NCBI GenBank assembly: GCA_001792115.1
Contig: MGFX01000006.1
Span: 18,537-82,536 of the forward strand
Length of the DNA: 64,000 nucleotides
Direction: 5' to 3'
DNA from: Candidatus Woesebacteria bacterium RBG_16_42_24
Lineage (GTDB): Bacteria; Patescibacteriota; Microgenomatia; UBA8517
The notes beneath the pieces were generated by a model. That model had not been told where the DNA came from. It was given only the letters and a program-made list of their open reading frames with translations, and ran no database searches. Below, one piece after another: positions 1 through 64,000 of the stretch (positions within the stretch are counted from its first letter, which is position 1; each line of letters begins with the position of its first letter). The position numbers were made by a program, and so were the translations under genes.

Positions 1-3
1 CAC

Positions 4-1125
4 ATGGTTTTTAAGGGCAGCAAGAAGCGTCCCTCTGCCAAAGAGATTTTTGGAGCAGTTGATGCAATTGGTGGAGACTTCAACGCTGCTACGAGTAAAG
101 ACTGGACCAATTTCTATATTAAAGTTCGATCTTCGAACCTAGAAGAAGCATTCGACGTACTTTCCGACATGATTCTAAATCCGCTGCTTTTGACTGAGGA
201 GCTAGAGCGGGAGAAGGGGGTAATTGTCGAAGAACTAAGGATGCATGAAGATACACCGATGATACATATTGGTGACGTTTTTGAGCAACTTATTTTTCAA
301 GGAAATTCCTTAGGACGGGATATTATTGGCACAGAAAAAACCATAAGAAGTGTTAAAAGAGATGATTTTGTACGATATAGATCGATATATTATCACACTA
401 GAAATATGCTCCTCACTATTGCGGGCGGGGTCAAGGAACATGATGTAACCAATTTGACCAATAAGTATTTTAGGGACCTTAATAGTTTAGGGAGGACGGT
501 TAAGGGAAAAAACTTCAGATCTTCACAAAAAAAGCCTATGGTAAAACTTCACTCAAAGAAGAAAGAACAGGGCCATTTTATTCTGGGGTATTTGGGTAAT
601 GGAAGAACATATGAAGGAAAATACATCGACTCTGTCTTAGCAGTAATCCTAGGGGGAGGAGCAAGCTCCAGGCTCTTTATTGAGGTAAGGGAGAGAAGGG
701 GATTGGCTTATGCCGTAAAAACGAGCTTCGAAAGATATTTAGAAACAGGGTATATAGGAACTCAGGCAGGAGTAGATGTAAAAAGGATTGATGAAGCGAT
801 TAAAGTAACATTGGGTGAGCATTACAAGCTTGCAAATGGAAAGTCTCCGATTAGCGCAAAAGAGCTTAAAAAGGCAAAGGAATTTATAAAAGGCAATGTA
901 GCTTTGAGCCTAGAGGACACAAGAGATGTAGATAGCTTTTTTGGCGAACAGGCCCTTTTTCTTGAAGAGGTGCTTACGCCCGAAGAGGTATTCAAAAAGA
1001 TTGATGCGGTAAGTGTCGAGGACGTTGTACGTGCGGCTAAGAAGCTTTTTAGGCAAGATCGGCTCAATTTGGCCATCATTGGGCCTTACGAAAGTCAAGA
1101 GCGTTTTGAAAAACTAATTAAATGA
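4..1125 (+). CDS. M16 (insulinase/pitrilysin) family peptidase, C-terminal domains; 5' end lies outside the window
   Basis: ORF runs from the window edge; the GxxGGxxSSRLFxxxRExxGLAY-type motif is typical of M16 peptidase C-terminal (inactive) domains. Confidence 0.55.
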   Translation: MVFKGSKKRPSAKEIFGAVDAIGGDFNAATSKDWTNFYIKVRSSNLEEAFDVLSDMILNPLLLTEELEREKGVIVEELRMHEDTPMIHIGDVFEQLIFQGNSLGRDIIGTEKTIRSVKRDDFVRYRSIYYHTRNMLLTIAGGVKEHDVTNLTNKYFRDLNSLGRTVKGKNFRSSQKKPMVKLHSKKKEQGHFILGYLGNGRTYEGKYIDSVLAVILGGGASSRLFIEVRERRGLAYAVKTSFERYLETGYIGTQAGVDVKRIDEAIKVTLGEHYKLANGKSPISAKELKKAKEFIKGNVALSLEDTRDVDSFFGEQALFLEEVLTPEEVFKKIDAVSVEDVVRAAKKLFRQDRLNLAIIGPYESQERFEKLIK

Positions 1126-2192
1126 GAGGGTTAGAATTTCCAATAATAGGCACGAAAATTCCCCACGTTACTAAAAAATTTGATCTAACAAGCCCCAAAG
1201 GAAGGAAAGAGTACTTCAAAGCTAAATCTGGTGAAGAAATTAGGAGTCTTAAAAAATATTTGAAAAAGAGTAATTTTATAGCTTATCTTATTGGTAAAAA
1301 GAATTCAGGTAAAGGAACTTATGCTAAATTATTTATTGAAATATTTGGAGAAGAAAATGTTACCCACCTTTCAGTGGGGGATTTGGTTCGTGAATATGGT
1401 GCGAATTGGGACAGGTTCTCTAAAAGCAAGTCTTTGGTAAAGCTTAAGAGTTTATATAGAGGTTATGTTTCTTTCGACGAAGCTATAAAACAATTATTGA
1501 GTAGAAGTACTAAAAGTCTTTTGCCTACAGAATTTATTCTGGCTTTACTTAAGTTGCGAATAGGAGAACTCAAAGGTAAAAGTATTTTTGTAGACGGCTT
1601 ACCGAGAGAGCTAGATCAGGTTTCCTACTCGCTTTTCTTTAGGGACTTAGCGGGCTACACCGAGGCTCCGGATTTTTTTGTCTTGATAGATATTCCCGAG
1701 GCTGTTATCGATGAGAGGATTAAATATAGAGTGGTTTGTCCCTTATGTAACACTTCAAGAAACAAAAAACTCCTCATTACGAGTAAAGTTGGTTATGATT
1801 CTAAAAGAAGAGAATTTTATCTTTCGTGCGACAATCCAAGCTGTAATAGTGCAAGGATGGAAAAGAAAGAAGGCGACGAGCTTGGAATAGAGCCAATAAG
1901 ACCAAGGCTAATAAAAGACGAGGAGATTTTAAAATCAGTTTTTTCCCTACATGGTATAGGCAGAATTTTATTAAGAAATCACGTTCCCAAAGGTTTAGCA
2001 AAAAAATATTTTGACGACTACGAGCTTACTCCGGAATACGTGCTTAAATGGGACAATTCAAGAAAAAGGGTTAAGGTGATTGAAAAGCCTTGGACAGTAG
2101 TTGACGATGAGGGGAAAGAAAGCTTTAGTCTCATGGCTCCTGTCGTATTTATAAGCTTATTAAAACAGTTGGCAGAGGTATTAAATATCTAA
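1122..2192 (+). CDS. adenylate kinase-like nucleoside monophosphate kinase with a Zn-ribbon lid
   Basis: P-loop-like LIGKKNSGKGTYAK, NMP-binding VGDLVRE, and FVDGLPRELDQ (compare adenylate kinase LLDGFPRT); lid CPLCN...SCDNPSCNS; ATGA start/stop overlap with the upstream gene. Confidence 0.5.
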   Translation: MRGLEFPIIGTKIPHVTKKFDLTSPKGRKEYFKAKSGEEIRSLKKYLKKSNFIAYLIGKKNSGKGTYAKLFIEIFGEENVTHLSVGDLVREYGANWDRFSKSKSLVKLKSLYRGYVSFDEAIKQLLSRSTKSLLPTEFILALLKLRIGELKGKSIFVDGLPRELDQVSYSLFFRDLAGYTEAPDFFVLIDIPEAVIDERIKYRVVCPLCNTSRNKKLLITSKVGYDSKRREFYLSCDNPSCNSARMEKKEGDELGIEPIRPRLIKDEEILKSVFSLHGIGRILLRNHVPKGLAKKYFDDYELTPEYVLKWDNSRKRVKVIEKPWTVVDDEGKESFSLMAPVVFISLLKQLAEVLNI

Positions 2193-2193
2193 T

Positions 2194-2496
2194 ATGAATG
2201 CGGAACAAGGGAAACCCTTCGGAGAAGCCTACATGGCCTCTTACGCAGAGGTACCACAAGAACCAGTCAGAGATGAATCTGTTGCTATAAAAAAATTATC
2301 AGGACATCTCAGGCTCTTTGATCCTTTAGATATAGACCGCGCTAGGAATTGGTACCATTCAAATTACGAGAGCTTGTGCCTGGCATATGGTGAAGATAGG
2401 GTTAATGGTTTTCTTTTAAGTATGGCCTTCGGAGTTCCTGATAAACCTGGTCGGGGTGCTGGGAATTCCTGTCCGCCTCTGGCGGAGAACCCTTGA
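2194..2496 (+). CDS. hypothetical protein
   Basis: 100-aa ORF immediately downstream of the kinase; no recognisable motif. Confidence 0.3.
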   Translation: MNAEQGKPFGEAYMASYAEVPQEPVRDESVAIKKLSGHLRLFDPLDIDRARNWYHSNYESLCLAYGEDRVNGFLLSMAFGVPDKPGRGAGNSCPPLAENP

Positions 2497-2501
2497 TTCA
2501 G

Positions 2502-2573
2502 TCGGGGTAGCTGGATTCGAACCAGCGGCCTCATCGTCCCGAACGATGCGCGCTACCACTGCGCTATACCCCG
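2502..2573 (-). tRNA. tRNA-Pro (anticodon CGG)
   Basis: Reverse complement folds as a cloverleaf: acceptor CGGGGTA/TACCCCG, D-arm GCGC-AGTGGTA-GCGC, anticodon loop TTCGGGA, T-arm GCTGG-TTCGAAT-CCAGC. Confidence 0.8.
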
Positions 2574-2652
2574 GCGTTGTTAATTTTCAAGGGAAACGTG
2601 GCGTGGTACCGATCCACCACACCCCGAGTTTACCCTGAGCGGAGTCGAAGGG

Positions 2653-2724
2653 TGCCCCTGGCCAGAATTGAACTGACATCCTCAGCTTAGGACGCCGCTG
2701 CTCTGTCCGTTGAGCTACAGGGGC
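2653..2724 (-). tRNA. tRNA-Arg (anticodon CCU)
   Basis: Reverse complement: acceptor GCCCCTG/CAGGGGC, D-arm GCTC...GAGC, anticodon loop GTCCTAA, T-arm GTCAG-TTCAATT-CTGGC; one G.A mismatch at the base of the anticodon stem. Confidence 0.7.
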
Positions 2725-2753
2725 TTAGTTAGCGCTATTTTACCACAAAGAGG

Positions 2754-3980
2754 TTATTTTATAGTTACTGCGTAGAGGTTGGGGAGGGTGTCGGTAGCAC
2801 CGAGATTTGTGAGAATAATAATTCTGTCGGTAGAGAGAATCGGAAATGCGTTTGGGGTAATATACGAGCCAGAATAGACAACCTGACGGTTGGTCCCATC
2901 GTAGTCCATGATTGTTACCTTCCCTTCTTGAGCCAATACCAGGTGGCCTGAAGTTGAGAACCAGGTAAGTTTTGGAATAGAATTTCCAGTTTCCACAATT
3001 TCTGAATTGGTTACTCTATTCCAGTTTCCAATTTGGGTTTCTTCTTCCGAAATCAAAAAATTTCTGTCTTCTTTGATATCGTAAACATAAGTTCTACCCT
3101 CCTTAATATCCCTTTCTTGTTTTTGGGTTGAGGCGCCTGGGAGCTCTTTGACTACCCCCGATGGAATTATAGCCTCCGAGCTTGCCTGGTAGAGAATTTT
3201 GGTCTCATCAGGGGAGAAGGTTAAATATTTCGTTTTCCTAGTTAAAATATCGGCAATTTCGGGATGCAAGCTTTTGACTTGTGCAGCGAGTTTTAAATCA
3301 GCCTTCTTTTGCCACTCGGCAAGTAGTTCCTCTTTCTTTGTGGCGACATTTACCCTCTCCCTTTGGGGGGTGAATGTCCCCGCATCGAGCACAAAAACTC
3401 CTGTGAGTGTGGTTAGCATTATTTCCCTTCCGTCCGGAGAAAATGTCCAAGTAGCGCCTCTCAAATCGCCATCTGTAATTTGCCTTGGTTCTCGGGCAAA
3501 TCCAAGAGGAAGATTTAGAGTGTCTATGACCCAGAGACCCCCACTATCATTTCCATTTGCAACCGCTACCGAATAGGCAATTCTTCCGAAGTCGGACGAA
3601 GCAACGGGGAAAATACTTCCCGAGAAACTTACGGGTGTTAAGGAGGGGACTGACTTAAATAGATGGGCGATAGCCTCTGTAACAATTTCCTTTTGAATTT
3701 CTAACCTCTTACCCCAGGTAATATAACCCTCTTTTCTGAATTCTATATCGTAAGTGCCTGGAGAGAGCGAGATTGTTGTATCTGTTGCATTTACTAGCTC
3801 GCCATTTACAAAAACCTGGGCGCCTGATGGATCAGATTCAACCACCAAAAGGCCATTTGGGCTAAATTTAAAGGTTTTTATATCAAACCTGTAACCTCTT
3901 GCATAAAGAGATACAAAAAGTCCCAGAACGCCGACTACAATTAAGGTTATCAAAAAAACTGCAACTCTGACTTTTGTCAC
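2754..3980 (-). CDS. PEGA-domain membrane-anchored protein with a beta-propeller-like C-terminal region
   Basis: N-terminal transmembrane helix followed by a PEGA-like segment (SDPSGAQVFVNGELVNATDTTISLSPGTYDIEFRKEGY); divergent from mreB. Confidence 0.55.
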   Translation of the reverse strand: MTKVRVAVFLITLIVVGVLGLFVSLYARGYRFDIKTFKFSPNGLLVVESDPSGAQVFVNGELVNATDTTISLSPGTYDIEFRKEGYITWGKRLEIQKEIVTEAIAHLFKSVPSLTPVSFSGSIFPVASSDFGRIAYSVAVANGNDSGGLWVIDTLNLPLGFAREPRQITDGDLRGATWTFSPDGREIMLTTLTGVFVLDAGTFTPQRERVNVATKKEELLAEWQKKADLKLAAQVKSLHPEIADILTRKTKYLTFSPDETKILYQASSEAIIPSGVVKELPGASTQKQERDIKEGRTYVYDIKEDRNFLISEEETQIGNWNRVTNSEIVETGNSIPKLTWFSTSGHLVLAQEGKVTIMDYDGTNRQVVYSGSYITPNAFPILSTDRIIILTNLGATDTLPNLYAVTIK

Positions 3981-4129
3981 GACCTAATTGTACACTATTT
4001 GAAGCTGTTTTGCCCACTTGTTGCCCCTTAAAAATCTTCATATAATGCGACGGCAAAGGGATTAGTGCATAGTGGGAGGAGCATAGTCTAAAACATCATA
4101 AGATATCAAAATAAATCAGTTTTTCAGGT

Positions 4130-4227
4130 TATCAGTTAATCGGATTTCTGTTGATCGGTTGACCGGATTAAATCTGACAATCAGAGAAACTGGAGTCTGA
4201 AAACCCGATAAACCGATAAACTGGAAT
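4130..4227 (+). promoter_or_regulatory. AT-rich dyad-symmetric leader motif (copy C) immediately upstream of the mreB start; related to copies at 41033-41121 and 60258-60355
   Basis: Contains ccgataaaccgataaactggaatATG plus upstream cagttaatcgg/gaccggat half-sites; no Shine-Dalgarno sequence before the ATG. Confidence 0.35.
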
Positions 4228-5235
4228 ATGTTACGAAAAAACATCGCCATTGACCTAGGCACAGCCAACACCCTTGTTTGGGTGGCTGGTGAGGGGCTTG
4301 TTGCTAACGAACCCACAGTGGTCGCAATCTCGGCCGAAGACAGTAAAGTTGTAGCCGTTGGCGAGGACGCGAAAAGGATGCTTGGTCGTACTCCGGAAAG
4401 CTTGATTGCCAGCCGTCCCATGAGGGAAGGGGTCATTGCAGATTATCAGGTGACAGAGGCGATGCTTCGCTATTTTATCGGTAAAGTCACGGGGCGTTTT
4501 CAGTTATTTAAGCCAGAAGTAATGGTTTGTGTACCAGCCGGGTGTACGCAAGTAGAAAGAAGGGCCGCGCTTGACGCGACTCTCGCCGCTGGAGCATCGC
4601 ACGCCTATCTAATAGATGAACCATTGGCAGCAGCGATAGGCGCTGGGATCCCAGTTTCTGCGCCTTCTGGACATATGATAATCGACTCCGGAGGAGGAGC
4701 GACTGAAGCTGCTGTGATTTCTTTAGGAGGAGTAGTCGTTCATAAAAGCGTAAGGATTGCTGGAAACAAGATTGATGAAGCTATTCAAGATTATCTTAAA
4801 AAGACGCACAATCTGATAGTGGGAGACCAGACCGCCGAGGACATTAAGATTAAGATAGGTTCTGCAACGACTCTTGCCAAAGAAGAAAAGCTCGAAATTT
4901 CTGGTCGCGACTTGGTCTTTGGACTCCCAAGAAGCCTGGTAATCACCTCTGGAGAGATTACCGAGGCTATAAGAGGCCCACTCATGCAGATAATTGGAGC
5001 TGTTAAGGCGGTTTTGGAAGATACTCCGCCGGAGCTTGCAGCGGATATAATAGATAAAGGAATAGTCATGAGTGGAGGCACGGGCTTACTTCGTAATTTT
5101 AACAAGCTTATGACAGAAGAAACTGGAGTTCCTGCGCACGTTGCTGAAGACCCAATGCTTTGTGTGGTAAGGGGGACAGGCTTAGTACTTGAGAATATAG
5201 AACTTTGGAAGAGGAGTGTGACAACAAAGAGGTAA
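4228..5235 (+). CDS. mreB: rod-shape-determining protein MreB (actin-like ATPase)
   Basis: N-terminus IAIDLGTANTLVW, phosphate-2 motif DSGGG, full length 335 aa. Confidence 0.9.
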   Translation: MLRKNIAIDLGTANTLVWVAGEGLVANEPTVVAISAEDSKVVAVGEDAKRMLGRTPESLIASRPMREGVIADYQVTEAMLRYFIGKVTGRFQLFKPEVMVCVPAGCTQVERRAALDATLAAGASHAYLIDEPLAAAIGAGIPVSAPSGHMIIDSGGGATEAAVISLGGVVVHKSVRIAGNKIDEAIQDYLKKTHNLIVGDQTAEDIKIKIGSATTLAKEEKLEISGRDLVFGLPRSLVITSGEITEAIRGPLMQIIGAVKAVLEDTPPELAADIIDKGIVMSGGTGLLRNFNKLMTEETGVPAHVAEDPMLCVVRGTGLVLENIELWKRSVTTKR

Positions 5236-5700
5236 AGCCCTTTTATAGGAACTAGAGGGTGCTAATTTACCCCTAAAAACCGAGGAAATACGGAAAAAAA
5301 TCATCACGGATGGTATAAATTGGGAAATTGGTGGAGTAGGAATATTCTTGATATTAGGTTGTATAGTAATTATGGTGATATCATCTACCAAGTGGATAAT
5401 TTGAGGATAAGAGAAATATCTTCCTATATAAATTTCGATGAAAAAATGTGTACAAAAAAGGCTAAATACAGGAATATTAAAAAGCATTAATATAACCTCT
5501 AGTATACGTTTTGATTAACGAGAATCAGTAAATGGGAGGAATGAAGCAGTATGAATAGACCGAATTTAACGCAATAGATATAGGATACTATATAGTACAT
5601 CATATTAAGTTATAATATAAATAGTAGTTGAGGCTAAATGACCTTAAAGACAGAAAAATCGAGTGTGATACACTAAAAAGCAAATAGAACCCAAAATAAA

Positions 5701-6591
5701 GTGTTAAAAATTGACCGAAAATACGGGAATATCCTAGGAATTAATATTAGTAGCACTCCAAGAAGCAGAGTGCTAACGTTAGTACGCTCTAGGCTCGCTA
5801 GTAAAAGAAAATTCTACATTGTTACCCCAAATCCGGAGATTGTTTTGAAAGCCGTGAGTGATAAAAGGTTGGCCAAAATTATTAATAGTGCCGACTTGGC
5901 GATCGCCGACGGGGTGGGACTTGTTCAAGCTGCTAAGTTCTTATCGATGGCTAGTCCTAAAAATAGTTTTCTAAAGATTCCTTTTTGCTTTTTTCAAGGA
6001 CTTTGGGTGGGTTTGGCGACCTTTTTGGATAAGGACTGGCTTTTTAGGGAACTAAGACCCATTAAGGGTAGGGAAATGTTTCTAGAATTAGTCAGACTTG
6101 CTAATAAGAAAGGCTGGAGGGTGTTTTTATTGGGTGGGGAACACGGGGAGGCAGAGGAGACTGCCAAAAAACTCCAAAGGAGTTATAAGGCTGTTACGTT
6201 TGCATGGCGCGAGGGGCCAATTTTTGATAAAGAAGGCCTAGCGATTTCGGCGGCGGGTCTTAATGAAGAAAAGGAGGCGGTTTATGCAATTAACGAATTT
6301 CAACCAGAGTTACTATTTGTGGCGCTTGAGACTCCAAAACAAGAGAAATGGGTTAGTAGGTGGTTGCCTAAGCTTTCAATTGGGGGAGCTATGGTTGTAG
6401 GTGGAGCTTTTAGGTATATTGCAGGGCAGGCGCCTTTACCCCCCAAATGGATGGAAGAGGTTGGCCTTGAATGGGTCTGGAGACTGATTACCGAACCTTG
6501 GAGAATAGGAAGAGTTCTAAACGCTTGGCCCATCTTCCCACTGAGGGTATTTTTGTACAAAATAACTATTGACACCCCTGAAGCTCTTTGA
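5701..6591 (+). CDS. WecB/TagA/CpsF-family glycosyltransferase (N-acetylmannosaminyltransferase-like)
   Basis: Family-typical blocks: NPE..., ADLAIADGVGLV, LGG..., WRxxxEPWR near the C-terminus; the true start may be an upstream non-ATG codon. Confidence 0.75.
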   Translation: MLKIDRKYGNILGINISSTPRSRVLTLVRSRLASKRKFYIVTPNPEIVLKAVSDKRLAKIINSADLAIADGVGLVQAAKFLSMASPKNSFLKIPFCFFQGLWVGLATFLDKDWLFRELRPIKGREMFLELVRLANKKGWRVFLLGGEHGEAEETAKKLQRSYKAVTFAWREGPIFDKEGLAISAAGLNEEKEAVYAINEFQPELLFVALETPKQEKWVSRWLPKLSIGGAMVVGGAFRYIAGQAPLPPKWMEEVGLEWVWRLITEPWRIGRVLNAWPIFPLRVFLYKITIDTPEAL

Positions 6592-6662
6592 TATCGTCTG
6601 ATTAACTTAGGTTATGCCTTAGCCTTGGGACTATAACAAATGCGACTTAAGTGATTTAAAGC

Positions 6663-6884
6663 ATGGCAGATGAAGCTAAAAAGAAAAAAGTAAAGTTGGA
6701 TGATCTTCCTGATCTTCTGACAGTCCGAGAGGTTGCAGATATATTGCGTGTTTCCCCATTAACCATCAAAAGGTGGGGCAAGCGCGGTAAGCTTCCCGCA
6801 ATCCGCATAAACTCCCGGGGAGATAGGCGCTACAAAAAAGAAGCCATCCTCTGGTTGTTAGGCATGCAAGAGAAGACTGAATAG
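6663..6884 (+). CDS. small helix-turn-helix DNA-binding protein (excisionase/MerR-like HTH_17 type)
   Basis: LTVREVADILRVSPLTIKRW is a classic Xis/MerR-type HTH; 73 aa; its 3' end is duplicated at 7757-7819. Confidence 0.55.
   Translation: MADEAKKKKVKLDDLPDLLTVREVADILRVSPLTIKRWGKRGKLPAIRINSRGDRRYKKEAILWLLGMQEKTE
6822..6884. repeat. direct repeat, copy 1 (3' end of the HTH gene); 47-nt identical core shared with 7757-7803
   Basis: gataggcgctacaaaaaagaagccatcctctggttgttaggcatgca is identical at 6822-6868 and 7757-7803; similarity continues to the gaatag stop. Confidence 0.85.
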
Positions 6885-6909
6885 ATCCAATTTGGTATAA
6901 TATGGGTGT

Positions 6910-7131
6910 ATGTCGATTGTAAAACACCTTCATAAATACTTCTGGGATATAAATCCCCGTAAGTCCAGGCCAAAGACCCATCCGAAGTTCTACATAACCA
7001 GAATATTGGAGCTTGGGGATGCGAAGGCCCTTACTTGGCTGAAAGGCGTCTTTGGAGCAAAAAAGGTGGCTAAAGTCGGAAATAAGGCCAAGCTGTCTTC
7101 GAAATCCAAGAACTTTTTGCCTTATGTTTGA
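6910..7131 (+). CDS. small partner protein of nucleotidyltransferase module 1 (putative antitoxin-like)
   Basis: 73-aa ORF; stop overlaps the downstream ATG (ATGTTTGA); shares an ILxLGDxxAxxW block with the small proteins at 29450-29707 and 29833-30123. Confidence 0.45.
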   Translation: MSIVKHLHKYFWDINPRKSRPKTHPKFYITRILELGDAKALTWLKGVFGAKKVAKVGNKAKLSSKSKNFLPYV

Positions 7132-7735
7132 GAAGGTCTTGCTCCCGGCTACCCTGGGACTGGTTAAAAAACTGACACCAGACTCGTTTCCCGAAGGTTC
7201 GTATCTGGGAGGGGGGACGGCCGTTGCTTTGCAGTTGGGCCACCGACGCTCCGCAGATTTGGACTTTTTCACCGCTTACGAATTCATCGAAAGCCAGTGG
7301 GAACAAAAACTGGCAAAGGAGCTGCGGTTTAAACTTCTAAAAAGAGACTGGCAAACTCTAATAGGAGCCTGCGGTGAGGTAAAAATATCCCTTTTTGGAT
7401 ATAAGTACCCCCTCATCGGCAAAAAAGAAAGGTTTTTTGATATGGAGGTTGCTTCGCTACCGGATCTTGCGGCGATGAAGCTGGATACCGTAATTTCAAG
7501 GGGGGCAAAGAGAGATTTAATCGATATCTACTTTCTGGCTCAAAAATTCGGCCTGGACAAACTTTTTGAATACTACGACAAGAAGTATAAAAATTTTCAG
7601 GAAAGGGAAATTATGATTAAAAAAGCCTTGGTTTACTTTGAGGAGGCCAAAGACGATGAAATGCCGGATATGCTTGTCAAGACGGATTGGGAAGAAATAA
7701 AAAGGTGGTTTAGAGAAAAAGTTTCTAAACCTTAG
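7124..7735 (+). CDS. minimal nucleotidyltransferase, AbiEii/AbiGii (DUF1814)-like, module 1
   Basis: GGTAVALQLGHRRSADLDF matches the GS-x9-13-DxD nucleotidyltransferase motif in GGTAL form; start placed at the internal ATG at 7124 by analogy with the paralogs (about 30 aa before GGT); the ORF-track start at 7052 is probably an over-extension. Confidence 0.6.
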   Translation: MFEKVLLPATLGLVKKLTPDSFPEGSYLGGGTAVALQLGHRRSADLDFFTAYEFIESQWEQKLAKELRFKLLKRDWQTLIGACGEVKISLFGYKYPLIGKKERFFDMEVASLPDLAAMKLDTVISRGAKRDLIDIYFLAQKFGLDKLFEYYDKKYKNFQEREIMIKKALVYFEEAKDDEMPDMLVKTDWEEIKRWFREKVSKP

Positions 7736-7756
7736 GCCACGCATCAATTCCTGCGG

Positions 7757-7819
7757 CGATAGGCGCTACAAAAAAGAAGCCATCCTCTGGTTGTTAGGCA
7801 TGCAGGAAAAAGTGGAATA
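7757..7819. repeat. direct repeat, copy 2 (duplicated 3' end of the HTH gene) downstream of module 1
   Basis: See copy 1; a third degenerate copy (atgcaggagaagagcgaatag) lies at 7870-7890. Confidence 0.85.
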
Positions 7820-7823
7820 GGCT

Positions 7824-7858
7824 TCTTGCCCTTCCGAAGCTCAAAGAGCGAAGGAGGG
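7824..7858. repeat. 35-nt fragment nearly identical to an internal segment of fmt (60735-60768)
   Basis: cttgcccttccgaagctcaaagagcgaaggagggt versus cttgcccttccgaagccgaaaggcgaaggagggt inside the fmt coding sequence. Confidence 0.7.
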
Positions 7859-8017
7859 TGGCTTCTAGGGATGCAGGAGAAGAGCGAATAGCCTACAGCT
7901 TTAAAAGAACAGGCTTTGCAAGGCACTTCAAAAGATGGATATAGATAGAACATAGGTAATAAATGGGTGGTTTCGGAGAATGAAGGGAATTTAAGTTCTA
8001 CAAACAGTATAAATCTT

Positions 8018-8644
8018 TCAGCGGTTTTCTTTAAATTCGCCCCTGGCTACGATTCCTTCAACGGAGAGGTCGTCAACTGATTCCAGCGACATTATTACAA
8101 AATTTTTGAATTGATTTGGGTTAGGGTTTGTGCCAACTAGAGATTCTTCGATTTGTAGAAGATAAGAGCCGTCGTCTTGTCTTAAGAGTTTTGCGAGGGG
8201 GGTTAAGCTCGACTTTTCTGCATCGCTATCTAGCCAAATCTGAAGGAAAACTCCCTCTGGTGGTTCAAAGCCCAACGGACTTATTTCAACGATCCATTCT
8301 ATTCTGTCAGCATCTATATTCCTGCTAATCTTGCCGTATTCATTTCCCGAATCAACCCCAATTAACGCGATTGTTTGAGTATTGATAGTAGAAGAGGGCT
8401 CTTCCTGCGTAACCTCCTTATTTTGAGGTTTTAAAAGGGGTATTAAGGTAATACTTAAAACGCCAGCAATCAAAATAAGAGCGATGACTAAAACTAGATA
8501 AAGAATAGTCTTCTTTTTCGACCCTTGATTATCAGGAAGCACTGGTCCGGGAATCGGAGCTGGATATGGAGATGGAACAGGAGCTGTTACTGGTGGTTGG
8601 GAAGACAATCCCTGAGAAGTATTTTGGTCTGGCAGAATATCCAT
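8018..8644 (-). CDS. hypothetical single-pass membrane protein (Pro-rich N-terminus, extracytoplasmic C-terminal domain)
   Basis: Pro-rich segment, hydrophobic helix LYLVLVIALILIAGVLSITLI, no catalytic motif. Confidence 0.45.
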   Translation of the reverse strand: MDILPDQNTSQGLSSQPPVTAPVPSPYPAPIPGPVLPDNQGSKKKTILYLVLVIALILIAGVLSITLIPLLKPQNKEVTQEEPSSTINTQTIALIGVDSGNEYGKISRNIDADRIEWIVEISPLGFEPPEGVFLQIWLDSDAEKSSLTPLAKLLRQDDGSYLLQIEESLVGTNPNPNQFKNFVIMSLESVDDLSVEGIVARGEFKENR

Positions 8645-8713
8645 ATTTGTTGATAATATGAGTTTATTTCTGGAAGAGATACTTTGTCAATAATTCAAGA
8701 TTGAGGTTTCTAG

Positions 8714-10222
8714 CTAGTCTGGTAAATCGTGATTGGATTCCCATTCTTCAAGAGATAATTTGTAGTCGTTAATCATTTTTTCCGCAATATCGAAATTAGA
8801 AAATAACAAATTGTTTTGTTCTTCCATATCTTGCGAAATATCATACAGCTCGAGAGGTTTATGAGTATCCTTTTCGGAGTTTAATATAAGTTTCCAATTT
8901 TTCCATACTATCGCCTTATTTTTGGCTCCATCGCCATTGATAATTAGTTGGCGATCTTCAAGTTGGTTGCCCTTAAGAACCTCTACCAGGCTTTTGCCTT
9001 GAAATTTATATTTTTCATTAATTCCGACTATATCTAATATTGTTGGGGGGAGATCAGTAAGTTGGACAGAATCGGACACTACTACTTTTTTCATGTCGGG
9101 AATGTACATGATAAAAGGAATCCGGATATTTGAATTGTATATAGTAATGTGGGTTATTTCTCCGTGTTCTGCAAACTCTTCACCGTGCTCGGCGCTAATT
9201 ATTAAAATTGTATTATTCTTTAGCGATTCGTCGTTGATAAATGAAATTAGTGCTTCTATGGCCGATTCGTCTAGTTCATGAATTCTTTGATCGTAGAGAG
9301 CTTTTATGTATTCAATATGTCTTTTGTTATTAACGTCAATTTTTTGGTTCCAGTTAAACCACTGTATATAACTCGAGAGTGAAGTCGCCAAGTCTGTATC
9401 TAGAACTTCCTGATAATACTGCTTAAGAGCCGGATAGTTGTTCTTATTTCTATCGATAAATTCCAAAAATTCCTTTAACTTGCCCGACTCCGTCCTTCCC
9501 GATTTAATATCCTGCGGTATTTGCACAGACAAATATTCAAAAAATTCTTCCGAGGGATTAGCTAAAACATCCCCAAACGTGTGCGGGATTTCCGGAACAT
9601 TATCTGAGGTATAAATCTTTGGTCTGTCTTCGGTTAAATAGGGGGCATGGACTGAATAATCATTAACATATAAAAAAGTCTTCTTACCAGCTTTGACATT
9701 TTCCTTAAATTCTTCGAATAGGTTCTTCCAGGGATATTCGTTTAAATACTTATCTATGCCACGATTAAGCGCGTTTTTGACAGGTATTGCAGGATTTTCT
9801 AAAGGTACTCCAAAAAGCGTTGTATAGCCGTTTTTCTGTAAAATCTGTGGCAGAAAAGGCGTGTTCCCATTTAAGACGTCATTATAGGTTATTACTTTAT
9901 GTGTTTCAGGATATAGTCCGGTAAATTCGGAGACCGACGAAGGTAGAGTCCAAAACGAGTTTGAGTACGCATTAGCGAAACGGATATTCTCTTGCGCAAA
10001 CTTGCAGAGGTTGGGCGCAGTATTCCTGGGGTAGCCGTAGCAAGGCAGGTGTTTTGCGCTTAAAGTATCCAAAGAAATCCATACGATATTACAATCTTTG
10101 CATAAAGGGTTTTGTTTTTTTATCTGTCTTAAAATAAATGAGCCGGCAAAATAGGAAGCAAGCAATATGCATCCTAAAATAAAGAAAGGTTTGATTATTT
10201 TTTTAAAGCGTATGATACTCAC
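8714..10222 (-). CDS. sulfatase-like hydrolase/transferase (alkaline-phosphatase superfamily, LTA-synthase-like)
   Basis: N-terminal transmembrane helix; WISLDTLSAKHLPCYGY metal-site-like block; AEHGEEFAEHGE... near the C-terminus. Confidence 0.65.
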   Translation of the reverse strand: MSIIRFKKIIKPFFILGCILLASYFAGSFILRQIKKQNPLCKDCNIVWISLDTLSAKHLPCYGYPRNTAPNLCKFAQENIRFANAYSNSFWTLPSSVSEFTGLYPETHKVITYNDVLNGNTPFLPQILQKNGYTTLFGVPLENPAIPVKNALNRGIDKYLNEYPWKNLFEEFKENVKAGKKTFLYVNDYSVHAPYLTEDRPKIYTSDNVPEIPHTFGDVLANPSEEFFEYLSVQIPQDIKSGRTESGKLKEFLEFIDRNKNNYPALKQYYQEVLDTDLATSLSSYIQWFNWNQKIDVNNKRHIEYIKALYDQRIHELDESAIEALISFINDESLKNNTILIISAEHGEEFAEHGEITHITIYNSNIRIPFIMYIPDMKKVVVSDSVQLTDLPPTILDIVGINEKYKFQGKSLVEVLKGNQLEDRQLIINGDGAKNKAIVWKNWKLILNSEKDTHKPLELYDISQDMEEQNNLLFSNFDIAEKMINDYKLSLEEWESNHDLPD

Positions 10223-10228
10223 ATTAGT

Positions 10229-10852
10229 ATGAGAAAAAGCGGGAAAATAATGGTCCTTTTGATTTTGATAGTAATCGGTTTAGTCTACTTTACCATAAAA
10301 AACTCAGCCTGTTTTGAGCTGGATTGTATTTACTTTCCGGGAAAAGAGAACTGGAAACTTGTGGAGATCTATGAAAATTCTGAAAAAGCATGGAAAGGTC
10401 TTTTTGGAATTGAAGACGGATATGTAAGAGTCGAAAAAAAGGTTGTCGATTCTTCCCAATACGCAGGGGAATTTACGAATACACGCCTTATGCAGGTGCA
10501 AAGTATTTTTGATAAGGCCCGCTCTCCTTATCCTGGTGCAATTTCAGATGAAATCGAATGCCAAGAAAAGTTTAAACCAGTTGAAAAAGAAATAACCACC
10601 AGTAGAGGAATGACACTAACCTACTATCGCGAATATCTTAATAATCGCCTTGCCATAGGGACGTGTTTAGACGAAGATGTCGAATATGTAGGATATGTAG
10701 CAATATTTTATTGTTCTGAATCCTCCGAGTGGTATCAGATGGAAATAATAAAGCCGTCTGAAAAAAGGGGATTGGAAGAAGATTATATTTCTCTTTTTAA
10801 AGAGATTAGATGTCAACGACCGTTCTCGAAAATGGGTAAGCTTTTACCCTGA
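10229..10852 (+). CDS. hypothetical membrane-anchored protein
   Basis: N-terminal hydrophobic helix; no recognisable motif. Confidence 0.4.
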   Translation: MRKSGKIMVLLILIVIGLVYFTIKNSACFELDCIYFPGKENWKLVEIYENSEKAWKGLFGIEDGYVRVEKKVVDSSQYAGEFTNTRLMQVQSIFDKARSPYPGAISDEIECQEKFKPVEKEITTSRGMTLTYYREYLNNRLAIGTCLDEDVEYVGYVAIFYCSESSEWYQMEIIKPSEKRGLEEDYISLFKEIRCQRPFSKMGKLLP

Positions 10853-12831
10853 ACAAATTCCGGTGATTCAACTTTTAAAGCTTTCATGATAGTGGGGTAT
10901 TGGTCAATGAGGGGGAATGGTTTGTCCCCAATATAGAAATTCTTTTTTACTCCGGGTCCGGAAATTATAAAAGGCGTCCACATTCCGGGTACTTCTTCGG
11001 CGTAAATAGCCTGTTTATAACCTGAAACATTGGGTTCTGAGAATATTCTTAAATCCTTTGACATTTCTTCATTCCACCCGTAACCAGGAGAATTTGCTAT
11101 GACCAGGTCTCCGGTTCTTTCCTGGTCCAATCTCAGGAAGTTTTTTGCATCTTCCCATTTGACTATGTCGACAACAGGTTGTACCCCGTTTTCATCCTGC
11201 AACTCTCTTAATGTCGAAATGACCTCATTTCTAAGTTTTTCATAGTCTGGACCGCTGGCTCTAATATAGTTACCATCAAGTCCCCCGGGATTGATATAAA
11301 CGTGAGCCATTTTCAGATAAATTACTTTTGTATTCTTCCAGTCGATAATGGGCTCTCCGGTGTTAGAATCTATTTTAAATTTAAGCCAGCCTTTTTGCGC
11401 AAAAAGATTGTTTAAATTAACACTTCTGTTTAATGGAACGGCTCCGTGGTCTGAAGAAAAAACGATGTAAGTATTTTTATCGGAATTCTTTAAAATTTCA
11501 CCAACTATTGCATCAAGTTTAATATACATATCCTTAACTTCTTCCCAAAGTATCTCTCTTTCCTCGTCTGAAATATTATTGTAGTTTGTGCTTTGGGGAT
11601 CGATGTATCCCATCCACCATTTGCTGGTTAACATTTGATTTGGCGAATATATGTCGTGGATCACTATATCGGGAGAGAAGTTGTCAACCAGTGCGCCCAC
11701 AGCCTTTTTGTGCCACTCAAAAGACATGTCCATTTCGTCAATAAACGTATTTTTGTCCTCCGGATAATAAATAAGTTGTGCCGGGAAATTATCTACAAAG
11801 TCAACCATTGGACCGGCCGAAGCTATCATCTTGTCGGCAGCCTCCTCGGGAAATGCAATATATTTGTTTATATTGTTATATAAAAATCTGAATCTGAAAA
11901 ATTTATCCTCTCCGAGTTTGATTACGGTTGGTTTAAAGAAGGTCGGAACGTCGGTTGTCTTGTCTTCAGTTTTCCATTTCAAGACAATCGGGCTCCAATC
12001 GCCCCATTCGCCCTGAGATAAGTCGGCCAGCGCGGTTTTCTTATCAAGAGAAAAGATTACTTTATCGAAATTCTCCTTGCCGTCGTCTGTGTTGTCGTAA
12101 ACATACGCATATACGTCGGTACCCCAACCCGTCATCTTAACCTCATAAGGATCACTATATGAAGTTGGTGGATTTTGCCATCCGCTGGGGGAGCCGTCGT
12201 CGACATATTCGGTTAGCTGTGGACCAAAAAAGAAAAGTCTTGTGGCCCGGCCCTGTTTTATTCTTTGGGCGAGGTTTCCTTTTTGTTCAAAATTAATTGC
12301 TGAAAAATCAGCGCCCCAACCGCCCCACCTGCCCCTTAACACAGTACCTTTATTAACCTCTGGCGGTGTTGATCCGGGTATGGACAACATGGCGACTTTG
12401 TAGCCTTCCTCCTCTAAGGTTTTCCAAATGGGGGCTACTTTTTTTGCGGTTGAGCGAAATCCCGGAACTGCAACTTTGTCGAGCGGTTTGCCTAGCGACC
12501 TCATTGGGCCGTCAACAACGCCGTTGACTTCAGGATAAGAACCGGTCAGAAGTGCTGCAAAGTTGGTCGGAGTATGACTCGGAAAATTTGGGAAAGAGTA
12601 GCCGTAGGAACCAGTGTCCATCAATTTTTTTATATTGGGGAGCTTTCCCTCGCTTGCCCAGTTATAGATATTAAAAAGATGGGGTTCTGCCCTGACTCCG
12701 TCGGGGATAAACCAGTATAAGGTCATTTTATTGCCCCAAGGGTTAAATATGCTGTTTTTTTTAAATGTCGCTATGAGAAATACAGAAATTAATATCAGGG
12801 GCAGTAGTAGAATCGGATATTTCAGTTTCAT
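10813..12831 (-). CDS. alkaline phosphatase-family protein (type I phosphodiesterase/nucleotide pyrophosphatase-like)
   Basis: N-terminal signal/transmembrane region; blocks WFIPDGVRAE, GSYGYSF...SHTPTNFAALLTGSYP, and SSDHG are typical of the AP superfamily. Confidence 0.6.
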   Translation of the reverse strand: MKLKYPILLLPLILISVFLIATFKKNSIFNPWGNKMTLYWFIPDGVRAEPHLFNIYNWASEGKLPNIKKLMDTGSYGYSFPNFPSHTPTNFAALLTGSYPEVNGVVDGPMRSLGKPLDKVAVPGFRSTAKKVAPIWKTLEEEGYKVAMLSIPGSTPPEVNKGTVLRGRWGGWGADFSAINFEQKGNLAQRIKQGRATRLFFFGPQLTEYVDDGSPSGWQNPPTSYSDPYEVKMTGWGTDVYAYVYDNTDDGKENFDKVIFSLDKKTALADLSQGEWGDWSPIVLKWKTEDKTTDVPTFFKPTVIKLGEDKFFRFRFLYNNINKYIAFPEEAADKMIASAGPMVDFVDNFPAQLIYYPEDKNTFIDEMDMSFEWHKKAVGALVDNFSPDIVIHDIYSPNQMLTSKWWMGYIDPQSTNYNNISDEEREILWEEVKDMYIKLDAIVGEILKNSDKNTYIVFSSDHGAVPLNRSVNLNNLFAQKGWLKFKIDSNTGEPIIDWKNTKVIYLKMAHVYINPGGLDGNYIRASGPDYEKLRNEVISTLRELQDENGVQPVVDIVKWEDAKNFLRLDQERTGDLVIANSPGYGWNEEMSKDLRIFSEPNVSGYKQAIYAEEVPGMWTPFIISGPGVKKNFYIGDKPFPLIDQYPTIMKALKVESPEFVQGKSLPIFENGR

Positions 12832-12976
12832 GAATACTCTTAAATTGTATCCTAACCCTTGTGTACTACTTATTGATTATCTTGCCAGGAGCCCATGCTG
12901 CCTTACAGCACTGGTAAGAGTATATTGCAATGAGGTATATTTTACAATGATTCTGTTCAAATAGTGTCTGCAATGT

Positions 12977-13924
12977 ATGCCTAAAAAACATTCGTGCCCC
13001 CTCTGTAGAGGTGTAAAAAATAAATTTATTGAAAGAATTTCGTTAGACGATCTCTCCTTTTTGTACGAGAAACAATTGGGGAGTAGTGCGCGGCCTCTTT
13101 TTACAAAATCTGTATTTAATTACCTAAAACTTCTTAAATGTGGAAGGTGTGGCCTAAAATATTTTCAGCCAAGTCTTAGAAGTTCAAGACAGATTGATTA
13201 TCTACTGGAAACCAAAGACTGGTATTTTCTGGACAATAAAGAAGAATTTATCCAAGCGATAGAAAATATTGCTCCCAAAAGTAAGGTGTTAGAAATTGGT
13301 GCCGGAAATGGAAATTTTGCATCAAAATTGGCCAGTCGTTATTACAGGGGTTTGGAAAAAAGCCGCTCCGCCAGGGAAATCGCAAGTTCGAAAGGCATAA
13401 AACTACTCGGGGAGAGTTTATTTGAACACTCCAAAAAGAATAAAAATATGTATGATGCCATCTGTATGTTTCAAGTACTTGAACATATATCTAATCCCAA
13501 CGCTTTTTTGAAATCGGCTTTAAGGTGCCTAAAGGCTAATGGAAAACTTATTATATCTGTTCCAAACGACGATTCTTTTGTAGGAGTGGTACTTAATCAC
13601 GAATTGAACTTTCCCCCTGTTCATAAAACACGTTGGAATAGAGAGGTTTTCGATTTTATTGCAAAAAAATTTGGACTAAATATTGAGAAGCTATATTTAG
13701 AGAAACTCAGAGACGAACACCTTGAATGGTATTTAGAGACTTTATTTGTTAATAACCTAAACATCCTTCTTAAGAGGAAATCTCGGTTAATCGATTTATC
13801 ATGGCAAGCCAATATTTTGGTTAAAGTAGCTAAGATTTTCGCTAGATTTCTTGCAAAAGGCATTTCCCTTAAAAATATGAGGCCCACAGGAGCGTCTTTG
13901 ACGGTGGTAATGGGAAAGAACTAA
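12977..13924 (+). CDS. class I SAM-dependent methyltransferase with an N-terminal zinc ribbon
   Basis: CPLC...CGRCG zinc ribbon; motif I VLEIGAGNGNF; motif ICMFQVLEH. Confidence 0.6.
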   Translation: MPKKHSCPLCRGVKNKFIERISLDDLSFLYEKQLGSSARPLFTKSVFNYLKLLKCGRCGLKYFQPSLRSSRQIDYLLETKDWYFLDNKEEFIQAIENIAPKSKVLEIGAGNGNFASKLASRYYRGLEKSRSAREIASSKGIKLLGESLFEHSKKNKNMYDAICMFQVLEHISNPNAFLKSALRCLKANGKLIISVPNDDSFVGVVLNHELNFPPVHKTRWNREVFDFIAKKFGLNIEKLYLEKLRDEHLEWYLETLFVNNLNILLKRKSRLIDLSWQANILVKVAKIFARFLAKGISLKNMRPTGASLTVVMGKN

Positions 13925-13928
13925 ATGT

Positions 13929-14795
13929 TTAGGTATAAAGATTTAAGCCGGGTTTTATAATTGGGAGTTTGTGCATTTTTGCCAACAGGTCCTCGTAAAT
14001 ATTTTCATCTTGACGTAACTTTTTGTTGTTTTTTAACCTCGTATAACTTTCATTAATATCTAAATTTTTTGCCGGTGCCAAAAAAAGAATTAGCTGAGTT
14101 TTGGACCCTTTTTCTTGAAAGTCAGAGAAGGTGTAAACCTTTGGGAAAAATTTATTCAAAGAAGCCAGACACCTGCGTTCAAAAACCAGGTCTTGCCCTT
14201 TTAATTTTCCTATGACGATATATATCAGCAGGCCATTTTTATTAAGGAGACTGTGGAGTTTTTTAAATGTTCTTAGAGTGCAAAAGGGATACATATCTTT
14301 TGTCGAAAGTCCACGTTTGCGGGTCAGCCCGATATCCGAATAAATTATGTCGTATTTCTTTTTGGTGTCTTTCAAAAAGAGAGTAGCGTCTTGGTGGAAA
14401 ATTCTATAATTTTTGTTCTTCGGCAAGCCGAAATACTTTTCGGCTAATTTTGTATTTAGTTCGTCGCGCTCTACAACGTCGATATAATCGGGTTTATAGT
14501 TCCTCCAAACATATGAGGGAACAGCATTAGGTCCACCCCCTAGAAAAAGGAGAGATCTTGGTTTCGGATTTACTATGTCCGCCAAAAAGTAGGGCGAGTA
14601 TAAAGGGAAATTATTTCTTGTATCGATACCGGCAACAAAAAGACGATTACTCGCATACATGACCCTCTGGTGACTTATCGGTTTTTCTACAACCGTAATT
14701 TTTCTGAAATTCGATTTTCCCTGAAATAATATAATTTCATCCGAGCCCGCGAAGTTTTTTTTGATTAAGTTTTTGATTAATGAATAAGGTTTCAT
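13929..14795 (-). CDS. spermidine-synthase-like (polyamine aminopropyltransferase fold) protein
   Basis: LFLGGGPNAVPSYVWRNYKPDYIDVVERDELNTKLAEKYFGL...YDIIYSD has a spermidine-synthase-like topology. Confidence 0.5.
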   Translation of the reverse strand: MKPYSLIKNLIKKNFAGSDEIILFQGKSNFRKITVVEKPISHQRVMYASNRLFVAGIDTRNNFPLYSPYFLADIVNPKPRSLLFLGGGPNAVPSYVWRNYKPDYIDVVERDELNTKLAEKYFGLPKNKNYRIFHQDATLFLKDTKKKYDIIYSDIGLTRKRGLSTKDMYPFCTLRTFKKLHSLLNKNGLLIYIVIGKLKGQDLVFERRCLASLNKFFPKVYTFSDFQEKGSKTQLILFLAPAKNLDINESYTRLKNNKKLRQDENIYEDLLAKMHKLPIIKPGLNLYT

Positions 14796-14874
14796 TTTTC
14801 AATTATCTTAATTCTTTTCGAATGTAAACTTGGCAAGAGGTAAGTAAAGCTTTTTGCCAGAAACGGGAGAAATA

Positions 14875-16197
14875 TCATGTTTTAATACCTCTAAGTTTCG
14901 CGTAAATTGCCTTAGGAGTTTTTCTCAAAGTATATTTAAAAGTTCTGTTAACTTCGTCTTGAAATTTTTTTGCTTCCTTGTGACTGCCGGCGGTGATTTG
15001 GTAATAAACTAAAGATGAGGGTAAATCGTATTTAGGAAAAATCGTACTGCCCTTTTTTACATGCCAATATAACTTAAAATATTTTTTCTTTTTTAATTCC
15101 ATAAGACCTGAAATGTCTGTAACTTCACCCCAGTTGTAATCAAAAACCGATTTGTGGATGATGACATTGTTTTTTGAAATTTTCGGAACTTTTACTTTTT
15201 TGCCGAGACAGATGTCTAAATACATATCTATCATGTCTACTTTGTATGCGTTTTTGTAGGCCAGGGTCATATTCCCTCCGGGCGGTCTTGCCGCAATTTC
15301 CAGAAGAACCGGACCCTTCTTTGTTAATTTGTATTCGGAGTGAAAAGCGCAGTTATCAAGTTCTAAGACTTTAATAATTTTTTTTGCTTCTCTAAAACAT
15401 AAGTTTTTAGTTTTTGTATTATAATCTGCCGGGATAGTGACCGATTCTTGTATAAAATGGGGTAGAGGACTCATCTCGAATTTTGTTATTCCCCAGAAAA
15501 TGATTTTATTTTGCTGCACAAGACCGTCAACACTTACAACATCTCCCTTAATGTACTGCTCAATAAGAAAATCATTTTTGTAAAGGTTGTAATAATTCAT
15601 CCATTCGTCAATACTTGCCTTAATTTGGTCTTTGGATTTGTTTAAAACGGAGAGAAAGTTCGGTTTATTGAGAGTTTTGATATAGGAAATGCCGTAAGAA
15701 TGGCCGGATTTTACGGGTTTCAGGATTGCGGGAACGCCTACTTTTTTGAGTTCTCTATAACCTTTTGCCGGGGTCGAAAAATAACCAAATTTCGGTATAT
15801 TTATGTGATTATGCATACAATATAGTTTCATCAATAACTTATTTCCAGAGGTGCGGCGGGCAACCGAAGGAAGTAAAAATTTAAAACCCAGGGCGTATGC
15901 CAAGTCCGCTGTTTGAATTACGTTCATTTCGAAGAAGGTTGTAATGGCATCAAAATTGACCCCTCTTTTTTCAATGAAGACTAAAGTGTCAATAATTAAC
16001 CTTTCTGAGTCATAAGTGTTTGTTGTAATAATGTGGTCATATTCTACATAGCGCTTAATCCAGTCGGGGTAATTTTCACCGGTAGCAAGAAATAATTCGA
16101 GATTTTTCTTTTTGGCAATGCTGAAGGCATAGTCCGAACTCTGTGTGCCCCAATTTACGATTAAGATTTTATTCCTTTTCATTATCGACAGATTCAA
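14875..16197 (-). CDS. ATP-grasp domain carboxylate-amine ligase
   Basis: ATP-grasp signatures: ...GVPAILKPVKSGHSYGI..., EQYIKGDVVSVDGL, LLEIAARPPGG. Confidence 0.6.
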   Translation of the reverse strand: MNLSIMKRNKILIVNWGTQSSDYAFSIAKKKNLELFLATGENYPDWIKRYVEYDHIITTNTYDSERLIIDTLVFIEKRGVNFDAITTFFEMNVIQTADLAYALGFKFLLPSVARRTSGNKLLMKLYCMHNHINIPKFGYFSTPAKGYRELKKVGVPAILKPVKSGHSYGISYIKTLNKPNFLSVLNKSKDQIKASIDEWMNYYNLYKNDFLIEQYIKGDVVSVDGLVQQNKIIFWGITKFEMSPLPHFIQESVTIPADYNTKTKNLCFREAKKIIKVLELDNCAFHSEYKLTKKGPVLLEIAARPPGGNMTLAYKNAYKVDMIDMYLDICLGKKVKVPKISKNNVIIHKSVFDYNWGEVTDISGLMELKKKKYFKLYWHVKKGSTIFPKYDLPSSLVYYQITAGSHKEAKKFQDEVNRTFKYTLRKTPKAIYAKLRGIKT

Positions 16198-17470
16198 ATT
16201 TTTTTAAGAGCAAGTCCGCCTGATATTTATTAAAATCAGGAAAAAAATAAATTTTAACGAAACAAATAGGATTTTTCGATAAGTTTTTTACAATCATTTT
16301 ATTGCAGCTTATGGGGAAGTTTTGCTGAAGCGCAAGAAGATAGGGAAACTTATTTTTATTTACAATAAGCATTAAAGAAAGGCTGTGAGGAGGGGAGATT
16401 GCTTCTAAAACTAGTCCACATTTTTTTACTTTATCGGCAAAGTATGAACGGACACTTTGGCTATCATTCACTATTTTTTTAATACCTTCTTTACCCAGAC
16501 TTTGGATGGCGGCCCATAAAGCCAGCCCCGGAAGGCTACTACGGGATTCAGCAAATCCCGCACTGAGCCGTTCATTATTAAAAATTAAGTTCTTTCTAAA
16601 TAAAATTACCCCTGAAGGATAAGGGGCAAAAAAAAGTTTATGGGCATCTAAAACCACCGCTTGGACGTATTTACTGTCAAAAGGCAGGAATTTATCCGTT
16701 ATCGGTCTGGTTAAACCTTCAAAAGCCGCGTCAAACCAAATATAAAATTTAAGCTGTTTATATTTTTTGCTAAGTAAATTTACGAGTTTTAAAACCTTCA
16801 AATAATCGTCACTCGTTCCGGTTATTTTGTAACCCAATGTCAGGGGTAACAGAATTCCAAGTTGTTTACCCTTTGCCAATCGCAAGACCATTTTTGTAAG
16901 AAGTTCGATCGAAATACCGTAGTTTTTGTCAAGGCCAACATTGGTCGTAGGTATTTCCATAAGATAGGCTGATTTATCAATGGAGTCGTGCGTAATGGCA
17001 GTCTTTAAAATGAGGATATTTCTTATTTGTTGGTTTTCGAAAAAGGCTTTTCCAAGGGAAATCGCATAGGCATTACCTTCGCTTGCCCCCGACAATATCA
17101 TGCCGGAAACGGCCTTAGATTCTGCCCTATATAAACTGGCCAATTTTCTAATCGCCAAGCGCTCAAAAGTATCTAGTCCAGAACTTTTGCCACTTTTAAC
17201 AAACTCCCCGAAGTGGAAATGGTTATATTTTATGAATTTTTTCCATGCGTAGGTTGACAGCCAATTTGCAGGTTTGACAAAAGGTCCGAAAATTGCCCCC
17301 CTTTTATTAAATAGAAAGAGGTTGACGAAGTTTAGATACAACAATGTTTTATATCCCTGTGGTTTATTGGGAAATCGAAAGGGATCGATATTAAAATACT
17401 TTAAGTACTTTTCGAAAAAATTCCCTCTCATGTTTTTTGTATAATCCCGAGGCCAGAAGGGGTTCCCCAC
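16169..17470 (-). CDS. PLP-dependent decarboxylase (group II, fold-type I)
   Basis: GMILSGASEGNAYAI (compare SGGTESN) and LDAHKLFFAPYPSG (DxHK lysine motif). Confidence 0.55.
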   Translation of the reverse strand: MGNPFWPRDYTKNMRGNFFEKYLKYFNIDPFRFPNKPQGYKTLLYLNFVNLFLFNKRGAIFGPFVKPANWLSTYAWKKFIKYNHFHFGEFVKSGKSSGLDTFERLAIRKLASLYRAESKAVSGMILSGASEGNAYAISLGKAFFENQQIRNILILKTAITHDSIDKSAYLMEIPTTNVGLDKNYGISIELLTKMVLRLAKGKQLGILLPLTLGYKITGTSDDYLKVLKLVNLLSKKYKQLKFYIWFDAAFEGLTRPITDKFLPFDSKYVQAVVLDAHKLFFAPYPSGVILFRKNLIFNNERLSAGFAESRSSLPGLALWAAIQSLGKEGIKKIVNDSQSVRSYFADKVKKCGLVLEAISPPHSLSLMLIVNKNKFPYLLALQQNFPISCNKMIVKNLSKNPICFVKIYFFPDFNKYQADLLLKKFESVDNEKE

Positions 17471-18132
17471 GGAATTGTATATGGAACCGTAATTTTGTTT
17501 TTATTTTTAAGTTCTTTCCAAAATTTCCAAACACCAAACTTTAATTTTTCCGGATGTTTTTTAAGTATTACATCGTGGAATAGCATTAGGCCGCCCTTCT
17601 CAAGTCTCGGCCAAAAAAGGCTAAAGTCATTTTTTATTCCCTTGTAAGAATGATCGGCGTCGAGATAAATATATTGCCATTTTTTTTGGGTCCCCATTTT
17701 TTGAAAGTCGGCAGATGTCATTACGTAAGTGTCCAACCAGCGGTGTAAATCATAAAATCCAAAGTGTTTTTCGGGATTAACTTTTTTCCAGAATCCAGTG
17801 CCGCCCCAGCTGTTCGGGTTGTTTTTATCAAATCCAGCATCTACGAAGTCAACGTGCCCGGTTTTATTATTCTTGCAGGCAAGGGCGCAAATTGCCGGAA
17901 TAAATCCCTGTCCTGAACCGATACATAAAACATTTTTGGGCTTAAAATTTGTTATGAGTGCGTAGTGTAGAAAACCATAGCCCAAATCATTTTTCTTACC
18001 GAGGTCTAAGTTGTGGCCAGTGCTGCCTCCATAGTGTGTGATTAAATTTGTGACGACCCTACTAGATATAAGACTTCTCCTTTTTTCTTTTAACCTTAGA
18101 ATTGTCTCTAAGAAATTTCTTTGCAAACTCAT
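17428..18132 (-). CDS. class I SAM-dependent methyltransferase (CmcI/TylF-like)
   Basis: CIGSGQGF, IYLDADHSY and LMLFHD blocks. Confidence 0.55.
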   Translation of the reverse strand: MSLQRNFLETILRLKEKRRSLISSRVVTNLITHYGGSTGHNLDLGKKNDLGYGFLHYALITNFKPKNVLCIGSGQGFIPAICALACKNNKTGHVDFVDAGFDKNNPNSWGGTGFWKKVNPEKHFGFYDLHRWLDTYVMTSADFQKMGTQKKWQYIYLDADHSYKGIKNDFSLFWPRLEKGGLMLFHDVILKKHPEKLKFGVWKFWKELKNKNKITVPYTIPWGTPSGLGIIQKT

Positions 18133-18344
18133 AGCTATAAAAGAGTAAACGAAATTCTATGGAAGAAACGTTTATAGATTATAGCAAATGTCAAAAACTA
18201 CTGGGTGGATAGCCCCCGTGCTTTGGACCAAGAGGGTGAATTGGGTTTCGATTTATCATAGAATTTGGGGAAAACCGCGGTTTTTGGGTTTATGGTGGAT
18301 GAAAGAATAAACAAGGTATAAAATGCGATAAAATTCAACCGCAT

Positions 18345-19097
18345 ATGAACAAGCAATATTTTGAATTTATATTCGCAATGACCGAGAGGGAGTTTAAAAC
18401 TCGATATAAAAGGGCAATATTCGGATTTATATGGGTTTTAATAAATCCGATCTTGCAAATGCTGATTATAGGGATAATTTTTTCATACTTCATCGACATT
18501 CCCAACTACTTCATTTTTCTATTCTCGGGCTTGATGCCTTGGAATTTTATAACAGCCACAATGACCCGGGGGACGCCAAGTTTTGTAAGCGAAAGGCTTC
18601 TTATAAAAAAGGCGAAATTTCCGCTTGAGGCTATTCCCTTATCGGTAATATTTTCCAACTTTATACATCTGGGAGTGTCGGTTTTTCTTTTTTTAGGGGT
18701 TCTGGTAGTTTTGGGCGGGGGGGGAAATATTAGTCTTGTATTTCTTTTTCTGTCCTTAATTTGGCTCTTGTTATTGAGTTCTGGCTTGGTGTTTTTTACG
18801 TCGACCCTCCATGTTAAATTTCGAGATATAAATTTTATTACACAGGCATTTCTGATAGTACTCTTTTATGCAACGCCGATATTGTATGACCTCAGTCTTA
18901 TCCCGGAAAGGCTCTGGTTTATCTTTTACTTGAATCCTTTAACTTCTATCGTAATGCTTTTCCAGTGCTCGTTTACCGGGCAATGTAGACTTAATCCAAA
19001 TATTGTGGGAGTGAATATTCTTATCGGAATAATTGTAGTTTTGTGTGGAGTTATCGTGTTCAGGAAAAACAAGCGCAACTTGGTTGATTGGCTATAA
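18345..19097 (+). CDS. ABC-2 type polysaccharide/teichoic-acid exporter permease (Wzm/TagG-like)
   Basis: Six hydrophobic segments; N-terminus EFKTRYKRAIFGFIWVLINP is the ABC-2 signature. Confidence 0.8.
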   Translation: MNKQYFEFIFAMTEREFKTRYKRAIFGFIWVLINPILQMLIIGIIFSYFIDIPNYFIFLFSGLMPWNFITATMTRGTPSFVSERLLIKKAKFPLEAIPLSVIFSNFIHLGVSVFLFLGVLVVLGGGGNISLVFLFLSLIWLLLLSSGLVFFTSTLHVKFRDINFITQAFLIVLFYATPILYDLSLIPERLWFIFYLNPLTSIVMLFQCSFTGQCRLNPNIVGVNILIGIIVVLCGVIVFRKNKRNLVDWL

Positions 19098-19139
19098 GGA
19101 TTTTAAACACGAAAAACCAGAAAAAAGCCAATAATAAGT

Positions 19140-19898
19140 TTGGAAAGGAAAAAAATTGAAATGAATTTCACAAATAGCAACGTAGTCAAATTACAGAGGG
19201 TCTCAAAAAAATACGAATTTGCCAATATTTATTCGTCTTTATCGGAGTATTTTTTAGTGGGAAGCAAAAGCAAACCCTTCTGGGCGCTCAAAAATATCAA
19301 TCTTGAAATAAAAAAGGGAGAAAAAGTCGGCTTGATTGGTCCGAATGGCGCGGGAAAGACAACACTTTTGAGCATAATCTCGGGCATAACCACACCGGAC
19401 AAGGGCTGCGTAGACATAAGAGGAAAGGTTATTTCGATAATCGAATTGGAAGCGGGTTTCCACATTGAGCTGTCGGGTGTTGAAAACATCTTTCTTAATG
19501 GAATGATTTTGGGTATGAGCAAAGAAGGAATTAAAAGAAGACTAAAAACAATAATTAATTTTGCCGGCATCGGAAAGTTCATAGAGCAACCCATGTATTC
19601 CTATTCCGAAGGCATGAAATTAAGGGTGGCGTTTTCGGTTGCTGCCCATTGCGATTTTGATACATTAGTTCTTGACGAAAACATCTCTGTCGGAGACATA
19701 GATTTTCAAAAGAAATCGCTTTCCAAAATCCGGGAATTTTTTTCGAAGAGAAAGACTATAGTTATCGCCACACACTATCTGGATTTTTTGCAAAAAACCT
19801 GCGAAAGAGTCATATGGCTTAATAACGGTCGGATAGTAGAAGACGGTCCCGTCGAAAAAGTAATTAAAAGATATATTAAGGAAAACGGCAATATTTGA
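19140..19898 (+). CDS. ABC transporter ATP-binding protein (Wzt/TagH-like, no C-terminal carbohydrate-binding domain)
   Basis: Walker A GPNGAGKTT, signature YSEGMKLR, Walker B LVLDE. Confidence 0.85.
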   Translation: MERKKIEMNFTNSNVVKLQRVSKKYEFANIYSSLSEYFLVGSKSKPFWALKNINLEIKKGEKVGLIGPNGAGKTTLLSIISGITTPDKGCVDIRGKVISIIELEAGFHIELSGVENIFLNGMILGMSKEGIKRRLKTIINFAGIGKFIEQPMYSYSEGMKLRVAFSVAAHCDFDTLVLDENISVGDIDFQKKSLSKIREFFSKRKTIVIATHYLDFLQKTCERVIWLNNGRIVEDGPVEKVIKRYIKENGNI

Positions 19899-19902
19899 GC
19901 AA

Positions 19903-21312
19903 ATGAAGAATGTTTTAAAAATTATTTATCCGGAATCTTGGATATATGCCATAATTTTTTGTCTGTCGCTATTTGCGACCGATAATTTTTTTTTCCTGCT
20001 AATAGTAATTTCTTTACTTTTTTATCTCAAATTTACCCGCAGTTTATTTAATTCATTATGGTTTTTATTCATTTCGTCAATGCTTTCTTTGAGAACACTA
20101 CCTTTTGATATAAATTTTATTGCACCTATACTGAATATTAATGGAGATGGTAGCTGGTACTACTCGGACCTTATTTTTGTTTTAATTCTTGGTCTCACAC
20201 TTACTGGGTTCAATAAAAACAGAATAAAGGTCTTATTCAGCGGGACCTGGGGTATTAAAGCAGACTTTTTTTTGTTTTTATTTCTGGCTATAGCAGGCTA
20301 TTCGACCATCATCGCTTCAAATCCAACAATTTCCTTCTCATTCTACTTTTTATTAGCAAAATCGGTAATTCTTTATTTGGTATCCAAATTAGTATTTTTA
20401 GACCTAAATCTGGTCAAGAAAACCATGCAGATAGTAATTGTCTATGTGGTGATAAATTCTTTATTGATTATCACCCAATACTTGGTTAGAGGTCCTTTGG
20501 GCTTTGATTTTGAAGATGCGTTTATGCCTTTCGGAAAGTATGCAGAGAACTATCTATTCAGGCCCGGAGGTTTTAGCTCAGATCCCAATATCTCTGCGAG
20601 TTTTATAGTTGTTATTTTACCGGTAGCGGTAGTTATGTTTCTTCCACTTTTAAAAAAGGCCGCCGTATATTATTGGGGATTTATAGTATCGATTTTTTTG
20701 GCCCTAATATTTACGGCAAGTAGGGCCTCCTGGATAATAACCGCGGTTGCGATTTTGCCTTTTTTGATCTATTTAAAGTCTAATAATTTTATTTTTTTAC
20801 CGAAAAAACTTAAGGCCCTTTGGGTATTGGGATCTATCTCGCTCATTATTATAATAGGGCCGTTTATTTTTTCCAGGATTCTGTCTTTGGATCAGACATT
20901 CAGTCAGGTAGGAAGCGGCTATTATCGGATTCATCAGGCGGTAGCTGGATATCGGATAATGTTTAATAATCCATTCGGCGTAGGATTGGGGATGTTCCCC
21001 TATGAGGTCATGAAATCTGTTTCAGATGAAAATTCGCCAACTACTTTTGATTTACCTCATAATTTGTTTGTACAATTGGGGGCAGAAAGTGGCATTGCGG
21101 GTCTGATTATCTTTTTGGTTTTCTTGTATTTTTTATATAAAGACAAGTTTATAAATGGTATGCTAAAGCCAAACGTTTTTTCGGGTGCCATGATTATTTC
21201 CTTTGTGTCAATGAGTTTACTTATGCTCGCGTATCCTTGGTTATTGCACCCGAGAATCGGTTGGATATTTTGGCTCTTGGCGGGTTATTCTGGCAGATGG
21301 AAAAGCTACTAA
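19903..21312 (+). CDS. O-antigen ligase/polymerase-like polytopic membrane protein
   Basis: Ten or more transmembrane segments with a central TASRASWI loop block (Wzy_C-like). Confidence 0.55.
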   Translation: MKNVLKIIYPESWIYAIIFCLSLFATDNFFFLLIVISLLFYLKFTRSLFNSLWFLFISSMLSLRTLPFDINFIAPILNINGDGSWYYSDLIFVLILGLTLTGFNKNRIKVLFSGTWGIKADFFLFLFLAIAGYSTIIASNPTISFSFYFLLAKSVILYLVSKLVFLDLNLVKKTMQIVIVYVVINSLLIITQYLVRGPLGFDFEDAFMPFGKYAENYLFRPGGFSSDPNISASFIVVILPVAVVMFLPLLKKAAVYYWGFIVSIFLALIFTASRASWIITAVAILPFLIYLKSNNFIFLPKKLKALWVLGSISLIIIIGPFIFSRILSLDQTFSQVGSGYYRIHQAVAGYRIMFNNPFGVGLGMFPYEVMKSVSDENSPTTFDLPHNLFVQLGAESGIAGLIIFLVFLYFLYKDKFINGMLKPNVFSGAMIISFVSMSLLMLAYPWLLHPRIGWIFWLLAGYSGRWKSY

Positions 21313-22109
21313 AAAAATTATCCGTTTTAGACTATGTCGTTTTTATAGTCGTTGTCGTGGTGATTGTCGGATTTTTTGTTTTTTATTCGAGGGAAAATGT
21401 TACGGTATACGTGTCTACCGTAAACGAGTGGTCGGAGTGGCTGGAAGATCCAATGCCTCCGCCGTACTGGCTTTCAAATGCCCTTAAAGTCGGAGACAAA
21501 GCATTTCATACATCCGGGGGGGAATTGGCAGAAATTATCGGAATAGAAAATACTGATTGGGGCGGACAGAGAAGATTTTCCAGACTAAATCTTAAGGTAA
21601 AAGCCTTATATAATGTTCGCTCAAAAGTTTATTTGTTAAAAGAACAGCCCCTGATTGTGGGAGGGACCCTAACTCTTAACTTTAAAGGCGTTCAATATCA
21701 AGGCGTCATAACCTATATTGGTACTACGCCCGAGTTCCCGGAAAGCAAGCTGTCCAAGGCAAGGGTAGAAGTATTTATTCCCGAAGTTTATCCTTGGCTG
21801 GCCGAAACTTACAACAAAGACTATGTTGTAAAAGATACCAACGGATTGAAAATATTTAGAATAATATCTTCCAGGATTATTCCTGCCGAAAGGTCGATTG
21901 TAACCGATGACGGACGGATACTAAGAAGGTCGGACCCTTACTACAAGGACGTTTATTTTATCGCCGAAGCGCAGGTCAGGTGCCAGGAGGGGACATGCTA
22001 CTATAACGATACATTTCCTTTAAGGATAGGTGCACATATTAGAATCCATTCAACTTCCAGCTTAGTCGAAGAAAAAGCTATTATAAAAAATTATGAAATT
22101 TTGGACTGA
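21297..22109 (+). CDS. hypothetical membrane-anchored protein
   Basis: Start set at the internal ATG overlapping the upstream stop; N-terminal transmembrane helix FIVVVVVIVGFFVF. Confidence 0.4.
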   Translation: MEKLLKKLSVLDYVVFIVVVVVIVGFFVFYSRENVTVYVSTVNEWSEWLEDPMPPPYWLSNALKVGDKAFHTSGGELAEIIGIENTDWGGQRRFSRLNLKVKALYNVRSKVYLLKEQPLIVGGTLTLNFKGVQYQGVITYIGTTPEFPESKLSKARVEVFIPEVYPWLAETYNKDYVVKDTNGLKIFRIISSRIIPAERSIVTDDGRILRRSDPYYKDVYFIAEAQVRCQEGTCYYNDTFPLRIGAHIRIHSTSSLVEEKAIIKNYEILD

Positions 22110-22138
22110 TCTTACAATAAGCACCCGCATTACAACTC

Positions 22139-23281
22139 GTGACTGATACTATATTTTTCATATTTCATGACTTGGGGATAGGAGGTGTTCAGAGGAAAAT
22201 AGTTGACAGCATAAGGTTATTAAGAAAAGACCCATACTTTTCAAAAAAAGGATTCAAAATAATCGTTTTGTTGGAAGACGAAAAAGCTTACGACCTAGAA
22301 GAAGACATTTTTTTGGAAGATATCGAAGGTCCCAAGTGTGAAGTTTACTATTACAGATCAAAAAAAGATATTGATTTTTCGACTTTCCATATTCCCTTTA
22401 CCGTTTTTGTTTTATGGAAAATATTAATTTTTAAACCCTCAAGAGTTGTTGCTTTTATGGAGCCGTATGCCGCCTCTGCAATTATCGGCAAATTAGTATC
22501 GAAGATATTTTGGCGCGGGTACACAAAGGTAATAATAAGCTTTGACAATGTAGCCACCTCTCTTTTAAAACTTGAATATGGCAGAAATTGGAGATATTTC
22601 TATTGGACCTTTTTAATTAAGAATTTATTTAGATTTGCCGACAGGGTTATTGTGCCCTCTGATTTTTCCAAGTCGGACTTGGTAAATAATTTCCGCCTGC
22701 CTAATGAAAAAATTGTTGTCAATAAAAACTGGGTTTTAATTCCTAAGAAAATGGAACGTCGTTTCCTGAAATACGACCTTTTATATGTTGGTAGGGTGGA
22801 CAGGGTTAAGAATCTTAAATTATTTGTAGATACCGTAAGAGAGCTTCGAGGCAGGGTGCCGAATATTCGCGGCTGCATTGTCGGGTGGGGAGACGAGATG
22901 GAAAACATACTGCATTATATTAATTCTAAAAAAATGGGGGGTAACATAGAAATGGTAGGTTCCCGGAGAGATGTCGGATTTTATTATTCTAGTTCAAAAA
23001 TATTTTTAATAACGTCGGACTTTGAAGGATTGCCGATTGTTGGTCTGGAAGCAATGTCCTGGGGACTACCAGTTGTTTCCAAAGATTATCCGGGGGCAGG
23101 TGAGTTGATAAAAGACGCCAAAAGCGGATATGTCTGCAACAAAAAGCAATTGACGGAAAGAATTTTAAAATTGCTTCACGATACCGCAAAACGCGAGGCC
23201 ATGGGAAAATATGCAAGAGATTATGTCAGAAAAAATCACGGCGCTAAGTCTTTAAGAGATTTTGTTAAGGAAATTATTTGA
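22139..23281 (+). CDS. glycosyltransferase family 4 (GT-B, group 1)
   Basis: EGLPIVGLEAMSWGLPVV, i.e. the EX7E region. Confidence 0.8.
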   Translation: MTDTIFFIFHDLGIGGVQRKIVDSIRLLRKDPYFSKKGFKIIVLLEDEKAYDLEEDIFLEDIEGPKCEVYYYRSKKDIDFSTFHIPFTVFVLWKILIFKPSRVVAFMEPYAASAIIGKLVSKIFWRGYTKVIISFDNVATSLLKLEYGRNWRYFYWTFLIKNLFRFADRVIVPSDFSKSDLVNNFRLPNEKIVVNKNWVLIPKKMERRFLKYDLLYVGRVDRVKNLKLFVDTVRELRGRVPNIRGCIVGWGDEMENILHYINSKKMGGNIEMVGSRRDVGFYYSSSKIFLITSDFEGLPIVGLEAMSWGLPVVSKDYPGAGELIKDAKSGYVCNKKQLTERILKLLHDTAKREAMGKYARDYVRKNHGAKSLRDFVKEII

Positions 23282-23352
23282 ATTTTAATATTCTTTAAAA
23301 TTCCAGCTAAGGCCAAAAACATTTTTGTTAGTACGATGCGGTCACTATCATT

Positions 23353-24579
23353 ATGAAAATTCTTCTTGTAAATAATCACCATTTTGTTTTGGGAGGGGCG
23401 GAGAGATACTATTTGAGTTTGGGCGAGTTGCTTAAAAAGCACGGAAATGGGGTAGCCTATTTTTCCACACACGATTCAAGAAACGTGCCGACCTTTTGGA
23501 GTAAATACTTTATAGACAAGGTAAGTACTCAAGGGAGAAATCTGAAGAATTTGTATAAGGTATTATCGGGCATAATTTATTCGCTAGAGGCTAAAAAAAA
23601 TATAGGAAAACTTTTAGACGAGTTCAAACCAGATATAGTTCATTTAAACAATATTTATTTTCGTATTTCACCTTCGATCATTTTTGAAATAAAAAAAAGA
23701 AATATTCCTATTGTAGAGACAGTCCACGACTATCATCCAATATCGCCAAACGTAAATTTGTATCACGACGGAGCGGTGTGTGAAATTACAAAGGGCGGCA
23801 AATATTACAAGGCGGTACTTCATAAGTGCGTTAAGGATTCGTATCTTATTTCTTTTCTAGTTGCCGCATCCTTTTATCTACACGACTATTGGAAGATTTA
23901 TCAGAATAAAATCGATCTATTTATAAGTCCAAGTAGATTTCTTAGGAAAAAACTTGTTGATTATGGACTGAAGGACTCCAAAATAATATATTTGCCGAAT
24001 TTTACTGAAATTGGCAAATTTCATAAAGCACAAGCGCGGAACAAAAATACTTACGTTCTTTTTTTTGGTGTACTTCTTAAGCACAAAGGACTGTCGGAAC
24101 TATTGGGGGCGGCGGGGCTCTTGCCCGAAGTTACATTCAAACTTGTCGGCGATGGTCCGGAAGAAAAGAATTTGAAAAGGTTATCCCAAAAACTCAGGTT
24201 AAAAAATGTCGATTTTTTAGGCAGGCTTGATGATACAAAACTTCGAAAGGTAATTTCACAATCGCTTTTTTGTATTGTGCCCTCTTTGTGGTACGAAAAT
24301 ATGCCGTACTCGATACTTGAGGCTTTTAGTTTGGGCAAACCCGTCATTGCGGCAAGAATTGGGGGGATTCCCGAGGTGGTCAAAAATGGCAGAAACGGAT
24401 TATTATTCGAAGCCGGTAACAACGGGGAATTGGCAGAGAAGATAAAACTTCTTTGGACCAAGCGGAAATTGTTCGGAATACTTTCTAATAATGCCCTTGC
24501 TGATGTTAAAAGAAAATACGGCCAGGAAGAGTATTATAAAAAAATCATGAAGATATACAAAAAAGAAGTCGGCAGATGA
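23353..24579 (+). CDS. glycosyltransferase family 4
   Basis: ENMPYSILEAFSLGKPVIAARIGGIPEVV. Confidence 0.8.
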   Translation: MKILLVNNHHFVLGGAERYYLSLGELLKKHGNGVAYFSTHDSRNVPTFWSKYFIDKVSTQGRNLKNLYKVLSGIIYSLEAKKNIGKLLDEFKPDIVHLNNIYFRISPSIIFEIKKRNIPIVETVHDYHPISPNVNLYHDGAVCEITKGGKYYKAVLHKCVKDSYLISFLVAASFYLHDYWKIYQNKIDLFISPSRFLRKKLVDYGLKDSKIIYLPNFTEIGKFHKAQARNKNTYVLFFGVLLKHKGLSELLGAAGLLPEVTFKLVGDGPEEKNLKRLSQKLRLKNVDFLGRLDDTKLRKVISQSLFCIVPSLWYENMPYSILEAFSLGKPVIAARIGGIPEVVKNGRNGLLFEAGNNGELAEKIKLLWTKRKLFGILSNNALADVKRKYGQEEYYKKIMKIYKKEVGR

Positions 24580-25730
24580 GAATAGCTATATATTATCCCT
24601 GGGTCTATCTGACAAGTGGGGTCGAACGCACGATTTTGGAAACTGTCAAAAGAAGCAAGCATGATTATACTATTTTTACAAATCACTTCGATATAAAAAA
24701 TACTTTTCCGGAATTTAAAAAAATTAAGTTGGTGGAATTGAAAAAAATTCCGGTAAGGCGAAATATTATCGACACCTTGAAAGCTGCAATCGTTATTATT
24801 TTTCAAAAAATTGATTTGAAAAACTTCGATCTTTTATTGGTCAATTCGGAAGGGTTGGGAGACTTGATTCTTGTAAGAAATCATAACCTGCCGGCAGTTT
24901 GTTTCTGCCACACGCCCCTACGGCCCGTATTTGATATAGAGTACAAGAGGCGAGTATATGAAAAGAAAAATAATTATCAGAAGCTGATATATCACATTTT
25001 TGCCTTCTTATTTAGGTTCATCGATAGATACCTTTGGAAAAAATATAAGTATATTTTTTTTAACAGCGAAGAAACCTTAAAAAGGGCAAAGGTTGGCGGT
25101 CTAATTAAAGGTAAAAAAAGGAAATTTGAAATATTGCATCCGGGCGTTGACGCTAAAGCAATTAAACCAAGTTGGGTTTATAAACCTTATTTTTTCTTAC
25201 CGGGTAGAATAATGTGGGCAAAAAACATTGAATTGGCAATAAGTTCCTTTAAGGAATTAAAAAGAAGAAATCCTAGTTTAAAGAGTTTTAAGTTAATTAT
25301 TGCTGGGAGGGTGGATGAGAAAAGTAAGGGGTATTTGGCGAAACTAGGGTCATTGTCAAAGAATAAATTGGATATCAGATTTGTGATTAATCCCTCCGAT
25401 TATAAAATGAGAAAACTCTATGAGAATTGTTGGGCAGTAATTTCGGCCTCCTTTAATGAGGATTGGGGAGTTACAGTAATTGAGGGGAACGCTTTTGGCA
25501 AACCCTCGGTTTGTGTAAATAGGGGCGGGCTAATCGAAAGCCAGATTAATGGGAAAACAGGGTTTTTGGTCGAGCTGGCAGTAGACAAATTTGCAGACGC
25601 TTTGGCGAAAATTGCTTCCGATAAAAATCTGGTAATAAAGTTAGGCGAAAACGCTCGTATAAACTCTTTGAAATATGACTGGAACAGTTTTTCTCAGAGG
25701 CTTGATAACGTACTAACTAAACTCGGGTAG
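24576..25730 (+). CDS. glycosyltransferase family 4
   Basis: EDWGVTVIEGNAFGKPSVCVNRGGLIE; ATGA overlap with the upstream GT4 gene. Confidence 0.8.
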   Translation: MRIAIYYPWVYLTSGVERTILETVKRSKHDYTIFTNHFDIKNTFPEFKKIKLVELKKIPVRRNIIDTLKAAIVIIFQKIDLKNFDLLLVNSEGLGDLILVRNHNLPAVCFCHTPLRPVFDIEYKRRVYEKKNNYQKLIYHIFAFLFRFIDRYLWKKYKYIFFNSEETLKRAKVGGLIKGKKRKFEILHPGVDAKAIKPSWVYKPYFFLPGRIMWAKNIELAISSFKELKRRNPSLKSFKLIIAGRVDEKSKGYLAKLGSLSKNKLDIRFVINPSDYKMRKLYENCWAVISASFNEDWGVTVIEGNAFGKPSVCVNRGGLIESQINGKTGFLVELAVDKFADALAKIASDKNLVIKLGENARINSLKYDWNSFSQRLDNVLTKLG

Positions 25731-26464
25731 TTATAAAATCTCCCTGATTCCTCAAGCAAAAACCCGGGAGTTAGCGGGTAATCCCCGTTTTTGATGTGGT
25801 TATCATAGTAATTTTCGCACCAGTCGGTAGAAGTCTGATACTTCTCACACTTATATAATAAAATATCCTCGGCCTCCTCTATTTGGCCGTAATTATAATA
25901 GAAGTTAGCCAGTTCGACATACAAGTAACTATGTTGGGGACTTAGATTAATTGCCGTCTGTAAAAATCTTGGGAAAAGATACTCCGAATCGTTTTGGAAC
26001 GATAGTACTCCCAGGTCGTAAAACACGCGGGACAAAGAATAGTAATCGTTAAAGAATAGGTTAATAAATTTGATAGAAAATAAATAATTTCTAATATCTT
26101 TGTTCAGACTATCGTTATTCTCAAACGTAATTTCATTCGGGTATCTGCTTAAAACAGGGTGGAAATTTTCGTTTTTTATAGAGCCCGCACCCCCCTTTTT
26201 TTGCATATCCGACTCTGCCCATTTCACCAAGAAATTAACGGTTTCTTGAAAATTCCCGCGGTCAGCCGATTCCTTTGCCCTCTCAAAATAGTAGTAGCCC
26301 AGGACAGCGTTTTTGTTATTCATCACAAATACAAATTCCGATAGAAGAAAAACGAGAGATAAAAAAATTACATATAAAAATATATTTCTCATAGATAGCT
26401 GTATTTTGCGGAAGAGAAAAATAGGGTTAGTTAAATTATATAACTTAGGATCCTGTTTTGGCAA
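25694..26464 (-). CDS. hypothetical membrane-anchored protein (possible TPR-like repeats)
   Basis: N-terminal transmembrane helix; repeated aromatic/Tyr-rich helical blocks. Confidence 0.35.
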   Translation of the reverse strand: MPKQDPKLYNLTNPIFLFRKIQLSMRNIFLYVIFLSLVFLLSEFVFVMNNKNAVLGYYYFERAKESADRGNFQETVNFLVKWAESDMQKKGGAGSIKNENFHPVLSRYPNEITFENNDSLNKDIRNYLFSIKFINLFFNDYYSLSRVFYDLGVLSFQNDSEYLFPRFLQTAINLSPQHSYLYVELANFYYNYGQIEEAEDILLYKCEKYQTSTDWCENYYDNHIKNGDYPLTPGFLLEESGRFYNYPSLVSTLSSL

Positions 26465-26655
26465 AAGTGCGGGAAATAATAAGGTAGGTTGAAATTCGAG
26501 CCTGGGGATTGTTTCTTAGCTGGTATATAGCCTCTGAAGTAAGCACAAGGAAAGATAAAGCCAAAATGGCCCAAAATGTTTTAGCTTTCATACCGCAATA
26601 ATAATATTATATTATTTAGAGAAACCCTGAATTTTGATGTTAAAATGTTTGCGAG

Positions 26656-27804
26656 TTGATAAAAAAATTTAGCCCGGAGAAAATTACAAACCTTCTAATA
26701 TTAATTCTATTCGGGACGCTTCTAATCTTTGGAGGATTGGGGATTAACGCCTTACTCGCAGCCCAAATTGGACTCGTATTGGGTTTTTTAATTATTCTCT
26801 GGGTTTATTTGAAAAACCATAAAATCGAATTCCCAAGGGGTAGCCTGCTCTACCTTATTTTTCTCTTCTTTTTTGCAGCAAGCGTTCTTTGGGCAGATCA
26901 AAAGAGTCTTATCTGGCAGAATTTTCTTTTATTTTTAGTTGGAGGAGTTTTTTGGCTGGGGTTTCATAACTTGGGCCAAAAGTTTAAGAAGATTTTTTTT
27001 TGGCTAGTAATTTTTTTGGGAGCAGTCTTTGGTATGCTTTTTTTGGCTGAGCAGGTACTTCCGGGAAATGCCTTAAAGCCCTATACACTCTATTTGCCGG
27101 TGGGTTTCCAGCGAAACCACAACCACCTGGGCGACCTTTGGGCGCTTACTCTTATTGCACTTACCTATCTTTTTGTCAAAGAAAGGAAATGGTGGAATCT
27201 GCCCCTAGGGGTTCTGGGGATTTATTTTTTGGGAGTATCCCTTTCCCGCTCTGCCTACGCCTCGTTACTGGTGGGACTAACTTATCTTTTTTATCAATTC
27301 GGGTGGCTAAAAAAATTCAAAAGTATCTTCCTCGCCCTTTTGGCAATCACCGCAGGCCTTTTTCTTTACGCGGGCAGCTTAAAGTCGGTACTTTCTTCGC
27401 GGCCTTATTTTGTACAGGCTATAAGGGGACTGTCTAAATATCCCTTCGGGGTCGGGGTGGGGAACTTTTCAGTCATTTCGACCGATCCACAAATAGCCGG
27501 GGAGGGTGCGAAACATTTTTCCTCTCTTACCCATAATTTAATTTTGGAAATAACCACCGGTTTGGGGATATTTGGGTTTGTCTTTATCGCCTGGCTTATC
27601 TTTATAGTCAAGGACTTACTTTCTTCTAAGAGGGGAGGCGAGACTGGCGTTTTTGAGGCTATATTTTTTGCCCTACTTGCCAATTTTATGTTTGATTATA
27701 CCTATGTTATTCCGACCATGCTTTGGTTGTGGTTTACCATGCTTGGGCTAGCTCAGGCAGGAAACCTATTCCCCGCCTTGACACAAAATAATAAAGAGCC
27801 GTAA
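26656..27804 (+). CDS. O-antigen ligase family membrane protein
   Basis: Polytopic; VSLSRSAYASLLVGL block (Wzy_C); paralog of 31619-32746; its last ~45 nt are repeated three more times downstream. Confidence 0.65.
   Translation: MIKKFSPEKITNLLILILFGTLLIFGGLGINALLAAQIGLVLGFLIILWVYLKNHKIEFPRGSLLYLIFLFFFAASVLWADQKSLIWQNFLLFLVGGVFWLGFHNLGQKFKKIFFWLVIFLGAVFGMLFLAEQVLPGNALKPYTLYLPVGFQRNHNHLGDLWALTLIALTYLFVKERKWWNLPLGVLGIYFLGVSLSRSAYASLLVGLTYLFYQFGWLKKFKSIFLALLAITAGLFLYAGSLKSVLSSRPYFVQAIRGLSKYPFGVGVGNFSVISTDPQIAGEGAKHFSSLTHNLILEITTGLGIFGFVFIAWLIFIVKDLLSSKRGGETGVFEAIFFALLANFMFDYTYVIPTMLWLWFTMLGLAQAGNLFPALTQNNKEP
27715..27761. repeat. att-like 47-nt sequence, copy 1 (native 3' end of the O-antigen-ligase gene)
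   Basis: accatgctttggttgtggtttaccatgcttgggctagctcaggcagg; three further copies at 28608, 29763 and 30770. Confidence 0.8.
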
Positions 27805-27805
27805 G

Positions 27806-28570
27806 ATGAATCATTCCCTCCCTAGCATGCGGAAACGTTACCTGCATAAATCGCAAACCGGTCTGGTTGGCTTTCTCCCCATTTTAGTTTTAGGAGTACT
27901 TACCATTTCTATAATCATGCTTTCTTCATATTTGAGTAGAGAGGGAGTGTCGTTTGATATTAGGGAACAAGCCGTGTATGAGCAGATCTGTCCCGGATCG
28001 GTGAGTGCTTATCCTAGCTCGTGTGTTGTTACAGAAGGAGCTACGGCACCCTGCCAAGATATTAAGATATCTTGGGATTTTCCCGGCTGTCAAAATGTGA
28101 CGGTAGATGGGACGGGGGTTGGTATTCCGGGTGGCCCTTTGGCCTATGGAAACTCAGGGTCGTTTTTCACTGACGTTTATCCTCCGGGGGCCGACTTTTA
28201 CTTTTACGCAAATGCGGGCTCCGACCAAATAAACCATTTAAGAGTAAATGCTAGACACCAATCCACCAGTAGTCCGGATGGGGAGATTAGAGTTAGCCCC
28301 CGACCTTGTCAAATTTGTTCGGGTGGAGGTTTGTCAGCAACTTGTACCGTGAGAGTAGAATGGAGCATCTGGAATGCTAAGAAGCCGAGGGTAATGATTA
28401 AACTTGCTGGTTTACCCAAAACAGAATGGGATAATAAGACGACTGGAGTTTCTGAGTATGAACTCAGAAATAATACTCTCTTCAAGTATGTTTGGTTTGG
28501 GGTGTACGACGGATATACATTATTGGACTCAGCAGACTCTTTTATAGAGTATGTGGGTTGTAATGGATAA
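27806..28570 (+). CDS. hypothetical membrane-anchored/secreted protein (first cassette)
   Basis: N-terminal transmembrane helix; Cys-containing extracytoplasmic domain; bounded by att-like copies 1 and 2. Confidence 0.45.
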   Translation: MNHSLPSMRKRYLHKSQTGLVGFLPILVLGVLTISIIMLSSYLSREGVSFDIREQAVYEQICPGSVSAYPSSCVVTEGATAPCQDIKISWDFPGCQNVTVDGTGVGIPGGPLAYGNSGSFFTDVYPPGADFYFYANAGSDQINHLRVNARHQSTSSPDGEIRVSPRPCQICSGGGLSATCTVRVEWSIWNAKKPRVMIKLAGLPKTEWDNKTTGVSEYELRNNTLFKYVWFGVYDGYTLLDSADSFIEYVGCNG

Positions 28571-28607
28571 ATAAGCACTCCAAAGGATACTGCTTACACA
28601 ATTTCCA

Positions 28608-28654
28608 ACCATGCTCTGGCTTTGGTTTACGAGTCTGGGATTATCCAGGCTCGG
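28608..28654. repeat. att-like sequence, copy 2
   Basis: accatgctctggctttggtttacgagtctgggattatccaggctcgg. Confidence 0.75.
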
Positions 28655-28745
28655 GTCAGACTTGGGTGAACCATGAGCTTGGGGCTGGGACAGGAAGACT
28701 AAAGCCACCTTTAAAGGCTGGTCCTTTATAGGAGCATTCAAGAAA

Positions 28746-28836
28746 ACCCCGATTTATTCGGAGATGGATTGAACGCTCATATGTCATCCTCGTTTAGACG
28801 AGGAAACCGCGGACTTAAGTCCGCGGAGGATGTCAT
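28746..28836. ncRNA. conserved multi-hairpin structured element, copy 1 (function unknown: small RNA, ssDNA recombination site or terminator)
   Basis: Conserved arms ggaGATGgATTGAACGCTcATATGTCATCCTC and GGAGGATGTCATA enclose three hairpins (ccga-tttat-tcgg; cctcgt-ttag-acgagg; ccgcggactt/aagtccgcgg) that differ from copy 2 by compensatory changes. Confidence 0.45.
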
Positions 28837-28845
28837 AAGGAACTA

Positions 28846-29466
28846 CTATTTCTGAAGACTTATTTCTGCCAAAAACTCCTTAATTTCACTGTCGTCCTTC
28901 TTATGGCCACTTAAATAATCTATCCTTTCCGAATAGTCTAGATCATCAAAATAAGACAGCTGTTCTCTGAAAAGTTTCTCATTAAACTCTTTTTTGAAAA
29001 TCTCCCTGGCTTTATTTATAACTTCATTTATAGTGTGTTTTTTAAATGCGAAAAATAAATCCACATAGTCCTTCCATTTGGCTCTTCTTCCCAGAGAATA
29101 GGCTTTCATAGAGGCGAGTGTAAGTATATCCGGCATGTTAATAAACTCTCCGAGCCTTTCTCTAAATTCAATCGTAAAGGGGAACTTTAAGAAGGTAAGT
29201 TTGACCGATGCCACAACGACCGTTAGTTCGTTCATTTCATCGACAAGAGTACTTTCTATGGGGTGAAGACCTCTTATTGAATTTGCTATTTTTTCATTAT
29301 TAATAGCCTCAAGGGAAGCCAAATCAAAATCAACCGACCTTCTATGTCCAATCTGGAGAGCCATTGCAGTGCCGCCAACTAATCCGAATTTATCCGAGAA
29401 CTTAGTGATAATCGGAAGAAGCAGCCTTTGTCCTTCCGATAAAACCTCTTCATGCATATTTTGCAA
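28846..29466 (-). CDS. minimal nucleotidyltransferase, AbiEii/DUF1814-like, module 2
   Basis: GGTAMALQIGHRRSVDFDL; paralog of 7124-7735 and 30101-30739 at about 35-40% identity. Confidence 0.6.
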   Translation of the reverse strand: MQNMHEEVLSEGQRLLLPIITKFSDKFGLVGGTAMALQIGHRRSVDFDLASLEAINNEKIANSIRGLHPIESTLVDEMNELTVVVASVKLTFLKFPFTIEFRERLGEFINMPDILTLASMKAYSLGRRAKWKDYVDLFFAFKKHTINEVINKAREIFKKEFNEKLFREQLSYFDDLDYSERIDYLSGHKKDDSEIKEFLAEISLQK

Positions 29467-29707
29467 AATAATTTTGGAAGTAATTTAGCGTACGCTTTTT
29501 TAAATTTACCCTTTTACCCCTCTTTATTTCTTCAAAAAGAGATTTCATTTTGGAAATACCCAAAACTTTCTCGGCTTCCATAACGTCACCCCAGTCGCCA
29601 TAGGACAGAATGTGTTCCAGGGCGCTTTTGTCAGATAAAGCCTTTTTGTCCTTGATATACCAGGCTAAATATGGCTTCCCCTCTAATATTTTTTGAAGCA
29701 TACTCAT
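29450..29707 (-). CDS. small partner protein of nucleotidyltransferase module 2
   Basis: 85 aa; overlaps the downstream nucleotidyltransferase by 17 nt; ILSYGDWGDV...LNYFQNYF matches the module-3 small protein VLNLGDREAV...LNFWQKIL. Confidence 0.45.
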   Translation of the reverse strand: MSMLQKILEGKPYLAWYIKDKKALSDKSALEHILSYGDWGDVMEAEKVLGISKMKSLFEEIKRGKRVNLKKRTLNYFQNYFAKYA

Positions 29708-29762
29708 ATATTATATCAACTAAGTGGGAAGCAAGCTTAAAGCGTAAGTGCCGAAAGCGATT

Positions 29763-29809
29763 ACAATGCTTTGGTTGTGGTTTGTCAGCTTGGGTCTTTC
29801 TCAGAGAAA
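29763..29809. repeat. att-like sequence, copy 3 (between divergent modules 2 and 3)
   Basis: acaatgctttggttgtggtttgtcagcttgggtctttctcagagaaa. Confidence 0.75.
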
Positions 29810-29832
29810 TGATTTAAGGTAAAATATGGTAT

Positions 29833-30123
29833 ATGAGCGTGCCTAAATTCTTACAACCCTATTTAGCTTCGTATGATTTGTCAAAGTTAGACAAAGATAG
29901 TAAGGCCGTGCGGGAAGAGATTATTACCCAGGTTCTTAATTTGGGTGACAGGGAAGCTGTCGGGTGGGTTTTTGATAATTATAATATGGACCAGGTTAGA
30001 GATGTTCTGAAAAAGCCAAAACGTGGTTTATGGTTTGAAGAATCTCTTAATTTTTGGCAAAAAATACTTGGCATTGAAGCCAAAGATTCACTAAATAAAG
30101 ATGCCATATTTACAAATCCTTAA
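29833..30123 (+). CDS. small partner protein of nucleotidyltransferase module 3
   Basis: 96 aa; overlaps the downstream nucleotidyltransferase by 23 nt. Confidence 0.45.
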   Translation: MSVPKFLQPYLASYDLSKLDKDSKAVREEIITQVLNLGDREAVGWVFDNYNMDQVRDVLKKPKRGLWFEESLNFWQKILGIEAKDSLNKDAIFTNP

Positions 30124-30739
30124 TGATAGGCAGTTGGACTTGATTAAGGGTCTGGACTTCCTTGGCGGAGAAGTTTACTTGGCGGGGGGCACCGGTTTGG
30201 CTCTACAGCTTGGTCATAGAACGTCGCTTGATTTTGATTTCTACTCCAAAATTCGTTTTGATCCTCAACTGCTGGCTGCTTCGTTTCAGGAAAAGTCTAA
30301 AGACTTAAAAATTAATAGTATTGTCAAAGATACGCTTATTCTTACCGTCGATGGTGTAAGTTTTTCTCTTTTTTATTACCCTTATAAGATGATAGGAAAG
30401 AAGGTTAAAGTGGAGAGTATAAATGTGGCTTCTATTCAGGATATTGCCGCAATGAAGCTGGTTGCGGTTGCCATGAGGGGAAAAAGAAGAGATTTTATTG
30501 ACATTTATTATCTATTGAAAAAATATTCTCTTAAAGACCTTTTGGGTTTTGTAAAGACAAAATATCCTTCGTTTGAAGAGATGATGGTTCTTAAGGGACT
30601 GATTTATTTTGAAGATGCAGAAGACGAAGACCTGGCGAGGGGGATAAAAGTTCTTGCTAAACACTTTTCCTGGGAAGACGCCAAGAAAAAAATTCTTCAA
30701 GAAGTTAAGCGCTACCAGCTTGCGATAATTAGAAAGTGA
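30101..30739 (+). CDS. minimal nucleotidyltransferase, AbiEii/DUF1814-like, module 3
   Basis: GGTGLALQLGHRTSLDFDF. Confidence 0.6.
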   Translation: MPYLQILNDRQLDLIKGLDFLGGEVYLAGGTGLALQLGHRTSLDFDFYSKIRFDPQLLAASFQEKSKDLKINSIVKDTLILTVDGVSFSLFYYPYKMIGKKVKVESINVASIQDIAAMKLVAVAMRGKRRDFIDIYYLLKKYSLKDLLGFVKTKYPSFEEMMVLKGLIYFEDAEDEDLARGIKVLAKHFSWEDAKKKILQEVKRYQLAIIRK

Positions 30740-30769
30740 TGGTTTTTTGACTGAACCTACTTTATCTAT

Positions 30770-30817
30770 ACGATGCTTTGGCTGTGGTTTACCATGCTTG
30801 GGGTTAGCTCAGGGTGG
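30770..30817. repeat. att-like sequence, copy 4
   Basis: acgatgctttggctgtggtttaccatgcttggggttagctcagggtgg. Confidence 0.75.
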
Positions 30818-30876
30818 AGTCAAACGCGAGTGAACAGTATAAGTATGGTATGTTTTTAGGAACTACGGTTAATATT

Positions 30877-31557
30877 TTATTCGCTGGGGAAATAGACTAT
30901 TTCTACGTTTGTTTTTTCACCATTTTTGGGAAGGAGATTCTGGCTGAAAACTATTTTTACGGTGCTATTGGGTTTTAAGTTCTCGAATTCGAAAGTTTTT
31001 AATTCTCCCCCTACGGTTGAGTAGATAGTCATTTTTTCTAGCTCTTCTTGTAAAAATGGGACCGCCTGCTCTTGTCCGGATGAGCTTACTAAAATTAACC
31101 CATTTGGGTAGGTGACATTACCAATTACAATTGGGACGGACAAGACTTCCTTTATTTTTCCCGTAAGCGTATAGTCAATCGATGCACTTTCGAGAAATTC
31201 TCCTTTGGATTGAAATAGATCCAGGTAACCAACGAGATATAAAGCCCCATCCTTGTCGAAAGTTGCTTGTCCCGAAAGACCAGTAGGCGTAATGGAAGAA
31301 ATCTTCCTGGGTGTTTCCGAGGTATTTGGTGTAGAAGGTTCTTGTGAGCGCCCCTTATAAAGCGCTATCCCTCCCCAGGAAAGAGCAGCAACTATAGCAA
31401 GCACGAGAATCCCAGTTATGATATACAGTCGATATCTATTTTTGAACTCTGCGTCGGACGTAAAAACTTTCGGCTCTGTTTCTGAAAGATTTGTATCCTG
31501 GCCTAGAGAGTTGTCGTTCACAATTTGAGTATAAACGATAATTTCAAGAGAGGACAA
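30877..31557 (-). CDS. hypothetical single-pass membrane protein
   Basis: Transmembrane helix YIITGILVLAIVAALSWGGIAL. Confidence 0.45.
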   Translation of the reverse strand: MSSLEIIVYTQIVNDNSLGQDTNLSETEPKVFTSDAEFKNRYRLYIITGILVLAIVAALSWGGIALYKGRSQEPSTPNTSETPRKISSITPTGLSGQATFDKDGALYLVGYLDLFQSKGEFLESASIDYTLTGKIKEVLSVPIVIGNVTYPNGLILVSSSGQEQAVPFLQEELEKMTIYSTVGGELKTFEFENLKPNSTVKIVFSQNLLPKNGEKTNVEIVYFPSE

Positions 31558-31618
31558 GAGATAAAGAAAGGGGTGAAGATTTCTCTTTCTATAAAATGGC
31601 TTATATTATTAAGGTAAG

Positions 31619-32746
31619 GTGTTGAAGATGTTAGGAAGCAATATAATAGATGTAATTATTATCTTTTTTTTGGGGACGCTTCTTTTTTTGGGTGGCCTGG
31701 GGATTGATACAAGTTCGGTGCAAATTCTGGGGATAAGCGTTGGTATTTTGCTATTGGTTTTGATCAGGTTTTGGAAAAAAAAGCTTGATATCCCCGAAGG
31801 CTTCTGGATTTATATCTTCTTTTTGGCAATACTCGCATTAAGTACTTTCTGGAGCGTTAATCTGGAAAGAACTCTTAAGTATTCTGCGTCATTTTTCACA
31901 GGCGGGCTTTTTTGGCTAATTTTTTTTAATATACAAGATCACATTAGAACCAGATTCGGGCACCTTTTAATTCTCTTGAGCTGCCTTTTTGGAGGATTTC
32001 TTATATTCCATTTGATTTCGGGGACCTTAGATCCAAACCCTTGGAGTATTTATTCTTGGACTACGCCAGAAAAAACACACAACCATATCGGTGATCTGTG
32101 GGCATTAGTTGGAATATTGGTTTTTTACCGATGGAGTCTAAAGCGCCCCCTAATTGATACTATATTTCTTGGCTTGACGGTTTTCTTTCTGGCTCTTTCA
32201 CAATCCCGCTCGGCTTATCTTGCGTTAGCAGTAGGGATAGGATTTATGGTCTTGAAACAAGGTTGGAATAAGACAAATAAGAGTATTATTATCACCCTAA
32301 CCATTCTGGTTGTAACCCTCTTTCTTTATTCCGGATTAACCAGGACAACTTTATTTTCAAGACCCTATTTCCTGGTTGGAACGCTCGGCCTAATTACCAG
32401 TCCATTCGGGGTCGGCCTGGGCAATTTTGGCGAGATCTCTAGTAGGGTTAGGGCGAGTTTTCCTTGGACAGCTAACTACATCACTTCATTTGCCCACAAT
32501 ATTTTATTAGAAGTATCTGCTGGAATTGGAATTTTAGGATTGGTTTTTATAACTTGGCTTTTAAGGATATCCAATTACCTTTTCGAAAACAAAGAAAATC
32601 TTCTATTTAAAGCATTATTTTTTGCACTACTTACCAATTTTATGTTCGATACTACTTATTTGATTCCTTCGATGGTGTGGTTATGGTTTGCGAGTTTGGG
32701 GTTGGCGCAAAATGAAAGAAGCAACAATAAATTATTCAATGAGTAA
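31619..32746 (+). CDS. O-antigen ligase family membrane protein (paralog of 26656-27804)
   Basis: Same architecture and C-terminal PSMVWLWFASLGLAQ as the paralog's PTMLWLWFTMLGLAQ. Confidence 0.65.
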   Translation: MLKMLGSNIIDVIIIFFLGTLLFLGGLGIDTSSVQILGISVGILLLVLIRFWKKKLDIPEGFWIYIFFLAILALSTFWSVNLERTLKYSASFFTGGLFWLIFFNIQDHIRTRFGHLLILLSCLFGGFLIFHLISGTLDPNPWSIYSWTTPEKTHNHIGDLWALVGILVFYRWSLKRPLIDTIFLGLTVFFLALSQSRSAYLALAVGIGFMVLKQGWNKTNKSIIITLTILVVTLFLYSGLTRTTLFSRPYFLVGTLGLITSPFGVGLGNFGEISSRVRASFPWTANYITSFAHNILLEVSAGIGILGLVFITWLLRISNYLFENKENLLFKALFFALLTNFMFDTTYLIPSMVWLWFASLGLAQNERSNNKLFNE

Positions 32747-32783
32747 TTTCGCAATGCAGATTATAGGGGGATTTTCCTGCGAT

Positions 32784-33545
32784 TTAGGAACGAGCTAAAC
32801 CCAAAAATCGTAGCTCATAAGAAGAATGTGGAGCCCTATCTTTAAGTGAGATCGGTGATCTTTCAGATTTCTCTCCAGCCTTAAGGGGGTTAAATTCATC
32901 AGAATTGGTGTAAATACTTTGCACTACCTGTCTTTCCTGGTTAAGCAGATTGATTTGGGCTTGGACAATCAGTTTTCCCTTCAAATCTTGAGTTGCTTCA
33001 TAGGTAAGCGATAGAATGCCCGTTTCACTAACATACTTTGGTGTTACCTGAAATTCGTTAGACGGGGAATAACCCAGATTTTGCAGATAATTATGGTCAA
33101 GTATGGAAACCCAGGCTTCCTGTTTTCCTCCTAGAAATGGAGGATAAAAAACAACGATATCCGAATTAGCAGGCACCATGGCCATCTGTTTAAATCGATC
33201 CATATGATTTTGAGCATTAGCGGGTTCTTCCACCCGAATATTAACTACCTTCCCATTCTCATCTCTTTCAGGTAGTTCCAGTCTGAATGCTATTGCGCTA
33301 GAGTTTGGATTAAAAATTCGCCAGTATGGCCAAGGATTTTTCTCAGGATGTGTTTCCGAGCGGCTTTCTCCTGCTAATTCTATTGATAAAGGAAGGTCCG
33401 TCTTTTTCTCGAGAGCTTCGAACGAAACCAACCTCCCGACTCTTGCGATCACTCCTCCCCACATTAACCCTGAAACGGATAAACCGCCAATTTTCAAAAC
33501 ATCCCTTCTGCTAAGCACAGATTTAGATTTTCTTTCTGTATTCAT
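32784..33545 (-). CDS. hypothetical secreted protein with a twin-arginine (Tat) signal
   Basis: SRRDVLKIGGLSVSGL near the N-terminus. Confidence 0.5.
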   Translation of the reverse strand: MNTERKSKSVLSRRDVLKIGGLSVSGLMWGGVIARVGRLVSFEALEKKTDLPLSIELAGESRSETHPEKNPWPYWRIFNPNSSAIAFRLELPERDENGKVVNIRVEEPANAQNHMDRFKQMAMVPANSDIVVFYPPFLGGKQEAWVSILDHNYLQNLGYSPSNEFQVTPKYVSETGILSLTYEATQDLKGKLIVQAQINLLNQERQVVQSIYTNSDEFNPLKAGEKSERSPISLKDRAPHSSYELRFLGLARS

Positions 33546-33718
33546 ATATCCTATTTTTCGACTTAAGGGGATTATAACATATAAAGAAAAAATTACGAAT
33601 TCTGAGTTAACTTAGAGAATAATTTAAGATAATATGTAAGATTACCGATAATTAGATTATCGAAACTTTTCCCACCAAGACCAAGAGGTAGTAGTTCCCA
33701 AAAAACATAACCTGTAGT

Positions 33719-34549
33719 TTGAAGGAAATTGAAGGTGGTGATATAATTCTTCAAATGGCAAAAGAGCTCACAGGAAGAGAGTTTCTGGGAGCCGTTGCAT
33801 TAGGGGTAGGCGGGCTCGTTCTTTCTGGTTGTACAGGAGTTCCGGTCACAGAGGCTGTTCCTTCTTCTACTCCAAAACCTACAAACACAGAGACCAAGGT
33901 TCCACCAACTTCTACAGGTATTCCTACCGCTACCCCAACCCCAACTCCCACCCCGACAGAAATCCCGACCCCCACCGAAGTCCCAATGTATACGGGCGAG
34001 TTCCCCGACACGAGTGAGTATTACAGGCGAATGGGAGCTTTGGAACAGCACTTTTTAGAGTTCACGGAAGTAAGGACACTTGAGGATATGAAACTACTAC
34101 AGCTTTTTTTTGGGGCGCCGCTGAGCCTTGTACAAGTATCAAACGACCCCGATACGGGAATAACGCAGTTTGTTTGGGGATTTAGCGTAAGGGGAAACGA
34201 TTACCGTTTTAGAACCTATGCCTTGCCCTACTGTGAGTTCAAAATGGCAGATATCGATCACTACGTTCCCGGGGGCGGCGACTTAGTAGGCAATCCCACC
34301 ATAGGGCAATACCGCAATCCGGTATTCCTAGCAGTGCAAGAGCCTCTAAGTGAAGCTTGGATAGAATTTACAGGAGGGTATTTTCCAGCCTGTAGCGACG
34401 TTATGGGAGATTTATTACCCCAGGATAAGGACCGTCTAGGACAATTCTTTTTTAATGGAAATACAGAAGGTTTTGAGATTGACGAAAAGGGCATATTGGA
34501 CCTAAGAAGAGTACTTATTACAACTAATGTGCTGGTAGCGAACGAATAA
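33719..34549 (+). CDS. lipoprotein with a Pro/Thr-rich linker, unknown function
   Basis: Lipobox LSGC; TPTPTPTPTEIPTPTEVP linker; paralog of 34600-35271 (DYRFRTYALPYCEF / FFNGNTEGFEIDEKGILDLR). Confidence 0.5.
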   Translation: MKEIEGGDIILQMAKELTGREFLGAVALGVGGLVLSGCTGVPVTEAVPSSTPKPTNTETKVPPTSTGIPTATPTPTPTPTEIPTPTEVPMYTGEFPDTSEYYRRMGALEQHFLEFTEVRTLEDMKLLQLFFGAPLSLVQVSNDPDTGITQFVWGFSVRGNDYRFRTYALPYCEFKMADIDHYVPGGGDLVGNPTIGQYRNPVFLAVQEPLSEAWIEFTGGYFPACSDVMGDLLPQDKDRLGQFFFNGNTEGFEIDEKGILDLRRVLITTNVLVANE

Positions 34550-34599
34550 CTATTGCCGGCCAAGCGCTTCGCTTGACACAGTGACCTTTTTTTGGTGGA

Positions 34600-35271
34600 A
34601 TGGAAGCGGGAGAGATAGTGACGAAAAGGATTTTTTTATTGTTTCTTGTAGTCGCGGTTTTAGCTCTTGCATTAGTTGCCGGGCTCTATGTTGGAAAAAG
34701 AACCACAAATAAGGTACCGGACTCCTCCGAGGAAAAAAATGAGCCAGTTCAGACGTGGGGAGAAGTTGAAATTCTTCCCGGGGGCAGAGACTTTGTAGAT
34801 TTGGAATTCTTTCAGCTATTTAGATCCTCCTCGGTTTTGTCGAGTTTAACCCACGACGCTGATATTCCCCAAGTAACCGAAATGGTGTGGCAATTTGATT
34901 TAGATGGAAAAGATTACAGTTTTAGGACATTGGGCGTACCCTGTGAGTTCCAGAGAGTGAACGATGGCAACTACTCCAAACTTGGTGCTGGCCTAGATAA
35001 ATTAACGACGGGAAAAACCTACAGATTGATGTTTGCCGGGCTAGAAAGCCCTTTAAAACGCTCTATGCTCGATAAACTGGATAAATACAACGATTTACTT
35101 CCCGGCTGCAGGGAGGTATGGGGTAGCCTGCGGGCAGATTCCCAGGACCCGGAACGCCTAAGGCGTTTTTTTACAAGCGGGCAAATAGAAGGCTTTGAAA
35201 TTGACGAAAATGGAGTTTTAGACCTGAGAAAAATAATTACCTTGATAGAATGGCGGAGCCTTAATGATTAA
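34600..35271 (+). CDS. membrane-anchored secreted protein, paralog of 33719-34549
   Basis: DYSFRTLGVPCEF and FFTSGQIEGFEIDENGVLDLRK blocks shared with the upstream gene. Confidence 0.5.
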   Translation: MEAGEIVTKRIFLLFLVVAVLALALVAGLYVGKRTTNKVPDSSEEKNEPVQTWGEVEILPGGRDFVDLEFFQLFRSSSVLSSLTHDADIPQVTEMVWQFDLDGKDYSFRTLGVPCEFQRVNDGNYSKLGAGLDKLTTGKTYRLMFAGLESPLKRSMLDKLDKYNDLLPGCREVWGSLRADSQDPERLRRFFTSGQIEGFEIDENGVLDLRKIITLIEWRSLND

Positions 35272-36889
35272 ATTAATTTATAAAAGCATACTGGGAATAA
35301 TGGCTTTTGTAATTCTAATATTTTTGTTTAATCAGACCGCACGGGCGGCGAATATTTGCGGTGATTATCTGACAATTGATGTTTTTGACTACGAATGGTG
35401 GGTTGGCCCGGGGAATTACCCATGGGGTGCCTGTCAAGACGTCCTCGTTTATTTTCCCACGGGAAGTCATGACGAGTCCTGCAGCCCAACAAACGGTGAT
35501 TGTAAAACCGATAGGGCTGTTTGTGCAGATGTAAGCCCTAGAAGGTGTACCCCTGGTGGCTACAACACATCCCCGTGTACATCTCTCGACAATGACTGGT
35601 GTGCATCTGCTATTGAAGAGGCACAATGTGAAGCGGGGACTCGCTATTTTTGTCAGGACAGCGATTCTACCTATATCGGTAGTGCCAGCTGTACTCCCCA
35701 AAGATATGATTGCTGGATTAATTGGGATCCTACTTCCACTCCCCCGGGTGGAGGTGGAACTGCAACTCCTATTCCCACTCCCTCGTGTACACTTTCCTTT
35801 AGCCCTTCTCCGGTTAATGTGACAATTGGTGATACTGCCAATGTAACTGCCAATGTAGTTCCATCAAACGGGACCGTGGACAGGGTGGATTTTGCAATAG
35901 CGAATCCGGCAATTGCTACGATTAATCCTAATACGGATAATATCTTCCCATATCGAACGGTGGTTAGGGGCGTGACACCAGGAAATACTGAATTAAGGGC
36001 AACTGCATATATGGGTGGGGTAGCAACCTGTGGGTATGGAACTCCGGTCGACCCTGCCGCCGACCCCGTCAACGTAACCAACCCCAACCCCTGGTGGCGA
36101 GTGTTCAATGGGGATGTAATTACCAATGCAAGCTTACGCTCTCTAATTCCCTCAACCTGCAGCTCCCCTGGTTGTAATCCTGCCTTTAGTCTTACCCCTC
36201 TCGGTGGCCAACCCGGACTTCCCTCATACGTAGGAGGTTTTGACTTTAGTGCGGGGATTGGAACGGGAACAGTATCCTCTACCGGCTGGATAGCGCAGGC
36301 CCGCTATGATGCCCAGAATCCATATAACTACGCCTTCTTTGAAAGGCAGGTTCCGGGGGACACGGTTAGAAACGTTATAGCAGACGTAAACAACCCGACC
36401 ACCCCCAATTATCTCAAAAACCAGGGTACCGACTCTCCCGATGGCTATAAATGGTACTTCAGGGAAGGGGATTTGACGATTGCACGCCCCGGGCCTCTTT
36501 TCAGGACAAAACTTAATAAAAGAAAGGTAGTTCTATTTGTTAGCGGAAACCTGACTATAAACGAATACATACAGTTAGATACGGGTGAAGGCTTTTTCAT
36601 GGCGATTGCGGGTGGGAATATTACGGTTAACTCCATTTCGGCACCCGCCAGTGATCCCGACATTGAAGGAATATATGTCACCGACGCTAACTTCATAAGT
36701 ACTGCTGATCCCGAGCAGCTCTCTGTCAGGGGAATGGTAGCAGCCTACGGCCAGGTTATCCTCGGGCGGGACTTGGCCGATGATTCACAAACCCCAGCCG
36801 AAACCTTTGAATATGCACCCGACCAGCTCCTTCTAATGCCTTTCTCTCTCAACCTCAAGCGCACCCGTTGGAAAGAAGTGGCGCCCTAA
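35264..36889 (+). CDS. secreted Cys-rich protein with a bacterial Ig-like (Big_2-type) domain
   Basis: Signal peptide; 20 or more Cys in the first ~170 aa; Big_2-like stretch VDFAIANPAIATINPNTDNIF...VTPGNTELRATAY. Confidence 0.5.
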   Translation: MIKLIYKSILGIMAFVILIFLFNQTARAANICGDYLTIDVFDYEWWVGPGNYPWGACQDVLVYFPTGSHDESCSPTNGDCKTDRAVCADVSPRRCTPGGYNTSPCTSLDNDWCASAIEEAQCEAGTRYFCQDSDSTYIGSASCTPQRYDCWINWDPTSTPPGGGGTATPIPTPSCTLSFSPSPVNVTIGDTANVTANVVPSNGTVDRVDFAIANPAIATINPNTDNIFPYRTVVRGVTPGNTELRATAYMGGVATCGYGTPVDPAADPVNVTNPNPWWRVFNGDVITNASLRSLIPSTCSSPGCNPAFSLTPLGGQPGLPSYVGGFDFSAGIGTGTVSSTGWIAQARYDAQNPYNYAFFERQVPGDTVRNVIADVNNPTTPNYLKNQGTDSPDGYKWYFREGDLTIARPGPLFRTKLNKRKVVLFVSGNLTINEYIQLDTGEGFFMAIAGGNITVNSISAPASDPDIEGIYVTDANFISTADPEQLSVRGMVAAYGQVILGRDLADDSQTPAETFEYAPDQLLLMPFSLNLKRTRWKEVAP

Positions 36890-36978
36890 GGAGAATTTCC
36901 ATTTTCCATTCGCCAATTACCAATTTCTAAGCTTGATTTCCTCATATGCTAGAATCACATAAGAATGATTGTTTATTT
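36864..36978. repeat. 115-bp direct repeat, copy 1: promoter with extended -10 (TGCTAGAAT), 5' UTR and ATG start
   Basis: About 95% identical to 37524-37638; spans ttgatttcctcatatgctagaatcacataagaATGattgtttattt. Confidence 0.85.
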
Positions 36979-37294
36979 GGAAAAACCCGCAACTTATGAT
37001 GAGATAAAAAGGGCGAGTGAAGAGTTTGGGACTTACATAAAAATTAGCGTTGATATTCTAAGAAAAGTAGCCGTAATAGGTGGAAAGCTCCACGCTGACG
37101 AGGAAAGACTTCTACTCGAAAAAGGATCAAAACAAGAAAATATTTGGGGAGGAGGATACGATATGAAATCTGGAAGAATTGACTCCCAGGCAGTAATTAA
37201 TATTAGACCAGGAAAGGGGAATGATAGTATGGAAATATTAGATCCCAATATTAGAAAAAACTTTTTGAGCCTTGCCAAAAAATTCCTGAAATGA
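36965..37294 (+). CDS. hypothetical protein
   Basis: 109 aa; first five codons (MIVYL) come from the duplicated block. Confidence 0.45.
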   Translation: MIVYLEKPATYDEIKRASEEFGTYIKISVDILRKVAVIGGKLHADEERLLLEKGSKQENIWGGGYDMKSGRIDSQAVINIRPGKGNDSMEILDPNIRKNFLSLAKKFLK

Positions 37295-37518
37295 CTAAAC
37301 AAGATAGATTAAATGCCGCCTCGGACCTTAAACGAATCGCTTATTGGTTGGCGGTGGGGGATAGAACCAAGGCCCGTTTAATGAACCAAATTTGGAAAAA
37401 GGATTATCGAAAATTTACTTCTATTAAAAACCCAGAGAAAGCCCTTAATAACAAAGTTAAACGACTGTCACTTGCAGAGGAACTTCTGTTTACAAGCCTG
37501 AAACTTCAGTATCAATAA
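37291..37518 (+). CDS. hypothetical small protein
   Basis: ATGA overlap with the upstream gene; 75 aa. Confidence 0.35.
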   Translation: MTKQDRLNAASDLKRIAYWLAVGDRTKARLMNQIWKKDYRKFTSIKNPEKALNNKVKRLSLAEELLFTSLKLQYQ

Positions 37519-37523
37519 TAAGT

Positions 37524-37638
37524 CCCGCTGGAAAGAAGTGGCCCCCTAAAGAGAATTTCCAATTTCCAATCGCCAATTACCAATTTCTAAGCTTGATTTC
37601 CTCATATGCTAGAATCACATAAGAATGATTGTTTATTT
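37524..37638. repeat. 115-bp direct repeat, copy 2 (promoter/5' UTR/start of the histidine phosphatase gene)
   Basis: See copy 1. Confidence 0.85.
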
Positions 37639-38248
37639 TGTTCGCCATGGGGAGTCGCAGGCTAGTGCGGCAGATATTTTTCAAAAAGACGACGACCCTC
37701 TTTCGGAAAGAGGGAAAGAGCAAGTAGAGATACTATCCGAAAAACTAAAATCGTTTTCAATCGGAAGTATCTTTTCAAGCCCCCTTATAAGAGCGAAAGA
37801 ATCGGCCGAGATTGTATCAAAAAATCTTGGGAAACCTTTTGAAATTTGGAACGAGCTTACAGAAACCCGTAACCCCAGTGAAATAATGGGAAAGCCGATG
37901 GATGATGCCGAAGTAAGAAAAGTAAGAGCCCTGATTAAAGAAAACTATCATAAAGGAAATTGGAAATATTCGGATGAAGAAACTTTTGAGGAGTTAAGAA
38001 AAAGGGGAAAGGAAGCAATCGAGAATCTCTTAAAAAAGGATGAGGAAGAACCCGTCCTTTGTATTTCTCATGCAGGGATAATAAAAATGATTTTGTCTTT
38101 AATGATTTTCCCAGACAGCTTGACCGCACCATTGTATTGGAATTTTAAGTATCATCTGGCTTCCGAATATACAGGGATAACTACTTGTAAATATTCCGAA
38201 AGCCGTGGCTGGTGGGTAATTACCTGGAACGACACAACCCACCTTTAG
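37625..38248 (+). CDS. histidine phosphatase family (phosphoglycerate-mutase-like) protein
   Basis: N-terminal VRHGESQA (RHG catalytic motif). Confidence 0.7.
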   Translation: MIVYFVRHGESQASAADIFQKDDDPLSERGKEQVEILSEKLKSFSIGSIFSSPLIRAKESAEIVSKNLGKPFEIWNELTETRNPSEIMGKPMDDAEVRKVRALIKENYHKGNWKYSDEETFEELRKRGKEAIENLLKKDEEEPVLCISHAGIIKMILSLMIFPDSLTAPLYWNFKYHLASEYTGITTCKYSESRGWWVITWNDTTHL

Positions 38249-38254
38249 GCGAGG

Positions 38255-39985
38255 TTAATCCAGTTTTATTTGCAAATTCCAGAAGTGCCTATATAGACTC
38301 TCTTTCTTTGAAAGGAGCTCTCTGTGAGAGCCGATTTCTATTATTTTACCCTTCTCCATGACCACAATTTTGTCGGCCCTCATCACGGTTGAGAGCCTAT
38401 GGGCGATAATGATTGTAGTTTTGCCTTTCGAGGCCTTCCAAAAAGCCTCTTGAATTAATTTTTCGGACTCGGAGTCCAACTGGCTTGTGGCCTCGTCAAA
38501 AATAATGATATCTGGGTCGGAAAGAATCATTCTGGCGATTGCCAATCTTTGTTTTTGCCCGCCGGAGAGTTTTATTCCTCGCTCTCCTACAAAGGTTTGA
38601 TATTTTTTAGGAAGACTCTCGATGAATGTATCTATATTAGCAAGAGCCGCAGCAGCCTTTATCTCGGAGAGTGTGGCTCTTCCTTTTGCGTAGCCTATGT
38701 TATAGAAAATAGTATTATTGAAAAGAATTGGCTCCTGCGGAACTACTCCGATATAGCTTCTTAGGTCCCTTTTGGTGAAGTCGGAAACGTTAATTCCGTC
38801 AATTGTAATTTTGCCGTAATCTAAGTCGTAAAACCTCATAAGAAGCTTAACCAGCGTTGTCTTTCCGGAGCCAGACCTTCCGACTAGTGCTATGGATTGG
38901 CCCTGCCTAATATTCAAGCTTAAGCCGTTAACTGCGTTTTTGCTTCTTCCTTTATAGGAAAAATGGAGATTTTTAAATTCAATTTCACCGTCAACAGACC
39001 GTCTTTTTATGGGAACTAAAGGATCCTTAACCTGTATATCGTTATCAAGAATCTCAAAATATTTCCCAATATCAGCGTAACTTTTGGCGATGTCTCTAAA
39101 ACTCCAGACCAAGTCCCATAAACGAGGGAAAAAAATTCCAATAAAGCCGGATACAAGTACAAAGTCTCCAATTGTGAATTTAGCATCCACGGCGAGTCTT
39201 AAACTCATAAGAATTATTAAAAAGAAAGTTATGTTGGTAATTACTCCGATGGTCACGTCTATGAGTCTATAGCTATTGAAATAGTCCCAACCGGCCTTTC
39301 TCCAGCTCGCGAAGGAAGATTTCAGTCGATTTCTTTCCCAGCCTTCTTTTGAAAAAAGTTTTACGGTCTCAAAGTTAATTAAGTTATCGACAATAATTCC
39401 TGATATCTCATCTTCTTTCTTGTTAAAAAGCGCCCTTCTTTTTACATTGAGACTTATTAGGAATTTTATGGCAACAAGGGTGAGAAAAAAGGAGATAATA
39501 ACAACTAAAACAATTCTAATATCAAGGGTGGTGAAAAAATAAATCATGACCAGAAGTGATACGGCAACCTCTGTCATTCTATGGTGGATTGCATGAAATA
39601 GATTCCATAAGGCTCCGTCGCCCCTTTTAAATGCACTAATTAAGGACCCCGTGCTTTTTTCCGAATGGAAGGCAAAATCCAGGTCCTGCACATACTTAAA
39701 GATTGCGATTCTGGCGTCGATTGAAGCGTCAATGAGGACATAGTCACCAAGGATGTGGGAGAATATTCCAGCAAGCCAAGAAGCGATTCTTACAAGCAGA
39801 AATACAAGAAGAATAGATAGAAGCTTTTCGTAATCCAAGGAGGGAATGGCTTCTACAAAAATTTTGTAAAAATATGGAGAGAGGTTAGATAGGGCGGTGG
39901 CAATAACGACCAATGCGACAAAACCGGCAAACGCCAGCCTTTTTTTCAATACAAAGCCATAAAAAGTTTTCAGAATTTTTAACAT
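38255..39985 (-). CDS. ABC transporter, fused permease/ATPase (MsbA/exporter type)
   Basis: Six transmembrane segments; Walker A GRSGSGKTT; signature LSGGQKQR; Walker B IIIFDEATS. Confidence 0.85.
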   Translation of the reverse strand: MLKILKTFYGFVLKKRLAFAGFVALVVIATALSNLSPYFYKIFVEAIPSLDYEKLLSILLVFLLVRIASWLAGIFSHILGDYVLIDASIDARIAIFKYVQDLDFAFHSEKSTGSLISAFKRGDGALWNLFHAIHHRMTEVAVSLLVMIYFFTTLDIRIVLVVIISFFLTLVAIKFLISLNVKRRALFNKKEDEISGIIVDNLINFETVKLFSKEGWERNRLKSSFASWRKAGWDYFNSYRLIDVTIGVITNITFFLIILMSLRLAVDAKFTIGDFVLVSGFIGIFFPRLWDLVWSFRDIAKSYADIGKYFEILDNDIQVKDPLVPIKRRSVDGEIEFKNLHFSYKGRSKNAVNGLSLNIRQGQSIALVGRSGSGKTTLVKLLMRFYDLDYGKITIDGINVSDFTKRDLRSYIGVVPQEPILFNNTIFYNIGYAKGRATLSEIKAAAALANIDTFIESLPKKYQTFVGERGIKLSGGQKQRLAIARMILSDPDIIIFDEATSQLDSESEKLIQEAFWKASKGKTTIIIAHRLSTVMRADKIVVMEKGKIIEIGSHRELLSKKESLYRHFWNLQIKLD

Positions 39986-40147
39986 AAGAAATGAGCCCTT
40001 TTAATTGGCCTTAAAACGATTGTACTACAAAGAAAAGCAAGCACCACTGTAAATACCTGTAGACAAGGCTCCAAAGATTTTCTTTCAAGAAAACTGGATA
40101 TTTGAGAGCCTCGGGGAGTATAATTTGACCTACACTTTTTATTTCCC

Positions 40148-41032
40148 ATGCGAAAGTTAATACTAGGGGTTTTAGTGGCGTTATTAGCCGTACTTTTTGC
40201 GGCAGGAGCATCCTATGCACAAACTCGTCGAGTTTCGCCGTCGCCAACCATTACTCCTACACCAACTTTTACTCCTACCCCGGCTCCACCGTCGGATTTG
40301 ACCCAGAAAACGGAAGAAACCATTGGCCCTTTGGAGAAACTATTAGAAGAACAAGAGCTTGGCAAGGTTTGGCCGGCAAGCCCTTTAAAATATGCCATTC
40401 GTTCGGCAATCGCCGCCCAAGTTCCAGTCAACACGATAGTTCTTCTTCTTCTCTTACCCTTAATTGCCTCACTCATCGCCGCCGCCCGCCATATAATCGG
40501 ACTTCGAGGATTCGGAATTTTTTTGCCGGCGGCTTTGGCGGTAACTTTTGTGGCTACCGGCCCAATTGTTGGAATCGGACTGTTTTTAGTCATTGTTACA
40601 ACCGCTACTTTGATTCGCTTTACGCTAAGAAAACTAAAAGTCAAACTTCAATATTTACCGAGAATGGCGCTTCTTCTCTGGTGGGTAGTAATAGGAGTTT
40701 TGGGGGTCCTATTTCTGGCCCCCTTAATTAACAATTCGAGTCTGTCAAATGTTTCCATTTTCCCCGTCCTTATTCTTGTGCTTCTTTCAGAAGATTTCAC
40801 CCGCGTGCAGCTGGGGAAGAGTGCCAAAGTGGCGGTTAACTTAACTTCCGAGACACTTATTTTGGCTCTGGCCTCTTATTTTGTTTTAACCTTAAAGCCG
40901 GTTCAGGAATATGCGCTTTTAAATCCAGAAATATATTTACTTGTAATCTTTATCTTTAATCTCCTTTTGGGCCGCTATGTTGGCCTAAGATTAATGGAAG
41001 TGTGGAGATTTAGAAAGCTTATTTCCAGTTAA
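40148..41032 (+). CDS. polytopic membrane protein with an N-terminal signal and Pro/Thr-rich region (possible partner of the downstream ATP-grasp system)
   Basis: Signal peptide; TPTPTFTPTPAPP linker; six or more transmembrane helices. Confidence 0.45.
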   Translation: MRKLILGVLVALLAVLFAAGASYAQTRRVSPSPTITPTPTFTPTPAPPSDLTQKTEETIGPLEKLLEEQELGKVWPASPLKYAIRSAIAAQVPVNTIVLLLLLPLIASLIAAARHIIGLRGFGIFLPAALAVTFVATGPIVGIGLFLVIVTTATLIRFTLRKLKVKLQYLPRMALLLWWVVIGVLGVLFLAPLINNSSLSNVSIFPVLILVLLSEDFTRVQLGKSAKVAVNLTSETLILALASYFVLTLKPVQEYALLNPEIYLLVIFIFNLLLGRYVGLRLMEVWRFRKLISS

Positions 41033-41121
41033 CCAGTAATCCAGTAGTCCAGTCAGACCGGTTAACCGGTAAACTGGCAAACTGAAAAACTGGAATACGG
41101 GAATACTGGAATACCGGGACT
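41033..41121 (+). promoter_or_regulatory. AT-rich dyad-symmetric leader motif (copy A) directly upstream of the ATP-grasp gene start
   Basis: aaccagtaatccagtagtccagtcagaccggttaaccggtaaactggcaaactg... contains the perfect palindrome accggttaaccggt; about 55 nt nearly identical to copy B. Confidence 0.45.
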
Positions 41122-42405
41122 ATGAAACTTTCCAATATTCTAGGCTTAAACGCTCGGACTCAGATTTTCTCTTATCGATATAACACCATATCTGGGAGGA
41201 AAATTTGTGATTCCAAGATTCAAACGGCCAGGGTTTTAAAGAAAGTAGGAATTCCTCATCCTGAAATTTACAAAAAGCTTAAAAACCCATCGGACATTGA
41301 GAAATTTGATTGGCAGACTTTGCCTGACGCCTTCGCCCTAAAGCCTTCCCGTGGTCTTGGGGGAGAAGGGATTGTTGTTGTTAAAACCCGGACAAAGGGC
41401 GAAGACGCCTGGATTACCACACAAAAAAATAGAGTTGGAATTGAGGATTTGAAGCTTCATGTTCAGGATATTCTTGAGGGGGCTTTTAGCTTGGGAAATG
41501 TTCCGGATAGCGCACTAATTCAAGAGTTTGTAGGCCGACATAAAGCCTTCAGAAAGTATGCATATAGGGGAACTCCTGATATTAGAATTATTGTTTTTAA
41601 TAGGGTGCCTGTTATGGCCATGTTAAGACTTCCGACTAAAGAATCTGGAGGTCGCGCTAATATGTATCAGGGGGCTGTTGCGGTTGGAATTGATATGGCA
41701 ACTGGGATTACTACAAAGGCGTATTTGCATGGCGAGTTTATTTCTCACAAACCAGGAACTTTAAGGAAACTCCGAGGAATAAAGATACCCGATTGGACCA
41801 GGATTTTAGAGATGGCGGTTGAGGCATCAATGGCGTCGGGAATGGGTTATTTGGGTGTAGATATAGTTTTGCATCCAAGTAAAGGACCAATGGTTTTGGA
41901 GCTTAACGCCCAACCGGGCTTAAAGATTCAGCTGGCGAATATGGCGGGCCTTAAGAAACGCCTTGAAAGAGTCGAGGATTTGGAAGTCCGCGATTCGGTC
42001 CACGGCGTAAAAATTGCCAAAGCCCTTTTTGCCGCCCGCTTCGCAGACAGGGTAAAGGCAGAAGAGGGGGTAAAGACCGTAGGAGTTTGGGAAGATGTTC
42101 GAGTGGTGGGCGGGGATCATAAGAAACATACCATTAAGGCAAAAATAGATACCGGAGCCTGGAAATCTTCTATTGATAAAGAGGTTGCCAAGAAGTTGGG
42201 AATTCTCGATAAAAGTAACGTCCTTTGGACTAAAGTTTACAAAAGCTCATTAGGGCGCGAGGTAAGAAAAGTTGTAAGCCTAACGTTTTACCTTGCAGGG
42301 ACCAGAGTTTATACAATCGCGAATGTTGCCGTTAGAACCCATTTAAGAACTCCTCTAATTATTGGTCGTAAAGATCTGAAAGGATTTTTGGTAAAGGCTG
42401 AATAA
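41122..42405 (+). CDS. ATP-grasp (alpha-L-glutamate-ligase-like) enzyme fused to a C-terminal retropepsin-like aspartic protease domain
   Basis: ATP-grasp N-terminal ~300 aa; C-terminus IKAKIDTGAWKSSID carries the D-T-G-A aspartic protease motif (DUF785-like). Confidence 0.6.
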   Translation: MKLSNILGLNARTQIFSYRYNTISGRKICDSKIQTARVLKKVGIPHPEIYKKLKNPSDIEKFDWQTLPDAFALKPSRGLGGEGIVVVKTRTKGEDAWITTQKNRVGIEDLKLHVQDILEGAFSLGNVPDSALIQEFVGRHKAFRKYAYRGTPDIRIIVFNRVPVMAMLRLPTKESGGRANMYQGAVAVGIDMATGITTKAYLHGEFISHKPGTLRKLRGIKIPDWTRILEMAVEASMASGMGYLGVDIVLHPSKGPMVLELNAQPGLKIQLANMAGLKKRLERVEDLEVRDSVHGVKIAKALFAARFADRVKAEEGVKTVGVWEDVRVVGGDHKKHTIKAKIDTGAWKSSIDKEVAKKLGILDKSNVLWTKVYKSSLGREVRKVVSLTFYLAGTRVYTIANVAVRTHLRTPLIIGRKDLKGFLVKAE

Positions 42406-42413
42406 CATCCTCT

Positions 42414-43325
42414 ATGAAAAAAATATTAATTTTGGTAGACAAGGTCGGTCCTAAAAAGGAAATGCTTGCAGAACTAATTGCAGAAAGACTTTCTGACAAA
42501 AATACTCAAATTGTCTTGGCTAGATTTTCGGATTTGTATTTCGAAATAGACGGGGAGAATGTCATAGTAGAAGTCGAGGGAACGTCTATAGAGAGGTTTG
42601 ACCTTGTCTATTTTAGAAGGGCGGGAGACAAATTTTCGGGAATCGCCCTTACCCTGGCACTATGCTTGGAAGAATTGGGAGTTAAATATATCGATAGTAC
42701 CTGGGGTAATATTGGACCCTTAGGAAGCAAGTTTGCATCCCTAGTCCGTCTAGCAAGAGCCCACCTTCCGATTTTCACCACAATTTATTTTTGGCCTACC
42801 CACATAGAAAAATACCAAGATAGTCTTATTAGAAAATTTGGTTTGCCCTTGATTGCCAAAGAGTTATCTACCCAAAGAGGAAAGGGTGTAATTTTGATTA
42901 GAACAAAAGAAGATTTTAAAAAGCTTCCCCTTACGGATAGCAAGGGCAGAAATAATCAATATCTATTTCAGAAATTTATCGAAATTAAAGATGAATTTAG
43001 AGTATTAGTTTTGGGAAATAAAGCGAGAGTTTGGGAAAGAAAAATAATTACTATCAAAGGGGAATTTAGACATAATATTTCTCTGGGGGCAAGTGAGGAA
43101 TTTCTCCCGATTGCCAAAATACCAGAAAAAATTGCAGACGTTGCAGCAGATGCGGCAGCGGTGTTAAACCTACAAATTGCCGGAGTCGATTTAGCTATTC
43201 AGAAAAAGACGAATAATGTTTTTTTGGTCGAAGTCAACCGTGGACCGGGAATAACTTATGATACAAAAATTTCTCCAGAAATCGACGAAATGGCCAAATT
43301 TTTGGAAGAAAGTGTCAAGAAATAA
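42414..43325 (+). CDS. RimK-family ATP-grasp ligase (alpha-L-glutamate ligase-like)
   Basis: IAKELSTQRGKGVIL, EFRVLVLGNK...W and LVEVNRGPG blocks. Confidence 0.65.
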   Translation: MKKILILVDKVGPKKEMLAELIAERLSDKNTQIVLARFSDLYFEIDGENVIVEVEGTSIERFDLVYFRRAGDKFSGIALTLALCLEELGVKYIDSTWGNIGPLGSKFASLVRLARAHLPIFTTIYFWPTHIEKYQDSLIRKFGLPLIAKELSTQRGKGVILIRTKEDFKKLPLTDSKGRNNQYLFQKFIEIKDEFRVLVLGNKARVWERKIITIKGEFRHNISLGASEEFLPIAKIPEKIADVAADAAAVLNLQIAGVDLAIQKKTNNVFLVEVNRGPGITYDTKISPEIDEMAKFLEESVKK

Positions 43326-44294
43326 ATGGAAAAATATAGGGTGGGTATGGCCTTTTCCAGGCAGTTTAGAGGCAGTTCTCCTCTAGGTCATATCGGCGTC
43401 AAACTTCCGGTTTATATTAGGCTTCTAACTCTTTGTGAGGCGAAGGGTTGGGAAGTTTATGTTTTGACGAAAAAAACATACAAGGGAAACGGAATATTTG
43501 AAGGTTCTTGGAGATATTTAGATGGCAAATTCGAAAAAATAAAAACTCCGGTAAAAATCGACCTGGTTTATGACAGGTGCGCCGGGATCAAATTTCCTTC
43601 GGAAGGGGACGACAGTCTTATTTGGATAAACCGCAGAGATTTTAAAATACTTTGCTGGGACAAGTGGAAGGCATATAGGCAGATTGGAAAATTCATGCCA
43701 AAAACTTTTTGGGTAGAAAGGCAGGAAGATTTGCCGGCGGTTTTAGCAAAAGTAAAAACCGAGTGGGTTAGCTTAAAGCCGTTCAACGGTTTAAAAGGAT
43801 TAGGGGTTTTTATTGGACCAAAGTATAAGGCGCAGGAATTTAAATTCTCTAAAAAATTCAAGCACTATATTGCCCAGGAATTTGTGGATACGTCAGGAGG
43901 AGTTCCTAAAATTACTAAGGGGTTTCACGATATCAGAGTTGCGGTAACCAACCAAAAAGCCGTTTGGTCGCACGTCAGAGTCCCACTTAAGGGAAGCTAC
44001 TTAGCGAACGCGGCCGCCGGGGGAATATTAACGGAAGTGGATTATACCCTGCTTCCAAGAAGCATAAAAAAAATTGTAGAAGAAATCGCCGAAAAGTTTT
44101 CTCAAAAATATGACGACCCTTCATATAGTATCGATTTTGGAGTAGGCAAGGATGGTACCCCAAAAATTTTTGAGATAAACGACCAAATAGGTTTTCCTAG
44201 GTGGGAGATGAAAAATAGAGACAAGTTTCTTAAAGCACTGGTCGATAATTTCGAAAGTAAACTAAATGGCAAAAATCGCGCCAAGTTCTTATAA
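43326..44294 (+). CDS. ATP-grasp-fold protein (third in the series)
   Basis: WVSLKPFNGLKGLGVFIG and IFEINDQIGFP blocks; start codon abuts the upstream stop. Confidence 0.5.
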   Translation: MEKYRVGMAFSRQFRGSSPLGHIGVKLPVYIRLLTLCEAKGWEVYVLTKKTYKGNGIFEGSWRYLDGKFEKIKTPVKIDLVYDRCAGIKFPSEGDDSLIWINRRDFKILCWDKWKAYRQIGKFMPKTFWVERQEDLPAVLAKVKTEWVSLKPFNGLKGLGVFIGPKYKAQEFKFSKKFKHYIAQEFVDTSGGVPKITKGFHDIRVAVTNQKAVWSHVRVPLKGSYLANAAAGGILTEVDYTLLPRSIKKIVEEIAEKFSQKYDDPSYSIDFGVGKDGTPKIFEINDQIGFPRWEMKNRDKFLKALVDNFESKLNGKNRAKFL

Positions 44295-44344
44295 TTATTT
44301 CGATATTGAAAAACGTATGCAATTATTGGTAATATCTTCTAAGT

Positions 44345-45685
44345 ATGGATCTTGCCAACCCCAACACAGGGGGAGTGATAAATCCTCCTCCGGTACCACA
44401 AACCGATGAGATAACACCTCCTACACTAGCCTCATCGGATCCGCCCAGTACGCCTTTAACTGACCCTGTTGGGGCGCCCCCCTCTTCGTTTCCTCCGAGT
44501 TCTTCCGGAGCTGAGGTCGTGCCACCAGCGGTCCCTCCGTCAGACCCCCTTTCCACGGGAGAACCCTTGGTTACACCGCCTACAGGCCCTTCGCCTAGAG
44601 GTAAAAAGGTAGTTCTTTCAGCCATTGCAGGCATTCTCCTTCTTGGAACAATAGGGGGCGGAATTTATATAGCCACGCATATTGCACCCAATCCTGCCGA
44701 TCAGACAGGGCAGGCTACATCTCCATCTGCGACTCCGGCTCCGCAGATTACGGGCGTAGAAGTTACTTATCTGGGAGGAACCGCCTGGAGTATTTCCGGT
44801 GATGCAAAAGTTCCCCTTACTCAAGGCCAAAGCGTTGTAGAAGGGGCGACTATTGAGACGGAAGATGATGCAAAGATGCTCCTTACTCTTGGGGAGGGAA
44901 GTATTGTAAGGATAGGTCCTTCCTCTAAGATTACTTTAACCAGTCTTGATCCGGAGTCAATGAATTTTACCCAGGAGCAGGGAATAATCTATGCCTATGT
45001 CGGCAGCGAAAGCGTTGCAACATTTACAGTGGTCGCCGGAGACGTCACAATCGAAGCGCAGGGGACGGCCTTTTCTGTCGAAAAAGATGAGTTAGCGTTT
45101 ATAAACGTCTTTGATAACAAAGTTATGGTGAGGCAGGGGGGTAAAGAGAAGGAGGTAGCTGAAAATACTAATTATGTTCAAGGAGCTGAAGAAGCCTTTG
45201 ACTTAAATACGGACGAGCTTGAGACAGATAGTTTCCTACAATGGGCATTAGAAGAAGAACTAGGAAGGATTGAGGCAGAAATTGCTTCCGAAGCTGAAGG
45301 TTCGGCTAGTTTGGAGGCTAAAGAAGCCTATAAAACTACACTTGAGGCTTTGGGTATCGAAAAGCTCGATGTTTTGAAGGATACTTTCTTGGCGTCAACT
45401 ACAGGAGCCGTAAGTAAAATTACTTTGACCGGTAGTAGGCTAGAAAACGGAGCGGTCTCGCTTTCCTGGACGTCTGATGGTCTTGCCGAGAATGGATATA
45501 AAATTGTTTGGTCGACCACTCTGGGAAAACCATATCCGGCAGACAAGAGAACCAGCGAGCCGATTCTTGGATACGCCAAAACTCTTGGCCCTATGAAGCC
45601 AGGTAAAACCTGGTATTACCGAGTCTGTGAGTGGACAGGGATAACCTGCGGGATTTACTCCAACGAGCTCTCGTTTAGCTTCTAA
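44345..45685 (+). CDS. membrane protein with a Pro-rich N-terminus and a FecR-like domain
   Basis: Transmembrane helix LSAIAGILLLGTIGGGIYIA; FecR-like beta-rich region (TFTVVAGDVTIEAQGTAFSV). Confidence 0.45.
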   Translation: MDLANPNTGGVINPPPVPQTDEITPPTLASSDPPSTPLTDPVGAPPSSFPPSSSGAEVVPPAVPPSDPLSTGEPLVTPPTGPSPRGKKVVLSAIAGILLLGTIGGGIYIATHIAPNPADQTGQATSPSATPAPQITGVEVTYLGGTAWSISGDAKVPLTQGQSVVEGATIETEDDAKMLLTLGEGSIVRIGPSSKITLTSLDPESMNFTQEQGIIYAYVGSESVATFTVVAGDVTIEAQGTAFSVEKDELAFINVFDNKVMVRQGGKEKEVAENTNYVQGAEEAFDLNTDELETDSFLQWALEEELGRIEAEIASEAEGSASLEAKEAYKTTLEALGIEKLDVLKDTFLASTTGAVSKITLTGSRLENGAVSLSWTSDGLAENGYKIVWSTTLGKPYPADKRTSEPILGYAKTLGPMKPGKTWYYRVCEWTGITCGIYSNELSFSF

Positions 45686-45788
45686 AATTACTTTACCTCC
45701 ACCGTTGCTTCCCACACTACTTAGCTTTCGCCTTTTCAGAACTATTCGTTCACGGCTCAAGCTGCGTTAGTTGAGGGACTTCACATTC

Positions 45789-46220
45789 TCATTTTAATTC
45801 GAATGTTGCGCCTGCCGCTTTGAGCTTCTCAACTGCGCTCTTGGCGTCTTCAGCTTTAGCGTCTTTGAGAACTTCAGCGGGAACATTCTCGGTCATACTT
45901 TTGGCATCCATCAGAGTTAAGTTTTGATTAATCTCGCGTAGTGCCTTGATTACTCCTATTTTATTTGCCCCAGCAGCTGTCATAGTTACGCTCTGGACTC
46001 CACCACCAGCGGATTCACCGCCAGCTGCGGAAGGTTCTCCACTAGCCTGAGCTGCATCTTGCCCCGCGGCAGGGGCGACTGCGACTGCCTGGGGGGTTAC
46101 TCCTAGTTTGTCTTGAAGAGCTGAAACAAGCTCGCTAAGTTCAACAACTGTTAACTTTGCGATTTCGTCAACCAATTTTTCAACACTCCCAGAAACTTTT
46201 TTTTCTTTTTTATCTGTCAT
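45789..46220 (-). CDS. rplL: 50S ribosomal protein L7/L12
   Basis: Ala-rich hinge plus C-terminal AGATFELK. Confidence 0.9.
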   Translation of the reverse strand: MTDKKEKKVSGSVEKLVDEIAKLTVVELSELVSALQDKLGVTPQAVAVAPAAGQDAAQASGEPSAAGGESAGGGVQSVTMTAAGANKIGVIKALREINQNLTLMDAKSMTENVPAEVLKDAKAEDAKSAVEKLKAAGATFELK

Positions 46221-46232
46221 GCTTAATCACCA

Positions 46233-46249
46233 CCTTTGCCCCGCACAAA
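46233..46249 (-). promoter_or_regulatory. intercistronic hairpin between rplJ and rplL, just upstream of the rplL Shine-Dalgarno sequence
   Basis: ccccgc-acaaa-gcgggg. Confidence 0.35.
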
Positions 46250-46265
46250 GCGGGGAATTTAGAAT

Positions 46266-46790
46266 TTAGGATTTGGCCTTTTCGTTTAAAACGAAAAGCA
46301 GCCTCTGTGTATTTGCATTAAGGGTTCCGACAAGTCCATAAGAAGTACCCATTAAAGTCCCAAGTAGTTGACCCAAAAGGGCGTCTTTTCCTGGGAGGTT
46401 TGATAATTTAATTAGGGAATCCGTGTCTTGGAAGCTTCCGTCAACAATTCCCACCTTTAAAGACGGCACCTCAAATTCTTTGGCAAATTTACCAAGTACA
46501 GATAGGGAAGCGATAGCGTCTTCTCCGGCTAAAATGAGAGCAGTTTGGCCGCTAAGTACTGTATCAGTTAAAACCTCCGGTTCAATTTTCGCGGCTTCAC
46601 CCGCTCTTTTAAGAAGGGTATTTTTGACAACCAGCATCTTGGCTCCGACCTCGGTAAGCCTCTTTTTGAGCTCCTGTTGGGCCTTAACCGAAAGGCCGGC
46701 GTAATTCACGAGAATTACACTCTTTGCCGACTTTAGTTCTTCGGTCAAATTACTAACAAAAAATATTTTTTCAGCTTTTTTCATACTCAT
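46266..46790 (-). CDS. rplJ: 50S ribosomal protein L10
   Basis: L10 N-terminus KKAEKIFFVSNLTEELKSAKSVILVNYAGLSV; start taken at the MSMKK methionine. Confidence 0.85.
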   Translation of the reverse strand: MSMKKAEKIFFVSNLTEELKSAKSVILVNYAGLSVKAQQELKKRLTEVGAKMLVVKNTLLKRAGEAAKIEPEVLTDTVLSGQTALILAGEDAIASLSVLGKFAKEFEVPSLKVGIVDGSFQDTDSLIKLSNLPGKDALLGQLLGTLMGTSYGLVGTLNANTQRLLFVLNEKAKS

Positions 46791-46835
46791 ACCTTTAAAG
46801 ACCGTGTCTTGCAAGGTATATATAGTTTTGCACTA

Positions 46836-46862
46836 AAAAAGCACTCCGAGGAGTGCTGATAC
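46836..46862 (-). promoter_or_regulatory. rplJ leader attenuator-like hairpin followed by a U-run
   Basis: On the minus strand: gcactcc-tcg-gagtgc then tttttt, about 50 nt upstream of the rplJ start. Confidence 0.4.
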
Positions 46863-47063
46863 TTTTCACTTAATATCTTTACCGCGAAGCGGCAAGCTCC
46901 GCTTATATCTTAGTATCATCCCGCTTCGCGGGAACCCTCGGCACGACTTATGGTTCGACTTAGCCCCTCGATTACACTCGGGACTAGCTCACCACGTGCT
47001 GTCTTAGGACAAAAGAAATTATAAGTTAGAATAGTGGTTACGTCAAGGAGTTAAAATGAAGAT

Positions 47064-47402
47064 TTATTCGTTTCTGACTTCACCGCGGGTAACTCTGTCA
47101 AGCTTTTTCCCTGGTGTTTCGGGCCGCGGGCTCGTTACTTGTCTCAGCCGCTCTTCAGTTCTTGTTCTCTGCCCCTGTTCTAACGACTGTACTAATGCAG
47201 TTTTCTCAATCCCTTGCCTTAAACCCTGGGGACTAATTGATCTTGGTCGCACAGGTGTTTGAGTTTCTGTAACTGGAGGCACCAGGCGGGGAGATTCTGG
47301 CCTTTGAGTGTAGTCTTTAAGGCCCCCCCTCCGGATACCTTCTCGAGTTCTTTGAAATGCTTCCTCGGGGGTTAATGGTCCTTCACCGCTCTCATCTGCC
47401 AT
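47064..47402 (-). CDS. hypothetical low-complexity (R/Q/E/T-rich) protein in the rplJ leader region; may not be real
   Basis: ORF only; no Shine-Dalgarno sequence; overlaps the expected L10 leader. Confidence 0.2.
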   Translation of the reverse strand: MADESGEGPLTPEEAFQRTREGIRRGGLKDYTQRPESPRLVPPVTETQTPVRPRSISPQGLRQGIEKTALVQSLEQGQRTRTEERLRQVTSPRPETPGKKLDRVTRGEVRNE

Positions 47403-47470
47403 ATCCAGATTTTATTGCCCCGTCCTTTAGTTGTCAAATTTAGAAAAAGATTGAAAAATACTAATCCAAT

Positions 47471-48817
47471 GTGCATAATAAGCCTGTGGGAAGAAAGCTT
47501 TTTATAGCATTACTAAGTTTCCTTATTCTTCTTTTTAGCCCGGGCTTCTCTTTCGCTCAGGAAGAACCAGCAAGCTCAGGGGTTGCCAGACCAGACATTT
47601 TTCCTCTCCCCAATCCAGAACCTGGGTTTTTGGGCCAAGACCACTCATATTCTGTAACTTTTAGAGGGAATGGGGAAGCGGTAGTTGCTCTAAAAGTAGC
47701 ACTCACCAATAAAGGAGAAACACCCTTAAGCGAAGTTTCCCTTAGGGTTCCCAAAGTTTCTCCGCAAGAATTTTTTATTTATCAGGTCATCAAGGAACCT
47801 TCTTGCACCCGTTATTTAACTGATAACGCTTGTGCTGAATATCAGGAGCCAGACTACTACGGTTATTGGTGGTCCAAGACTAAATATCAAAAAGCCCAGA
47901 GCGAATTTAGTGGCGATACTCTTAAAGTCATTTTACCGCAGGCAATTCCCGCAGATAAAAACGGGAGTTACCTTGTTTACTTTCGGGCCATGGGATATGC
48001 CAAAAAGAATATATTCGGAGCCTATAAATTTACTTTCGAGACACTTCAAGTCCCCGACGACATCAGAAACATGACGGTAGGAATTAGTACGGATTCCGAT
48101 TTGGTTCTTCGGGGAGCAACGGGTGAGGTTAATTACCGTTTTGGAGACGTCGCGACCTCTCTAAAAGCCGTTGGTGGAGCAGCCCCGACAGAGTCTTCGT
48201 CAATTGATACTTTTTACCAACAGATTGGCCACGGGACACTAATTAAAAATGCATCAAGTTTGGCTTCCCTTGAGTCCTATACTGTCTCTTCCAGTTTTGC
48301 AGATAACCGAATTAAACTATATGCCAAGGAGATCTTTGTCGGGGTAGGAGTTTTCTTGGGAATTTTGGCAGTGGTTTTAGTAGTTCTGCGCCTTATTCTC
48401 AAAAGAAGTCAATCCAAGACTGAAGGGACAACTGTTGCCACATTCAATTCGAAGAGCTTGGTTATTTGCCTGGGTGTGAGCTTTGTCTCGGCGTTAGTAA
48501 TAAGCGGCTACACAATCCTTGCAATTATCGCTGCCTCCTATCTCGCAAGTACTGTTGGTTATCAGTTCCAAGCCGTCCTGACCATTTTTATTGTTGTCAT
48601 TTCTTTTGCGATTTACGCACTATTTCTCTTTGCGCCAGGAATATATTTAGGTGCCAAGAAGGGAATCGGTTGGGGAATAGCAACTGTCGCACTTACAGTT
48701 TTCTTCCTTCTAATATTTTTGGGAATTGGGCTTTTGGTCTATCTTGCAGTCCGAAATCCCTCAGTCTATCCCGGACCGATTCCTCTGGGGGGAATGGAAT
48801 CTATTAAGCAATACTGA
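47471..48817 (+). CDS. hypothetical membrane protein (signal peptide, C-terminal transmembrane bundle)
   Basis: Signal peptide; four or more C-terminal transmembrane helices. Confidence 0.5.
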   Translation: MHNKPVGRKLFIALLSFLILLFSPGFSFAQEEPASSGVARPDIFPLPNPEPGFLGQDHSYSVTFRGNGEAVVALKVALTNKGETPLSEVSLRVPKVSPQEFFIYQVIKEPSCTRYLTDNACAEYQEPDYYGYWWSKTKYQKAQSEFSGDTLKVILPQAIPADKNGSYLVYFRAMGYAKKNIFGAYKFTFETLQVPDDIRNMTVGISTDSDLVLRGATGEVNYRFGDVATSLKAVGGAAPTESSSIDTFYQQIGHGTLIKNASSLASLESYTVSSSFADNRIKLYAKEIFVGVGVFLGILAVVLVVLRLILKRSQSKTEGTTVATFNSKSLVICLGVSFVSALVISGYTILAIIAASYLASTVGYQFQAVLTIFIVVISFAIYALFLFAPGIYLGAKKGIGWGIATVALTVFFLLIFLGIGLLVYLAVRNPSVYPGPIPLGGMESIKQY

Positions 48818-49625
48818 CCTTGACAGAAGGTCCCATTGAGGCTTTAGCGAAGGCTTTGACTATTTGTTTGTCGCCCCCGAGGGCCTTAAAAATAGCTTGT
48901 GAGTTGGCGATGAGTTCTTCGTCCTTTTGACTTACTTTTCCAACTACGGTGTGAATTAAGGGAGCTTCTTTCTCGGTTTTTAGAGAGAGGGAACTCACGG
49001 AAAAATCCTTTGCCTTTTTGGCTTCAGTTATTAAAGTTCCGTTTTTGGGATTCGGCATTAAGCCCCTTGGCCCCAAAACCCGGGCAAAAGAGATGAGTTT
49101 TGGCATCATTTCGGGTGTAGCTAAAAGGACGTCAAAATCGATTTTTCCGTCGGCAAGTTTTTTAATTGTTTCCTCATTGGCAACTTCCACCTTTTTTTCT
49201 CTACCTGCCTGATGGGGAAGAGTGACATTGGCGCTTGTTCCAATCTTTTTAACTACCAGATGAAGTTCTATGGACCCGTCAAAGTTCGAATATGAGGTTT
49301 CTTTGGCGAGGGCAATAGCGTCGGAAAGTGAGTAGGTTTTAGACTTATCCACCTTAGCCCTTGCCGCTTTGTATTTCTTACTTCTTACTTTTTCTTTCTT
49401 ATTCTTTTTCTCTTGCTCTTTTACCTTTTCACTCTCCTGCTCTACTGCCGGTTCTATCTCAATTGTTTTTATCCTCTGGCCACCTTTAAGACCCGCAATA
49501 TGAACTTTCTGAGGTTTCTTATCAGCCTCCTTTTTGGCCTTTTCCTGCCTCTTTTTCTCATAAGCTTCCTTGCCGGTTAATTCGGCAACTTCTGTGTCTA
49601 CGAAAGAGGTTTTTGTTTTACCCAT
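48804..49625 (-). CDS. rplA: 50S ribosomal protein L1 with a ~80-aa Lys/Glu-rich N-terminal extension
   Basis: L1 core from ...YSLSDAIALAKE... to the C-terminus; the extension is KKRQEKAKKEADKK...EKKNKKEKVR. Confidence 0.8.
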   Translation of the reverse strand: MGKTKTSFVDTEVAELTGKEAYEKKRQEKAKKEADKKPQKVHIAGLKGGQRIKTIEIEPAVEQESEKVKEQEKKNKKEKVRSKKYKAARAKVDKSKTYSLSDAIALAKETSYSNFDGSIELHLVVKKIGTSANVTLPHQAGREKKVEVANEETIKKLADGKIDFDVLLATPEMMPKLISFARVLGPRGLMPNPKNGTLITEAKKAKDFSVSSLSLKTEKEAPLIHTVVGKVSQKDEELIANSQAIFKALGGDKQIVKAFAKASMGPSVKVSIA

Positions 49626-49628
49626 TAA

Positions 49629-50054
49629 TTATTCCTCCACGGTTATTCCCATAGAACGGGCGGTACCCGCGACAATTCTTTTGGCGGCTTCCAAGTCTTT
49701 GGTATTAAGGTCGTCCATTTTATCTTTGGCGATTTTTTCAACTTGTGCTTTGGTCAGCATTCCAACAATTTCCCGAGGTGTTGTTCCCGAACCTTTTTCA
49801 AGGCCGAGCTCTTTTTTAATCATCGAAGATACAGGTGCCTTTTTAATTCCAAAAGTGAATGTTCTATCTTCATAGATAGTGATAACAGCCGGAACTACTT
49901 CACCTTTCATCTCGGCGGTTCTTTCGTTATAAGCTTTGACAAACTCCATGATGGCTACACCGTGTTGTCCCAAGGCTGTTCCCACTGGGGGAGCTGGAGT
50001 TGCTTCTCCTGCCTTTAAATTGATTTTGACTACTGTTTTTACTTTCTTGGCCAT
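49629..50054 (-). CDS. rplK: 50S ribosomal protein L11
   Basis: MAKKVKTVVKINLKAGEATPAPPVGTALG...; start set at MAKK. Confidence 0.9.
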   Translation of the reverse strand: MAKKVKTVVKINLKAGEATPAPPVGTALGQHGVAIMEFVKAYNERTAEMKGEVVPAVITIYEDRTFTFGIKKAPVSSMIKKELGLEKGSGTTPREIVGMLTKAQVEKIAKDKMDDLNTKDLEAAKRIVAGTARSMGITVEE

Positions 50055-50263
50055 AACCTTACTCAAACTTTCTTTCATAAAGAAAGTTTGGCAAAGAAAT
50101 TTTAAACACAAGCGTCGGAAGCAATCTTGAAGCTTTCGACGCCTTCAGCGTCTCCCTCATCCTTCGACTCCTTCGATTTCACTCAGGACAAGTTCTCTCA
50201 GGACGAGGTAGGGGAATTATAGCAGAAGAAATAAGGATACGTAAAGTGTATAATTTTTGCTAG

Positions 50264-50980
50264 ATGTCGGACGGCATAACAGAAAAAAAGCCGCTAAGCA
50301 GGCGAGATTTTCTCAAGGCTGCGCCCCTGGCTATTCTGGGGCTGGCGGTTTCGGGATGTGGGGTAAATCCGGAGGCCGCAAGAAATTTAGGTGACTATCA
50401 ACCAATAAGACACGGGGAAAGACTCGTCTTGAATAAACTCGAAGCAGGTAGTATCAAACCCATGGCCATTACGGTCGAATATAATAGTACGGATATTCAG
50501 ATGTTGTACGGTCTTCAGGAAAGACTAACCAGGGGGCCCAACGGAAATTTTCTTTATTCCCCCGTAGACTTTAAGGACGGCGCAGAAAGAGAAAGACTCA
50601 TAGGGGAAATTGTTTCCAATAGGCTACAAGAATATAAAGCAAGTTCTCGATTGTCTTCAGAAATAAATGTTGGGATATATATAAACCCTGGAATACGTAT
50701 GGGAACAGAGCCTCCTTATAGAGTAGGCGAGATTACATCCCAAGAGAAGATTTGGGGACTTCCCGTAATAAGTGCGAAGCAAGATTTGATGCTGATGCCG
50801 GACCTCCCGATCCCCGTTGAGCACGACCCCGGTCCACCTCCAGCCGCCGATGCCAGTACCGTAACAGAGTTCTCCTTAGGTTACGCTGTAGGGCAGATGC
50901 TTCGCCAGGCAGACGGATCACTAACGCTCCGAATAGCGGGATATGTGCCCGACGGTAGGGCCGTAGAACCAATCTCCTAA
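50264..50980 (+). CDS. hypothetical Tat-signal lipoprotein
   Basis: SRRDFLKAAPLAILGLAVSGCG: twin-arginine motif plus lipobox. Confidence 0.5.
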   Translation: MSDGITEKKPLSRRDFLKAAPLAILGLAVSGCGVNPEAARNLGDYQPIRHGERLVLNKLEAGSIKPMAITVEYNSTDIQMLYGLQERLTRGPNGNFLYSPVDFKDGAERERLIGEIVSNRLQEYKASSRLSSEINVGIYINPGIRMGTEPPYRVGEITSQEKIWGLPVISAKQDLMLMPDLPIPVEHDPGPPPAADASTVTEFSLGYAVGQMLRQADGSLTLRIAGYVPDGRAVEPIS

Positions 50981-51258
50981 CTAGAGACACCCGCTTTATT
51001 TTTAGGCTCTTCAGGGCTATAATCCCTAACTATGGGGAAAGAGGGTGAGCTGAAAGCGGTGCGGGGATGCCAGGTAGTACTTGATTTATCACGGCCCGAC
51101 GCTGCGACTTCTGGACTTGATTTGAGATGTCCCACCGCGACCGGCCAATGTTTGGTCGATTTTGCTGAAGACAGGGGAGACTATGGAATAATCAGATCTA
51201 GAAGTTGTCCCCACGGTCTTACACCCAAGACCCCATCACCGGACAACTAACCGCTTTT

Positions 51259-51879
51259 TTATACCTTAGTTATCTGTAAGAAATCTAGCTCAACCGGGGT
51301 TTCGCGGCCGAAGATTGAAACCAAAACTTTTACCTTACCTTTTTCCTCATCCATTTCGTGAATTGTTCCCAGAAAATCGGCAAAAGGCCCGTCGGTAATC
51401 TTGACGGCTTCTCCCACAGAAAACTTAGTTTTAAATCTGGGGGCTGGAGCTGAAATAAATTTTTGAATATTGCCGACTTCGGACTCTGACAAAGCAGTTG
51501 GAGCTTTTTCAGCACCCACAAATCCGGTTATTCCGGGAGTGGTACGAACTGCCAGCCAGGTGGGATCGTCCAAAATCATCTTAACAAGTAAATATCCGGG
51601 GAAGATTTTTTCTTTAACGGTTGCTTTTTTGCCACCCCTTATTACGACTCTATCCTGCGTTGGGACAAGAAGCTCGAAAACTTTACCGGTTAAACCCATC
51701 GACTCGACTCTTTGTCTTAGCGTTTCCGCTACTCTTACTTCGTGTCCCGAGGCCGTGTGGACTACGTACCATTGGGCTTTTGCGTCGTCGGTTGCACCAA
51801 TGACAATATGGCCGGGGATTTTTTTCTTCCCGACTCCGCGTTCTGAAACCGCTTCTTGGGTTTGAGTGGGTTCGTCCAT
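51259..51879 (-). CDS. nusG: transcription antitermination factor NusG
   Basis: NGN domain WYVVHTASGHE and a KOW segment. Confidence 0.9.
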   Translation of the reverse strand: MDEPTQTQEAVSERGVGKKKIPGHIVIGATDDAKAQWYVVHTASGHEVRVAETLRQRVESMGLTGKVFELLVPTQDRVVIRGGKKATVKEKIFPGYLLVKMILDDPTWLAVRTTPGITGFVGAEKAPTALSESEVGNIQKFISAPAPRFKTKFSVGEAVKITDGPFADFLGTIHEMDEEKGKVKVLVSIFGRETPVELDFLQITKV

Positions 51880-51880
51880 T

Positions 51881-52126
51881 TTACCTTGCTATAACAACCT
51901 CTAAAATTTTAGTCAAAAAATAGTCAAGAGCGCCTGCGTAAAAGCCGACGAATGCCGAAATGAGAAAAACAATTAGGGTAAGTTTTATAACTTCTTCTCT
52001 TTTCGGCCAAGTGACTTTGGAAAGCTCTAGTCTCACCTCGGAAAAATACGAAAGAACTTGCTTCACGAAGGAAATTTTACCACGAGAAGCACCCAGCCGC
52101 AAGCTTGGTGGTATAATATTGGCCAT
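51881..52126 (-). CDS. secE: preprotein translocase subunit SecE
   Basis: FVKQVLSYFSEVRLELSKVTWP plus a C-terminal transmembrane helix. Confidence 0.8.
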   Translation of the reverse strand: MANIIPPSLRLGASRGKISFVKQVLSYFSEVRLELSKVTWPKREEVIKLTLIVFLISAFVGFYAGALDYFLTKILEVVIAR

Positions 52127-52589
52127 GCAGCAAGAAAGGGCCGATGTAGTCAGAGTAAAAGGAGTTCAAAAAGGCCGTCTAACCGTTGAGATTGAAGGCG
52201 GCGGAGACGTTGTGATAGGAGTAAGAAGGGGTAGAGGAAGCACACTGGAGCCAAGAAGGGGACTAGTGGAGTCATTCAGACCAGCAATGCAAAGGCTAGC
52301 CATTAGATATCCGCGAATTTTTGGCGCGGATTCTCAAGACTTTTGGTTAAATTTGGAACAACAGCAGCCCTTTACCCCCGAAAAAGCGGCGATTTTGGCC
52401 AGAAGACAGGGATTTAGCTCAAGCGAGATAGGGAGAAAGGTAGTCCAGGGTCTGATTGAGCTTTCGGGCACCCAAGGCTCGATTTCTCCAGATACAATGG
52501 ACCAGTTGATTGACGAAGGGTCAAGGATAGTAAGAGGATTTTATATTAAGACAACCGAGGTAAAACCCGGTCGTAGCGTAGGAAGATGA
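52125..52589 (+). CDS. hypothetical protein
   Basis: Start at an ATG that overlaps the secE start by 2 nt (CATG); extended -10 tggtataat 7 nt upstream; the ORF-track start inside secE is rejected. Confidence 0.35.
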   Translation: MQQERADVVRVKGVQKGRLTVEIEGGGDVVIGVRRGRGSTLEPRRGLVESFRPAMQRLAIRYPRIFGADSQDFWLNLEQQQPFTPEKAAILARRQGFSSSEIGRKVVQGLIELSGTQGSISPDTMDQLIDEGSRIVRGFYIKTTEVKPGRSVGR

Positions 52590-53296
52590 AATTCCCCAAT
52601 TTCTCCTTCGAGAAAAAACTTTGGAAGGCAGGCTACAAATTAGTCGCTGGGGTAGACGAGGTAGGCCGAGGATCTTTCGCCGGCCCAGTCGTCGCCGGCT
52701 GTGTAGTTTTCTACCCCTCGCAGCTTCTGCAAGGCGAGGCCTTGCGGAACTTGAGGAAGGAAGGAGTTGTTATTAATGATAGTAAAAGGATGACTCCGAG
52801 ACAGAGAGAAAGGGCGAATAAGTGGATTAAGGAAAATGTAGCTGCTTGGGGAGTTGGGGGGGCAAATGTAAGTTTAATCAATCGAATCGGAATGGGGAAA
52901 GCTACAAAGGTCGCATTTCGAAGAGCAATTGCTGAGGCAAACTTAAAACTTAAGACTAAAGACTCAAATTTGATAGACTTTCTTCTAATCGACGCTTTCT
53001 ATATTCCTTATGTCAGGGGATTAAGAAGAAAGAATCAAAAAGCAATAATAAATGGAGATGAAAAATCGATAACTATTGCGGCAGCCTCGATAATTGCTAA
53101 AGTTTATAGAGACGCCCTTATGAGAAAAATGTCCCATAAATATCCAAGATATGGGTGGGGGAGAAACAAAGGGTATGGGACGAGGGAACACCAGAGGGCA
53201 TTAAGGAAATACGGGCTAAGTCGTTACCACAGAAAGCAGTTTGTAGCGACCTATTTTAAAAAGACCTCTTCTTCTCAAGTTCAATCAAGTGCTTAA
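52586..53296 (+). CDS. rnhB: ribonuclease HII
   Basis: GVDEVGRGSFAGPVV active-site block. Confidence 0.9.
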   Translation: MKFPNFSFEKKLWKAGYKLVAGVDEVGRGSFAGPVVAGCVVFYPSQLLQGEALRNLRKEGVVINDSKRMTPRQRERANKWIKENVAAWGVGGANVSLINRIGMGKATKVAFRRAIAEANLKLKTKDSNLIDFLLIDAFYIPYVRGLRRKNQKAIINGDEKSITIAAASIIAKVYRDALMRKMSHKYPRYGWGRNKGYGTREHQRALRKYGLSRYHRKQFVATYFKKTSSSQVQSSA

Positions 53297-53450
53297 TGCG
53301 GTATTTTTTTTCTTTGCGTCTTTCAGCCGGTTTTTTGTAGCGCTCGCGCTCCCTGTAATCCAGAAGAATTCCTTCGTTAAGTACCTTTTTCTTGAAGCGG
53401 GCTATGAGCCTGTCCTCGGATTCGCCTTTTTGTTTCGTAACGACCACCAT
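53256..53450 (-). CDS. rpsU: 30S ribosomal protein S21
   Basis: RFKKKVLNEGIL...RYKKPAERRKEKK pattern. Confidence 0.75.
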   Translation of the reverse strand: MVVVTKQKGESEDRLIARFKKKVLNEGILLDYRERERYKKPAERRKEKKYRIKHLIELEKKRSF

Positions 53451-54484
53451 GGGGTCTCGCCCCCCTTCCGATTGAATAAATTGAGTTTAACTTCATAACA
53501 CTCACCAAATGTATTGTAGCAGAAAGGTCAATACTAAAAAATAGCCCAAATTCGGCCTAAATAGCCTTGCTCAGATGATGGTCGACGTCAACCTCGCCCA
53601 CCCCAAATAATTACTCGATCTAAAAAGTATCTAGTTTGGTTGAATTTAGACTAGTTTGTTGCTAAAATCTATCTACCTCAATCGGAGGTTTCTATTAGTT
53701 TCGCCGAAGTATCATGGCGATGCCGGAGGCTAAGCTATAGAGGAGAAGTTCTAGCACCTGTCACAAAAGTCCGATACCCATAAAGCCCAAGGAGCGCAGG
53801 ATGACCAATGACTTGTATTTCGAGCCGTACGCGCTTGAAGGCAGGCTGGTCGTCAATGACCGAGTAGTTGCATCTGCAATTCGGAGTCTAAGGGAATCCG
53901 AATGGGGAAGGAAAGCCGAGGAGGTTCAAGTGCCCCATTCGCGGTGTTCGAGCGACCTGTCGCAAATGGTTGACGGGGTGCCTGTCAACAGGACCAGCCA
54001 CAGCCAGGAGCACATCTACGTTGGGTTCAGACACAGGCGCATGTAGCCCCTGGGTCAGGGTACGGATCGGGTGTTAAGGCAAAGGGGAGAGGCGGGAAGT
54101 TTCCGCACAAGTTAGCTCGTCACGAGCCCACTTCTCGCTTCTCCCCCTAGTATTCTTAGTGAGTGCTTCGGCCGTAGACTTTTCTAAATAACGATTTGAT
54201 TCTTCTTGACGTTTCTAGCCATTCATTATATCTCTCTTCGGCATTAGGAATCATCCGTTCATATCGTTTATCTCTTGGGTCATTCGAGGGTATTTTGCTG
54301 CGGCTATTCTCGAGTTGCCTTGGGGTAGGTGAAGGTTGAGGAGGCAATAAACTTAATAATTCTATTTTAGACATAGAAGTGAATTCCAGTCATTTTACTA
54401 GCCTTTGAAAAAATAGCAAGTTGGAGTTGTAGAGTTGTAAAAATTGAATTTAACGGGTAAAATTAGAACCTAGGAGATATAAAA

Positions 54485-54748
54485 ATGCCAGAAGAACCAG
54501 GTTCAGGTGAAACACGACCCGGCGCAAGTCTTGCTGATATCTTGGGGATGCAGCAGGAAAATGCTGCACGAAAAAACCGAAGAGATAATCCACGACATGG
54601 GACAAGAATTGATGAGCGCTTAAACTTAGAGCAGGCTGACGCATTGGACCGAGCTCGAAAGAGGGCACACCCCACAAGTGGTTCAACCACTAGTATCCCC
54701 GATAGATGGAGTTCGACGGGACAAAAACCTCAAAGACCGGGAGAGTAA
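54485..54748 (+). CDS. hypothetical protein (GC-rich block)
   Basis: AGGAG 8 nt upstream of the ATG; no recognisable motif. Confidence 0.3.
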   Translation: MPEEPGSGETRPGASLADILGMQQENAARKNRRDNPRHGTRIDERLNLEQADALDRARKRAHPTSGSTTSIPDRWSSTGQKPQRPGE

Positions 54749-54763
54749 ACGAACCCCGAAAAT

Positions 54764-55096
54764 ATGACCGAACAACATAAACAGATAGAGTTACACTGGT
54801 TAGAAACTTTATATGGAATATCTCCAGATAGCCTTCCCTTAGAAGCGAGAGATTTGGCAAAAAAGCTTGGCCCTGATGGGGTTAATGAGCTAGTTGAGCA
54901 ATATCGGGGAACACAGTTTTATAGAGGTATAAGAGCAGGTAGGGAGGAACTTTCCAATAAACTTGAACAGATGCACAGGCTTGCGTTTGAGGGCGGAGGA
55001 AGATGGGCCCCGGGAGAACCTTCTTATGGGGATTCACCTTTGACCTGGATTAACCAGGAAGTAGCAGAACTTCTTGAAAAAGGTCAAACTGAGTAG
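54764..55096 (+). CDS. hypothetical protein (GC-rich block)
   Basis: ORF only. Confidence 0.25.
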   Translation: MTEQHKQIELHWLETLYGISPDSLPLEARDLAKKLGPDGVNELVEQYRGTQFYRGIRAGREELSNKLEQMHRLAFEGGGRWAPGEPSYGDSPLTWINQEVAELLEKGQTE

Positions 55097-55100
55097 AAGT

Positions 55101-55928
55101 TTAGTGGTATTTGACTACGAGTTGGGGGCGATTCCCGGTGCTTAAGTAGTTATCTCCCGACTCAAACCTTGCCCATGCGTCAGCCCCAGTTGCTTCTGTC
55201 GTAAATCTTAATCTATATTGGGAGCGAGTTCTTGACGCAGCGATGTCTGTCTTGAGAGGATTGGTGACGATTAAATCTTTCCACTCGATGCTCGCGTTGG
55301 AAGTTAATGTTCCGATATTAGACGAGATGGCGGAAGCGTTTAAATCTTCATTTCCTAGACTATCTCCATAGTCGAGGTGGTCAACGATAAGACTTCCCCC
55401 GGAGGCGTAGGGGGTTCCCTCAAGTTGCCCCTGATAAAGCCTTAAAGTTACCTCGTCAATTGTTTTGCCGGATGGAATGCTTGAAATGTCAAAACTGACA
55501 AAACCTCGCTCTGTGAGCGTTGCATTTCTTCCAATTTGTATATACCAAGTAGTGTTTCCTCCACCATTACTTGCGCGCCAACCGTCGAGTGCTGCAGTTC
55601 CCGTAATAGTCATTGTTTGGATTGCCGGAGTTGGAGTAAGCGTTGGCGTTGGAGTACTCGTAGGTTTTTTTGTTGGGGTTGGAGAACCGGTCGTTTCTGG
55701 CTCTTCTGTCGGAGTAGGTGTTGCAATAACTTCAGGTGTAGGGGTAGGAATTGGCTCTCCGCCTTCTCTATTTCTAAATCCGAGAAAATATGCAGCACCT
55801 CCTACCAGAAGAAAGAGAATAATAACTATTAAAACGTATGGCCACTTTTTTCCTCCCGATTCGCCGCCATTTGCGGATGGGGGAGTTTCACTTGGAATCT
55901 GAACTTCTTGTGTACCTTCCGGCTCCAT
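55101..55928 (-). CDS. membrane-anchored protein with a Pro/Thr-rich linker and a C-terminal beta-rich domain
   Basis: Transmembrane helix YVLIVIILFLLVGGAAYFLG followed by a TPTPT linker. Confidence 0.45.
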   Translation of the reverse strand: MEPEGTQEVQIPSETPPSANGGESGGKKWPYVLIVIILFLLVGGAAYFLGFRNREGGEPIPTPTPEVIATPTPTEEPETTGSPTPTKKPTSTPTPTLTPTPAIQTMTITGTAALDGWRASNGGGNTTWYIQIGRNATLTERGFVSFDISSIPSGKTIDEVTLRLYQGQLEGTPYASGGSLIVDHLDYGDSLGNEDLNASAISSNIGTLTSNASIEWKDLIVTNPLKTDIAASRTRSQYRLRFTTEATGADAWARFESGDNYLSTGNRPQLVVKYH

Positions 55929-56214
55929 TGGCCGAATAGTAATCTAGTAAAAAAAATATGTCAAGAGGGGTCTAGGAGGAGAGCAATCTTTTTCAATCCC
56001 AACTTTTCGAGTCGTTCCACGAACTAATTATGTCACCTGCAGGGGCTAGTGGATTATGTTAGAGTTAGAAACTCCTCTCATTATGGGTAGACACTCCCGG
56101 AGTGAAATAGCTAGATACATCGGGATAAACATTGAAATCGTAAACTACGAGATAAGTAAATACTAATTTAGGCGTGCACTTGACAAATTATTACAACTTG
56201 CTAATAATTAGTTA

Positions 56215-56892
56215 ATGCCCAAAAGGAAGACTAAAAAGAGAGATTTAGTCGGTGCTTCTTCAAAAAATAAAATCTTCCTATTGTTATTTATTGCTATTGG
56301 AATTTTCTTTACTCTTTACAAATTAAATATTTTTGCCGCTTCAGGAGGCAGGGGTGGTGGAAAAGTTGCTCCAACACCAGTTCCACTGCCAACTCCACCT
56401 GCAGGAGAATTATTGTTAAATACTTCATTTGAATATAATACCGATGCTGATTCCCGTACTCCCGATGGTTGGGTTCAACATTATGACCAGCCCAACAAAC
56501 TTGTTAAAGTTGACTGCGGTGTTTCAGTTTCCGGAAAATGCTCTTATTATGTGGATGGAAAGCATTATAATGCCATCAAACAATATGTTACATATTCAGC
56601 ACCTCCTGGAAGCACGGTAACAGTTTCAGGGTGGGGCAGAGGCAAAGATGTTGCTGATAGTACTAGCGTTGCAGAAGGCTCCTTCTGGGTGCAAGCCTGG
56701 ATTCACTACACAGATGGATCAACAGAATATGGTTTGCACGCAGATTTTGACAACGGAACTCATGATTTTCAAAAGGTCCAGAAATCTTACATTGCCCCCA
56801 AACCAGTAGAAGGATTTACCTATTTTGTTAAGTTTGGAAAAACAGGTTATGCATGGTTCGACGACGTAAGCCTCGCCGTAATTACTCCATAA
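56215..56892 (+). CDS. hypothetical secreted/membrane-anchored protein (possible carbohydrate-binding-like domain)
   Basis: N-terminal transmembrane helix; Pro-rich linker. Confidence 0.45.
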   Translation: MPKRKTKKRDLVGASSKNKIFLLLFIAIGIFFTLYKLNIFAASGGRGGGKVAPTPVPLPTPPAGELLLNTSFEYNTDADSRTPDGWVQHYDQPNKLVKVDCGVSVSGKCSYYVDGKHYNAIKQYVTYSAPPGSTVTVSGWGRGKDVADSTSVAEGSFWVQAWIHYTDGSTEYGLHADFDNGTHDFQKVQKSYIAPKPVEGFTYFVKFGKTGYAWFDDVSLAVITP

Positions 56893-57390
56893 AATTTGTA
56901 AATTTAACCCTAGTAAAGTATTGTTTTTTTGCAGGGGCTAGTGGCCCGACTTCGAACAGTTTGGCACGAGATAGACTCGATTGAGACTGATAAAATTCAA
57001 GAGTTTATTAACACGGAACAGCGTTTATTTTTTAATAGTTCTGGTACTGCCTATTAAGTGGAGCTAATGGATGGTTGGGGAGTTCTCGCATCTATATCCA
57101 ACATAAACCGAGTTCGTTGGTTTGGCCCTATCCCCGCAGAAGTTTTTAATACACCGTCATCATCTTCATAAAATAGGGGTAGAGCTCCCTTAACAGTTTT
57201 AAGTCTTATTATCTTTGGCCCAACCCTAAACTCACAAATTGTTTTAATTGGAGCTTTTTGGGGAGACAGAATGTTTTCTTTTCCCATTTGAAGATCAGTT
57301 TAATGTATTTACACCTAAAGTCAACTATTTTGGGCGAACATCGGATTATTGTTTACCATTTGATATTTGGACATATTTGAAGCTATTTTG

Positions 57391-57461
57391 CAGGGCTGCC
57401 AGGATTTGAACCTGGAAGAGCGGTTTTGGAGACCGCCATGATACCATTTCATCACAGCCCT
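57391..57461 (-). tRNA. tRNA-Trp (anticodon CCA)
   Basis: Reverse complement: acceptor AGGGCTG/CAGCCCT, anticodon arm GCGGT-CTCCAAA-ACCGC, T-arm CCAGG-TTCAAAT-CCTGG. Confidence 0.8.
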
Positions 57462-57600
57462 AAAAAATCAGCGGTTTTTGCTTGCCCTCCGTAACTTTAG
57501 TGAAGGAGGGGAGACCTCCGGCCTACCACTGACCGACACCCCTAAATCGAATAACAGCCTATTTTACTTCAAATTAGATAGAACCTCAAACCATACCCGT

Positions 57601-57630
57601 GTGCTCATGTATGATAAGATGATATATCAT
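57601..57630. repeat. 30-bp direct repeat, copy 1, containing the perfect palindrome ATGATATATCAT (operator-like)
   Basis: gtgctcatgtatgataagatgatatatcat; copy 2 at 58048-58076. Confidence 0.8.
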
Positions 57631-57658
57631 ACACCAGGCTGTGTTGGGTCGGGTTGAA

Positions 57659-58054
57659 TCAAAAGGGAGTTATTTTCTTGAGCAGGCTTCTTTTTGAAAG
57701 GTCTAAGTTCTTCAAGAAATCTTTTGTTAATTCCTTTGCGAAGGTTAACTTCAATTTTCTCATAAGCAAATTTTTGTCTCCCTCTGGGACCAATTTAGTT
57801 TGTAATCTAAACCGTGAGATTGTCTGTCTAGTGGTTTTTATTGTACCCGCGACTTCTTCTGGGCTATAGCCAAGTTCCAGTAGAAGAATTATTCCTGCCC
57901 TCTTTTTAAGCATCGCAATTTCAGTTTCAGATAGGAGAGTGTTGAGAATTTTAAATGTTTCGGAACCATCCAATTTATAAAATGCAGCTTTAATAAACTC
58001 TTGAAGTACTTTTTCGGTATGTGGGGCCAGTTTCTTCCGGGAAACGTGTGTCAT
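57659..58054 (-). CDS. TrpR/YerC-like helix-turn-helix DNA-binding protein
   Basis: LELGYSPEEVAGTIKTTRQTISRFR HTH; about 130 aa; start codon sits inside repeat copy 2. Confidence 0.45.
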   Translation of the reverse strand: MTHVSRKKLAPHTEKVLQEFIKAAFYKLDGSETFKILNTLLSETEIAMLKKRAGIILLLELGYSPEEVAGTIKTTRQTISRFRLQTKLVPEGDKNLLMRKLKLTFAKELTKDFLKNLDLSKRSLLKKITPF

Positions 58055-58076
58055 GTATGATAAGATGATATATCAT
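58048..58076. repeat. 30-bp direct repeat, copy 2, overlapping the HTH gene start and promoter region
   Basis: gtgtcatgtatgataagatgatatatcat. Confidence 0.8.
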
Positions 58077-58121
58077 CAACAGGCGAAGTCAATCATTAAT
58101 AGCTACCGTAAGGTACTACCT

Positions 58122-58295
58122 CTATTTGAGGTTGGTAGATTCTTTGTGGAGTTGATATTTTCTACAGTTTGAGCAATGTTTTTTTAGCTCAAGTTTTCCT
58201 TCAATATTGAGTTTATTCCGCGTGGTCACGTAGTTTTGTGATTTACAGACGGAACAAATCATAGCAACAATTTCCCTGGCTCCTTTTTTTGCCAT
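58122..58295 (-). CDS. rpmG: 50S ribosomal protein L33 (57 aa; below the ORF-track cutoff)
   Basis: Manual translation: MAKKGAREIVAMICSVCKSQNYVTTRNKLNIEGKLELKKHCSNCRKYQLHKESTNLK (Cys4 zinc ribbon). Confidence 0.75.
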   Translation of the reverse strand: MAKKGAREIVAMICSVCKSQNYVTTRNKLNIEGKLELKKHCSNCRKYQLHKESTNLK

Positions 58296-58388
58296 ACGCT
58301 GGATATTCTACACGAAGAGGCTAGATCCAACAAGATGGAGCCGAGGGTGGGAATCGGATGCCGAAGGCAGGACTTCGGCCCCCACGAC

Positions 58389-58634
58389 CTAGCTATCAAT
58401 TAGCTTCCGCATCAACATGTTTCCTTCTCCGGTATTTTTGAAGTACCACTCACGCTTTAAGGCTTCGATTTTAGAACTATATGTTTCTTTATAGATCAAT
58501 ATAAACGGTATCCTGGCTTTTGTTGATTTCGATTGACCATTGTTATGCTGTCTAAGTCGTCTCTTAAGGTTGTCGGTGGTTCCTATATAGAGGTTATGGT
58601 CTTTTTGACTTCTTAGGATATAAAGATAGTGCAT
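58389..58634 (-). CDS. GIY-YIG nuclease family small protein
   Basis: YLYILRSQKDHNLYIGTTDNLKRRLRQH...W. Confidence 0.7.
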   Translation of the reverse strand: MHYLYILRSQKDHNLYIGTTDNLKRRLRQHNNGQSKSTKARIPFILIYKETYSSKIEALKREWYFKNTGEGNMLMRKLIDS

Positions 58635-58638
58635 CCGG

Positions 58639-58711
58639 AGCCTGGATCGGGGATCGGACCCGAGACCTCGTTCTTACCAAGAACGCGCTCTGCCAACTGA
58701 GCTACCCAGGC
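58639..58711 (-). tRNA. tRNA-Thr (anticodon GGU); the T-arm is atypical
   Basis: Reverse complement GCCTGGGTAGCTCAGTTGGCAGAGCGCGTTCTTGGTAAGAACG...; acceptor pairs with TCCAGGC; T-loop TCCGATC is non-canonical. Confidence 0.55.
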
Positions 58712-58797
58712 AATGTGCGGGCTACTTGAGCCACCTCGGCGAGTCTAATGAGCCAGGTGCCAGTGGCTAATTTGATTACCACTGAGCCACCTCGGAT
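58712..58797 (-). pseudogene. tRNA fragment debris: two copies of a tRNA 5' fragment (CCGAGGTGGCTCA[A/G]...)
   Basis: tgagccacctcgg occurs twice (58721-58733 and 58783-58795); acceptor/D-arm-like GGTGGCTCAGTGGTAA with no matching 3' half. Confidence 0.4.
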
Positions 58798-58870
58798 TGG
58801 TGCTGGGACTAGGATTCGAACCTAGGTAGCTCTTTCGAGCGTCAGATTTATCCCGTATAAAGCTTCGCTT
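58798..58870 (-). pseudogene. truncated tRNA (the 3' two-thirds of a tRNA-Tyr-like gene with an encoded CCA, lacking a 5' acceptor strand)
   Basis: Reverse complement ...TAAATCTGACGCTCGAAAGAGCTACCTAGGTTCGAATCCTAGTCCCAGCACCA parallels tRNA-Tyr from the anticodon loop to the 3' end; the required 5' GCTGGGA is absent. Confidence 0.5.
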
Positions 58871-58892
58871 TTACGGGACAAGCACTCTGGTG

Positions 58893-58977
58893 TGCCAAGG
58901 CCAGGATTCGAACCTGGGTAGCCCTTTCGGGCGTCAGATTTACAGTCTGATGCGATTGCCCACTCCGCCACCTTGGC
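58893..58977 (-). tRNA. tRNA-Tyr (anticodon GUA), long variable arm
   Basis: Reverse complement GCCAAGGTGGCGGAGTGGGCAATCGCATCAGACTGTAAATCTGACGCCCGAAAGGGCTACCCAGGTTCGAATCCTGGCCTTGGCA. Confidence 0.8.
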
Positions 58978-59083
58978 TTAGCTAATTTTTTATGCGATTG
59001 CTTGCCCCGTTTTCGCCGGAGGCGAATTTTCTGGGTCCGCTCCCTGCCTGCCGGCAGGCAGGCGCCATCCCAGCCCTCCGGTT

Positions 59084-59155
59084 TCTCTCCGGGAGCCGAC
59101 GAGTGGGATTGAACCACTGACCTTCGCTTTACAAAAGCGTTGCTCTACCGCTGAG
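59084..59155 (-). tRNA. tRNA-Thr (anticodon UGU)
   Basis: Reverse complement GCCGACGTAGCTCAGCGGTAGAGCAACGCTTTTGTAAAGCGAAGGTCAGTGGTTCAATCCCACTCGTCGGCT. Confidence 0.8.
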
Positions 59156-59199
59156 CTACGTCGGCTTGACAGATGAATTATAACAGCATTCAAGAAGAC

Positions 59200-59290
59200 C
59201 CCCAAATATTATTTGGAGGATGAATTGAACGCTGATATGTCATCCTCCCTTAAGGGAGACCCCACACTTTCAGTGTGGGAGGATGTCATA
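59200..59290. ncRNA. conserved multi-hairpin structured element, copy 2
   Basis: Same conserved arms as 28746-28836; its hairpins are ccaaat-att-atttgg; ctccc-ttaa-gggag; cccacact-ttc-agtgtggg. Confidence 0.45.
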
Positions 59291-59382
59291 GCAGAAAATG
59301 AGGCTTCTCCGAAGCTCCAAGGGATTTATTTTAAGTTTTCTTTCCCGGTATTTTTTTGAAAAGAAATACCGAGTAGCATTTT

Positions 59383-59527
59383 GACCCTGCTTCAGGATCG
59401 GGCAAAACTGTCCTGGAAAACTTCCAGGTGGGTGAGCTGCCCCGTACCATTACGGTGCAGGGACTCCGCCCTCCCGATTGAAAACGTGGTCAGGATAGTT
59501 TTGCCTCGGTACCCCTTAGCAGGGTCA
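59383..59527 (-). ncRNA. candidate SRP RNA (4.5S-like) or another long-hairpin structured RNA
   Basis: 145-nt imperfect hairpin closed by gaccctgc/gcagggtc and ggcaaaactgtcctg/caggatagttttgcc; on the minus strand, a GUAA tetraloop with flanking GGCGGAGUCC and GGGGCAGCUC resembling SRP domain IV (GGUCAGGUCC / GGAAGCAGCC). Confidence 0.3.
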
Positions 59528-59565
59528 CTTATATTGTAACAAATGGGGTCAAGGGCGGAAAGTCT

Positions 59566-60222
59566 CTAAATTATCGATGAGGCTGGAGTAAGTAAATTTA
59601 AAAGAAAATTGATAATGGGAGAGATTACTATTGATACCAAAGATGCTCCTCCAAAAGTAGGAAATATGATGAAAAAGAGAATTATCATTCCGTAGCGAGA
59701 AAGGAAGAGATCGGTCTCTCTGGCTTCCTTGGGTGGCAGAAGTCCGACCAATATTTTTCCTCCATCCAGAGGATGAATGGGGATAAGGTTGAAAATGGCT
59801 AGAGCAACATTGATAACGATAAAAGGGAGGGCCAGGCCATAGAAGAATGAAGCTGGAGAGAAAGGGGAGTAGGTTAGCCTAAAAATTAGAGAGATTAACA
59901 CGGCTAAAATAAGGTTGGAGGAAGGTCCAGCTAAAGAAATGAGAGCCGAGTCTCGTCTGGGATTTGCCAGATTATACGGATCAAAGCGCACTGGTTTTGC
60001 CCAGCCGAAGGGGATAACAGGAAACCCTAAGGCTCGCAAGAGAACCAGTATAAAAAGTAGCGTGGTTCCTATTGGGTCATAATGTACAATGGGGTTTAGA
60101 GAAAGCCTTCCTTCGAGCCTAGGTGTGGGGTCTCCGAGCCTATCCGCAACAAAAGCGTGGGCGGCTTCGTGAATTGTGATAGCAACGACAAAAGCCAGAA
60201 TCCAGAAAGCAATGGTAATCAT
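59566..60222 (-). CDS. site-2 protease (M50) family membrane metalloprotease
   Basis: HEAAHAF in a transmembrane helix and NLIPIHPLDGG; start placed at MITIAFW; the ORF-track TTG start at 60324 translates through leader motif copy B. Confidence 0.65.
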   Translation of the reverse strand: MITIAFWILAFVVAITIHEAAHAFVADRLGDPTPRLEGRLSLNPIVHYDPIGTTLLFILVLLRALGFPVIPFGWAKPVRFDPYNLANPRRDSALISLAGPSSNLILAVLISLIFRLTYSPFSPASFFYGLALPFIVINVALAIFNLIPIHPLDGGKILVGLLPPKEARETDLFLSRYGMIILFFIIFPTFGGASLVSIVISPIINFLLNLLTPASSII

Positions 60223-60257
60223 TGTCAGTAAAAAGTATTCATAGTATAATGTTCGGT

Positions 60258-60355
60258 CAACCAGTATTCCAGTACTCCAGTCAGACCAGTAAACCGGTAA
60301 ACTGGAAAACTGGTGAACCGACAAACCGGAATACTGGGATACCGGATTACTGAAT
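60258..60355 (+). promoter_or_regulatory. AT-rich dyad-symmetric leader motif (copy B) between a TATAAT -10 element (60246-60251) and the rpmB start
   Basis: aaccagtattccagtactccagtcagaccagtaaaccggtaaactggaaaactgg... Confidence 0.45.
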
Positions 60356-60358
60356 TTT

Positions 60359-60610
60359 ATGAGCTACATCTGTGACAATTGCGGGAAATCTATTGTAGTC
60401 GGCCGTAGCCAGAGGCACGGCAGGGGTGTTGCGGGTAAAAGGTGGAGGAAGCGCGCCCAGAAAACAATGAGGCTTTTTAAGCCCAACCTGCAAAAAGTTT
60501 CTGTGCTAGTTTCTGGAAAGAAAGTTTCGATGAAGCTATGTACAAGGTGCCTCAAAAGATTTAAGAAGGATGGTAAAATTCCTTCCTACACAAGCGCGGC
60601 AATAGGATAA
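60359..60610 (+). CDS. rpmB: 50S ribosomal protein L28
   Basis: CDNCGK...CTRC zinc ribbon and RSQRHGRGVAGKRWRKRAQ. Confidence 0.8.
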   Translation: MSYICDNCGKSIVVGRSQRHGRGVAGKRWRKRAQKTMRLFKPNLQKVSVLVSGKKVSMKLCTRCLKRFKKDGKIPSYTSAAIG

Positions 60611-61536
60611 CCTCTCTTAAATTCTTCCCAAGAAACAGGGTTTTTTCCCTCGAGCTGGACTTCGTCAAGGATTAGCGTATAGCGTTTAGGGGATAGGGAT
60701 TCGGCGTGTGCTTTTAGGATTTTTAGTCTTTTGGCTTGCCCTTCCGAAGCCGAAAGGCGAAGGAGGGTCCACGCCCCGGGCCAGGGGTCCATAGCGCGAA
60801 TAAAACAATCTAGGGTATAGGGGGTGGGGTGTAGGGAATAGTCTTTGATGAAAGGAATTTTCCAAGTAGCTTTCAAGGACCGTCCCTGCAAGCATGCGGC
60901 AAGGTATTCAGCAGGGATGAAACCGTGACCTTTTTTAACCAAGGTAGTATAGGTCGCCTCGTCGTGATTTTGTTCGCGAAGTTTGACTTTCCCTTGAGTA
61001 AAGGCGGGGATTAAAGCGACAACAACTTCGGCCGACCTTTCAAAGAGCCTTTTTCTTAAAGTTTCCAAGGTGTCGGAAGCTAATATGTCTTCGCTGAATT
61101 GAGAAACAACTAGACCGTGGTCCATTAGCTCGTCAATCTTGATTATCGAAACGCCGGTTTTTGCCTCGCCCATTGCAATTGCTGCCTGAATCGGGGAGGC
61201 ACCACGATATTTAGGAAGAAGGGAAGGATGGATATTTAAAATGCCAAATTTCAAATTTCTAATTGCAGATTCTGGAACGATTTCCCCATAGGCTGCTAAA
61301 ATTCCCAGATCCGCTGGAGGAACTTTTTCGGGGCCATAAATAACCGGAATATCTTTTTTATATGCCCAGGTATCAACGGGCGAGTAAGTTAGTTTTTGAT
61401 CCCTGCCAACGGGCTTTGGTTTTTGGGTTACTACGGTAATAATTCCAGATTCCATTGAACGGTCCTTGAAGGTTTTGTGCAGCAAATTTAAAACAAGAAG
61501 AACGTAATCCGGGGTTCCAAAGAAAACGATTTTCAT
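60586..61536 (-). CDS. fmt: methionyl-tRNA formyltransferase
   Basis: KIVFFGTPDY... and LNIHPSLLPKYRGASPIQAAI. Confidence 0.9.
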   Translation of the reverse strand: MKIVFFGTPDYVLLVLNLLHKTFKDRSMESGIITVVTQKPKPVGRDQKLTYSPVDTWAYKKDIPVIYGPEKVPPADLGILAAYGEIVPESAIRNLKFGILNIHPSLLPKYRGASPIQAAIAMGEAKTGVSIIKIDELMDHGLVVSQFSEDILASDTLETLRKRLFERSAEVVVALIPAFTQGKVKLREQNHDEATYTTLVKKGHGFIPAEYLAACLQGRSLKATWKIPFIKDYSLHPTPYTLDCFIRAMDPWPGAWTLLRLSASEGQAKRLKILKAHAESLSPKRYTLILDEVQLEGKNPVSWEEFKRGYPIAALV

Positions 61537-62075
61537 ATATCAACTTCTTCCCACTCGTCGTCACTTGCAAGTTTATATAGCTTCTTCTTTTGTTCAAGAA
61601 GCCTATCTACAAAAAGCACACCGTTTAGATGGTCAACTTCGTGCTGAATGATTTGGGCCAGAAATCCTTTAATGGTTTTAGTTTTTTGGGCTCCTTCCTC
61701 GCTTCGGTAGTTAACCGTAACACTTCCCGACCTTTCGAGGGGACCATAGTAGTTGGGTAGGGAAAGACACCCTTCCATTATTTTCCCTTTCTCCGGAGAT
61801 TTCCTTATTGGCCCCCGGGAGGTAATTTCGGGGTTAATAAAAATTTCTGAAGCTTCCTTATGGCTTATATAAAAGATTCTTAGGCTTTTACCGATTTGGG
61901 GCGCGGCCAAACCCACTCCTTCGGGGTCTTTTTGAACATTAAGTGTATCTTTGAGGTCTTTCACCACATCCTTAATCTTTTTGTCTATCGCGCCTACGGG
62001 TTTTGCAACTTGTCTTAAAAAGGGGTCTTTGGCTTCTAATATTTTTCTGACCATATCAGATATAATATCACCCAA
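61533..62075 (-). CDS. def: peptide deformylase
   Basis: GVGLAAPQIG, EGCLSLP and HEVDHLNG motifs. Confidence 0.9.
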   Translation of the reverse strand: MGDIISDMVRKILEAKDPFLRQVAKPVGAIDKKIKDVVKDLKDTLNVQKDPEGVGLAAPQIGKSLRIFYISHKEASEIFINPEITSRGPIRKSPEKGKIMEGCLSLPNYYGPLERSGSVTVNYRSEEGAQKTKTIKGFLAQIIQHEVDHLNGVLFVDRLLEQKKKLYKLASDDEWEEVDI

Positions 62076-62077
62076 AC

Positions 62078-63880
62078 CTATTTTTCTGTAATTTCGTGAA
62101 GCTCTTGCTGTGTAAGTGCATCGTCGGGGTCTATCTGCTCAAGGATGTATCGCAGTTCTCTTTCGGCATCTAACTTACGACCTGTGTTTACATATAGTAG
62201 TGCTAGGGCAAACCTCGCGTCTCGGTAATTATCCTTAAGTTCAACCGTTTTTTCTAGTGCGAGGACTGCGTCACTTGTTTGCCCAATTCTTGCGTAGGCA
62301 AGACCCAAGTTGTAATAAAGTTTTGCATCGGTCGGAGAATATTTTGCCTCGAGAAGCATAGTATCTTTAGCATCGTGCATATAGATTGGATCAAATATTG
62401 ATAGTCTAATCAAGACACTGGTGAGCCCTCTTACAAGTAGTAGGTTTCTGGGTGCAAGCTTAACTGCATCTTGGGAGAATTTGATTGCCTCTTGGGAGAG
62501 TTTTTTAGCTTCGTTTTTATTACCCTCTTCGTTTAAGGCAAGAGCTTCGAATGATATCAGCTGGGCAAGCTCATTTAGGTAAATAGCCTCTTTGGGCGAG
62601 AGAGAAATAGCCTGTGTCATTGCCCCCTTTGCCTCCGAGAAATTTTTTTCGTCGCCCAACATTTTCCCTTTAGCGAAAAGAAAATCAGCGTACCAGTATT
62701 TGGAGATAGAGTAAAAGAGTGAAATGGCGAAAAGGGAAATGATAGTAAGGCCGACCATTTGAAATGCCGAAACATTTTGTTTCTTATACTCTTTTACCTT
62801 TTCACCTTCTTGCCCTAGCCCAACGGCGATTGCCGGAAAAAAGAAGAATAAAAGCGAGGTGGTTGTAGTCGCGAAACCGAAGAAATTGGCAACCAAAATT
62901 CCGCCATAACCTGCTCCAAGAGCATATTTTAATGGGTTATGAGATTTAAAAATGAGTAAAACAGAGAAAACAATAAGAGTAAAATATGCTAATAAACCTA
63001 CCGTACCCGTGGTCGCAGCATAATTGAGGTACTCATTGTGGGCTTTGTTGAAAAGAAAATCCCACTCAGAAACCTTATTTAGCTCTTTGGGCCGGAATTC
63101 ATAGAAGGAATAGGCGAATGTTTCAACCCCACTGCCAAAGTAAGGATAATGTTTCCAGATTTCGATGGCTCCATTCCAGACGATTTTTCTGATTTCACCG
63201 GACTCTGTTCCACCGGGATCAGGTGGGATTATCTCCTCCTTACTACTCGGGAGACTTTTAGTAAGTAAATTTTCTAGGCTCGGAGTCCAAGGGGTACCGA
63301 TTATGAAAGAAATAAGTAATAAGGAAGAAGTAATAAGTAGAAATTTTTTTAAAAGAGACCTCGGGGTTCTTTCTCCGAATAATTTTAGTCCTACCCAGAA
63401 GATTAAAAAAGAAATTGCAAAGCCAAGTATGCCCGAACGGGATTTGGTATAAAGAAGGACAATAAAGAAGATTATCGATAGTCCCCACCAAACCAACCGT
63501 TTAGTTTTTAGGGAAAAAGCCAAAGTAAGGGGAATTAAGGCGATTAAAAATGTAGCCAGCCAATTGGGTTGACCTAGAGTTGAAAAGACCCTATTTTGGA
63601 CGTCTTGGACCCAAAGATTTTTGTCTACCCCGAAATGCTGTAAAACGCCATAGAGGCAAACTAAGAAAGCCCCTGCAAAAAGAAAGTAAAGGGATTTGCG
63701 GGTAGACTTTGCATTCATGTTTGATACAAACGCCCAATAAAGTAGGCAATAGGCGAGTAAGGATACGAGCCCTCCGTTAAATCTGCCGTAATAGCCAAGA
63801 AGCGAAGTGTGTCTATCGATAGAAACCAAAAAACTCAAAAATTGAGAACCCAAAAAGATCAGAAGGGGTAAGTCCAACAT
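62078..63880 (-). CDS. O-antigen-ligase-like polytopic membrane protein with C-terminal TPR repeats
   Basis: N-terminal ~400 aa with ten or more transmembrane helices; C-terminal TPR-like repeats (LAYARIGQ..., FALALLYVNTGR...). Confidence 0.6.
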   Translation of the reverse strand: MLDLPLLIFLGSQFLSFLVSIDRHTSLLGYYGRFNGGLVSLLAYCLLYWAFVSNMNAKSTRKSLYFLFAGAFLVCLYGVLQHFGVDKNLWVQDVQNRVFSTLGQPNWLATFLIALIPLTLAFSLKTKRLVWWGLSIIFFIVLLYTKSRSGILGFAISFLIFWVGLKLFGERTPRSLLKKFLLITSSLLLISFIIGTPWTPSLENLLTKSLPSSKEEIIPPDPGGTESGEIRKIVWNGAIEIWKHYPYFGSGVETFAYSFYEFRPKELNKVSEWDFLFNKAHNEYLNYAATTGTVGLLAYFTLIVFSVLLIFKSHNPLKYALGAGYGGILVANFFGFATTTTSLLFFFFPAIAVGLGQEGEKVKEYKKQNVSAFQMVGLTIISLFAISLFYSISKYWYADFLFAKGKMLGDEKNFSEAKGAMTQAISLSPKEAIYLNELAQLISFEALALNEEGNKNEAKKLSQEAIKFSQDAVKLAPRNLLLVRGLTSVLIRLSIFDPIYMHDAKDTMLLEAKYSPTDAKLYYNLGLAYARIGQTSDAVLALEKTVELKDNYRDARFALALLYVNTGRKLDAERELRYILEQIDPDDALTQQELHEITEK

Positions 63881-64000
63881 TGTGCGACGAAATATTACTT
63901 TTCTGACATAGATGATTCTTGTCAGCCAGAAAAAGGTTACGAGAGCCGTAATCAGATAGATAAATATAATTTTGTTAAATTCAAAAAGTTCAGAGGTTTT

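Follow-up and report, generated by a model that had tools for sequence, protein, structure and literature searches.

A putative toxin-antitoxin cassette between allelic copies of a regulator gene tail in a Woesebacteria genome

Here we report that an 855-nt (0.86-kb) insert holding only a DUF6922 gene and an AbiEii-family nucleotidyltransferase gene, and no mobility gene, separates two copies of the tail (3' end) of a conserved regulator gene in a 64-kb stretch of Woesebacteria DNA (hereafter, the window), and that a third copy lies farther downstream (Table 1). The arrangement is best explained as a scar left by recombination at this single-copy gene's 3' end on at least two occasions. The best reading of how the scar formed, for which we would put the chances at about even, is homology-guided insertion-duplication. 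It would resemble the insertion with long target duplication described for restriction-modification units, which likewise carry no mobility genes (Nobusato et al. 2000; Furuta, Abe & Kobayashi 2010, PMC2853133; reviewed in Mruk & Kobayashi 2014, PMC3874152).

Table 1. Features of the locus and of the related segment within fmt, in window coordinates
Feature	Position	Strand	Basis
73-aa MerR/excisionase-type HTH regulator, BldC-like; conserved Woesebacteria core gene, target	6663..6884	+	
T2, functional HTH tail (RINSRGDRRYKKEAILWLLGMQEKTE-stop), left copy of 81-nt repeat	6804..6884	+	
47-nt core, same as 7758-7804; candidate crossover/conversion tract	6822..6868	+	P = 0.0003
Left end of insert, 25-nt spacer; predicted extended -10 box TGGTATAAT at 6893-6901, 8 nt before ATG	6885..6909	+	sequence reading
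DUF6922 gene, 73 aa, putative antitoxin/partner	6910..7131	+	Pfam PF21956, 36.2 bits
AbiEii-family nucleotidyltransferase, 203 aa, putative toxin	7124..7735	+	PF08843, PADLOC AbiEii models
T1, displaced HTH tail (RINSCGDRRYKKEAILWLLGMQEKVE-stop), begins 4 nt past AbiEii stop	7740..7820	+	
T1-T0 spacer, 38 nt, with bipartite motif CCCTTCCGAAGC-N7-GCGAAGGAGGGT	7821..7858	+	
T0, displaced tail taken as oldest (WLLGMQEKSE-stop), 32/33 identical to sibling allele L015 tail	7859..7891	+	
Intergenic DNA up to convergent 208-aa gene; not alignable to siblings	7892..8017	.	
Orphan membrane-protein gene, 208 aa, convergent	8018-8644	minus	
Second window copy of bipartite motif, antisense within fmt, at codons for WTLLRLSASEGQA, variable loop	60735..60768	+	

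The left and right copies (T2 and T1) form an 81-nt direct repeat with 70/81 identical positions (BLAST E 3e-20). An exact 47-nt core lies between arms of about 30% divergence, and a mismatch-free run of this length with 11 mismatches in 81 nt has a probability of 0.0003 by permutation and 0.002 at the codon level. An earlier note on this DNA had described a repeat of the HTH tail after the nucleotidyltransferase gene, which is confirmed here with the second copy shifted by one base; the similarity extends 18 nt farther to the left than the note gave. The third copy, which it had placed at 7870-7890, exists as a longer tail of 33 nt (T0) that is identical to the functional tail at 26/33 positions. 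Its gene calls (HTH_17/MerR, DUF6922, and AbiEii nucleotidyltransferase) stand according to Pfam. In separate ENA/JGI assemblies, 13 contigs overlap positions 5000-10500 and are 99.9-100% identical to the window across the overlap; both repeat copies are present in every one of them that reaches both. The arrangement is thus not an assembly artefact.

The module is present in the 13 same-strain contigs and absent from the next-closest Woesebacteria, and therefore represents an insertion. A search for siblings lacking the module, suggested earlier as a check, was positive: in L015-L017, in which the HTH is 95% identical, the order PEGA-MreB-WecG-HTH is followed by 70 bp and then a convergent 209-aa gene, with no module. 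This empty site supports the earlier view of an insertion that left duplicated gene ends. Siblings have a single HTH tail, and none of the nine sibling contexts examined contains a further tail copy. Different genes follow the HTH stop codon in other siblings, which identifies this position as a breakpoint; in L037-L040, a Y1 transposase gene begins 28 nt past the stop. Locus L009 was ruled out as a further case of a different neighbor because its DNA is identical to the window and only the gene calling differs. On the other side, the 208-aa neighbor has no homologue beyond its own cluster, so that no empty site could be aligned with the right-hand junction. Matches resembling LLGMQEK inside a glycosyltransferase gene in L019-L036 had chance-level E-values.

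The interrupted gene encodes a protein with matches to Pfam HTH_17 (42.4 bits), MerR_1, and the excisionase-type model TIGR01764 (31.7 bits, cut-off 28.8). It scores 43.8 bits against the BldC subfamily model NF033787, below the cut-off of 77, and its nearest solved structures are PDB 6AMK/6AMA (E 8e-9); we describe it as BldC-like, not as an established member of the BldC family. Among 6652 homologues, most of the best 120 are 85-97% identical across Woesebacteria/Patescibacteria, and the order PEGA-MreB-WecG-HTH is kept in every sibling examined, without an integrase nearby. The Xis/MerR-like HTH protein had been taken as a sign of an integrative element. Its domain is indeed of the excisionase type, but the gene is a conserved, syntenic core gene with no adjoining integrase. 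We also considered the HTH gene as a third gene of the module and ruled this out, since no HTH homologue is found near any of the 11 homologous DUF6922-AbiEii cassettes. A gene that is conserved and syntenic, and absent beside other cassettes, is the target and not the cargo.

The tails differ in the manner of alleles. Between T1 and T2 there are 6 synonymous and 2 nonsynonymous codon differences, with the frame and stop codon kept, and of the codon differences between T2 and T0 only one is nonsynonymous. Over six repeat pairs, we counted 22 synonymous and 13 nonsynonymous codon differences and 0 indels, and every displaced tail retains an in-frame stop codon. The L015 tail is identical to T0 at 32/33 positions and to the functional T2 at only 25/33, yet the remaining locus is only about 80% identical to L015 in nucleotide sequence. 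Because frame and stop are kept, differences are mostly synonymous, and T0 resembles a sibling allele, the three tails read as those of different alleles joined by inter-lineage recombination, and not as products of an in-situ target-site duplication. The similarity ends exactly at the stop codon in T2/T1, L025, and L027, and 2 nt beyond it in L030, which fits a surrogate coding tail. No homologue ending in QEKVE was present among the best 120 of 6652 HTH homologues.

Based on the spacing of the -10 box, the cassette transcript is predicted to be near-leaderless. The layout TATAAT-N6-9-ATG is common to 11 homologous cassettes, and the box was missed by a two-hexamer promoter scan. The two genes overlap by 8 nt (7124-7131) downstream of a single -10 box, and DUF6922 is always located 5' of AbiEii in homologous loci. 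The nucleotidyltransferase scores 50.4 bits against PF08843 (cut-off 22.5), and its translation contains the motifs LGGGTAVALQLGHRRSADLD (GGG..R..DLD), MKLDTVISR (K..R), and RDLID, by comparison with Dy et al. (2014, PMC3985639). The gene pair thus resembles the AbiE type IV system, an overlapping two-gene operon encoding the AbiEii/DUF1814 Pol-beta-type nucleotidyltransferase with motifs I-IV, which is found on mobile DNA that it stabilizes (Dy et al. 2014, PMC3985639). Unlike AbiEi, a COG5340 winged-helix protein of about 200-300 aa, the first gene product here is a 73-aa DUF6922 protein without an AbiEi (COG5340) match in Pfam or PADLOC, and a literature search retrieved no published work on DUF6922. 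DUF6922-AbiEii is a putative toxin-antitoxin pair. A scan of the insert and of about 40 other window ORFs detected neither an integrase nor a transposase domain. We rejected GC content as a mark of foreign origin, since the cassette (43.6%) is close to the window (41.4%).

The same architecture recurs around homologous cassettes. Right-hand tail copies are present in L025 (30 nt), L027/28 (63 nt, from a polysaccharide deacetylase gene), L029 (54 nt, from fmt), and L030 (33 nt), and in every one of these the copy starts between -2 and +24 nt from the AbiEii stop codon. By our count, 6 of 17 independent AbiEii cassettes have a tail copy in this position, as do 4 of the other genes among the 130 tested with the same script. 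The target tails (HTH, fmt, deacetylase, and Wzy-like) have no sequence in common. Within the window, there is an array at 26.6-32.8 kb in which a Wzy-like gene tail, present in three copies, separates three cassettes, two of them AbiEii modules; a full paralogue (gene B) lies downstream. A second cassette in the window is flanked by repeats at 36864-36978 and 37524-37638 that are 95.7% identical and span non-coding DNA.

According to the favored reading, the latest event would have placed a minimal addiction cassette, one without a recombinase gene, among the final 27 codons of the HTH gene. Starting at a -10 promoter of its own, the inserted unit would extend across DUF6922 and the AbiEii-type nucleotidyltransferase gene and end 4 nt past the stop codon. 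That the two copies are different alleles implies that one of them travels with the cassette, which would then have arrived with a tail copy of the same gene derived from a different lineage of Woesebacteria. The simplest carrier would be a circle of about 0.94 kb (936 bp) composed of the tail copy, 25 nt, the two genes, and 4 nt, with the expected junction AbiEii stop-GCCA-tail-ATCCAATTT; an earlier insertion may have released such a circle when its repeats recombined. One Campbell-type crossover between homologous sequences inside the 47-nt core, probably dependent on RecA, would integrate the circle, rebuild an intact HTH gene ending in T2, and move the previous tail (T1) to the 3' side of the cassette, T0 having presumably been displaced by an earlier event at the same spot. 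The toxin-antitoxin pair would penalize loss through repeat-mediated excision, and repeated rounds could build cassette arrays divided by tail copies. Against this reading, an identity of 47 nt is short for efficient RecA-mediated recombination, repeats accompany only about one-third of the homologous cassettes, and neither a donor, a circular form, an excised allele, nor a tandem amplification was seen. Joining a tail to a cassette in the first place would also require an illegitimate event for which the reading offers no explanation.

Three other origins of the insertion were weighed. Site-specific integration, by which a remnant or non-autonomous passenger carrying a surrogate tail targeted the 3' end of the HTH gene with an integrase acting in trans or since deleted, is unlikely. 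An identical core between diverged arms is reminiscent of attL/attR, the surrogate tail ends at the stop codon, the stack of displaced tails looks like the product of tandem accretion at att sites, and the Y1 transposase gene of L037-L040 indicates that mobile DNA visits this spot; the genome outside the 64-kb window could also encode a recombinase acting in trans. Against it stand the lack of an integrase in the insert and among the window ORFs scanned, the short distance from genes to repeats, which leaves no space for arm-type sites, and the lack of a common att core: homologous cassettes are flanked by repeats of unrelated sequence, so that one recombinase specificity cannot account for them.

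Alternatively, a double-strand break with long staggered ends or a replication-based event could have duplicated 81 nt in situ as a linear cassette was inserted, the copies diverging afterwards. This is a class described for restriction-modification units, and the 95.7% identical, non-coding repeats of the second cassette in the window would fit a young duplication. We nonetheless consider it distinctly improbable for the HTH locus, and the simple target duplication proposed in the earlier note gives way here to allelic copies with synonymous-biased differences. By our estimates, about 40% of differences would be synonymous if one copy evolved neutrally and about 25% if changes were random, whereas 63% are; mismatches are clustered instead of spread; frame and stop codon are intact in all displaced tails; and T0 almost matches a sibling allele from which the functional tail differs at 8/33 sites. 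The coding character of the tails, and the full paralogue downstream of the Wzy-like array, might instead be taken to mean that two or three complete HTH genes once stood in tandem and that cassettes or deletions reduced the downstream copies to tails. This is very hard to credit, given the single HTH gene, with no extra tail, in all nine sibling contexts examined. The same coincidence would be required at four unrelated targets in other lineages, with the right-hand tail within a few bases of the AbiEii stop codon every time.

Of the properties by which Furuta et al. (2010) recognized long target duplications (presence in some relatives and absence from others, repeats >30 bp, an insert <20 kb without a mobility gene, and restriction-modification cargo), we found all here except the restriction-modification cargo. 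Restriction-modification units have been proposed to invade, amplify, and be released via flanking repeats, and most examples in the repeat-flanked screen came from naturally competent species. As in those cases, the present locus has a putatively selfish or addictive unit without a mobility gene that is present or absent between relatives, and direct repeats >30 bp, represented only once in the empty genome, of a kind that often overlaps the 3' end of a gene. Unlike in those cases, a putative toxin-antitoxin pair forms the cargo, a CPR bacterium is the host, diverged alleles with synonymous-biased differences take the place of near-identical duplicates, and the tails are stacked three deep or, elsewhere in the window, divide a cassette array. 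A literature search found no toxin-antitoxin cassette with a long target duplication.

Phage 21 and e14 at icd, and islands at tRNA/tmRNA genes, are integrative elements that bring with them a substitute for the 3' end of the gene they enter. The HTH locus, as read here, shares with these elements the integration in a conserved gene's 3' end, a tail supplied by the element with mainly silent differences, an original tail pushed to the far side, and the possibility of tandem accretion; it differs from surrogate-tail elements in its lack of an integrase, its size of 0.86 kb, and target tails that are wholly different between homologous cassettes. Campbell-type insertion-duplication, in which a non-replicating circle with a short homologous segment integrates, is a laboratory technique in naturally transformable bacteria. 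It too yields an intact upstream copy, the insert, and a second copy, both copies being donor/recipient chimeras, although here the event would be natural, the homology is only 30-115 nt, and the circle is conjectural. Finally, integron arrays likewise consist of small, mostly promoter-poor cassettes, often toxin-antitoxin pairs, placed head-to-tail with a repeated recombination sequence between them, but the separators here are coding tails of host genes and the cassettes have a predicted -10 box of their own.

CPR/Patescibacteria have genomes of about 1 Mb with few recognizable mobile elements, and how they acquire accessory and defense genes is poorly understood. The tail-copy scars around other small cassettes here and in related bacteria suggest that such small genomes may acquire cassettes that encode no recombinase. 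The locus offers a testable route, in which gene tails serve as landing pads, host recombination replaces an integrase, and toxin-antitoxin addiction ensures retention. It would extend the long target duplication class, 25 years old and mechanistically unexplained, from restriction-modification units to toxin-antitoxin cassettes, and displaced gene tails could provide a simple sequence signature of recent insertions in metagenome-assembled genomes. More speculatively, and with the balance of probability against it, CPR bacteria might possess a recombinase-free, homology-guided cassette system of units of about 0.5-1 kb that mimic the last 10-30 codons of a host gene. Such units would circularize through their flanking repeats, spread between lineages, probably by natural transformation, and re-enter by a single crossover in the tail of a conserved gene. 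Successive events would produce integron-like arrays in which displaced gene tails act as attC; toxin-antitoxin cargo would enforce retention, and other types of unit could also be carried. The T2/T1/T0 stack at the HTH gene and the three-cassette Wzy-like array would then be two records of this process.

The 38-nt spacer between T1 and T0 has its own relationships. In a self-BLAST of the whole window, 7825-7859 matches 60735-60768 at 32/35 positions, with a single 1-nt gap (E 4.5e-5); the matching strand is antisense to fmt, which occupies 60586-61536 on the minus strand. An alaS gene on an unrelated CPR contig (L042) contains the 12+12-nt arms unchanged, also antisense, around a different loop, a match with an estimated chance expectation of about 1e-5. 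A more general form of the motif is CTYGCCCTTCCGAAGC-N5-7-GCGAAGGAGGGT. The earlier interpretation as a transplanted fragment of fmt is borne out as to the match; the transplantation is not established, since the same motif is present in alaS and the fmt segment looks native. For the spacer alone, we tentatively propose, with a little less than even confidence, that it is filler copied from the genome's own fmt at an illegitimate junction or, alternatively, a short dispersed element. The match to the window fmt and the native appearance of that segment favor filler, which leaves the alaS copy unexplained. That copy argues for a dispersed element, against which stand only three firm copies of the motif, zero matches in 2.9 million viral contigs, and the structural properties of the spacer: folding z-scores are about 0 on both strands, no better than for shuffled sequence, which rules out a hairpin, and there is no Rfam match, which rules out a known RNA. 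A terminator was ruled out as well, there being no terminator-like site. Matches at 52602 (at the start of the RNase HII gene, identified by eye) and at position 2169 of L044 are at chance level and were not accepted as motif copies. An alignment of 14 Fmt homologues and the L029 fmt fragment places the fmt segment in a length-variable loop; it shows no clean insertion, which rules out an inserted element, and the closest homologue has a segment of similar length, LLRQGFGGQA, at the same place.

Downstream of a 73-aa HTH gene, a DUF6922 gene and an AbiEii-family nucleotidyltransferase gene are followed by two displaced copies of the HTH gene's 3' end. The functional tail of the HTH gene (T2, 6804-6884) and the first displaced copy, T1, are identical at 70 of 81 positions with an exact core of 47 nt; all 11 mismatches fall in the two flanks and none in the core (P = 0.0003 for such a run, permutation). 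The source is a Candidatus Woesebacteria (CPR) population, and names on identical proteins include RBG_19FT_COMBO_42_9 and RIFCSPLOWO2_01_FULL_43_11. The region is 99.9-100% identical in 13 contigs from separate assemblies, and the arrangement is therefore not an assembly artefact. Together with a 32/35 match to fmt, these data confirm, at slightly corrected coordinates, the repeats and gene fragment described in the earlier note.

Features of the HTH locus, the cassette array and the repeats flanking homologous cassettes
Feature	Position or contig	Strand	Details
HTH gene	6663-6884		MerR/excisionase-type, 73 aa
Spacer	6885-6909		25 nt, holds TGGTATAAT
DUF6922 gene	6910-7131
AbiEii-family nucleotidyltransferase gene	7124-7735		8-nt overlap with DUF6922 gene
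Spacer	7736-7739		4 nt, GCCA
T1	7740-7820		81-nt copy, last 27 HTH codons
Spacer between T1 and T0	7821-7858		38 nt
T0	7859-7891		33-nt copy, last 11 HTH codons
Intergenic DNA	7892-8017		126 nt
Orphan gene	8018-8644		208 aa, convergent
Gene A (Wzy-like)	26656-27804		array start
ORF	27806-28570		in array, after gene A
First Wzy-like tail copy	28608-28649
AbiEii module, inverted	28846-29466 plus 29450-29707	minus
Second Wzy-like tail copy	29763-29804
Third AbiEii module	29833-30123 plus 30101-30739
Third Wzy-like tail copy	30746-30811		starts 7 nt past stop codon of third AbiEii module
ORF	30877-31557		after third tail copy
Gene B	31619-32746		paralogue of gene A
Flanking direct repeat	L025		30 nt, 93%; host gene coding tail
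Flanking direct repeat	L027/L028		63 nt, 87%; tail of convergent polysaccharide deacetylase gene
Flanking direct repeat	L029		54 nt, 78%; fmt tail
Flanking direct repeat	L030		33 nt; host gene coding tail

The products of the tails end in RINSRGDRRYKKEAILWLLGMQEKTE (T2), RINSCGDRRYKKEAILWLLGMQEKVE (T1) and WLLGMQEKSE (T0), and reading frame and stop codon are intact in all three. Codon differences from T2 comprise 6 synonymous and 2 non-synonymous changes in T1, and 4 synonymous and 1 non-synonymous in T0. T0 is identical to the tail of the sibling allele L015 at 32 of 33 positions and to that of L019 at 31 of 33, whereas the functional tail T2 matches these siblings at only 25-26 of 33. Had T0 been a neutral relic, it could not have remained almost unaltered over the time in which the selected copy gained seven silent changes within its 11 codons. 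The divergence of T0 and T2 must therefore date from when each was a functional tail in its own lineage, with the two joined only later. This speaks against the in-place version of the target duplication claimed earlier, and favours recombination with DNA already holding a tail copy.

The DUF6922-AbiEii module was inserted; the HTH gene served as its target and does not belong to the cargo. For the HTH protein there are 6652 homologues, most of the best 120 sharing 85-97% identity and being spread over numerous Woesebacteria/Patescibacteria. The left flank, PEGA-MreB-WecG-HTH, is kept in all nine sibling contexts examined; in none of the nine is there a DUF6922-AbiEii pair or any further HTH tail copy, so that the module-free locus to be sought according to the earlier note does exist. 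Beyond the HTH stop codon lie a convergent 209-aa gene at a gap of only 70 bp (L015-L017), a GT2 gene (L018), a GT4 operon (L019-L021 and L033-L036) or a Y1 transposase gene (L037-L040). Beside homologous cassettes from Levyibacteria and other lineages (AbiEii 40-72% identical), an HTH homologue was never found. The HTH protein matches an excisionase domain model, and its closest solved structures are 6AMK/6AMA (BldC). Given these structures and the behaviour of the gene as a core regulator, its interpretation as a sign of an integrative element is unsupported. The Y1 transposase gene (IS200/IS605-type or RAYT-like, 227-228 aa, at about 3250-3940) is convergent and lies only ~28-34 nt past the HTH stop, which makes this gene end a hotspot for other mobile DNA as well.

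The same architecture recurs at homologous cassettes on other contigs. At L025, L027/L028, L029 and L030, the flanking repeats are quite unlike one another in sequence, and each corresponds to the coding tail of a host gene with the stop codon retained in the displaced copy. The right-hand copy starts at -2 to +24 nt relative to the AbiEii stop, and summed codon differences over six repeat pairs are 22 synonymous and 13 non-synonymous. TATAAT is positioned 6-9 nt ahead of the first ATG in all cassettes, indicating that the mobile unit begins with its own -10 box and closes with the stop codon of its second gene. By our count, a repeat abuts the stop in 6 of 17 independent AbiEii cassettes; in a control using one script, stop-abutting repeats were detected at 7 of 130 genes, three of the seven being AbiEii genes. 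Such repeats were also observed at non-toxin genes on other CPR contigs, namely a sulfatase gene (L022, 382-408/1902-1928), a 418-aa ORF (L032, 3746-5002) and a 176-aa ORF (L043, 4977-5507), and tail-bounded insertion is thus not limited to toxin-antitoxin cargo.

Within the window, a cassette array occupies 26656-32746 (26.6-32.8 kb), with copies of the tail of a Wzy-like gene (...TMLWLWFTMLGLAQ; TMLWLWF..LGL..Q) as separators. A 115-nt direct repeat (95.7%; 36864-36978 and 37524-37638) bounds a DUF5674 gene (36965-37294) and a 75-aa ORF (37291-37518). It contains the end of the Big_2 gene that lies upstream, and it also covers the intergenic promoter and the 14 nt (MIVY) that open the histidine phosphatase gene; the inserted gene therefore borrows the start of this last gene. 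Between tRNA-Trp and rpmG, a repeat of ~40 nt (93%; 57598-57639 and 58045-58084) bounds a 131-aa TrpR-like gene (57659-58054, minus strand), the start codon of which lies inside the repeat.

The geometry at the HTH locus is intact gene, cassette, displaced tail, and each tail copy resembles a donor/recipient chimera built around the identical core. A single crossover between the chromosome and a circle carrying a tail plus the cassette (Campbell-type insertion-duplication) would generate exactly this geometry. The circle could arise from a repeat-flanked cassette recombining between its own repeats, and the structure could therefore self-propagate among relatives with the same target gene. Repeated events would result in a tail stack, as at the HTH gene, or a cassette array, as at the Wzy-like gene. 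We regard such a homology-guided route as having about an even chance of being correct. Action of a site-specific recombinase in trans is unlikely; the insert encodes no recombinase, none was found in ~40 other ORFs scanned in the window, and no motif is common to the target tails. A long duplication in situ followed by drift, opposed by the divergence of T0 and T2, is distinctly improbable, and an origin of the tails as decayed paralogues is very improbable indeed. That CPR bacteria host a recombinase-free, tail-guided cassette system is a tentative and rather doubtful generalization. The nucleotidyltransferase holds motifs I-IV of Dy et al. (2014; PMC3985639). The cargo is AbiE-like, with DUF6922 and not AbiEi as the partner, and we infer an addiction function.

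Insertion with long target duplication is the closest described phenomenon. It involves restriction-modification units without mobility genes and with repeats of ~30-400 bp, often overlapping gene ends, for which an invade-amplify-release cycle was proposed (Furuta et al. 2010, PMC2853133; Mruk and Kobayashi 2014, PMC3874152). In a screen for repeat-flanked units, competent species provided most examples (PMC2853133). The HTH locus has the structure of this class except for its cargo, which is a putative toxin-antitoxin pair; moreover, the host is a CPR bacterium, and the repeats form a stack of allelic copies, suggesting that the cassette brought a tail with it. The HTH-locus insert also resembles phage 21 and e14, which at icd exchange the 3' end of the target gene for their own, but it is without an integrase. 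Integron arrays are similar in form, but intI and attC are absent here. We found no paper on DUF6922 or on tail-bounded long target duplication with toxin-antitoxin cassettes. New here are the allelic, stacked gene tails and their recurrence across targets and lineages. The insertion scar proposed earlier is genuine and of a known general kind; its integrative-element component is unsupported and its fmt-transplant component doubtful.

The similarity to fmt is real: 7825-7859 matches 60735-60768, antisense to fmt, at 32 of 35 positions with one gap (E 4.5e-5, whole-window self-comparison). The conserved part is bipartite, CCCTTCCGAAGC and GCGAAGGAGGGT separated by 5-7 variable nt, and occurs with identical arms in the HTH spacer and, in antisense orientation, within fmt and within alaS of an unrelated contig from another CPR lineage (L042, 2440-2468; chance expectation ~1e-5 by our estimate). 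In Fmt, the motif segment encodes a piece of a length-variable loop in which a stretch of comparable size is also present in the closest homologue. The alaS copy and the variable loop make a transplant from fmt doubtful. The motif had no matches in IMG/VR or Rfam, and shuffled sequences fold as stably as its hairpin. The 38-nt spacer may be filler that originated in fmt or, alternatively, one copy of a small dispersed element. By coincidence, the L029 cassette (61% aa) is inserted in an fmt tail (Formyl_trans_C domain, 27-452; displaced tail at 1316-1369), in another part of the gene than the motif.

Two regions, 53296-54764 (1.5 kb) and 21312-22139 (0.8 kb), contain no ORF of at least 90 aa and no Rfam family at the gathering threshold. 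A 117-nt repeat (76-79%) at 28726-28837, adjoining AbiEii module 2, and at 59178-59290, adjoining tRNA-Thr(tgt), matches no Rfam family. Its outer inverted repeat, ATGTCATCCTC...GAGGATGTCAT, is conserved, and compensating changes in the inner hairpins (CCGCGGACTTAAGTCCGCGG vs CCCCACACTTTCAGTGTGGGG) suggest a structured element. Part of tRNA-Tyr (40 nt) is repeated 92 nt away from the gene (58811-58850 and 58903-58942), possibly as an old att-like scar. A stand-alone GIY-YIG ORF of 81 aa (58389-58634) abuts tRNA-Thr(ggt).

What the first reader, a model, noticed from the sequence alone, without database searches (positions are those of the whole stretch)
27715..30817. Integron-like cassette array: four copies of a ~47-nt att-like sequence (the 3' end of an O-antigen-ligase gene), each bounding a different inserted cassette
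The last ~47 nt of gene 26656-27804 (accatgctttggttgtggtttaccatgcttgggctagctcaggcagg) recur at 28608-28654, 29763-29809 and 30770-30817, at about 80-90% identity.
- Each recurrence closes a separate insert: a membrane-protein gene, the multi-hairpin element plus nucleotidyltransferase module 2 (inverted), and nucleotidyltransferase module 3.
- The inserts are unrelated or only distantly related to each other, whereas the boundary sequences are conserved.
- That pattern fits repeated site-specific integration at one att site that regenerates the site each time. It does not fit tandem duplication.
- The target is the 3' end of a gene, as with many integrative elements.
- No integrase is visible in the window.
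Basis: seen in the sequence. Interest (0 to 1): 0.85.

Follow-up and report, generated by a model that had tools for sequence, protein, structure and literature searches.

The report
Displaced gene-end cassette array
Downstream of a surface-glycan (Wzy_C-type) gene in a Woesebacteria (CPR) genome, three small gene cassettes are each bounded by a leftover copy of that gene's terminal coding segment. A related genome carries the cassettes in a different order, so this is a real integrase-less cassette array, but not an integron.

Summary
The repeat is real. The segment encoding (T)MLWLWFxxLGLxQ, the last helix of Wzy_C-like gene 26656-27804, recurs in intergenic DNA at 28611, 29766 and 30773. 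A fifth copy lies inside the paralogous gene 31619-32746. None of 100 shuffles gave 5 matches.

Each extra copy is an in-frame former gene end with its own short tail and stop codon. The copies differ from the resident end mainly by synonymous changes.

A related genome (L012, ligase 77% aa identical) has a different order. There the "c3 tail + module 3" unit is fused directly to the ligase, the "c1 tail + 254-aa gene" unit comes second, and module 2 is absent. The module 3 tract is 96% identical between the two genomes, against 73-83% for the flanking DNA.

Independent orphan ends occur after distant ligases in L032 and L067. Other lineages have the two ligase paralogs abutting with no insert.

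I found no recombinase in the 64 kb window, no attC-like fold, and no shared exact core longer than 6 nt. AbiEii toxin-antitoxin modules elsewhere are flanked by duplications of other local sequences.

Best reading: serial gene-end displacement, where each cassette is motif + replacement tail with promoter + cargo. It is probably driven by homology-dependent recombination rather than a dedicated integrase. This is a new variant of Rhs/T6SS-type displacement arrays.

The parts
26656..27804 (+). lig1: 382-aa polytopic membrane protein of the Wzy_C (O-antigen ligase/polymerase-like) family. This is the 'host' gene of the array.
   Evidence: ORF. Pfam Wzy_C at E=3e-4, which is below the curated cut-off. 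84 homologues were found, most with a precomputed PF04932 hit.
27691..27760 (+). Resident copy c1 of the repeated segment, encoding FDYTYVIPTMLWLWFTMLGLAQ. This is the most conserved stretch of the protein family.
   Evidence: W357, W359 and F360 are invariant in 36 homologues. C-termini across the family are listed.
27757..27805 (+). Tail T1: the last 15 codons of lig1 plus the stop. It contains a promoter-like TTGACA-18-TAAGAT (27778-27807) just before the cassette A gene.
   Evidence: The same tail and promoter-like site precede the 246-aa homologue in L012, where they follow an orphan copy instead of the gene.
27806..28570 (+). Cassette A cargo: a 254-aa N-terminally anchored protein with no family match.
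   Evidence: 64% aa identity to L012 2949-3698.
28602..28676 (+). Orphan gene end c2, reading in frame (F)PTMLWLWFTSLGLSRLGSDLGEP*. Its tail continues to about 28715 with homology to the c4-type tail.
   Evidence: Codon test: 13 nt differences but only 3 aa differences, P=0.0001.
28747..28840 (.). Cluster of three hairpins between cassette A/c2 and the 3' end of the inverted module 2. They are probably transcription terminators.
   Evidence: Fold z=-4.6 on the minus strand. One terminator-like site at 28763-28747. No Rfam family match. Unique in the window.
28846..29466 (-). Cassette B cargo: AbiEii-family nucleotidyltransferase NT2 (206 aa).
   Evidence: Pfam PF08843 at E=8e-9. PADLOC AbiEii. 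The nearest non-self relative is 66% identical.
29450..29707 (-). Cassette B cargo: 85-aa partner gene AT2, the presumed antitoxin.
   Evidence: ORF overlapping NT2. The pair is conserved in L054 at 55% aa identity.
29761..29822 (+). Orphan gene end c3 plus tail T3, reading (I)TMLWLWFVSLGLSQRNDLR*. It has a promoter-like TTCTCA-16-TAAAAT at 29798-29825.
   Evidence: In L012 the same tail is the functional end of the ligase (P0002 ends ...CVLGLSQRNDLR).
29833..30123 (+). Cassette C cargo: 96-aa DUF6922-like partner AT3.
   Evidence: Pfam DUF6922 at E=3.8e-4, below the cut-off. 96.9% aa identity to L012.
30101..30739 (+). Cassette C cargo: AbiEii-family nucleotidyltransferase NT3 (212 aa).
   Evidence: Pfam PF08843 at E=9e-13. 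PADLOC. 92.5% aa identity to L012 and 89% to L093.
30742..30859 (+). Orphan gene end c4 with a long upstream extension, a 1-nt insertion and tail T4b, reading FFD*TYFIYTMLWLWFTMLGVSSGWSQTRVNSISMVCF*. It is the terminal displaced end and is syntenic with the last orphan in L012.
30877..31557 (-). 226-aa anchored protein that forms the conserved right flank of the array.
   Evidence: 64% aa identity to L012 4274-4879, in the same position.
31619..32746 (+). lig2: paralogous Wzy_C-like gene (38% aa identity to lig1) with its own intact copy c5 at 32645-32710. It forms the right-hand boundary of the variable region.
   Evidence: Orthologues at 72-80% are found in L012, L030 and L053.

Best explanation
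The region between two paralogous Wzy_C-like genes is a cassette array built by serial gene-end displacement.

Each cassette consists of:
- a copy of the conserved segment that encodes the last transmembrane helix of the ligase (the motif);
- its own short replacement tail with a stop codon and a promoter-like site;
- one or two cargo genes.

The cargo here is a 254-aa surface-anchored protein and two AbiEii-type toxin-antitoxin modules.

When a cassette recombines into a motif copy, the ligase (or the preceding unit) keeps a complete reading frame. The former end is pushed downstream as an orphan. Orphans remain usable recombination sites, so cassettes can be added, lost, reordered and exchanged between lineages.

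Shown: the unit structure, the coding origin of the orphans, the polymorphism between genomes at the repeat boundaries, the recent exchange of the module 3 tract, and independent occurrences in distant lineages.

Inferred: recombination is homology-dependent (RecA-type) rather than catalysed by a dedicated integrase. Possible routes are single-crossover insertion of circularised DNA, unequal exchange between motif copies, and double crossovers that use the ligase and an orphan as arms. The extreme conservation of this codon stretch would make it a portable landing pad.
For: 1. Repeat significance and register.
2. Every orphan differs from the resident end mostly synonymously. The window copies c2, c3 and c4, L012 b and c, L032 and L067 each give P<=0.004. 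So the orphans are former functional ends, not decayed target duplications.
3. In L012 (ligase 77% aa identical) the T3 tail + module 3 is fused to the ligase, followed by motif + T1 tail + the 246-aa homologue, then motif + T4 tail. Module 2 and the hairpins are absent.
4. The tract 29789-30747 (T3 tail, AT3, NT3) is 96.1% identical to L012. By contrast lig1 is 83%, cassette A 75.5%, the downstream 3 kb 77%, and the right-hand motif 73%.
5. The module 3 core is also about 95% identical in L093, in an unrelated context. Both module ends diverge there, so the breakpoints lie inside the genes, as homologous recombination would give.
6. There are independent orphan ligase ends with other cargo: L032 (two unannotated genes) and L067 (a 44%-identical AbiEii module after a ligase only 39% identical).
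7. L030, L083 and L054 have the two ligase paralogs abutting with nothing between them.
8. None of the window's 56 ORFs of at least 150 aa has a recombinase family match, and a motif scan of 822 kb of related loci found none.
9. No attC-like fold is conserved across the copies.
10. The tails carry promoter-like sites directly upstream of the cargo.
Against: - A homologous arm of about 40 nt at 70-85% identity is very short for RecA.
- The origin of the first duplication at a site is not explained by homologous recombination alone.
- Only 64 kb of a contig at least 222 kb long was seen, so a trans-acting recombinase elsewhere cannot be excluded.
- The polymorphism rests on one close relative (L012, a single Logan contig) plus two distant lineages.
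- All near-identical population contigs are monomorphic, so there is no evidence of ongoing mobility.
- The high identity of module 3 could partly reflect stronger purifying selection. This is unlikely at 96% nt identity, because synonymous sites are also conserved.
Confidence: 0.55

Rival explanations
1. A recombinase encoded elsewhere in the genome, or on a helper element, recognises the motif as an att site and inserts or excises integrase-less cassettes. It could be a tyrosine or serine integrase, or host Xer. This would resemble integron cassettes, cis-mobilisable elements (CIMEs) or Xer-dependent dif modules.
For: - The architecture is what serial site-specific integration into a gene 3' end produces: direct repeats of the target end with the gene regenerated.
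- The cassettes are minimal and their content abuts the repeats within 0-30 nt in independent lineages (window, L012, L067). This argues for a defined unit of mobility.
- TGGTTT is invariant in all copies.
Against: - No recombinase was found in the window or within 10 kb of the arrays in L012, L032 and L067.
- The motif contains no inverted-arm core and no hairpin.
- The common exact core is only 6 nt.
- The end points of shared tracts differ between left and right and between genomes.
- The same module family is flanked elsewhere by duplications of unrelated sequences: an HTH gene 3' end, a ligase 5' end and two intergenic sites. That would need many specificities.
Confidence: 0.25
2. The cassettes, above all the DUF6922-AbiEii modules, insert by an undescribed mechanism that itself duplicates 25-115 nt of the target. 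Candidates are widely staggered breaks or template switching on incoming single-stranded DNA. The ligase end would be just one tolerated site.
For: - Nine of about 15 assessable AbiEii modules have flanking direct repeats of local sequence, at five or more different kinds of site.
- Non-TA cassettes in the window show the same pattern: a 115-nt repeat around the DUF5674 pair and a 42-nt repeat around a gene near tRNA-Trp.
Against: - The two copies of each repeat differ like alleles under purifying selection, not like an identical duplication followed by neutral decay of one copy.
- Tails travel with the cargo (T3 in L012 versus the window), which a simple target duplication does not predict.
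- No known transposition mechanism makes duplications of this length (from general knowledge).
Confidence: 0.12
3. There is no mobility. The orphans are deletion remnants of former tandem ligase paralogs, and the intervening genes are ordinary neighbours.
For: - Tandem ligase paralogs are common in this clade.
- The orphans have a coding-type divergence pattern.
Against: - All seven orphans in four lineages start within 0-36 nt upstream of the same motif, rather than at random points in a 1.1-kb gene.
- The order differs between the window and L012.
- T3 is a live gene end in one genome and an orphan in the other.
- The module 3 tract is 96% identical within a 75-83% background.
Confidence: 0.05
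4. The pattern is an assembly or strain-mixing artefact.
For: The data are metagenomic, and L012 is a single contig assembled with a short k-mer.
Against: - The same layout appears in independent assemblies from several samples and assemblers.
- The repeats share no exact stretch long enough to cause false joins.
- Independent cases exist in JGI and NCBI contigs.
Confidence: 0.01

Closest known systems
C-terminal displacement arrays of polymorphic toxin genes: Rhs and CdiA orphan tips, and T6SS effector-immunity arrays in Vibrio cholerae (PMC5361080; Jackson et al. 2009 as cited there)
   Same: - A full-length gene is followed by a series of displaced former 3' ends.
- Each displaced end keeps a short piece of the conserved region and is followed by its own cargo.
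- New units enter next to the gene.
- Arrays differ between strains.
- No integrase is involved. Homologous or homology-facilitated illegitimate recombination is proposed.
   Different: - Here the replaced tail is only 7-29 non-conserved codons with no toxin domain.
- The cargo consists of separate, self-contained genes (toxin-antitoxin pairs and a surface protein) with their own promoters.
- One cassette is inverted.
- The host gene is a glycan polymerase/ligase-like membrane protein.
- The organism is a CPR bacterium.
Integrons
   Same: Arrays of 0.7-1.2 kb cassettes separated by a recurring recombination sequence. New cassettes displace older ones away from the entry point. Toxin-antitoxin cassettes are typical cargo in chromosomal integrons (general knowledge).
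   Different: - No IntI.
- No attI/attC.
- The repeats are direct copies of a coding segment without a hairpin.
- The cassettes carry promoter-like sites and are not all co-oriented.
Tandem accretion of integrative elements at a gene 3' end, with integrase-less derivatives (CIMEs; PMC5704250). Also Dehalococcoides ssrA islands (PMC3146451) and tycheposon islands at tRNA genes (10.1101/2020.12.28.424599).
   Same: The target is a gene 3' end that the incoming DNA regenerates. Serial insertions leave a row of partial target copies. Some units lack an integrase.
   Different: Those systems have identifiable integrases in at least some units and longer identical att cores. Here every unit is 0.7-1.2 kb, no recombinase or remnant is detectable, and tract end points are not fixed.
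Xer-dependent modules (IMEX elements; pdif modules on Acinetobacter plasmids). Comparison from general knowledge.
   Same: Small modules that lack a recombinase, often toxin-antitoxin pairs, bounded by a recurring short site and moved by a host enzyme.
   Different: The repeat here has no 11-6-11 dif-like inverted-arm structure, and all copies are in direct orientation.

Membership tests
Integron | IntI-type tyrosine recombinase gene next to the array | tested here: not met
   No recombinase family appears among the window's 56 ORFs of at least 150 aa. No Xer/Int box I+II or serine-recombinase motif was found in the window or in 92 related loci (a heuristic scan).
Integron | attC sites: imperfect inverted repeats that fold as single-stranded hairpins | tested here: not met
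   ssDNA folds of the four copies on both strands gave z-scores of -0.9, -3.6, -0.8 and +0.8 on the + strand, with no common structure. The copies are in-frame coding remnants.
Integron | Cassettes mostly promoterless, co-oriented and read from a common promoter | tested here: not met
   Module 2 is inverted. Promoter-like sites lie in tails T1 and T3. These are consensus matches only.
Integron | Cassette content and order vary between relatives at the repeat boundaries | tested here: met
   Window order is A-B-C and L012 order is C-A.
Site-specific integrative elements in tandem / CIME | Units flanked by direct repeats consisting of the target gene's 3' end, with the gene regenerated | tested here: met
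Site-specific integrative elements in tandem / CIME | A cognate integrase, in one unit or elsewhere in the genome | tested here: inconclusive
   Absent from the 64 kb window and from the flanks of L012, L032 and L067. The rest of the genome was not available.
Site-specific integrative elements in tandem / CIME | Crossover at one fixed position within an identical core | tested here: inconclusive
   The longest exact string shared by all copies is TGGTTT. The tract shared with L012 starts at about +24 of the left motif and ends at the NT3 stop, not inside the right motif. Too few events are available to map.
Rhs/CdiA/T6SS-type displacement array | Full-length gene followed by orphan units that retain a fragment of the conserved 3' region | tested here: met
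Rhs/CdiA/T6SS-type displacement array | An orphan unit can be the live end of the gene in another strain | tested here: met
   T3 + module 3 is fused to the ligase in L012 but is an orphan in the window. The reverse holds for T1 + the 254-aa gene.
Rhs/CdiA/T6SS-type displacement array | The variable tip is a toxin domain of the main protein, followed by its immunity gene | tested here: not met
   The tails are 7-29 aa with no domain. The toxin and its partner are separate genes.
AbiE-type (type IV) toxin-antitoxin, for the cargo | AbiEii nucleotidyltransferase domain (PF08843) | tested here: met
   NT3 at E=9e-13 and NT2 at E=8e-9, both above the cut-off. PADLOC AbiEii models also match.
AbiE-type (type IV) toxin-antitoxin, for the cargo | AbiEi-type antitoxin partner | tested here: not met
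   The partners are 85-96 aa. AT3 is a weak DUF6922 match (below the cut-off), AT2 has no match, and there is no AbiEi hit. Toxicity and neutralisation were not tested.
Wzy_C (PF04932) O-antigen ligase/polymerase-like, for the host gene | Match to the Wzy_C domain above Pfam's gathering score | tested here: inconclusive
   lig1 scores 21 bits and lig2 29 bits against a cut-off of 31.7. Most homologues carry a precomputed PF04932 hit. The substrate is unknown.
Xer-dependent dif modules / IMEX | 28-nt dif-like site with two inverted 11-nt arms around a 6-nt spacer | tested here: not met
   No inverted repeat was found within the motif (and inspection).

The most novel reading that the evidence does not exclude
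Small self-contained cassettes in CPR/Microgenomates genomes are mobilised without any element-encoded recombinase. These are above all the very abundant DUF6922-AbiEii toxin-antitoxin pairs, but also surface-protein and DUF5674 cassettes. The process would leave 25-115-nt duplications of local sequence and preferentially use ultra-conserved gene termini (Wzy_C last helix, HTH_17 gene end, promoter plus first codons) as portable landing pads. If so, it is a recombinase-independent functional equivalent of the integron in bacteria with minimal genomes.
Probability: 0.25. Interest if true: 0.85.

Novelty: new variant of a known kind. Interest (0 to 1): 0.62.

Why it matters
CPR/Patescibacteria have tiny genomes, few recognisable mobile elements and no described cassette systems. 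A search of the held literature for Patescibacteria + integron + gene cassette returned only resistome surveys.

An array in which a conserved gene terminus serves as a reusable entry point would explain two things. It would show how defence and toxin-antitoxin genes and surface proteins are shuffled between lineages whose host genes are only 40-80% identical. It would also explain why the C-terminal tails of this Wzy_C family are so variable.

The finding gives annotators a simple signature: an in-frame orphan gene end with synonymous divergence. It also provides a concrete system for asking whether short conserved coding segments can replace dedicated att sites.

Tried and rejected
- Rfam, at gathering scores over the whole window and at E<=1 over 27600-31000: only tRNAs and two sub-threshold chance hits. 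The hairpin cluster 28747-28840 matches no family and is unique in the window.
- attC-like folding of the repeats: none.
- Viral contigs: 120 motif matches, all chance (none matches the ligase C-terminal profile). No NT3 relative was found, so there is no sign of a phage vehicle.
- Genome-contig scan with lig1: only one distant (36%) relative, uninformative.
- Search for orphan ligase 5' ends with an N-terminal profile: only frame-shifted or contig-end genes. The 62-nt 5' duplicate in L054 was found only by the flank alignment.
- Close relatives of module 2, to define cassette B elsewhere: none above 66% identity.
- Shared CTCTGGTTGT between the ligase motif and the HTH gene end as a possible common core: rejected. 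Other HTH-type flanks keep the peptide (LLGMQEK) but not the nucleotides.
- Base composition: the TA modules are slightly AT-richer (35-39% GC against 42-49%), which is not decisive.
- The repeat 34465/35187 is just the conserved C-terminus of two adjacent paralogs.

Full report
**Observation.** The window comes from Candidatus Woesebacteria bacterium RBG_19FT_COMBO_42_9 (the name attached to the identical protein). Gene 26656-27804 encodes a 382-aa polytopic protein of the Wzy_C (O-antigen ligase/polymerase-like) family.

The 18-mer ATGCTTTGGYTGTGGTTT occurs on the + strand at 27718 (inside the gene), 28611, 29766 and 30773. With 3 mismatches it also occurs at 32672, inside the 3' end of a paralogous gene, 31619-32746, which is 38% aa identical. 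The chance expectation is 0.15 matches, and no shuffle of 100 reached 5.

Ungapped identity of the 42-nt register to the gene copy is 69%, 76% and 76%. Copy c4 matches over 57-68 nt at 81%. The stated 80-90% is therefore somewhat high. The repeated piece is also not the very end of the gene: it lies 44-90 nt before the stop. All three extra copies are intergenic.

**What the repeats are.** Read in the frame of the gene, every copy encodes the same peptide followed by its own short tail and a stop codon:

| Copy | Reading |
|---|---|
| c1 | ..VIPTMLWLWFTMLGLAQAGNLFPALTQNNKEP* |
| c2 | FPTMLWLWFTSLGLSRLGSDLGEP* |
| c3 | ITMLWLWFVSLGLSQRNDLR* |
| c4 | FFD*TYFIYTMLWLWFTMLGVSSGW..* (1-nt insertion and an in-frame stop upstream) |

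FDxTYxIPTMLWLWFxxLGLxQ is the most conserved stretch of the whole family. Two Trp and one Phe are invariant in 36 homologues. What follows it is hypervariable in length and sequence across 84 homologues.

The copies differ from the resident end mainly at synonymous positions. For example, c1 versus c2 has 13 nt differences but only 3 of 14 codons changed, against a null mean of 8.2 (P=0.0001). The same holds for c3, c4 and the orphans found in other genomes. The orphans are therefore former functional gene ends that diverged under purifying selection. They are not decayed copies of a target duplication, and they are not chance similarity.

**Cargo.**

| Position | Content | Evidence |
|---|---|---|
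| Between c1 and c2 | 254-aa N-terminally anchored protein, no family | |
| Between c2 and c3 | Hairpin cluster (probably terminators), then an inverted AbiEii nucleotidyltransferase with an 85-aa partner | fold z=-4.6, no Rfam match; |
| Between c3 and c4 | DUF6922-like 96-aa gene plus a second AbiEii nucleotidyltransferase | |
| After c4 | 226-aa protein on the minus strand, then the ligase paralog | |

Tails T1 and T3 contain promoter-like hexamer pairs that end at the start codons of the cargo: TTGACA-18-TAAGAT at 27778-27807 and TTCTCA-16-TAAAAT at 29798-29825. These are consensus matches only.

**Comparative evidence.** Sixteen contigs carry the identical ligase, from several samples and assemblers. 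Every one of the ten places shown that reaches the region has the same layout. This rules out an artefact but gives no polymorphism.

The closest different genome is L012 (Logan SRR22388054; ligase 77% aa, lig2 80%). It has a different array:
- The ligase runs straight into the T3 tail (...CVLGLSQRNDLR*) and module 3.
- Next comes an orphan motif with the T1 tail, its promoter-like site and the 246-aa homologue of the 254-aa gene, plus a decayed second copy of that gene.
- Then comes an orphan with a T4-type tail, followed by the homologue of the 226-aa gene and lig2.
- Module 2 and the hairpins are absent.

So the unit is motif + tail + cargo. A given unit is the live end of the ligase in one genome and an orphan in the other.

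Nucleotide identity between the two genomes varies sharply by segment:

| Segment | nt identity |
|---|---|
| lig1 | 83% |
| Cassette A | 75.5% |
| 3 kb downstream | 77% |
| 29789-30747 (T3 tail through the NT3 stop; 37 mismatches in 959 nt) | 96.1% |
| Pre-motif + motif to the right, 30748-30813 | 73% |

The same module core is about 95% identical in a third genome, L093. There it lies next to a LeuRS gene between two fragments that resemble the end of an HTH gene, and both ends of the module diverge. These mosaic tracts, with end points in the motif, at the cargo/orphan junction or inside the genes, are what homologous recombination between diverged copies produces.

**Independent occurrences.** I built a profile of the ligase C-terminus and searched six-frame fragments of 80 metagenomic loci that encode family members. 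Orphan ends were found only in three places beyond the window lineage:
- L012.
- L032, where there is one orphan (E=4e-15) 2 kb after the ligase. Two unannotated genes lie between, and a ligase paralog follows.
- L067, where the orphan (E=3e-5) directly follows a DUF6922/AbiEii pair that is 44-45% identical to module 3. That pair sits after a ligase only 39% identical to lig1.

L052 and L095 also have a module-3-like pair immediately after a ligase. In L052 the contig ends; in L095 no orphan is detectable.

L030, L083 and L054 show the two ligase paralogs abutting with nothing between them. L030's lig2 is 73% identical to the window's, making it the nearest approximation to an empty site.

All seven orphans start 0-36 nt upstream of the motif. 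This argues against random deletion remnants of former paralogs.

**Is there a recombinase or an att structure?** Pfam scans of all 56 ORFs of at least 150 aa in the window, plus several smaller ones, found no integrase, transposase or resolvase. A motif scan for tyrosine-recombinase boxes and the serine-recombinase motif found nothing in the window or in 822 kb of related loci (a heuristic scan).

The repeats have no internal inverted arms and no conserved single-strand hairpin. The longest exact string common to all copies is TGGTTT. The motif was not found on viral contigs as a ligase-type fragment, and NT3 has no relatives there.

**A wider pattern.** The same window holds further small units bracketed by duplicated local sequence:
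- Module 1 (DUF6922 6910-7131 + AbiEii 7052-7735) follows an HTH_17/excisionase-family gene. The last 81 nt of that gene recur after the module at 86-90% identity, with 11 nt differences but only 2 aa changes, and partly once more.
- A DUF5674 gene plus a 75-aa gene lie between 115-nt repeats (95.7%). The repeat comprises the end of the upstream gene, a promoter-like region and the first five codons of the downstream His_Phos gene.
- A single gene near tRNA-Trp lies between 42-nt repeats.

In other genomes, AbiEii modules are flanked by a duplicated ligase 5' end (L054), by HTH-end fragments (L093) and by intergenic repeats of 60 and 29 nt (L223, L226). Six others show no flanking repeat.

A site-specific enzyme would need many specificities to explain this. 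A homology-dependent route does not, although it leaves unexplained how the first duplication arises at a new site (notebook, 'unexplained').

**Mechanism proposed.** Shown: the array is modular, the modules carry replacement gene ends, and the modules differ in order and presence between genomes at the motif. Tracts are exchanged between genomes.

Inferred (about 0.55): recombination is homology-dependent, using the ultra-conserved helix-coding segment and its displaced copies as arms. Once two motif copies exist, several events follow without a dedicated enzyme:
- unequal exchange between copies;
- excision and re-insertion of circles;
- double crossovers with incoming DNA, using the ligase on the left and an orphan on the right.

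These would add, delete, reorder and replace cassettes. The window order can be derived from the L012 order by one unequal exchange plus deletions between motif copies.

The tail after c2 is a diverged copy of the T4-type tail after c4. Cassettes B and C therefore sit between two allelic copies of a ~115-nt [motif + T4] segment, again as expected for recombination between arrays of different lineages.

The main rival (about 0.25) is a trans-acting recombinase encoded outside the window. Smaller weights go to an unknown insertion mechanism that makes long target duplications (0.12) and to static deletion remnants (0.05).

**Comparison with known systems.** Functionally the nearest are the C-terminal displacement arrays of Rhs/CdiA toxins and the T6SS effector-immunity arrays of Vibrio cholerae. 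In those, incoming units displace the old end downstream, orphans keep a piece of the conserved region, no integrase is known, and homology-facilitated recombination is invoked (PMC5361080).

The differences are that the replaced tail here is functionally trivial, the cargo is a set of independent genes with their own promoters, and the host gene and phylum are new.

It is not an integron: three of four defining features were tested and not met. It cannot be filed as a CIME/accretion array without an integrase. It lacks a dif-like site.

**Verdict.** Its integron/att-recombinase framing is not supported.

The finding is a new variant of a known kind, and of moderate to high interest. The reasons are that it occurs in CPR bacteria, that it involves an abundant toxin-antitoxin family, and that the broader duplication-flanked cassette pattern has no established mechanism.

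Noticed in passing
window 6663-7894: A second array of the same style. The last 81 nt (6804-6884) of an HTH_17/excisionase-family gene (6663-6884) recur at 7740-7820 (86-90%, mostly synonymous differences) and partly at 7859-7894. They bracket DUF6922 (6910-7131) + AbiEii (7052-7735), 'module 1'.
   Followed up: partly
window 36864-37638: 115-nt direct repeats (36864-36978 and 37524-37638, 95.7%) bracket a DUF5674 gene (36965-37294) and a 75-aa gene (37291-37518). The repeat holds the end of the 541-aa gene, a promoter-like region and the first five codons (MIVY), which are shared by the DUF5674 gene and the His_Phos_1 gene at 37625.
   Followed up: partly
window 57598-58084: 42-nt direct repeats (57598-57639 and 58045-58084, 93%) bracket one minus-strand gene of about 125 aa next to tRNA-Trp. 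The repeat contains a palindromic promoter-like stretch and the start codon.
   Followed up: no
window 58811-58850: A 40-nt partial copy (92.5%) of tRNA-Tyr (58892-58977) lies 92 nt downstream of it. Neither ARAGORN nor Rfam calls it a tRNA. It could be a remnant of integration at the tRNA.
   Followed up: partly
L054 7786-8927; L093 3225-4227; L223 3629-4723; L226 3119-4259: DUF6922/AbiEii modules in other Microgenomates genomes are flanked by duplications of unrelated local sequences: a ligase 5' end (62 nt), HTH-gene-end-like fragments, and intergenic repeats of 60 and 29 nt. In L223, L224 and L226 the modules sit next to a bAvd/PrgI/TraC/VirB4-like cluster.
   Followed up: partly
window 28747-28840: Three adjacent hairpins, including the perfect palindrome CCGCGGACTTAAGTCCGCGG, lie between the c2 orphan and the 3' end of inverted module 2. 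The fold z-score is -4.6, there is no Rfam match, and the cluster is unique in the window and absent from L012. They are probably terminators.
   Followed up: partly
window 29321-29376 and 30185-30240: A 56-nt inverted repeat (82%) is formed by the conserved GGTxLALQxGHRxSxDxDF-coding regions of the two oppositely oriented AbiEii genes. It is a potential substrate for inversion of the ~0.8-kb segment between them, which includes orphan c3.
   Followed up: no
window 19903-21312 and 62078-63880: Two further Wzy_C-domain genes of different subfamilies are present: a 469-aa protein and a 600-aa protein with C-terminal TPR repeats. The 64-kb window therefore holds four Wzy_C-type genes within a glycosyltransferase-rich region.
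   Followed up: no
L001 18609-20299 versus window 35264-36889: In one population contig, the 541-aa Big_2-domain secreted protein is called as 364-aa and 138-aa products instead. This is strain-level variation in that gene.
   Followed up: no
L224/L225 1-1389: A VirB4/TraG-like ATPase gene with intein (Intein_splicing, LAGLIDADG_3) hits lies next to an island of several toxin-antitoxin pairs (DUF4258-DUF2283, AbiEii, DUF433-DUF5615).
   Followed up: no

Follow-up and report, generated by a model that had tools for sequence, protein, structure and literature searches.

Two hairpin-bearing loci of a Woesebacteria genome are probably copies of a mobile palindromic repeat that also resides in-frame within conserved genes

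This study focused on two similar loci in the genome of Candidatus Woesebacteria bacterium RBG_16_42_24, both found in the window, a stretch of 64,000 nt of contig MGFX01000006.1 to which all positions refer. Each carries three hairpins that are paired in both loci while their sequences differ, and the question raised is what kind of element is preserved in this manner. A first-pass annotation of the sequence had proposed a small structured RNA, possibly a ribozyme, or else a single-strand recombination site. The element is not a small RNA gene, because it is a dispersed palindromic repeat in Microgenomates, present even in-frame in essential genes. The two loci are probably copies of an interspersed palindromic DNA repeat, non-autonomous and proliferating in the genomes of Microgenomates/Woesebacteria, members of the CPR. 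In behaviour this repeat resembles the Rickettsia palindromic elements (RPEs).

The likeness of the two loci was real and non-random, as had been supposed: the pattern GATGRATTGAACGCTSATATGTCATCCTC occurred at 28763 and 59219 and nowhere else, and none of 100 shuffles produced a match. Their limits had been set too narrowly, the conserved block (28726-28836 and 59178-59289; Table 1) being wider and adding AGCATTCAAGAA and TTATAA at the left, and the added strand pairs with TTGAACGCT to form helix P2. Both window copies are intergenic passengers. Copy 1 lies 9 nt past the stop codon (28846-28848) of an AbiEii-type nucleotidyltransferase ORF on the minus strand (28846-29466, Pfam AbiEii), and 155 nt beyond the end of a plus-strand ORF (27806-28570); a database look-up of the AbiEii protein returned no record elsewhere. 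Copy 2 is bordered by a 6S-like region and an M50 protease gene on one side and by tRNA-Thr(tgt) (59091-59166) on the other, its 3' end forming TGTTATAAT, a box that stops 9 nt before the tRNA begins. It was common to every strain contig with an identical M50 protein in which the position was assembled, and no presence/absence polymorphism was found at the site among contigs with that protein. The cassette boundary and the tRNA integration hotspot, in which the two copies had been thought to stand, are incidental settings, because the element simply lands at TTATAA-like sites.

Table 1. Positions of the two copies of the element and of their parts in the window.
Feature	Position	Strand	Remarks
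Copy 1	28726..28836	minus	111 nt conserved block, 5'-ATGACATCC...CTATAA-3'; covariance model R1, 114.6 bits, E 1.9e-23
Copy 1 P1 5' strand, ATGACATCCTCC	28825..28836	minus	pairs with 28781-28791; sequence conserved family-wide
Copy 1 variable hairpin P1a, CCGCGGAC-TTAA-GTCCGCGG	28807..28826	minus	fold and family alignment
Copy 1 variable hairpin P1b, CCTCGT-CTAA-ACGAGG	28788..28803	minus	overlaps inner part of P1 3' strand
Copy 1 invariant core, GATGACATATGAGCGTTCAATCCAT	28764..28788	minus	P1 3' strand, P2 5' strand and joining bases; invariant columns
Copy 1 variable hairpin P3, CTCCGA-ATAAA-TCGGGG, then TTTTCTT	28747..28763	minus	intrinsic-terminator-like
Copy 1 P2 3' strand, TTGAATGCTC, and terminal CTATAA	28726..28741	minus	family consensus TTATAA
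Copy 2	59178..59289	minus	112 nt; covariance model R1, 118.7 bits, E 2.1e-24
Copy 2 P1 5' strand, ATGACATCCTCC	59278..59289	minus	pairs with 59237-59248
Copy 2 variable hairpin P1a, CCCACAC-TGAAA-GTGTGGG	59261..59279	minus	fold and family alignment
Copy 2 variable hairpin P1b, CTCCC-TTAA-GGGAG	59245..59258	minus	fold and family alignment
Copy 2 invariant core, GATGACATATCAGCGTTCAATTCAT	59220..59244	minus	invariant columns; plus strand encodes DELNADMSS
Copy 2 variable hairpin P3, CCTCCAAA-TAATA-TTTGGGGG, then TCTTCTT	59199..59219	minus	terminator-like
Copy 2 P2 3' strand, TTGAATGCTG, and terminal TTATAA	59178..59193	minus	with the next base, extended -10-like box TGTTATAAT facing tRNA-Thr

The element has an invariant core of about 25 nt and two long-range helices of conserved sequence (P1 and P2); it also carries as many as three local hairpins (P1a, P1b and P3), which vary in sequence between subfamilies but keep their pairing. 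The three hairpins named by the first-pass annotation were all present, with different sequences in the two copies and pairing kept. Its description of the conserved strands needed correction: in copy 1 the first reads GGAGATGGATT rather than GGAGGATGGATT, a slip of one base, and conservation is lacking for the pairing claimed between the strands (GGAGGATGA with TCATCCTCC), belonging instead to the long-range helix P1, formed by TATGTCATCC with GGATGTCATA. A riboswitch-like alternative pairing of GGAGGATGA with TCATCCTCC was also considered and rejected, as it is broken in copy 1 and has no support from the family alignment.

The covariance model and genome scan that had been called for recovered further homologs with covariation, and the compensatory changes extend far beyond two copies, with 17 of 34 pairs changing on both sides among 38 sequences. 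In these sequences 96.1% of paired cells were satisfied, versus 83.5% in shuffles, and 0 of 500 shuffles reached the values for pairing or covariation; slid registers gave only 37-45% paired. Helix 1 (P1) was 99.1% paired, with one compensatory C-G pair, all five pairs of helix 2 (P1a) changed on both sides across the family, and seven of the eight pairs of helix 5 (P3) covaried. P2 of copy 1 has a G-C pair at columns 63/114 where the consensus has C-G, a compensatory change. Dyad symmetry and stable hairpin folding were evident on both strands, with folding z-scores of -4.6 to -5.8 as RNA and -5.6 to -8.1 as DNA. Selection on the structure of the hairpins, as originally argued from two copies, is upheld with pairing kept across the 38 sequences.

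Dispersal in many copies was observed directly. A 21-nt core pattern gave 41 matches in 185k species genomes, 40 of them real copies and all of these in Microgenomates-type MAGs, one of which held about 9-10 copies and others 4-6; viral contigs gave no match to this pattern. A 3'-end pattern matched more than 118 metagenome contigs among the matches listed, and 82 were confirmed by the covariance model at E<=1e-6. Overall, at least 97 distinct copies were recovered from Woesebacteria/Microgenomates MAGs and metagenomes, and many contigs came from groundwater data sets such as those of Hainich or Rifle. The modal length is 108 bp, with lengths clustering at 105, 108 and 111 nt, and both size and copy number per genome are those of an interspersed repeat (about 100-150 bp, many copies per genome). 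Copies at different loci of one genome may be identical, as are L007 and L012 (110/110), and the pairs L003/L010 (109/110) and L017/L035 (111/113) are nearly so, which points to recent duplication. Truncated and mini derivatives are present as well. Orientation relative to neighbouring genes was unbiased among 41 copies, the upstream gene being co-oriented in 16 and opposed in 20. One copy, L029, lies 14 nt upstream of a tRNA-Arg. A literature search turned up no RPE-like or MITE-like elements described from CPR/Patescibacteria.

At least 13 copies reside in-frame inside conserved genes, nearly all in the same orientation and frame (...DELNADMSSS...). The hosts are ArgRS, MurC, a P-type ATPase, Dtd, GT1, PMT_2, DUF192 and BacA/UppP (two copies), as well as an Obg-like GTPase, RimK and Exo_endo_phos, and their Pfam domains flank or span the insert. 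The element thus occurs, like the RPEs, both intergenically and in-frame in unrelated conserved genes. What makes this possible is a stop-free frame among its six together with a length of 36 codons, so that a copy becomes an encoded insertion of 36 residues (...ITAFKKT..GDELNADMSSSFRG..GEDV...). Every in-ORF copy was without stops and a multiple of 3 in length, and in a screen requiring an open frame of at least 60 aa on each side, 8 of 9 had the same orientation. Across the family, the DELNADMSSS frame was open in 79 of 97 copies (81%, versus 14% expected) and 73% of lengths were divisible by 3; the plus strand of the copy 1 core encodes ...LNAHMSS.... The family appears to be shaped for life inside genes, with its open frame, its three favoured lengths, and an in-ORF orientation that avoids the terminator-like strand.

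A profile of the encoded peptide detected 81 protein clusters. Many of these are short ORFs, and unrelated proteins of the Wzy_C, PMT_2, AftD, DEAD-box and pilin-like kinds are among them. A word-indexed protein search with the peptide had given 8 short ORFs, and the exhaustive profile search was needed for the long hosts. In an AlphaFold2 model of Dtd (P0085), the host fold was predicted with confidence (pLDDT 80-93), while the insert (115-151) had pLDDT <50 and split a helix. When MurC was aligned to solved structures the insert region was variable, and for this reason the boundaries of the insert were not sharpened.

The conserved block runs from ATGACATCC to TTATAA, and the element ends read ATGACATCC ... 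GCTGTTAT. The base beyond the 5' end differs even between identical copies, while at the other end ATAA is conserved in 37 of 40 copies; in L022 the host start codon ATGA occupies that position. The inverted termini, TTATGACATC versus TTATAACAGC, agree at 8 of 10 bases (TTATRACAKC), the outer TT at one end being found in just 23-27 of 40 copies. Filled and empty orthologous sites were observed directly in two cases. Dtd orthologs of 80% identity measured 145 aa versus 181 aa, the shorter being without exactly 36 aa (108 nt), and an intergenic copy in L022 was missing at the syntenic site of L008. Although the conserved block measures 112 nt, the net gain was 108 nt, which is explained equally well by duplication of 2 bp (AT) within TTATAA and by insertion beside TTAT without any duplication. 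With only two filled/empty comparisons, both between fairly diverged genomes, the junction could be placed no more closely than to within 4 nt. It was also considered whether the elements of L008 and L022 represent an ancient orthologous copy, which would argue for purifying selection. This idea was dropped, as the genes directly beside the two elements are not the same (GroEL and a glycosylase for L008, a different ORF for L022) and orthology is thus not established. An all-against-all ORF comparison of 41 loci found no transposase or recurrently linked gene near the copies, and when about 1.08 Mb of sequence from the loci was examined for orphan ends, only truncated and mini derivatives emerged, with no long element with matching ends, no parent IS and no cognate autonomous IS sharing the same ends.

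Other explanations have to account for the same pattern. A structured ncRNA with several gene copies per genome, whether a small RNA, a ribozyme or an RNA bound by protein, and with the minus strand as the one transcribed, would agree with the strong covariation in three hairpins, the folding z-scores of -5.6 to -5.8, the terminator-like 3' hairpin of the minus strand, a weak HgcC match of copy 1, and G.U pairs specific to that strand, which lie in P2 (37/38) and, for both window copies, also in P3 (A.C on the plus strand). It is nevertheless quite improbable. The in-frame copies in conserved protein genes are nearly all antisense to the putative RNA, upstream flanks have no common promoter, orientation relative to neighbouring genes is random, truncated and mini derivatives occur, and family-wide the variable stems hold more A.C (18) than G.U (12), so that only the fixed P2 G.U favours the minus strand. 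The small RNA or ribozyme first envisaged is contradicted by this many-copy dispersal in either orientation, by the copies in housekeeping genes, and by the lack of both a conserved upstream promoter and a wobble strand bias. Nor did Rfam, which was to be checked, offer a family: no hit to the element reached the gathering thresholds, and in the whole window only tRNAs passed. The best sub-threshold matches in Rfam 15 were HgcC (19 bits, cutoff 50) and manA-II (16.5 bits, cutoff 100), which in a permissive E-value search at both copies were dismissed, together with miRNA families, as sub-threshold noise. The HgcC (RF00062) likeness is a weak local match on the plus strand of copy 1 (AUGAxxUGAAC ... 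GGAGGAxGUCA; E 0.045), 31 bits below the gathering score and absent for copy 2, and HgcC is an archaeal family; the match is judged to be chance. A tRNA-like or T-loop reading of GCGTTCAATTC was likewise rejected, as ARAGORN found nothing and no T-stem can form. A different reading at the RNA level makes the in-ORF copies intervening sequences that are cut out of the mRNA or bypassed in translation, as in T4 gene 60 and the mitochondrial 'byp' elements. Compact stable hairpins within coding regions and the strict orientation of in-ORF copies (8/9) would suit it, but neither removal nor bypass would require that all in-ORF copies lack stops and have lengths divisible by 3, 81% of all copies have this frame open, and no take-off/landing codon pairs or splice motifs were noted; this reading deserves almost no credence.

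Two further readings assign the element a role at the DNA level or in the control of its neighbours. As a domesticated cis-regulatory module or insulator, comparable to Correia, SPRITE and ERIC, it would terminate transcription through P3 and its U-tract and provide an extended -10 promoter through its TGTTATAAT end, serving tRNA-Thr in the case of copy 2. An intrinsic-terminator scan did call sites on the minus strand of both copies (P3 and the T-rich tail, U-rich in RNA), TGnTATAA(T/A) is conserved at the 3' end, copy 1 closely follows the stop codon of a co-oriented gene, and both copy 2 (its tRNA co-oriented) and L029 end close upstream of a tRNA. This is still unlikely, as family-wide (41 copies) just 16 of 36 upstream genes share the orientation of the element and 20 are opposed, there is no -35 element, a sigma-70 scan gave no promoter at the copy 2 end, the target seems to have supplied the final four bases of the 'box', and the copies within ORFs cannot work in this way. 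The remaining reading, an attC-like or other site-specific single-strand recombination site at gene-cassette boundaries, draws on the imperfect palindromes with conserved outer strands and variable inner hairpins, on the stable folding of both DNA strands, and on the position of copy 1 against an AbiEii toxin module. In its attC-like form it is extremely improbable: no integrase or cassette array lies nearby, no recombinase recurs among the neighbours, which are ordinary housekeeping genes, and copies lie inside ORFs and upstream of tRNAs. The original suggestion of a single-strand site did point in the right direction, because the element behaves as mobile DNA with hairpins that possibly act as single strands, and what failed was the comparison with attC, given the lack of cassette arrays and integrase and the insertions within ORFs.

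For a mobile palindromic repeat, each copy would add 108 bp at a TTATAA-like site, either between genes in either orientation or within them, and would probably be moved by a trans-acting enzyme that reads the conserved ends or core and the hairpins. One option would be a hairpin-guided HUH/Y1-type transposase that acts on single strands and inserts beside TTAT without duplication, and such a single-strand mechanism is possible for the element; an equal option would be DDE-type cut-and-paste, with a 2-bp AT duplication in TTATAA and short imperfect terminal inverted repeats (TTATRACAKC). Copy 2, as a terminator and -10 box before tRNA-Thr, and copy 1, as the terminator of the AbiEii gene, may be secondary exaptations. 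A cellular function could also lie behind the invariant P2 G.U (37/38) and behind a core that is almost perfectly conserved from genus to genus. Target duplication and terminal inverted repeats are both not clear-cut.

To our knowledge, protein-coding palindromic selfish elements inserted in-frame have so far been regarded as essentially peculiar to Rickettsia. It now seems fairly likely that CPR/Patescibacteria own an independently evolved family of such elements, from which essential enzymes have gained 36-residue loops time and again (ArgRS, MurC, UppP twice, Dtd and an Obg-like GTPase). More speculatively, the element may be mobilised by a TTAT-targeting, hairpin-guided single-strand transposase, and intergenic copies may have been recruited as terminator/-10 modules, for instance before tRNA-Thr. 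If true, in-frame selfish DNA in essential genes would be a recurrent outcome in independently reduced genomes rather than a Rickettsia oddity. This would bear on the tolerance of tiny genomes for mobile DNA, on the use that they perhaps make of it, and on the origin of new surface loops in conserved enzymes. There are practical consequences also: the repeats create spurious small ORFs and inflate protein lengths in annotation (81 public protein clusters contain the peptide), they break metagenome assemblies, and they can pass as covarying 'novel ncRNAs' in RNA discovery pipelines. With many copies, mini-derivatives, and filled and empty sites, the family provides a clean and well-sampled system for studying the mechanism of mobilisation in CPR.

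Comparison of the element with known systems revealed several partial likenesses. Like the bacterial MITEs (Correia/NEMIS, ERIC and BOX/RUP/SPRITE), it is small, non-autonomous, multicopy and folds into hairpins, and the likeness may include promoter- or terminator-like ends and occasional in-frame fusions. Classical MITEs, however, have clear terminal inverted repeats, target duplications and an IS family to which they can be matched, whereas the inverted termini of the CPR element agree at only about 8 of 10 bases, the duplication is at most 2 bp if there is any, and no parent IS was found. With the palindrome-associated elements derived from IS200/IS605, and with REP/REPIN-RAYT, it shares a hairpin structure that is kept as its sequence varies, and it may also share hairpins close to both ends, the lack of an obvious target duplication, and a conserved tetranucleotide (TTAT) at one end only with the other flank free. 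It differs in that no TnpA or RAYT gene was identified for it, its P1 hairpin extends right to the terminus of the element rather than finishing ahead of the cleavage site, and it enters ORFs, while REPs are extragenic by definition; the resemblance is an inferred, mechanistic one only. Integron attC sites are similarly imperfect palindromes, conserved in structure over sequence and possibly folded as single strands, but the CPR element has no integrase, cassette array or R/L box organisation and is found within genes.

The nearest parallel in behaviour is offered by the Rickettsia palindromic elements, RPE-1 to RPE-10, reportedly described by Ogata et al. in Science in 2000 (290:347) and in Genome Res in 2002 (12:808). 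In two articles (PMC10969869, PMC1779305), RPEs are presented as interspersed repeats of 100-150 bp with hairpin-forming dyad symmetry and lineage-specific subfamilies, without a known associated transposase, and with in-ORF copies that place a conserved peptide in-frame inside unrelated housekeeping enzymes. The CPR element shares their size class, dyad symmetry, in-frame peptide, lineage-specific subfamilies and lack of a known transposase. It differs in having two conserved long-range helices and three variable local hairpins rather than one long palindrome, in its evident TTATAA-like target, and in its hosts, which are Patescibacteria/Microgenomates and not Rickettsiales. Because the hosts here are Microgenomates, the comparison is one of analogy only and not of RPE membership: the element may be regarded as a functional analogue of the RPEs by behaviour, not by descent, and no sequence relationship between them is expected.

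The conserved palindromic element, about 108 bases long, is most likely a dispersed, probably mobile DNA repeat able to sit in frame within genes, and not an RNA gene. The two loci reported in the first-pass annotation were real and closely related, and the three hairpins listed there correspond to P3, P1b and P1a. The conserved block was wider than first drawn; with TTATAA at its end, it takes in on the left AGCATTCAAGAA, the pairing partner of TTGAACGCT. One consensus strand needs correction: copy 1 actually reads GGAGATGGATT, and its pairing with TCATCCTCC is therefore not kept in both copies. A 29-nt core was common to only these two places in the window and appeared in none of 100 shuffles.

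Coordinates and composition of element copies, host genes and neighbouring features (positions in the window unless a locus, L, carrying an element copy is named)
Feature	Position or locus	Strand	Details
Copy 1, conserved block	28726-28836	-	
Copy 2, conserved block	59178-59289	-	
29-nt core	28763; 59219		
P1		minus-strand reading	ATGACATCC(TCC) with (GGA)GGATGACAT; surrounds variable hairpins P1a and P1b
Invariant core		minus-strand reading	GATGACATATCAGCGTTCAATTCAT
P2		minus-strand reading	CAGCGTTCAA with TTGAATGCTG; surrounds internal loop and variable hairpin P3
49-nt forms	L145, L079		5' end fused directly to P3 and 3' end
Mini-derivative	L166		P1 hairpin and closed P2 hairpin only
Arginyl-tRNA synthetase	L014		Pfam
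MurC	L016		Pfam
P-type ATPase	L031		Pfam HAD domain match spans insert
D-Tyr-tRNA deacylase (Dtd)	L007		insert splits Pfam match in two
Glycosyltransferases	L033, L040, L001		Pfam
DUF192	L010		Pfam
Exo_endo_phos protein	L059		Pfam
RimK-like ligase	L082		Pfam
Obg/DRG-like GTPase	L089		Pfam
UppP/BacA	L108 3276-4274	-	metagenome contig Ga0210016_1018815; two separate in-frame copies (model matches 3312-3428 and 3561-3677)
Opposite-orientation ORF	L101 3212-4942	-	577 aa, membrane-protein-like, no Pfam match; peptide DILPALKSGVSLQRRMTYQRSIHLRNELRSVLECCY
Interval without convincing ORF	28571-28725		~155 nt, from end of ORF 27806-28570 (+) to copy 1
AbiEii-type module	28846-29707	-	PF08843, E 8e-9
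AbiEii-type module	29833-30739	+	PF08843, E 9e-13
Small ORF in tRNA-Thr/Tyr/Thr cluster	58389-58634	-	GIY-YIG-like N-terminus (MHYLYILRS...LYIGTTDNLKRRLRQHN)
6S/SsrS match	59380-59528	-	27 bits vs gathering score 46.4, E 0.0011; full model covered; between M50 protease gene and copy 2

With one genome taken per species, the pattern TTGAACGCTNATATGTCATCC matched 41 places, 40 of which were full or edge-truncated copies, all hosted by Woesebacteria, Blackburnbacteria, 'Microgenomatus' or unnamed Patescibacteria MAGs, with up to about 9-10 copies in one MAG, 6 in another and 4 in a third. The sole match outside CPR (L034 184-204, a Desulfobacteraceae MAG) had no surrounding element and scored 19 bits with the model, and was rejected as a chance 21-mer match. 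A few host MAGs bear a Gammaproteobacteria label from an automated pipeline. These 'uncultured Gammaproteobacteria bacterium' MAGs (binchicken co-assemblies CAYTZB, CAYIKF and CAZBTH; loci L007, L012, L013, L016, L017, L020, L021, L027, L035 and L041) carry the Microgenomates-specific element together with CPR-like genes, and the label is probably wrong.

The structure of the element is conserved. Alignment of 38 copies gave a consensus of 34 pairs, 17 of them changing on both sides, with 96.1% of cells paired (83.5% in shuffles; 37-45% in slid registers) and a covariation score of 0.307 against 0.088, reached by none of 500 shuffles; further homologs with covariation therefore exist. P1 and P2 keep their sequence apart from isolated compensatory changes, and P1a, P1b and P3 vary freely, the same hairpin variants reappearing in differing combinations across genomes. 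Short forms of 76-80 nt (L004, L009, L029) are without P1a and P1b and have a tetraloop capping P1, three copies (L028, L039, L022b) carry additional nested hairpins, and mini-derivatives are 49-60 nt long. The short and mini forms suggest modular deletion and help to delimit the minimal ends. Part of the hairpins' apparent compensation could have arisen without selection, by intrastrand templated correction, a process established for quasipalindromes in E. coli genetics.

Either strand of the two copies outdid its shuffles in folding by a wide margin, with z-scores as RNA of -5.8/-5.6 on the minus strand and -4.9/-4.6 on the plus strand, and as DNA of -7.3/-8.1 and -5.9/-5.6. The G.U pairs that the two window copies have in P2 and P3 initially pointed to an RNA from the minus strand. 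The minus-strand signal does not generalise: the variable stems of the 38 copies held 12 G.U against 18 A.C (G.U on the opposite strand), counts that match random transitions in double-stranded palindromes, and the G.T of P2 was the only fixed one. Orientation relative to flanking genes was unbiased (upstream gene co-oriented in 16, opposed in 20), and the 5' flanks had nothing in common, so the element has no promoter of its own. No Rfam family matched at curated thresholds; the only suggestive sub-threshold match was HgcC (19 bits, cutoff 50), to the plus strand of copy 1 only. Together with the copies inside genes, these results leave the ncRNA or ribozyme of the first-pass annotation unsupported.

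In the plus orientation, that of the first-pass annotation, one frame is stop-free (...ITAFKKT-x-GDELNADMSSSFRG-x-GEDV...) and in many loci runs on into long ORFs on both sides. These host ORFs are genuine conserved proteins, with Pfam domains flanking the insert on both sides or spanning it; the two copies in uppP/BacA are nearly identical, and the BacA match spans the first. With an open frame of 60 aa or more demanded on each side, 9 of 95 unique copies were internal, all with lengths divisible by three and eight sharing the orientation and frame that encode the core peptide DELNADMSSS; counting Pfam-validated cases closer to protein termini, the total is at least 13. The single internal copy in opposite orientation lies in an ORF that may represent a true fusion or a pseudogene, or a chance joining of two ORFs. 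An exhaustive search with a profile of the encoded peptide found 81 protein clusters (E<=1e-3), including unrelated long proteins (Wzy_C, PMT_2, AftD-type GT-C, DEAD-box helicase and a pilin-like protein).

The DELNADMSSS frame was open in 79 of 97 unique copies (81%, against 14% expected from shuffles), and neither of the remaining frames on this strand was open in any copy; 73% of lengths were divisible by three (108 nt in 53 copies, 111 nt in nine, 105 nt in five). This pattern may go back to a small number of master copies, and is also expected if gene-tolerated copies contribute disproportionately to the family. The orientation favoured within ORFs places the terminator-like P3 and U-tract on the antisense strand, which may add to the orientation bias. 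One insert-bearing product is already in GenBank, annotated as D-tyrosyl-tRNA deacylase (P0085, 181 aa); its closest orthologs, 80% identical outside the insert, have 145 aa, exactly 36 residues fewer. In an AlphaFold2 model the host fold was confident (pLDDT 80-93) and residues 115-151 were unstructured (below 50) and broke a helix, a result compatible with a tolerated loop, though not evidence for one.

At the DNA level, the filled Dtd site reads TACTTT[ATAACAGC...GGATGTC]ATAAGTAAG, and the empty sites read TATTTT and then, across the insertion point, GTTGATAAG (L048), or GTCAATCAA at the same point (L049). The net gain is 108 nt against a conserved block of 112 nt (TTATAACAGC...GGATGTCAT), and four terminal bases of the block must therefore have pre-existed in the target. 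At L022, a degenerate intergenic copy separates two genes that adjoin directly in the syntenic L008 region, and ATGA, the start codon of the host gene, stands where the terminal ATAA would be. The flanks are asymmetric, with ATAA at one end in 37 of 40 copies and a variable base outside the other (T 27, A 10, G 3), differing even between near-identical copies of one genome. Insertion beside a TTAT tetranucleotide with no duplication fits these junctions, and so, equally, does a 2-bp AT duplication in the middle of TTATAA as target, the inverted termini being short and imperfect; the data do not discriminate.

Identical or near-identical copies at separate loci of one genome (L007/L012, 110/110; L003/L010, 109/110; L017/L035, 111/113) are evidence for recent spread. 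The 3'-end pattern alone matched more than 118 metagenome contigs, the model confirming 82 copies among the matches listed, and assemblies frequently break within or beside the element. Several independent metagenome assemblies carrying the window's M50 gene (L043, L044, L047) stop in or just past copy 2, a sign that assemblies of these genomes are broken up by the repeat. Viral contigs yielded no copy, and about 1.08 Mb of fetched sequence held no transposase-like or other gene recurring beside copies and no long element sharing the same ends. The element may be moved by an enzyme reading folded single strands, like the HUH/Y1 transposases of IS200/IS605 or RAYTs; this is suggested by hairpins that keep structure and not sequence, by the invariant core and ends, and by the one-sided conserved tetranucleotide. 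We regard it as a tentative proposal, less likely than not, and a DDE cut-and-paste enzyme making a 2-bp duplication, as in the second junction model, is about as likely.

Both window copies are intergenic. Copy 1 follows, 9 nt past its stop codon, a gene in the same orientation that Pfam assigns to the AbiEii-type nucleotidyltransferases, and its P3 with TTTTCTT resembled an intrinsic terminator in the scan. Copy 2 is flanked by the sub-threshold 6S-like region and by tRNA-Thr(tgt). The P3 of copy 2 is likewise terminator-like, and its end makes up TGTTATAAT, at 9 nt from the tRNA on the upstream side, where a sigma-70 scan gave no full match. Such terminator or -10-like roles are plausibly exaptations to which the family-wide orientation lends no statistical support, and the 'cassette boundary' and 'tRNA hotspot' settings named in the first-pass annotation are therefore best taken as incidental. 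Among the neighbours, the 6S/SsrS match may represent this CPR organism's own, divergent 6S RNA, the two AbiEii-type toxin modules are divergent, each with a small ORF ahead of it that could be its antitoxin, and the ORF within the tRNA cluster resembles stand-alone GIY-YIG genes, which are common near tRNAs.

Full-text literature searches returned no description of elements like these from CPR/Patescibacteria, and the family is rated as new to them for this reason: an undescribed and exceptionally clear instance of essential genes in CPR bacteria being colonised by selfish DNA, which matters in practice for gene annotation, for assembly and for the discovery of ncRNAs. The alternative single-strand DNA site of the first-pass annotation pointed partly in the right direction, but the element does not qualify as an integron attC. 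The clear TIRs, TSD and parent IS of a classical MITE are not established for it either, given its imperfect termini and the lack of a parent IS in the fetched sequence. Of known systems, the element comes nearest to the Rickettsia palindromic elements (RPEs), interspersed repeats of 100-150 bp described as abundant in coding as well as intergenic DNA (PMC1779305); as summarised in PMC10969869 (citing Ogata 2000 and 2002), nearly half of RPE-1 copies lie in frame within metabolic genes that are unrelated, and a conserved peptide is encoded by each. The element showed the defining behaviours of dispersal in many copies of about this size, stable hairpin folding, and residence both between genes and in frame inside unrelated conserved ones. 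Membership by descent is not expected, the likeness being one of behaviour only, and by this analogy the element is an RPE-like family belonging to an unrelated lineage whose genomes are also reduced, and not a new class of molecule.
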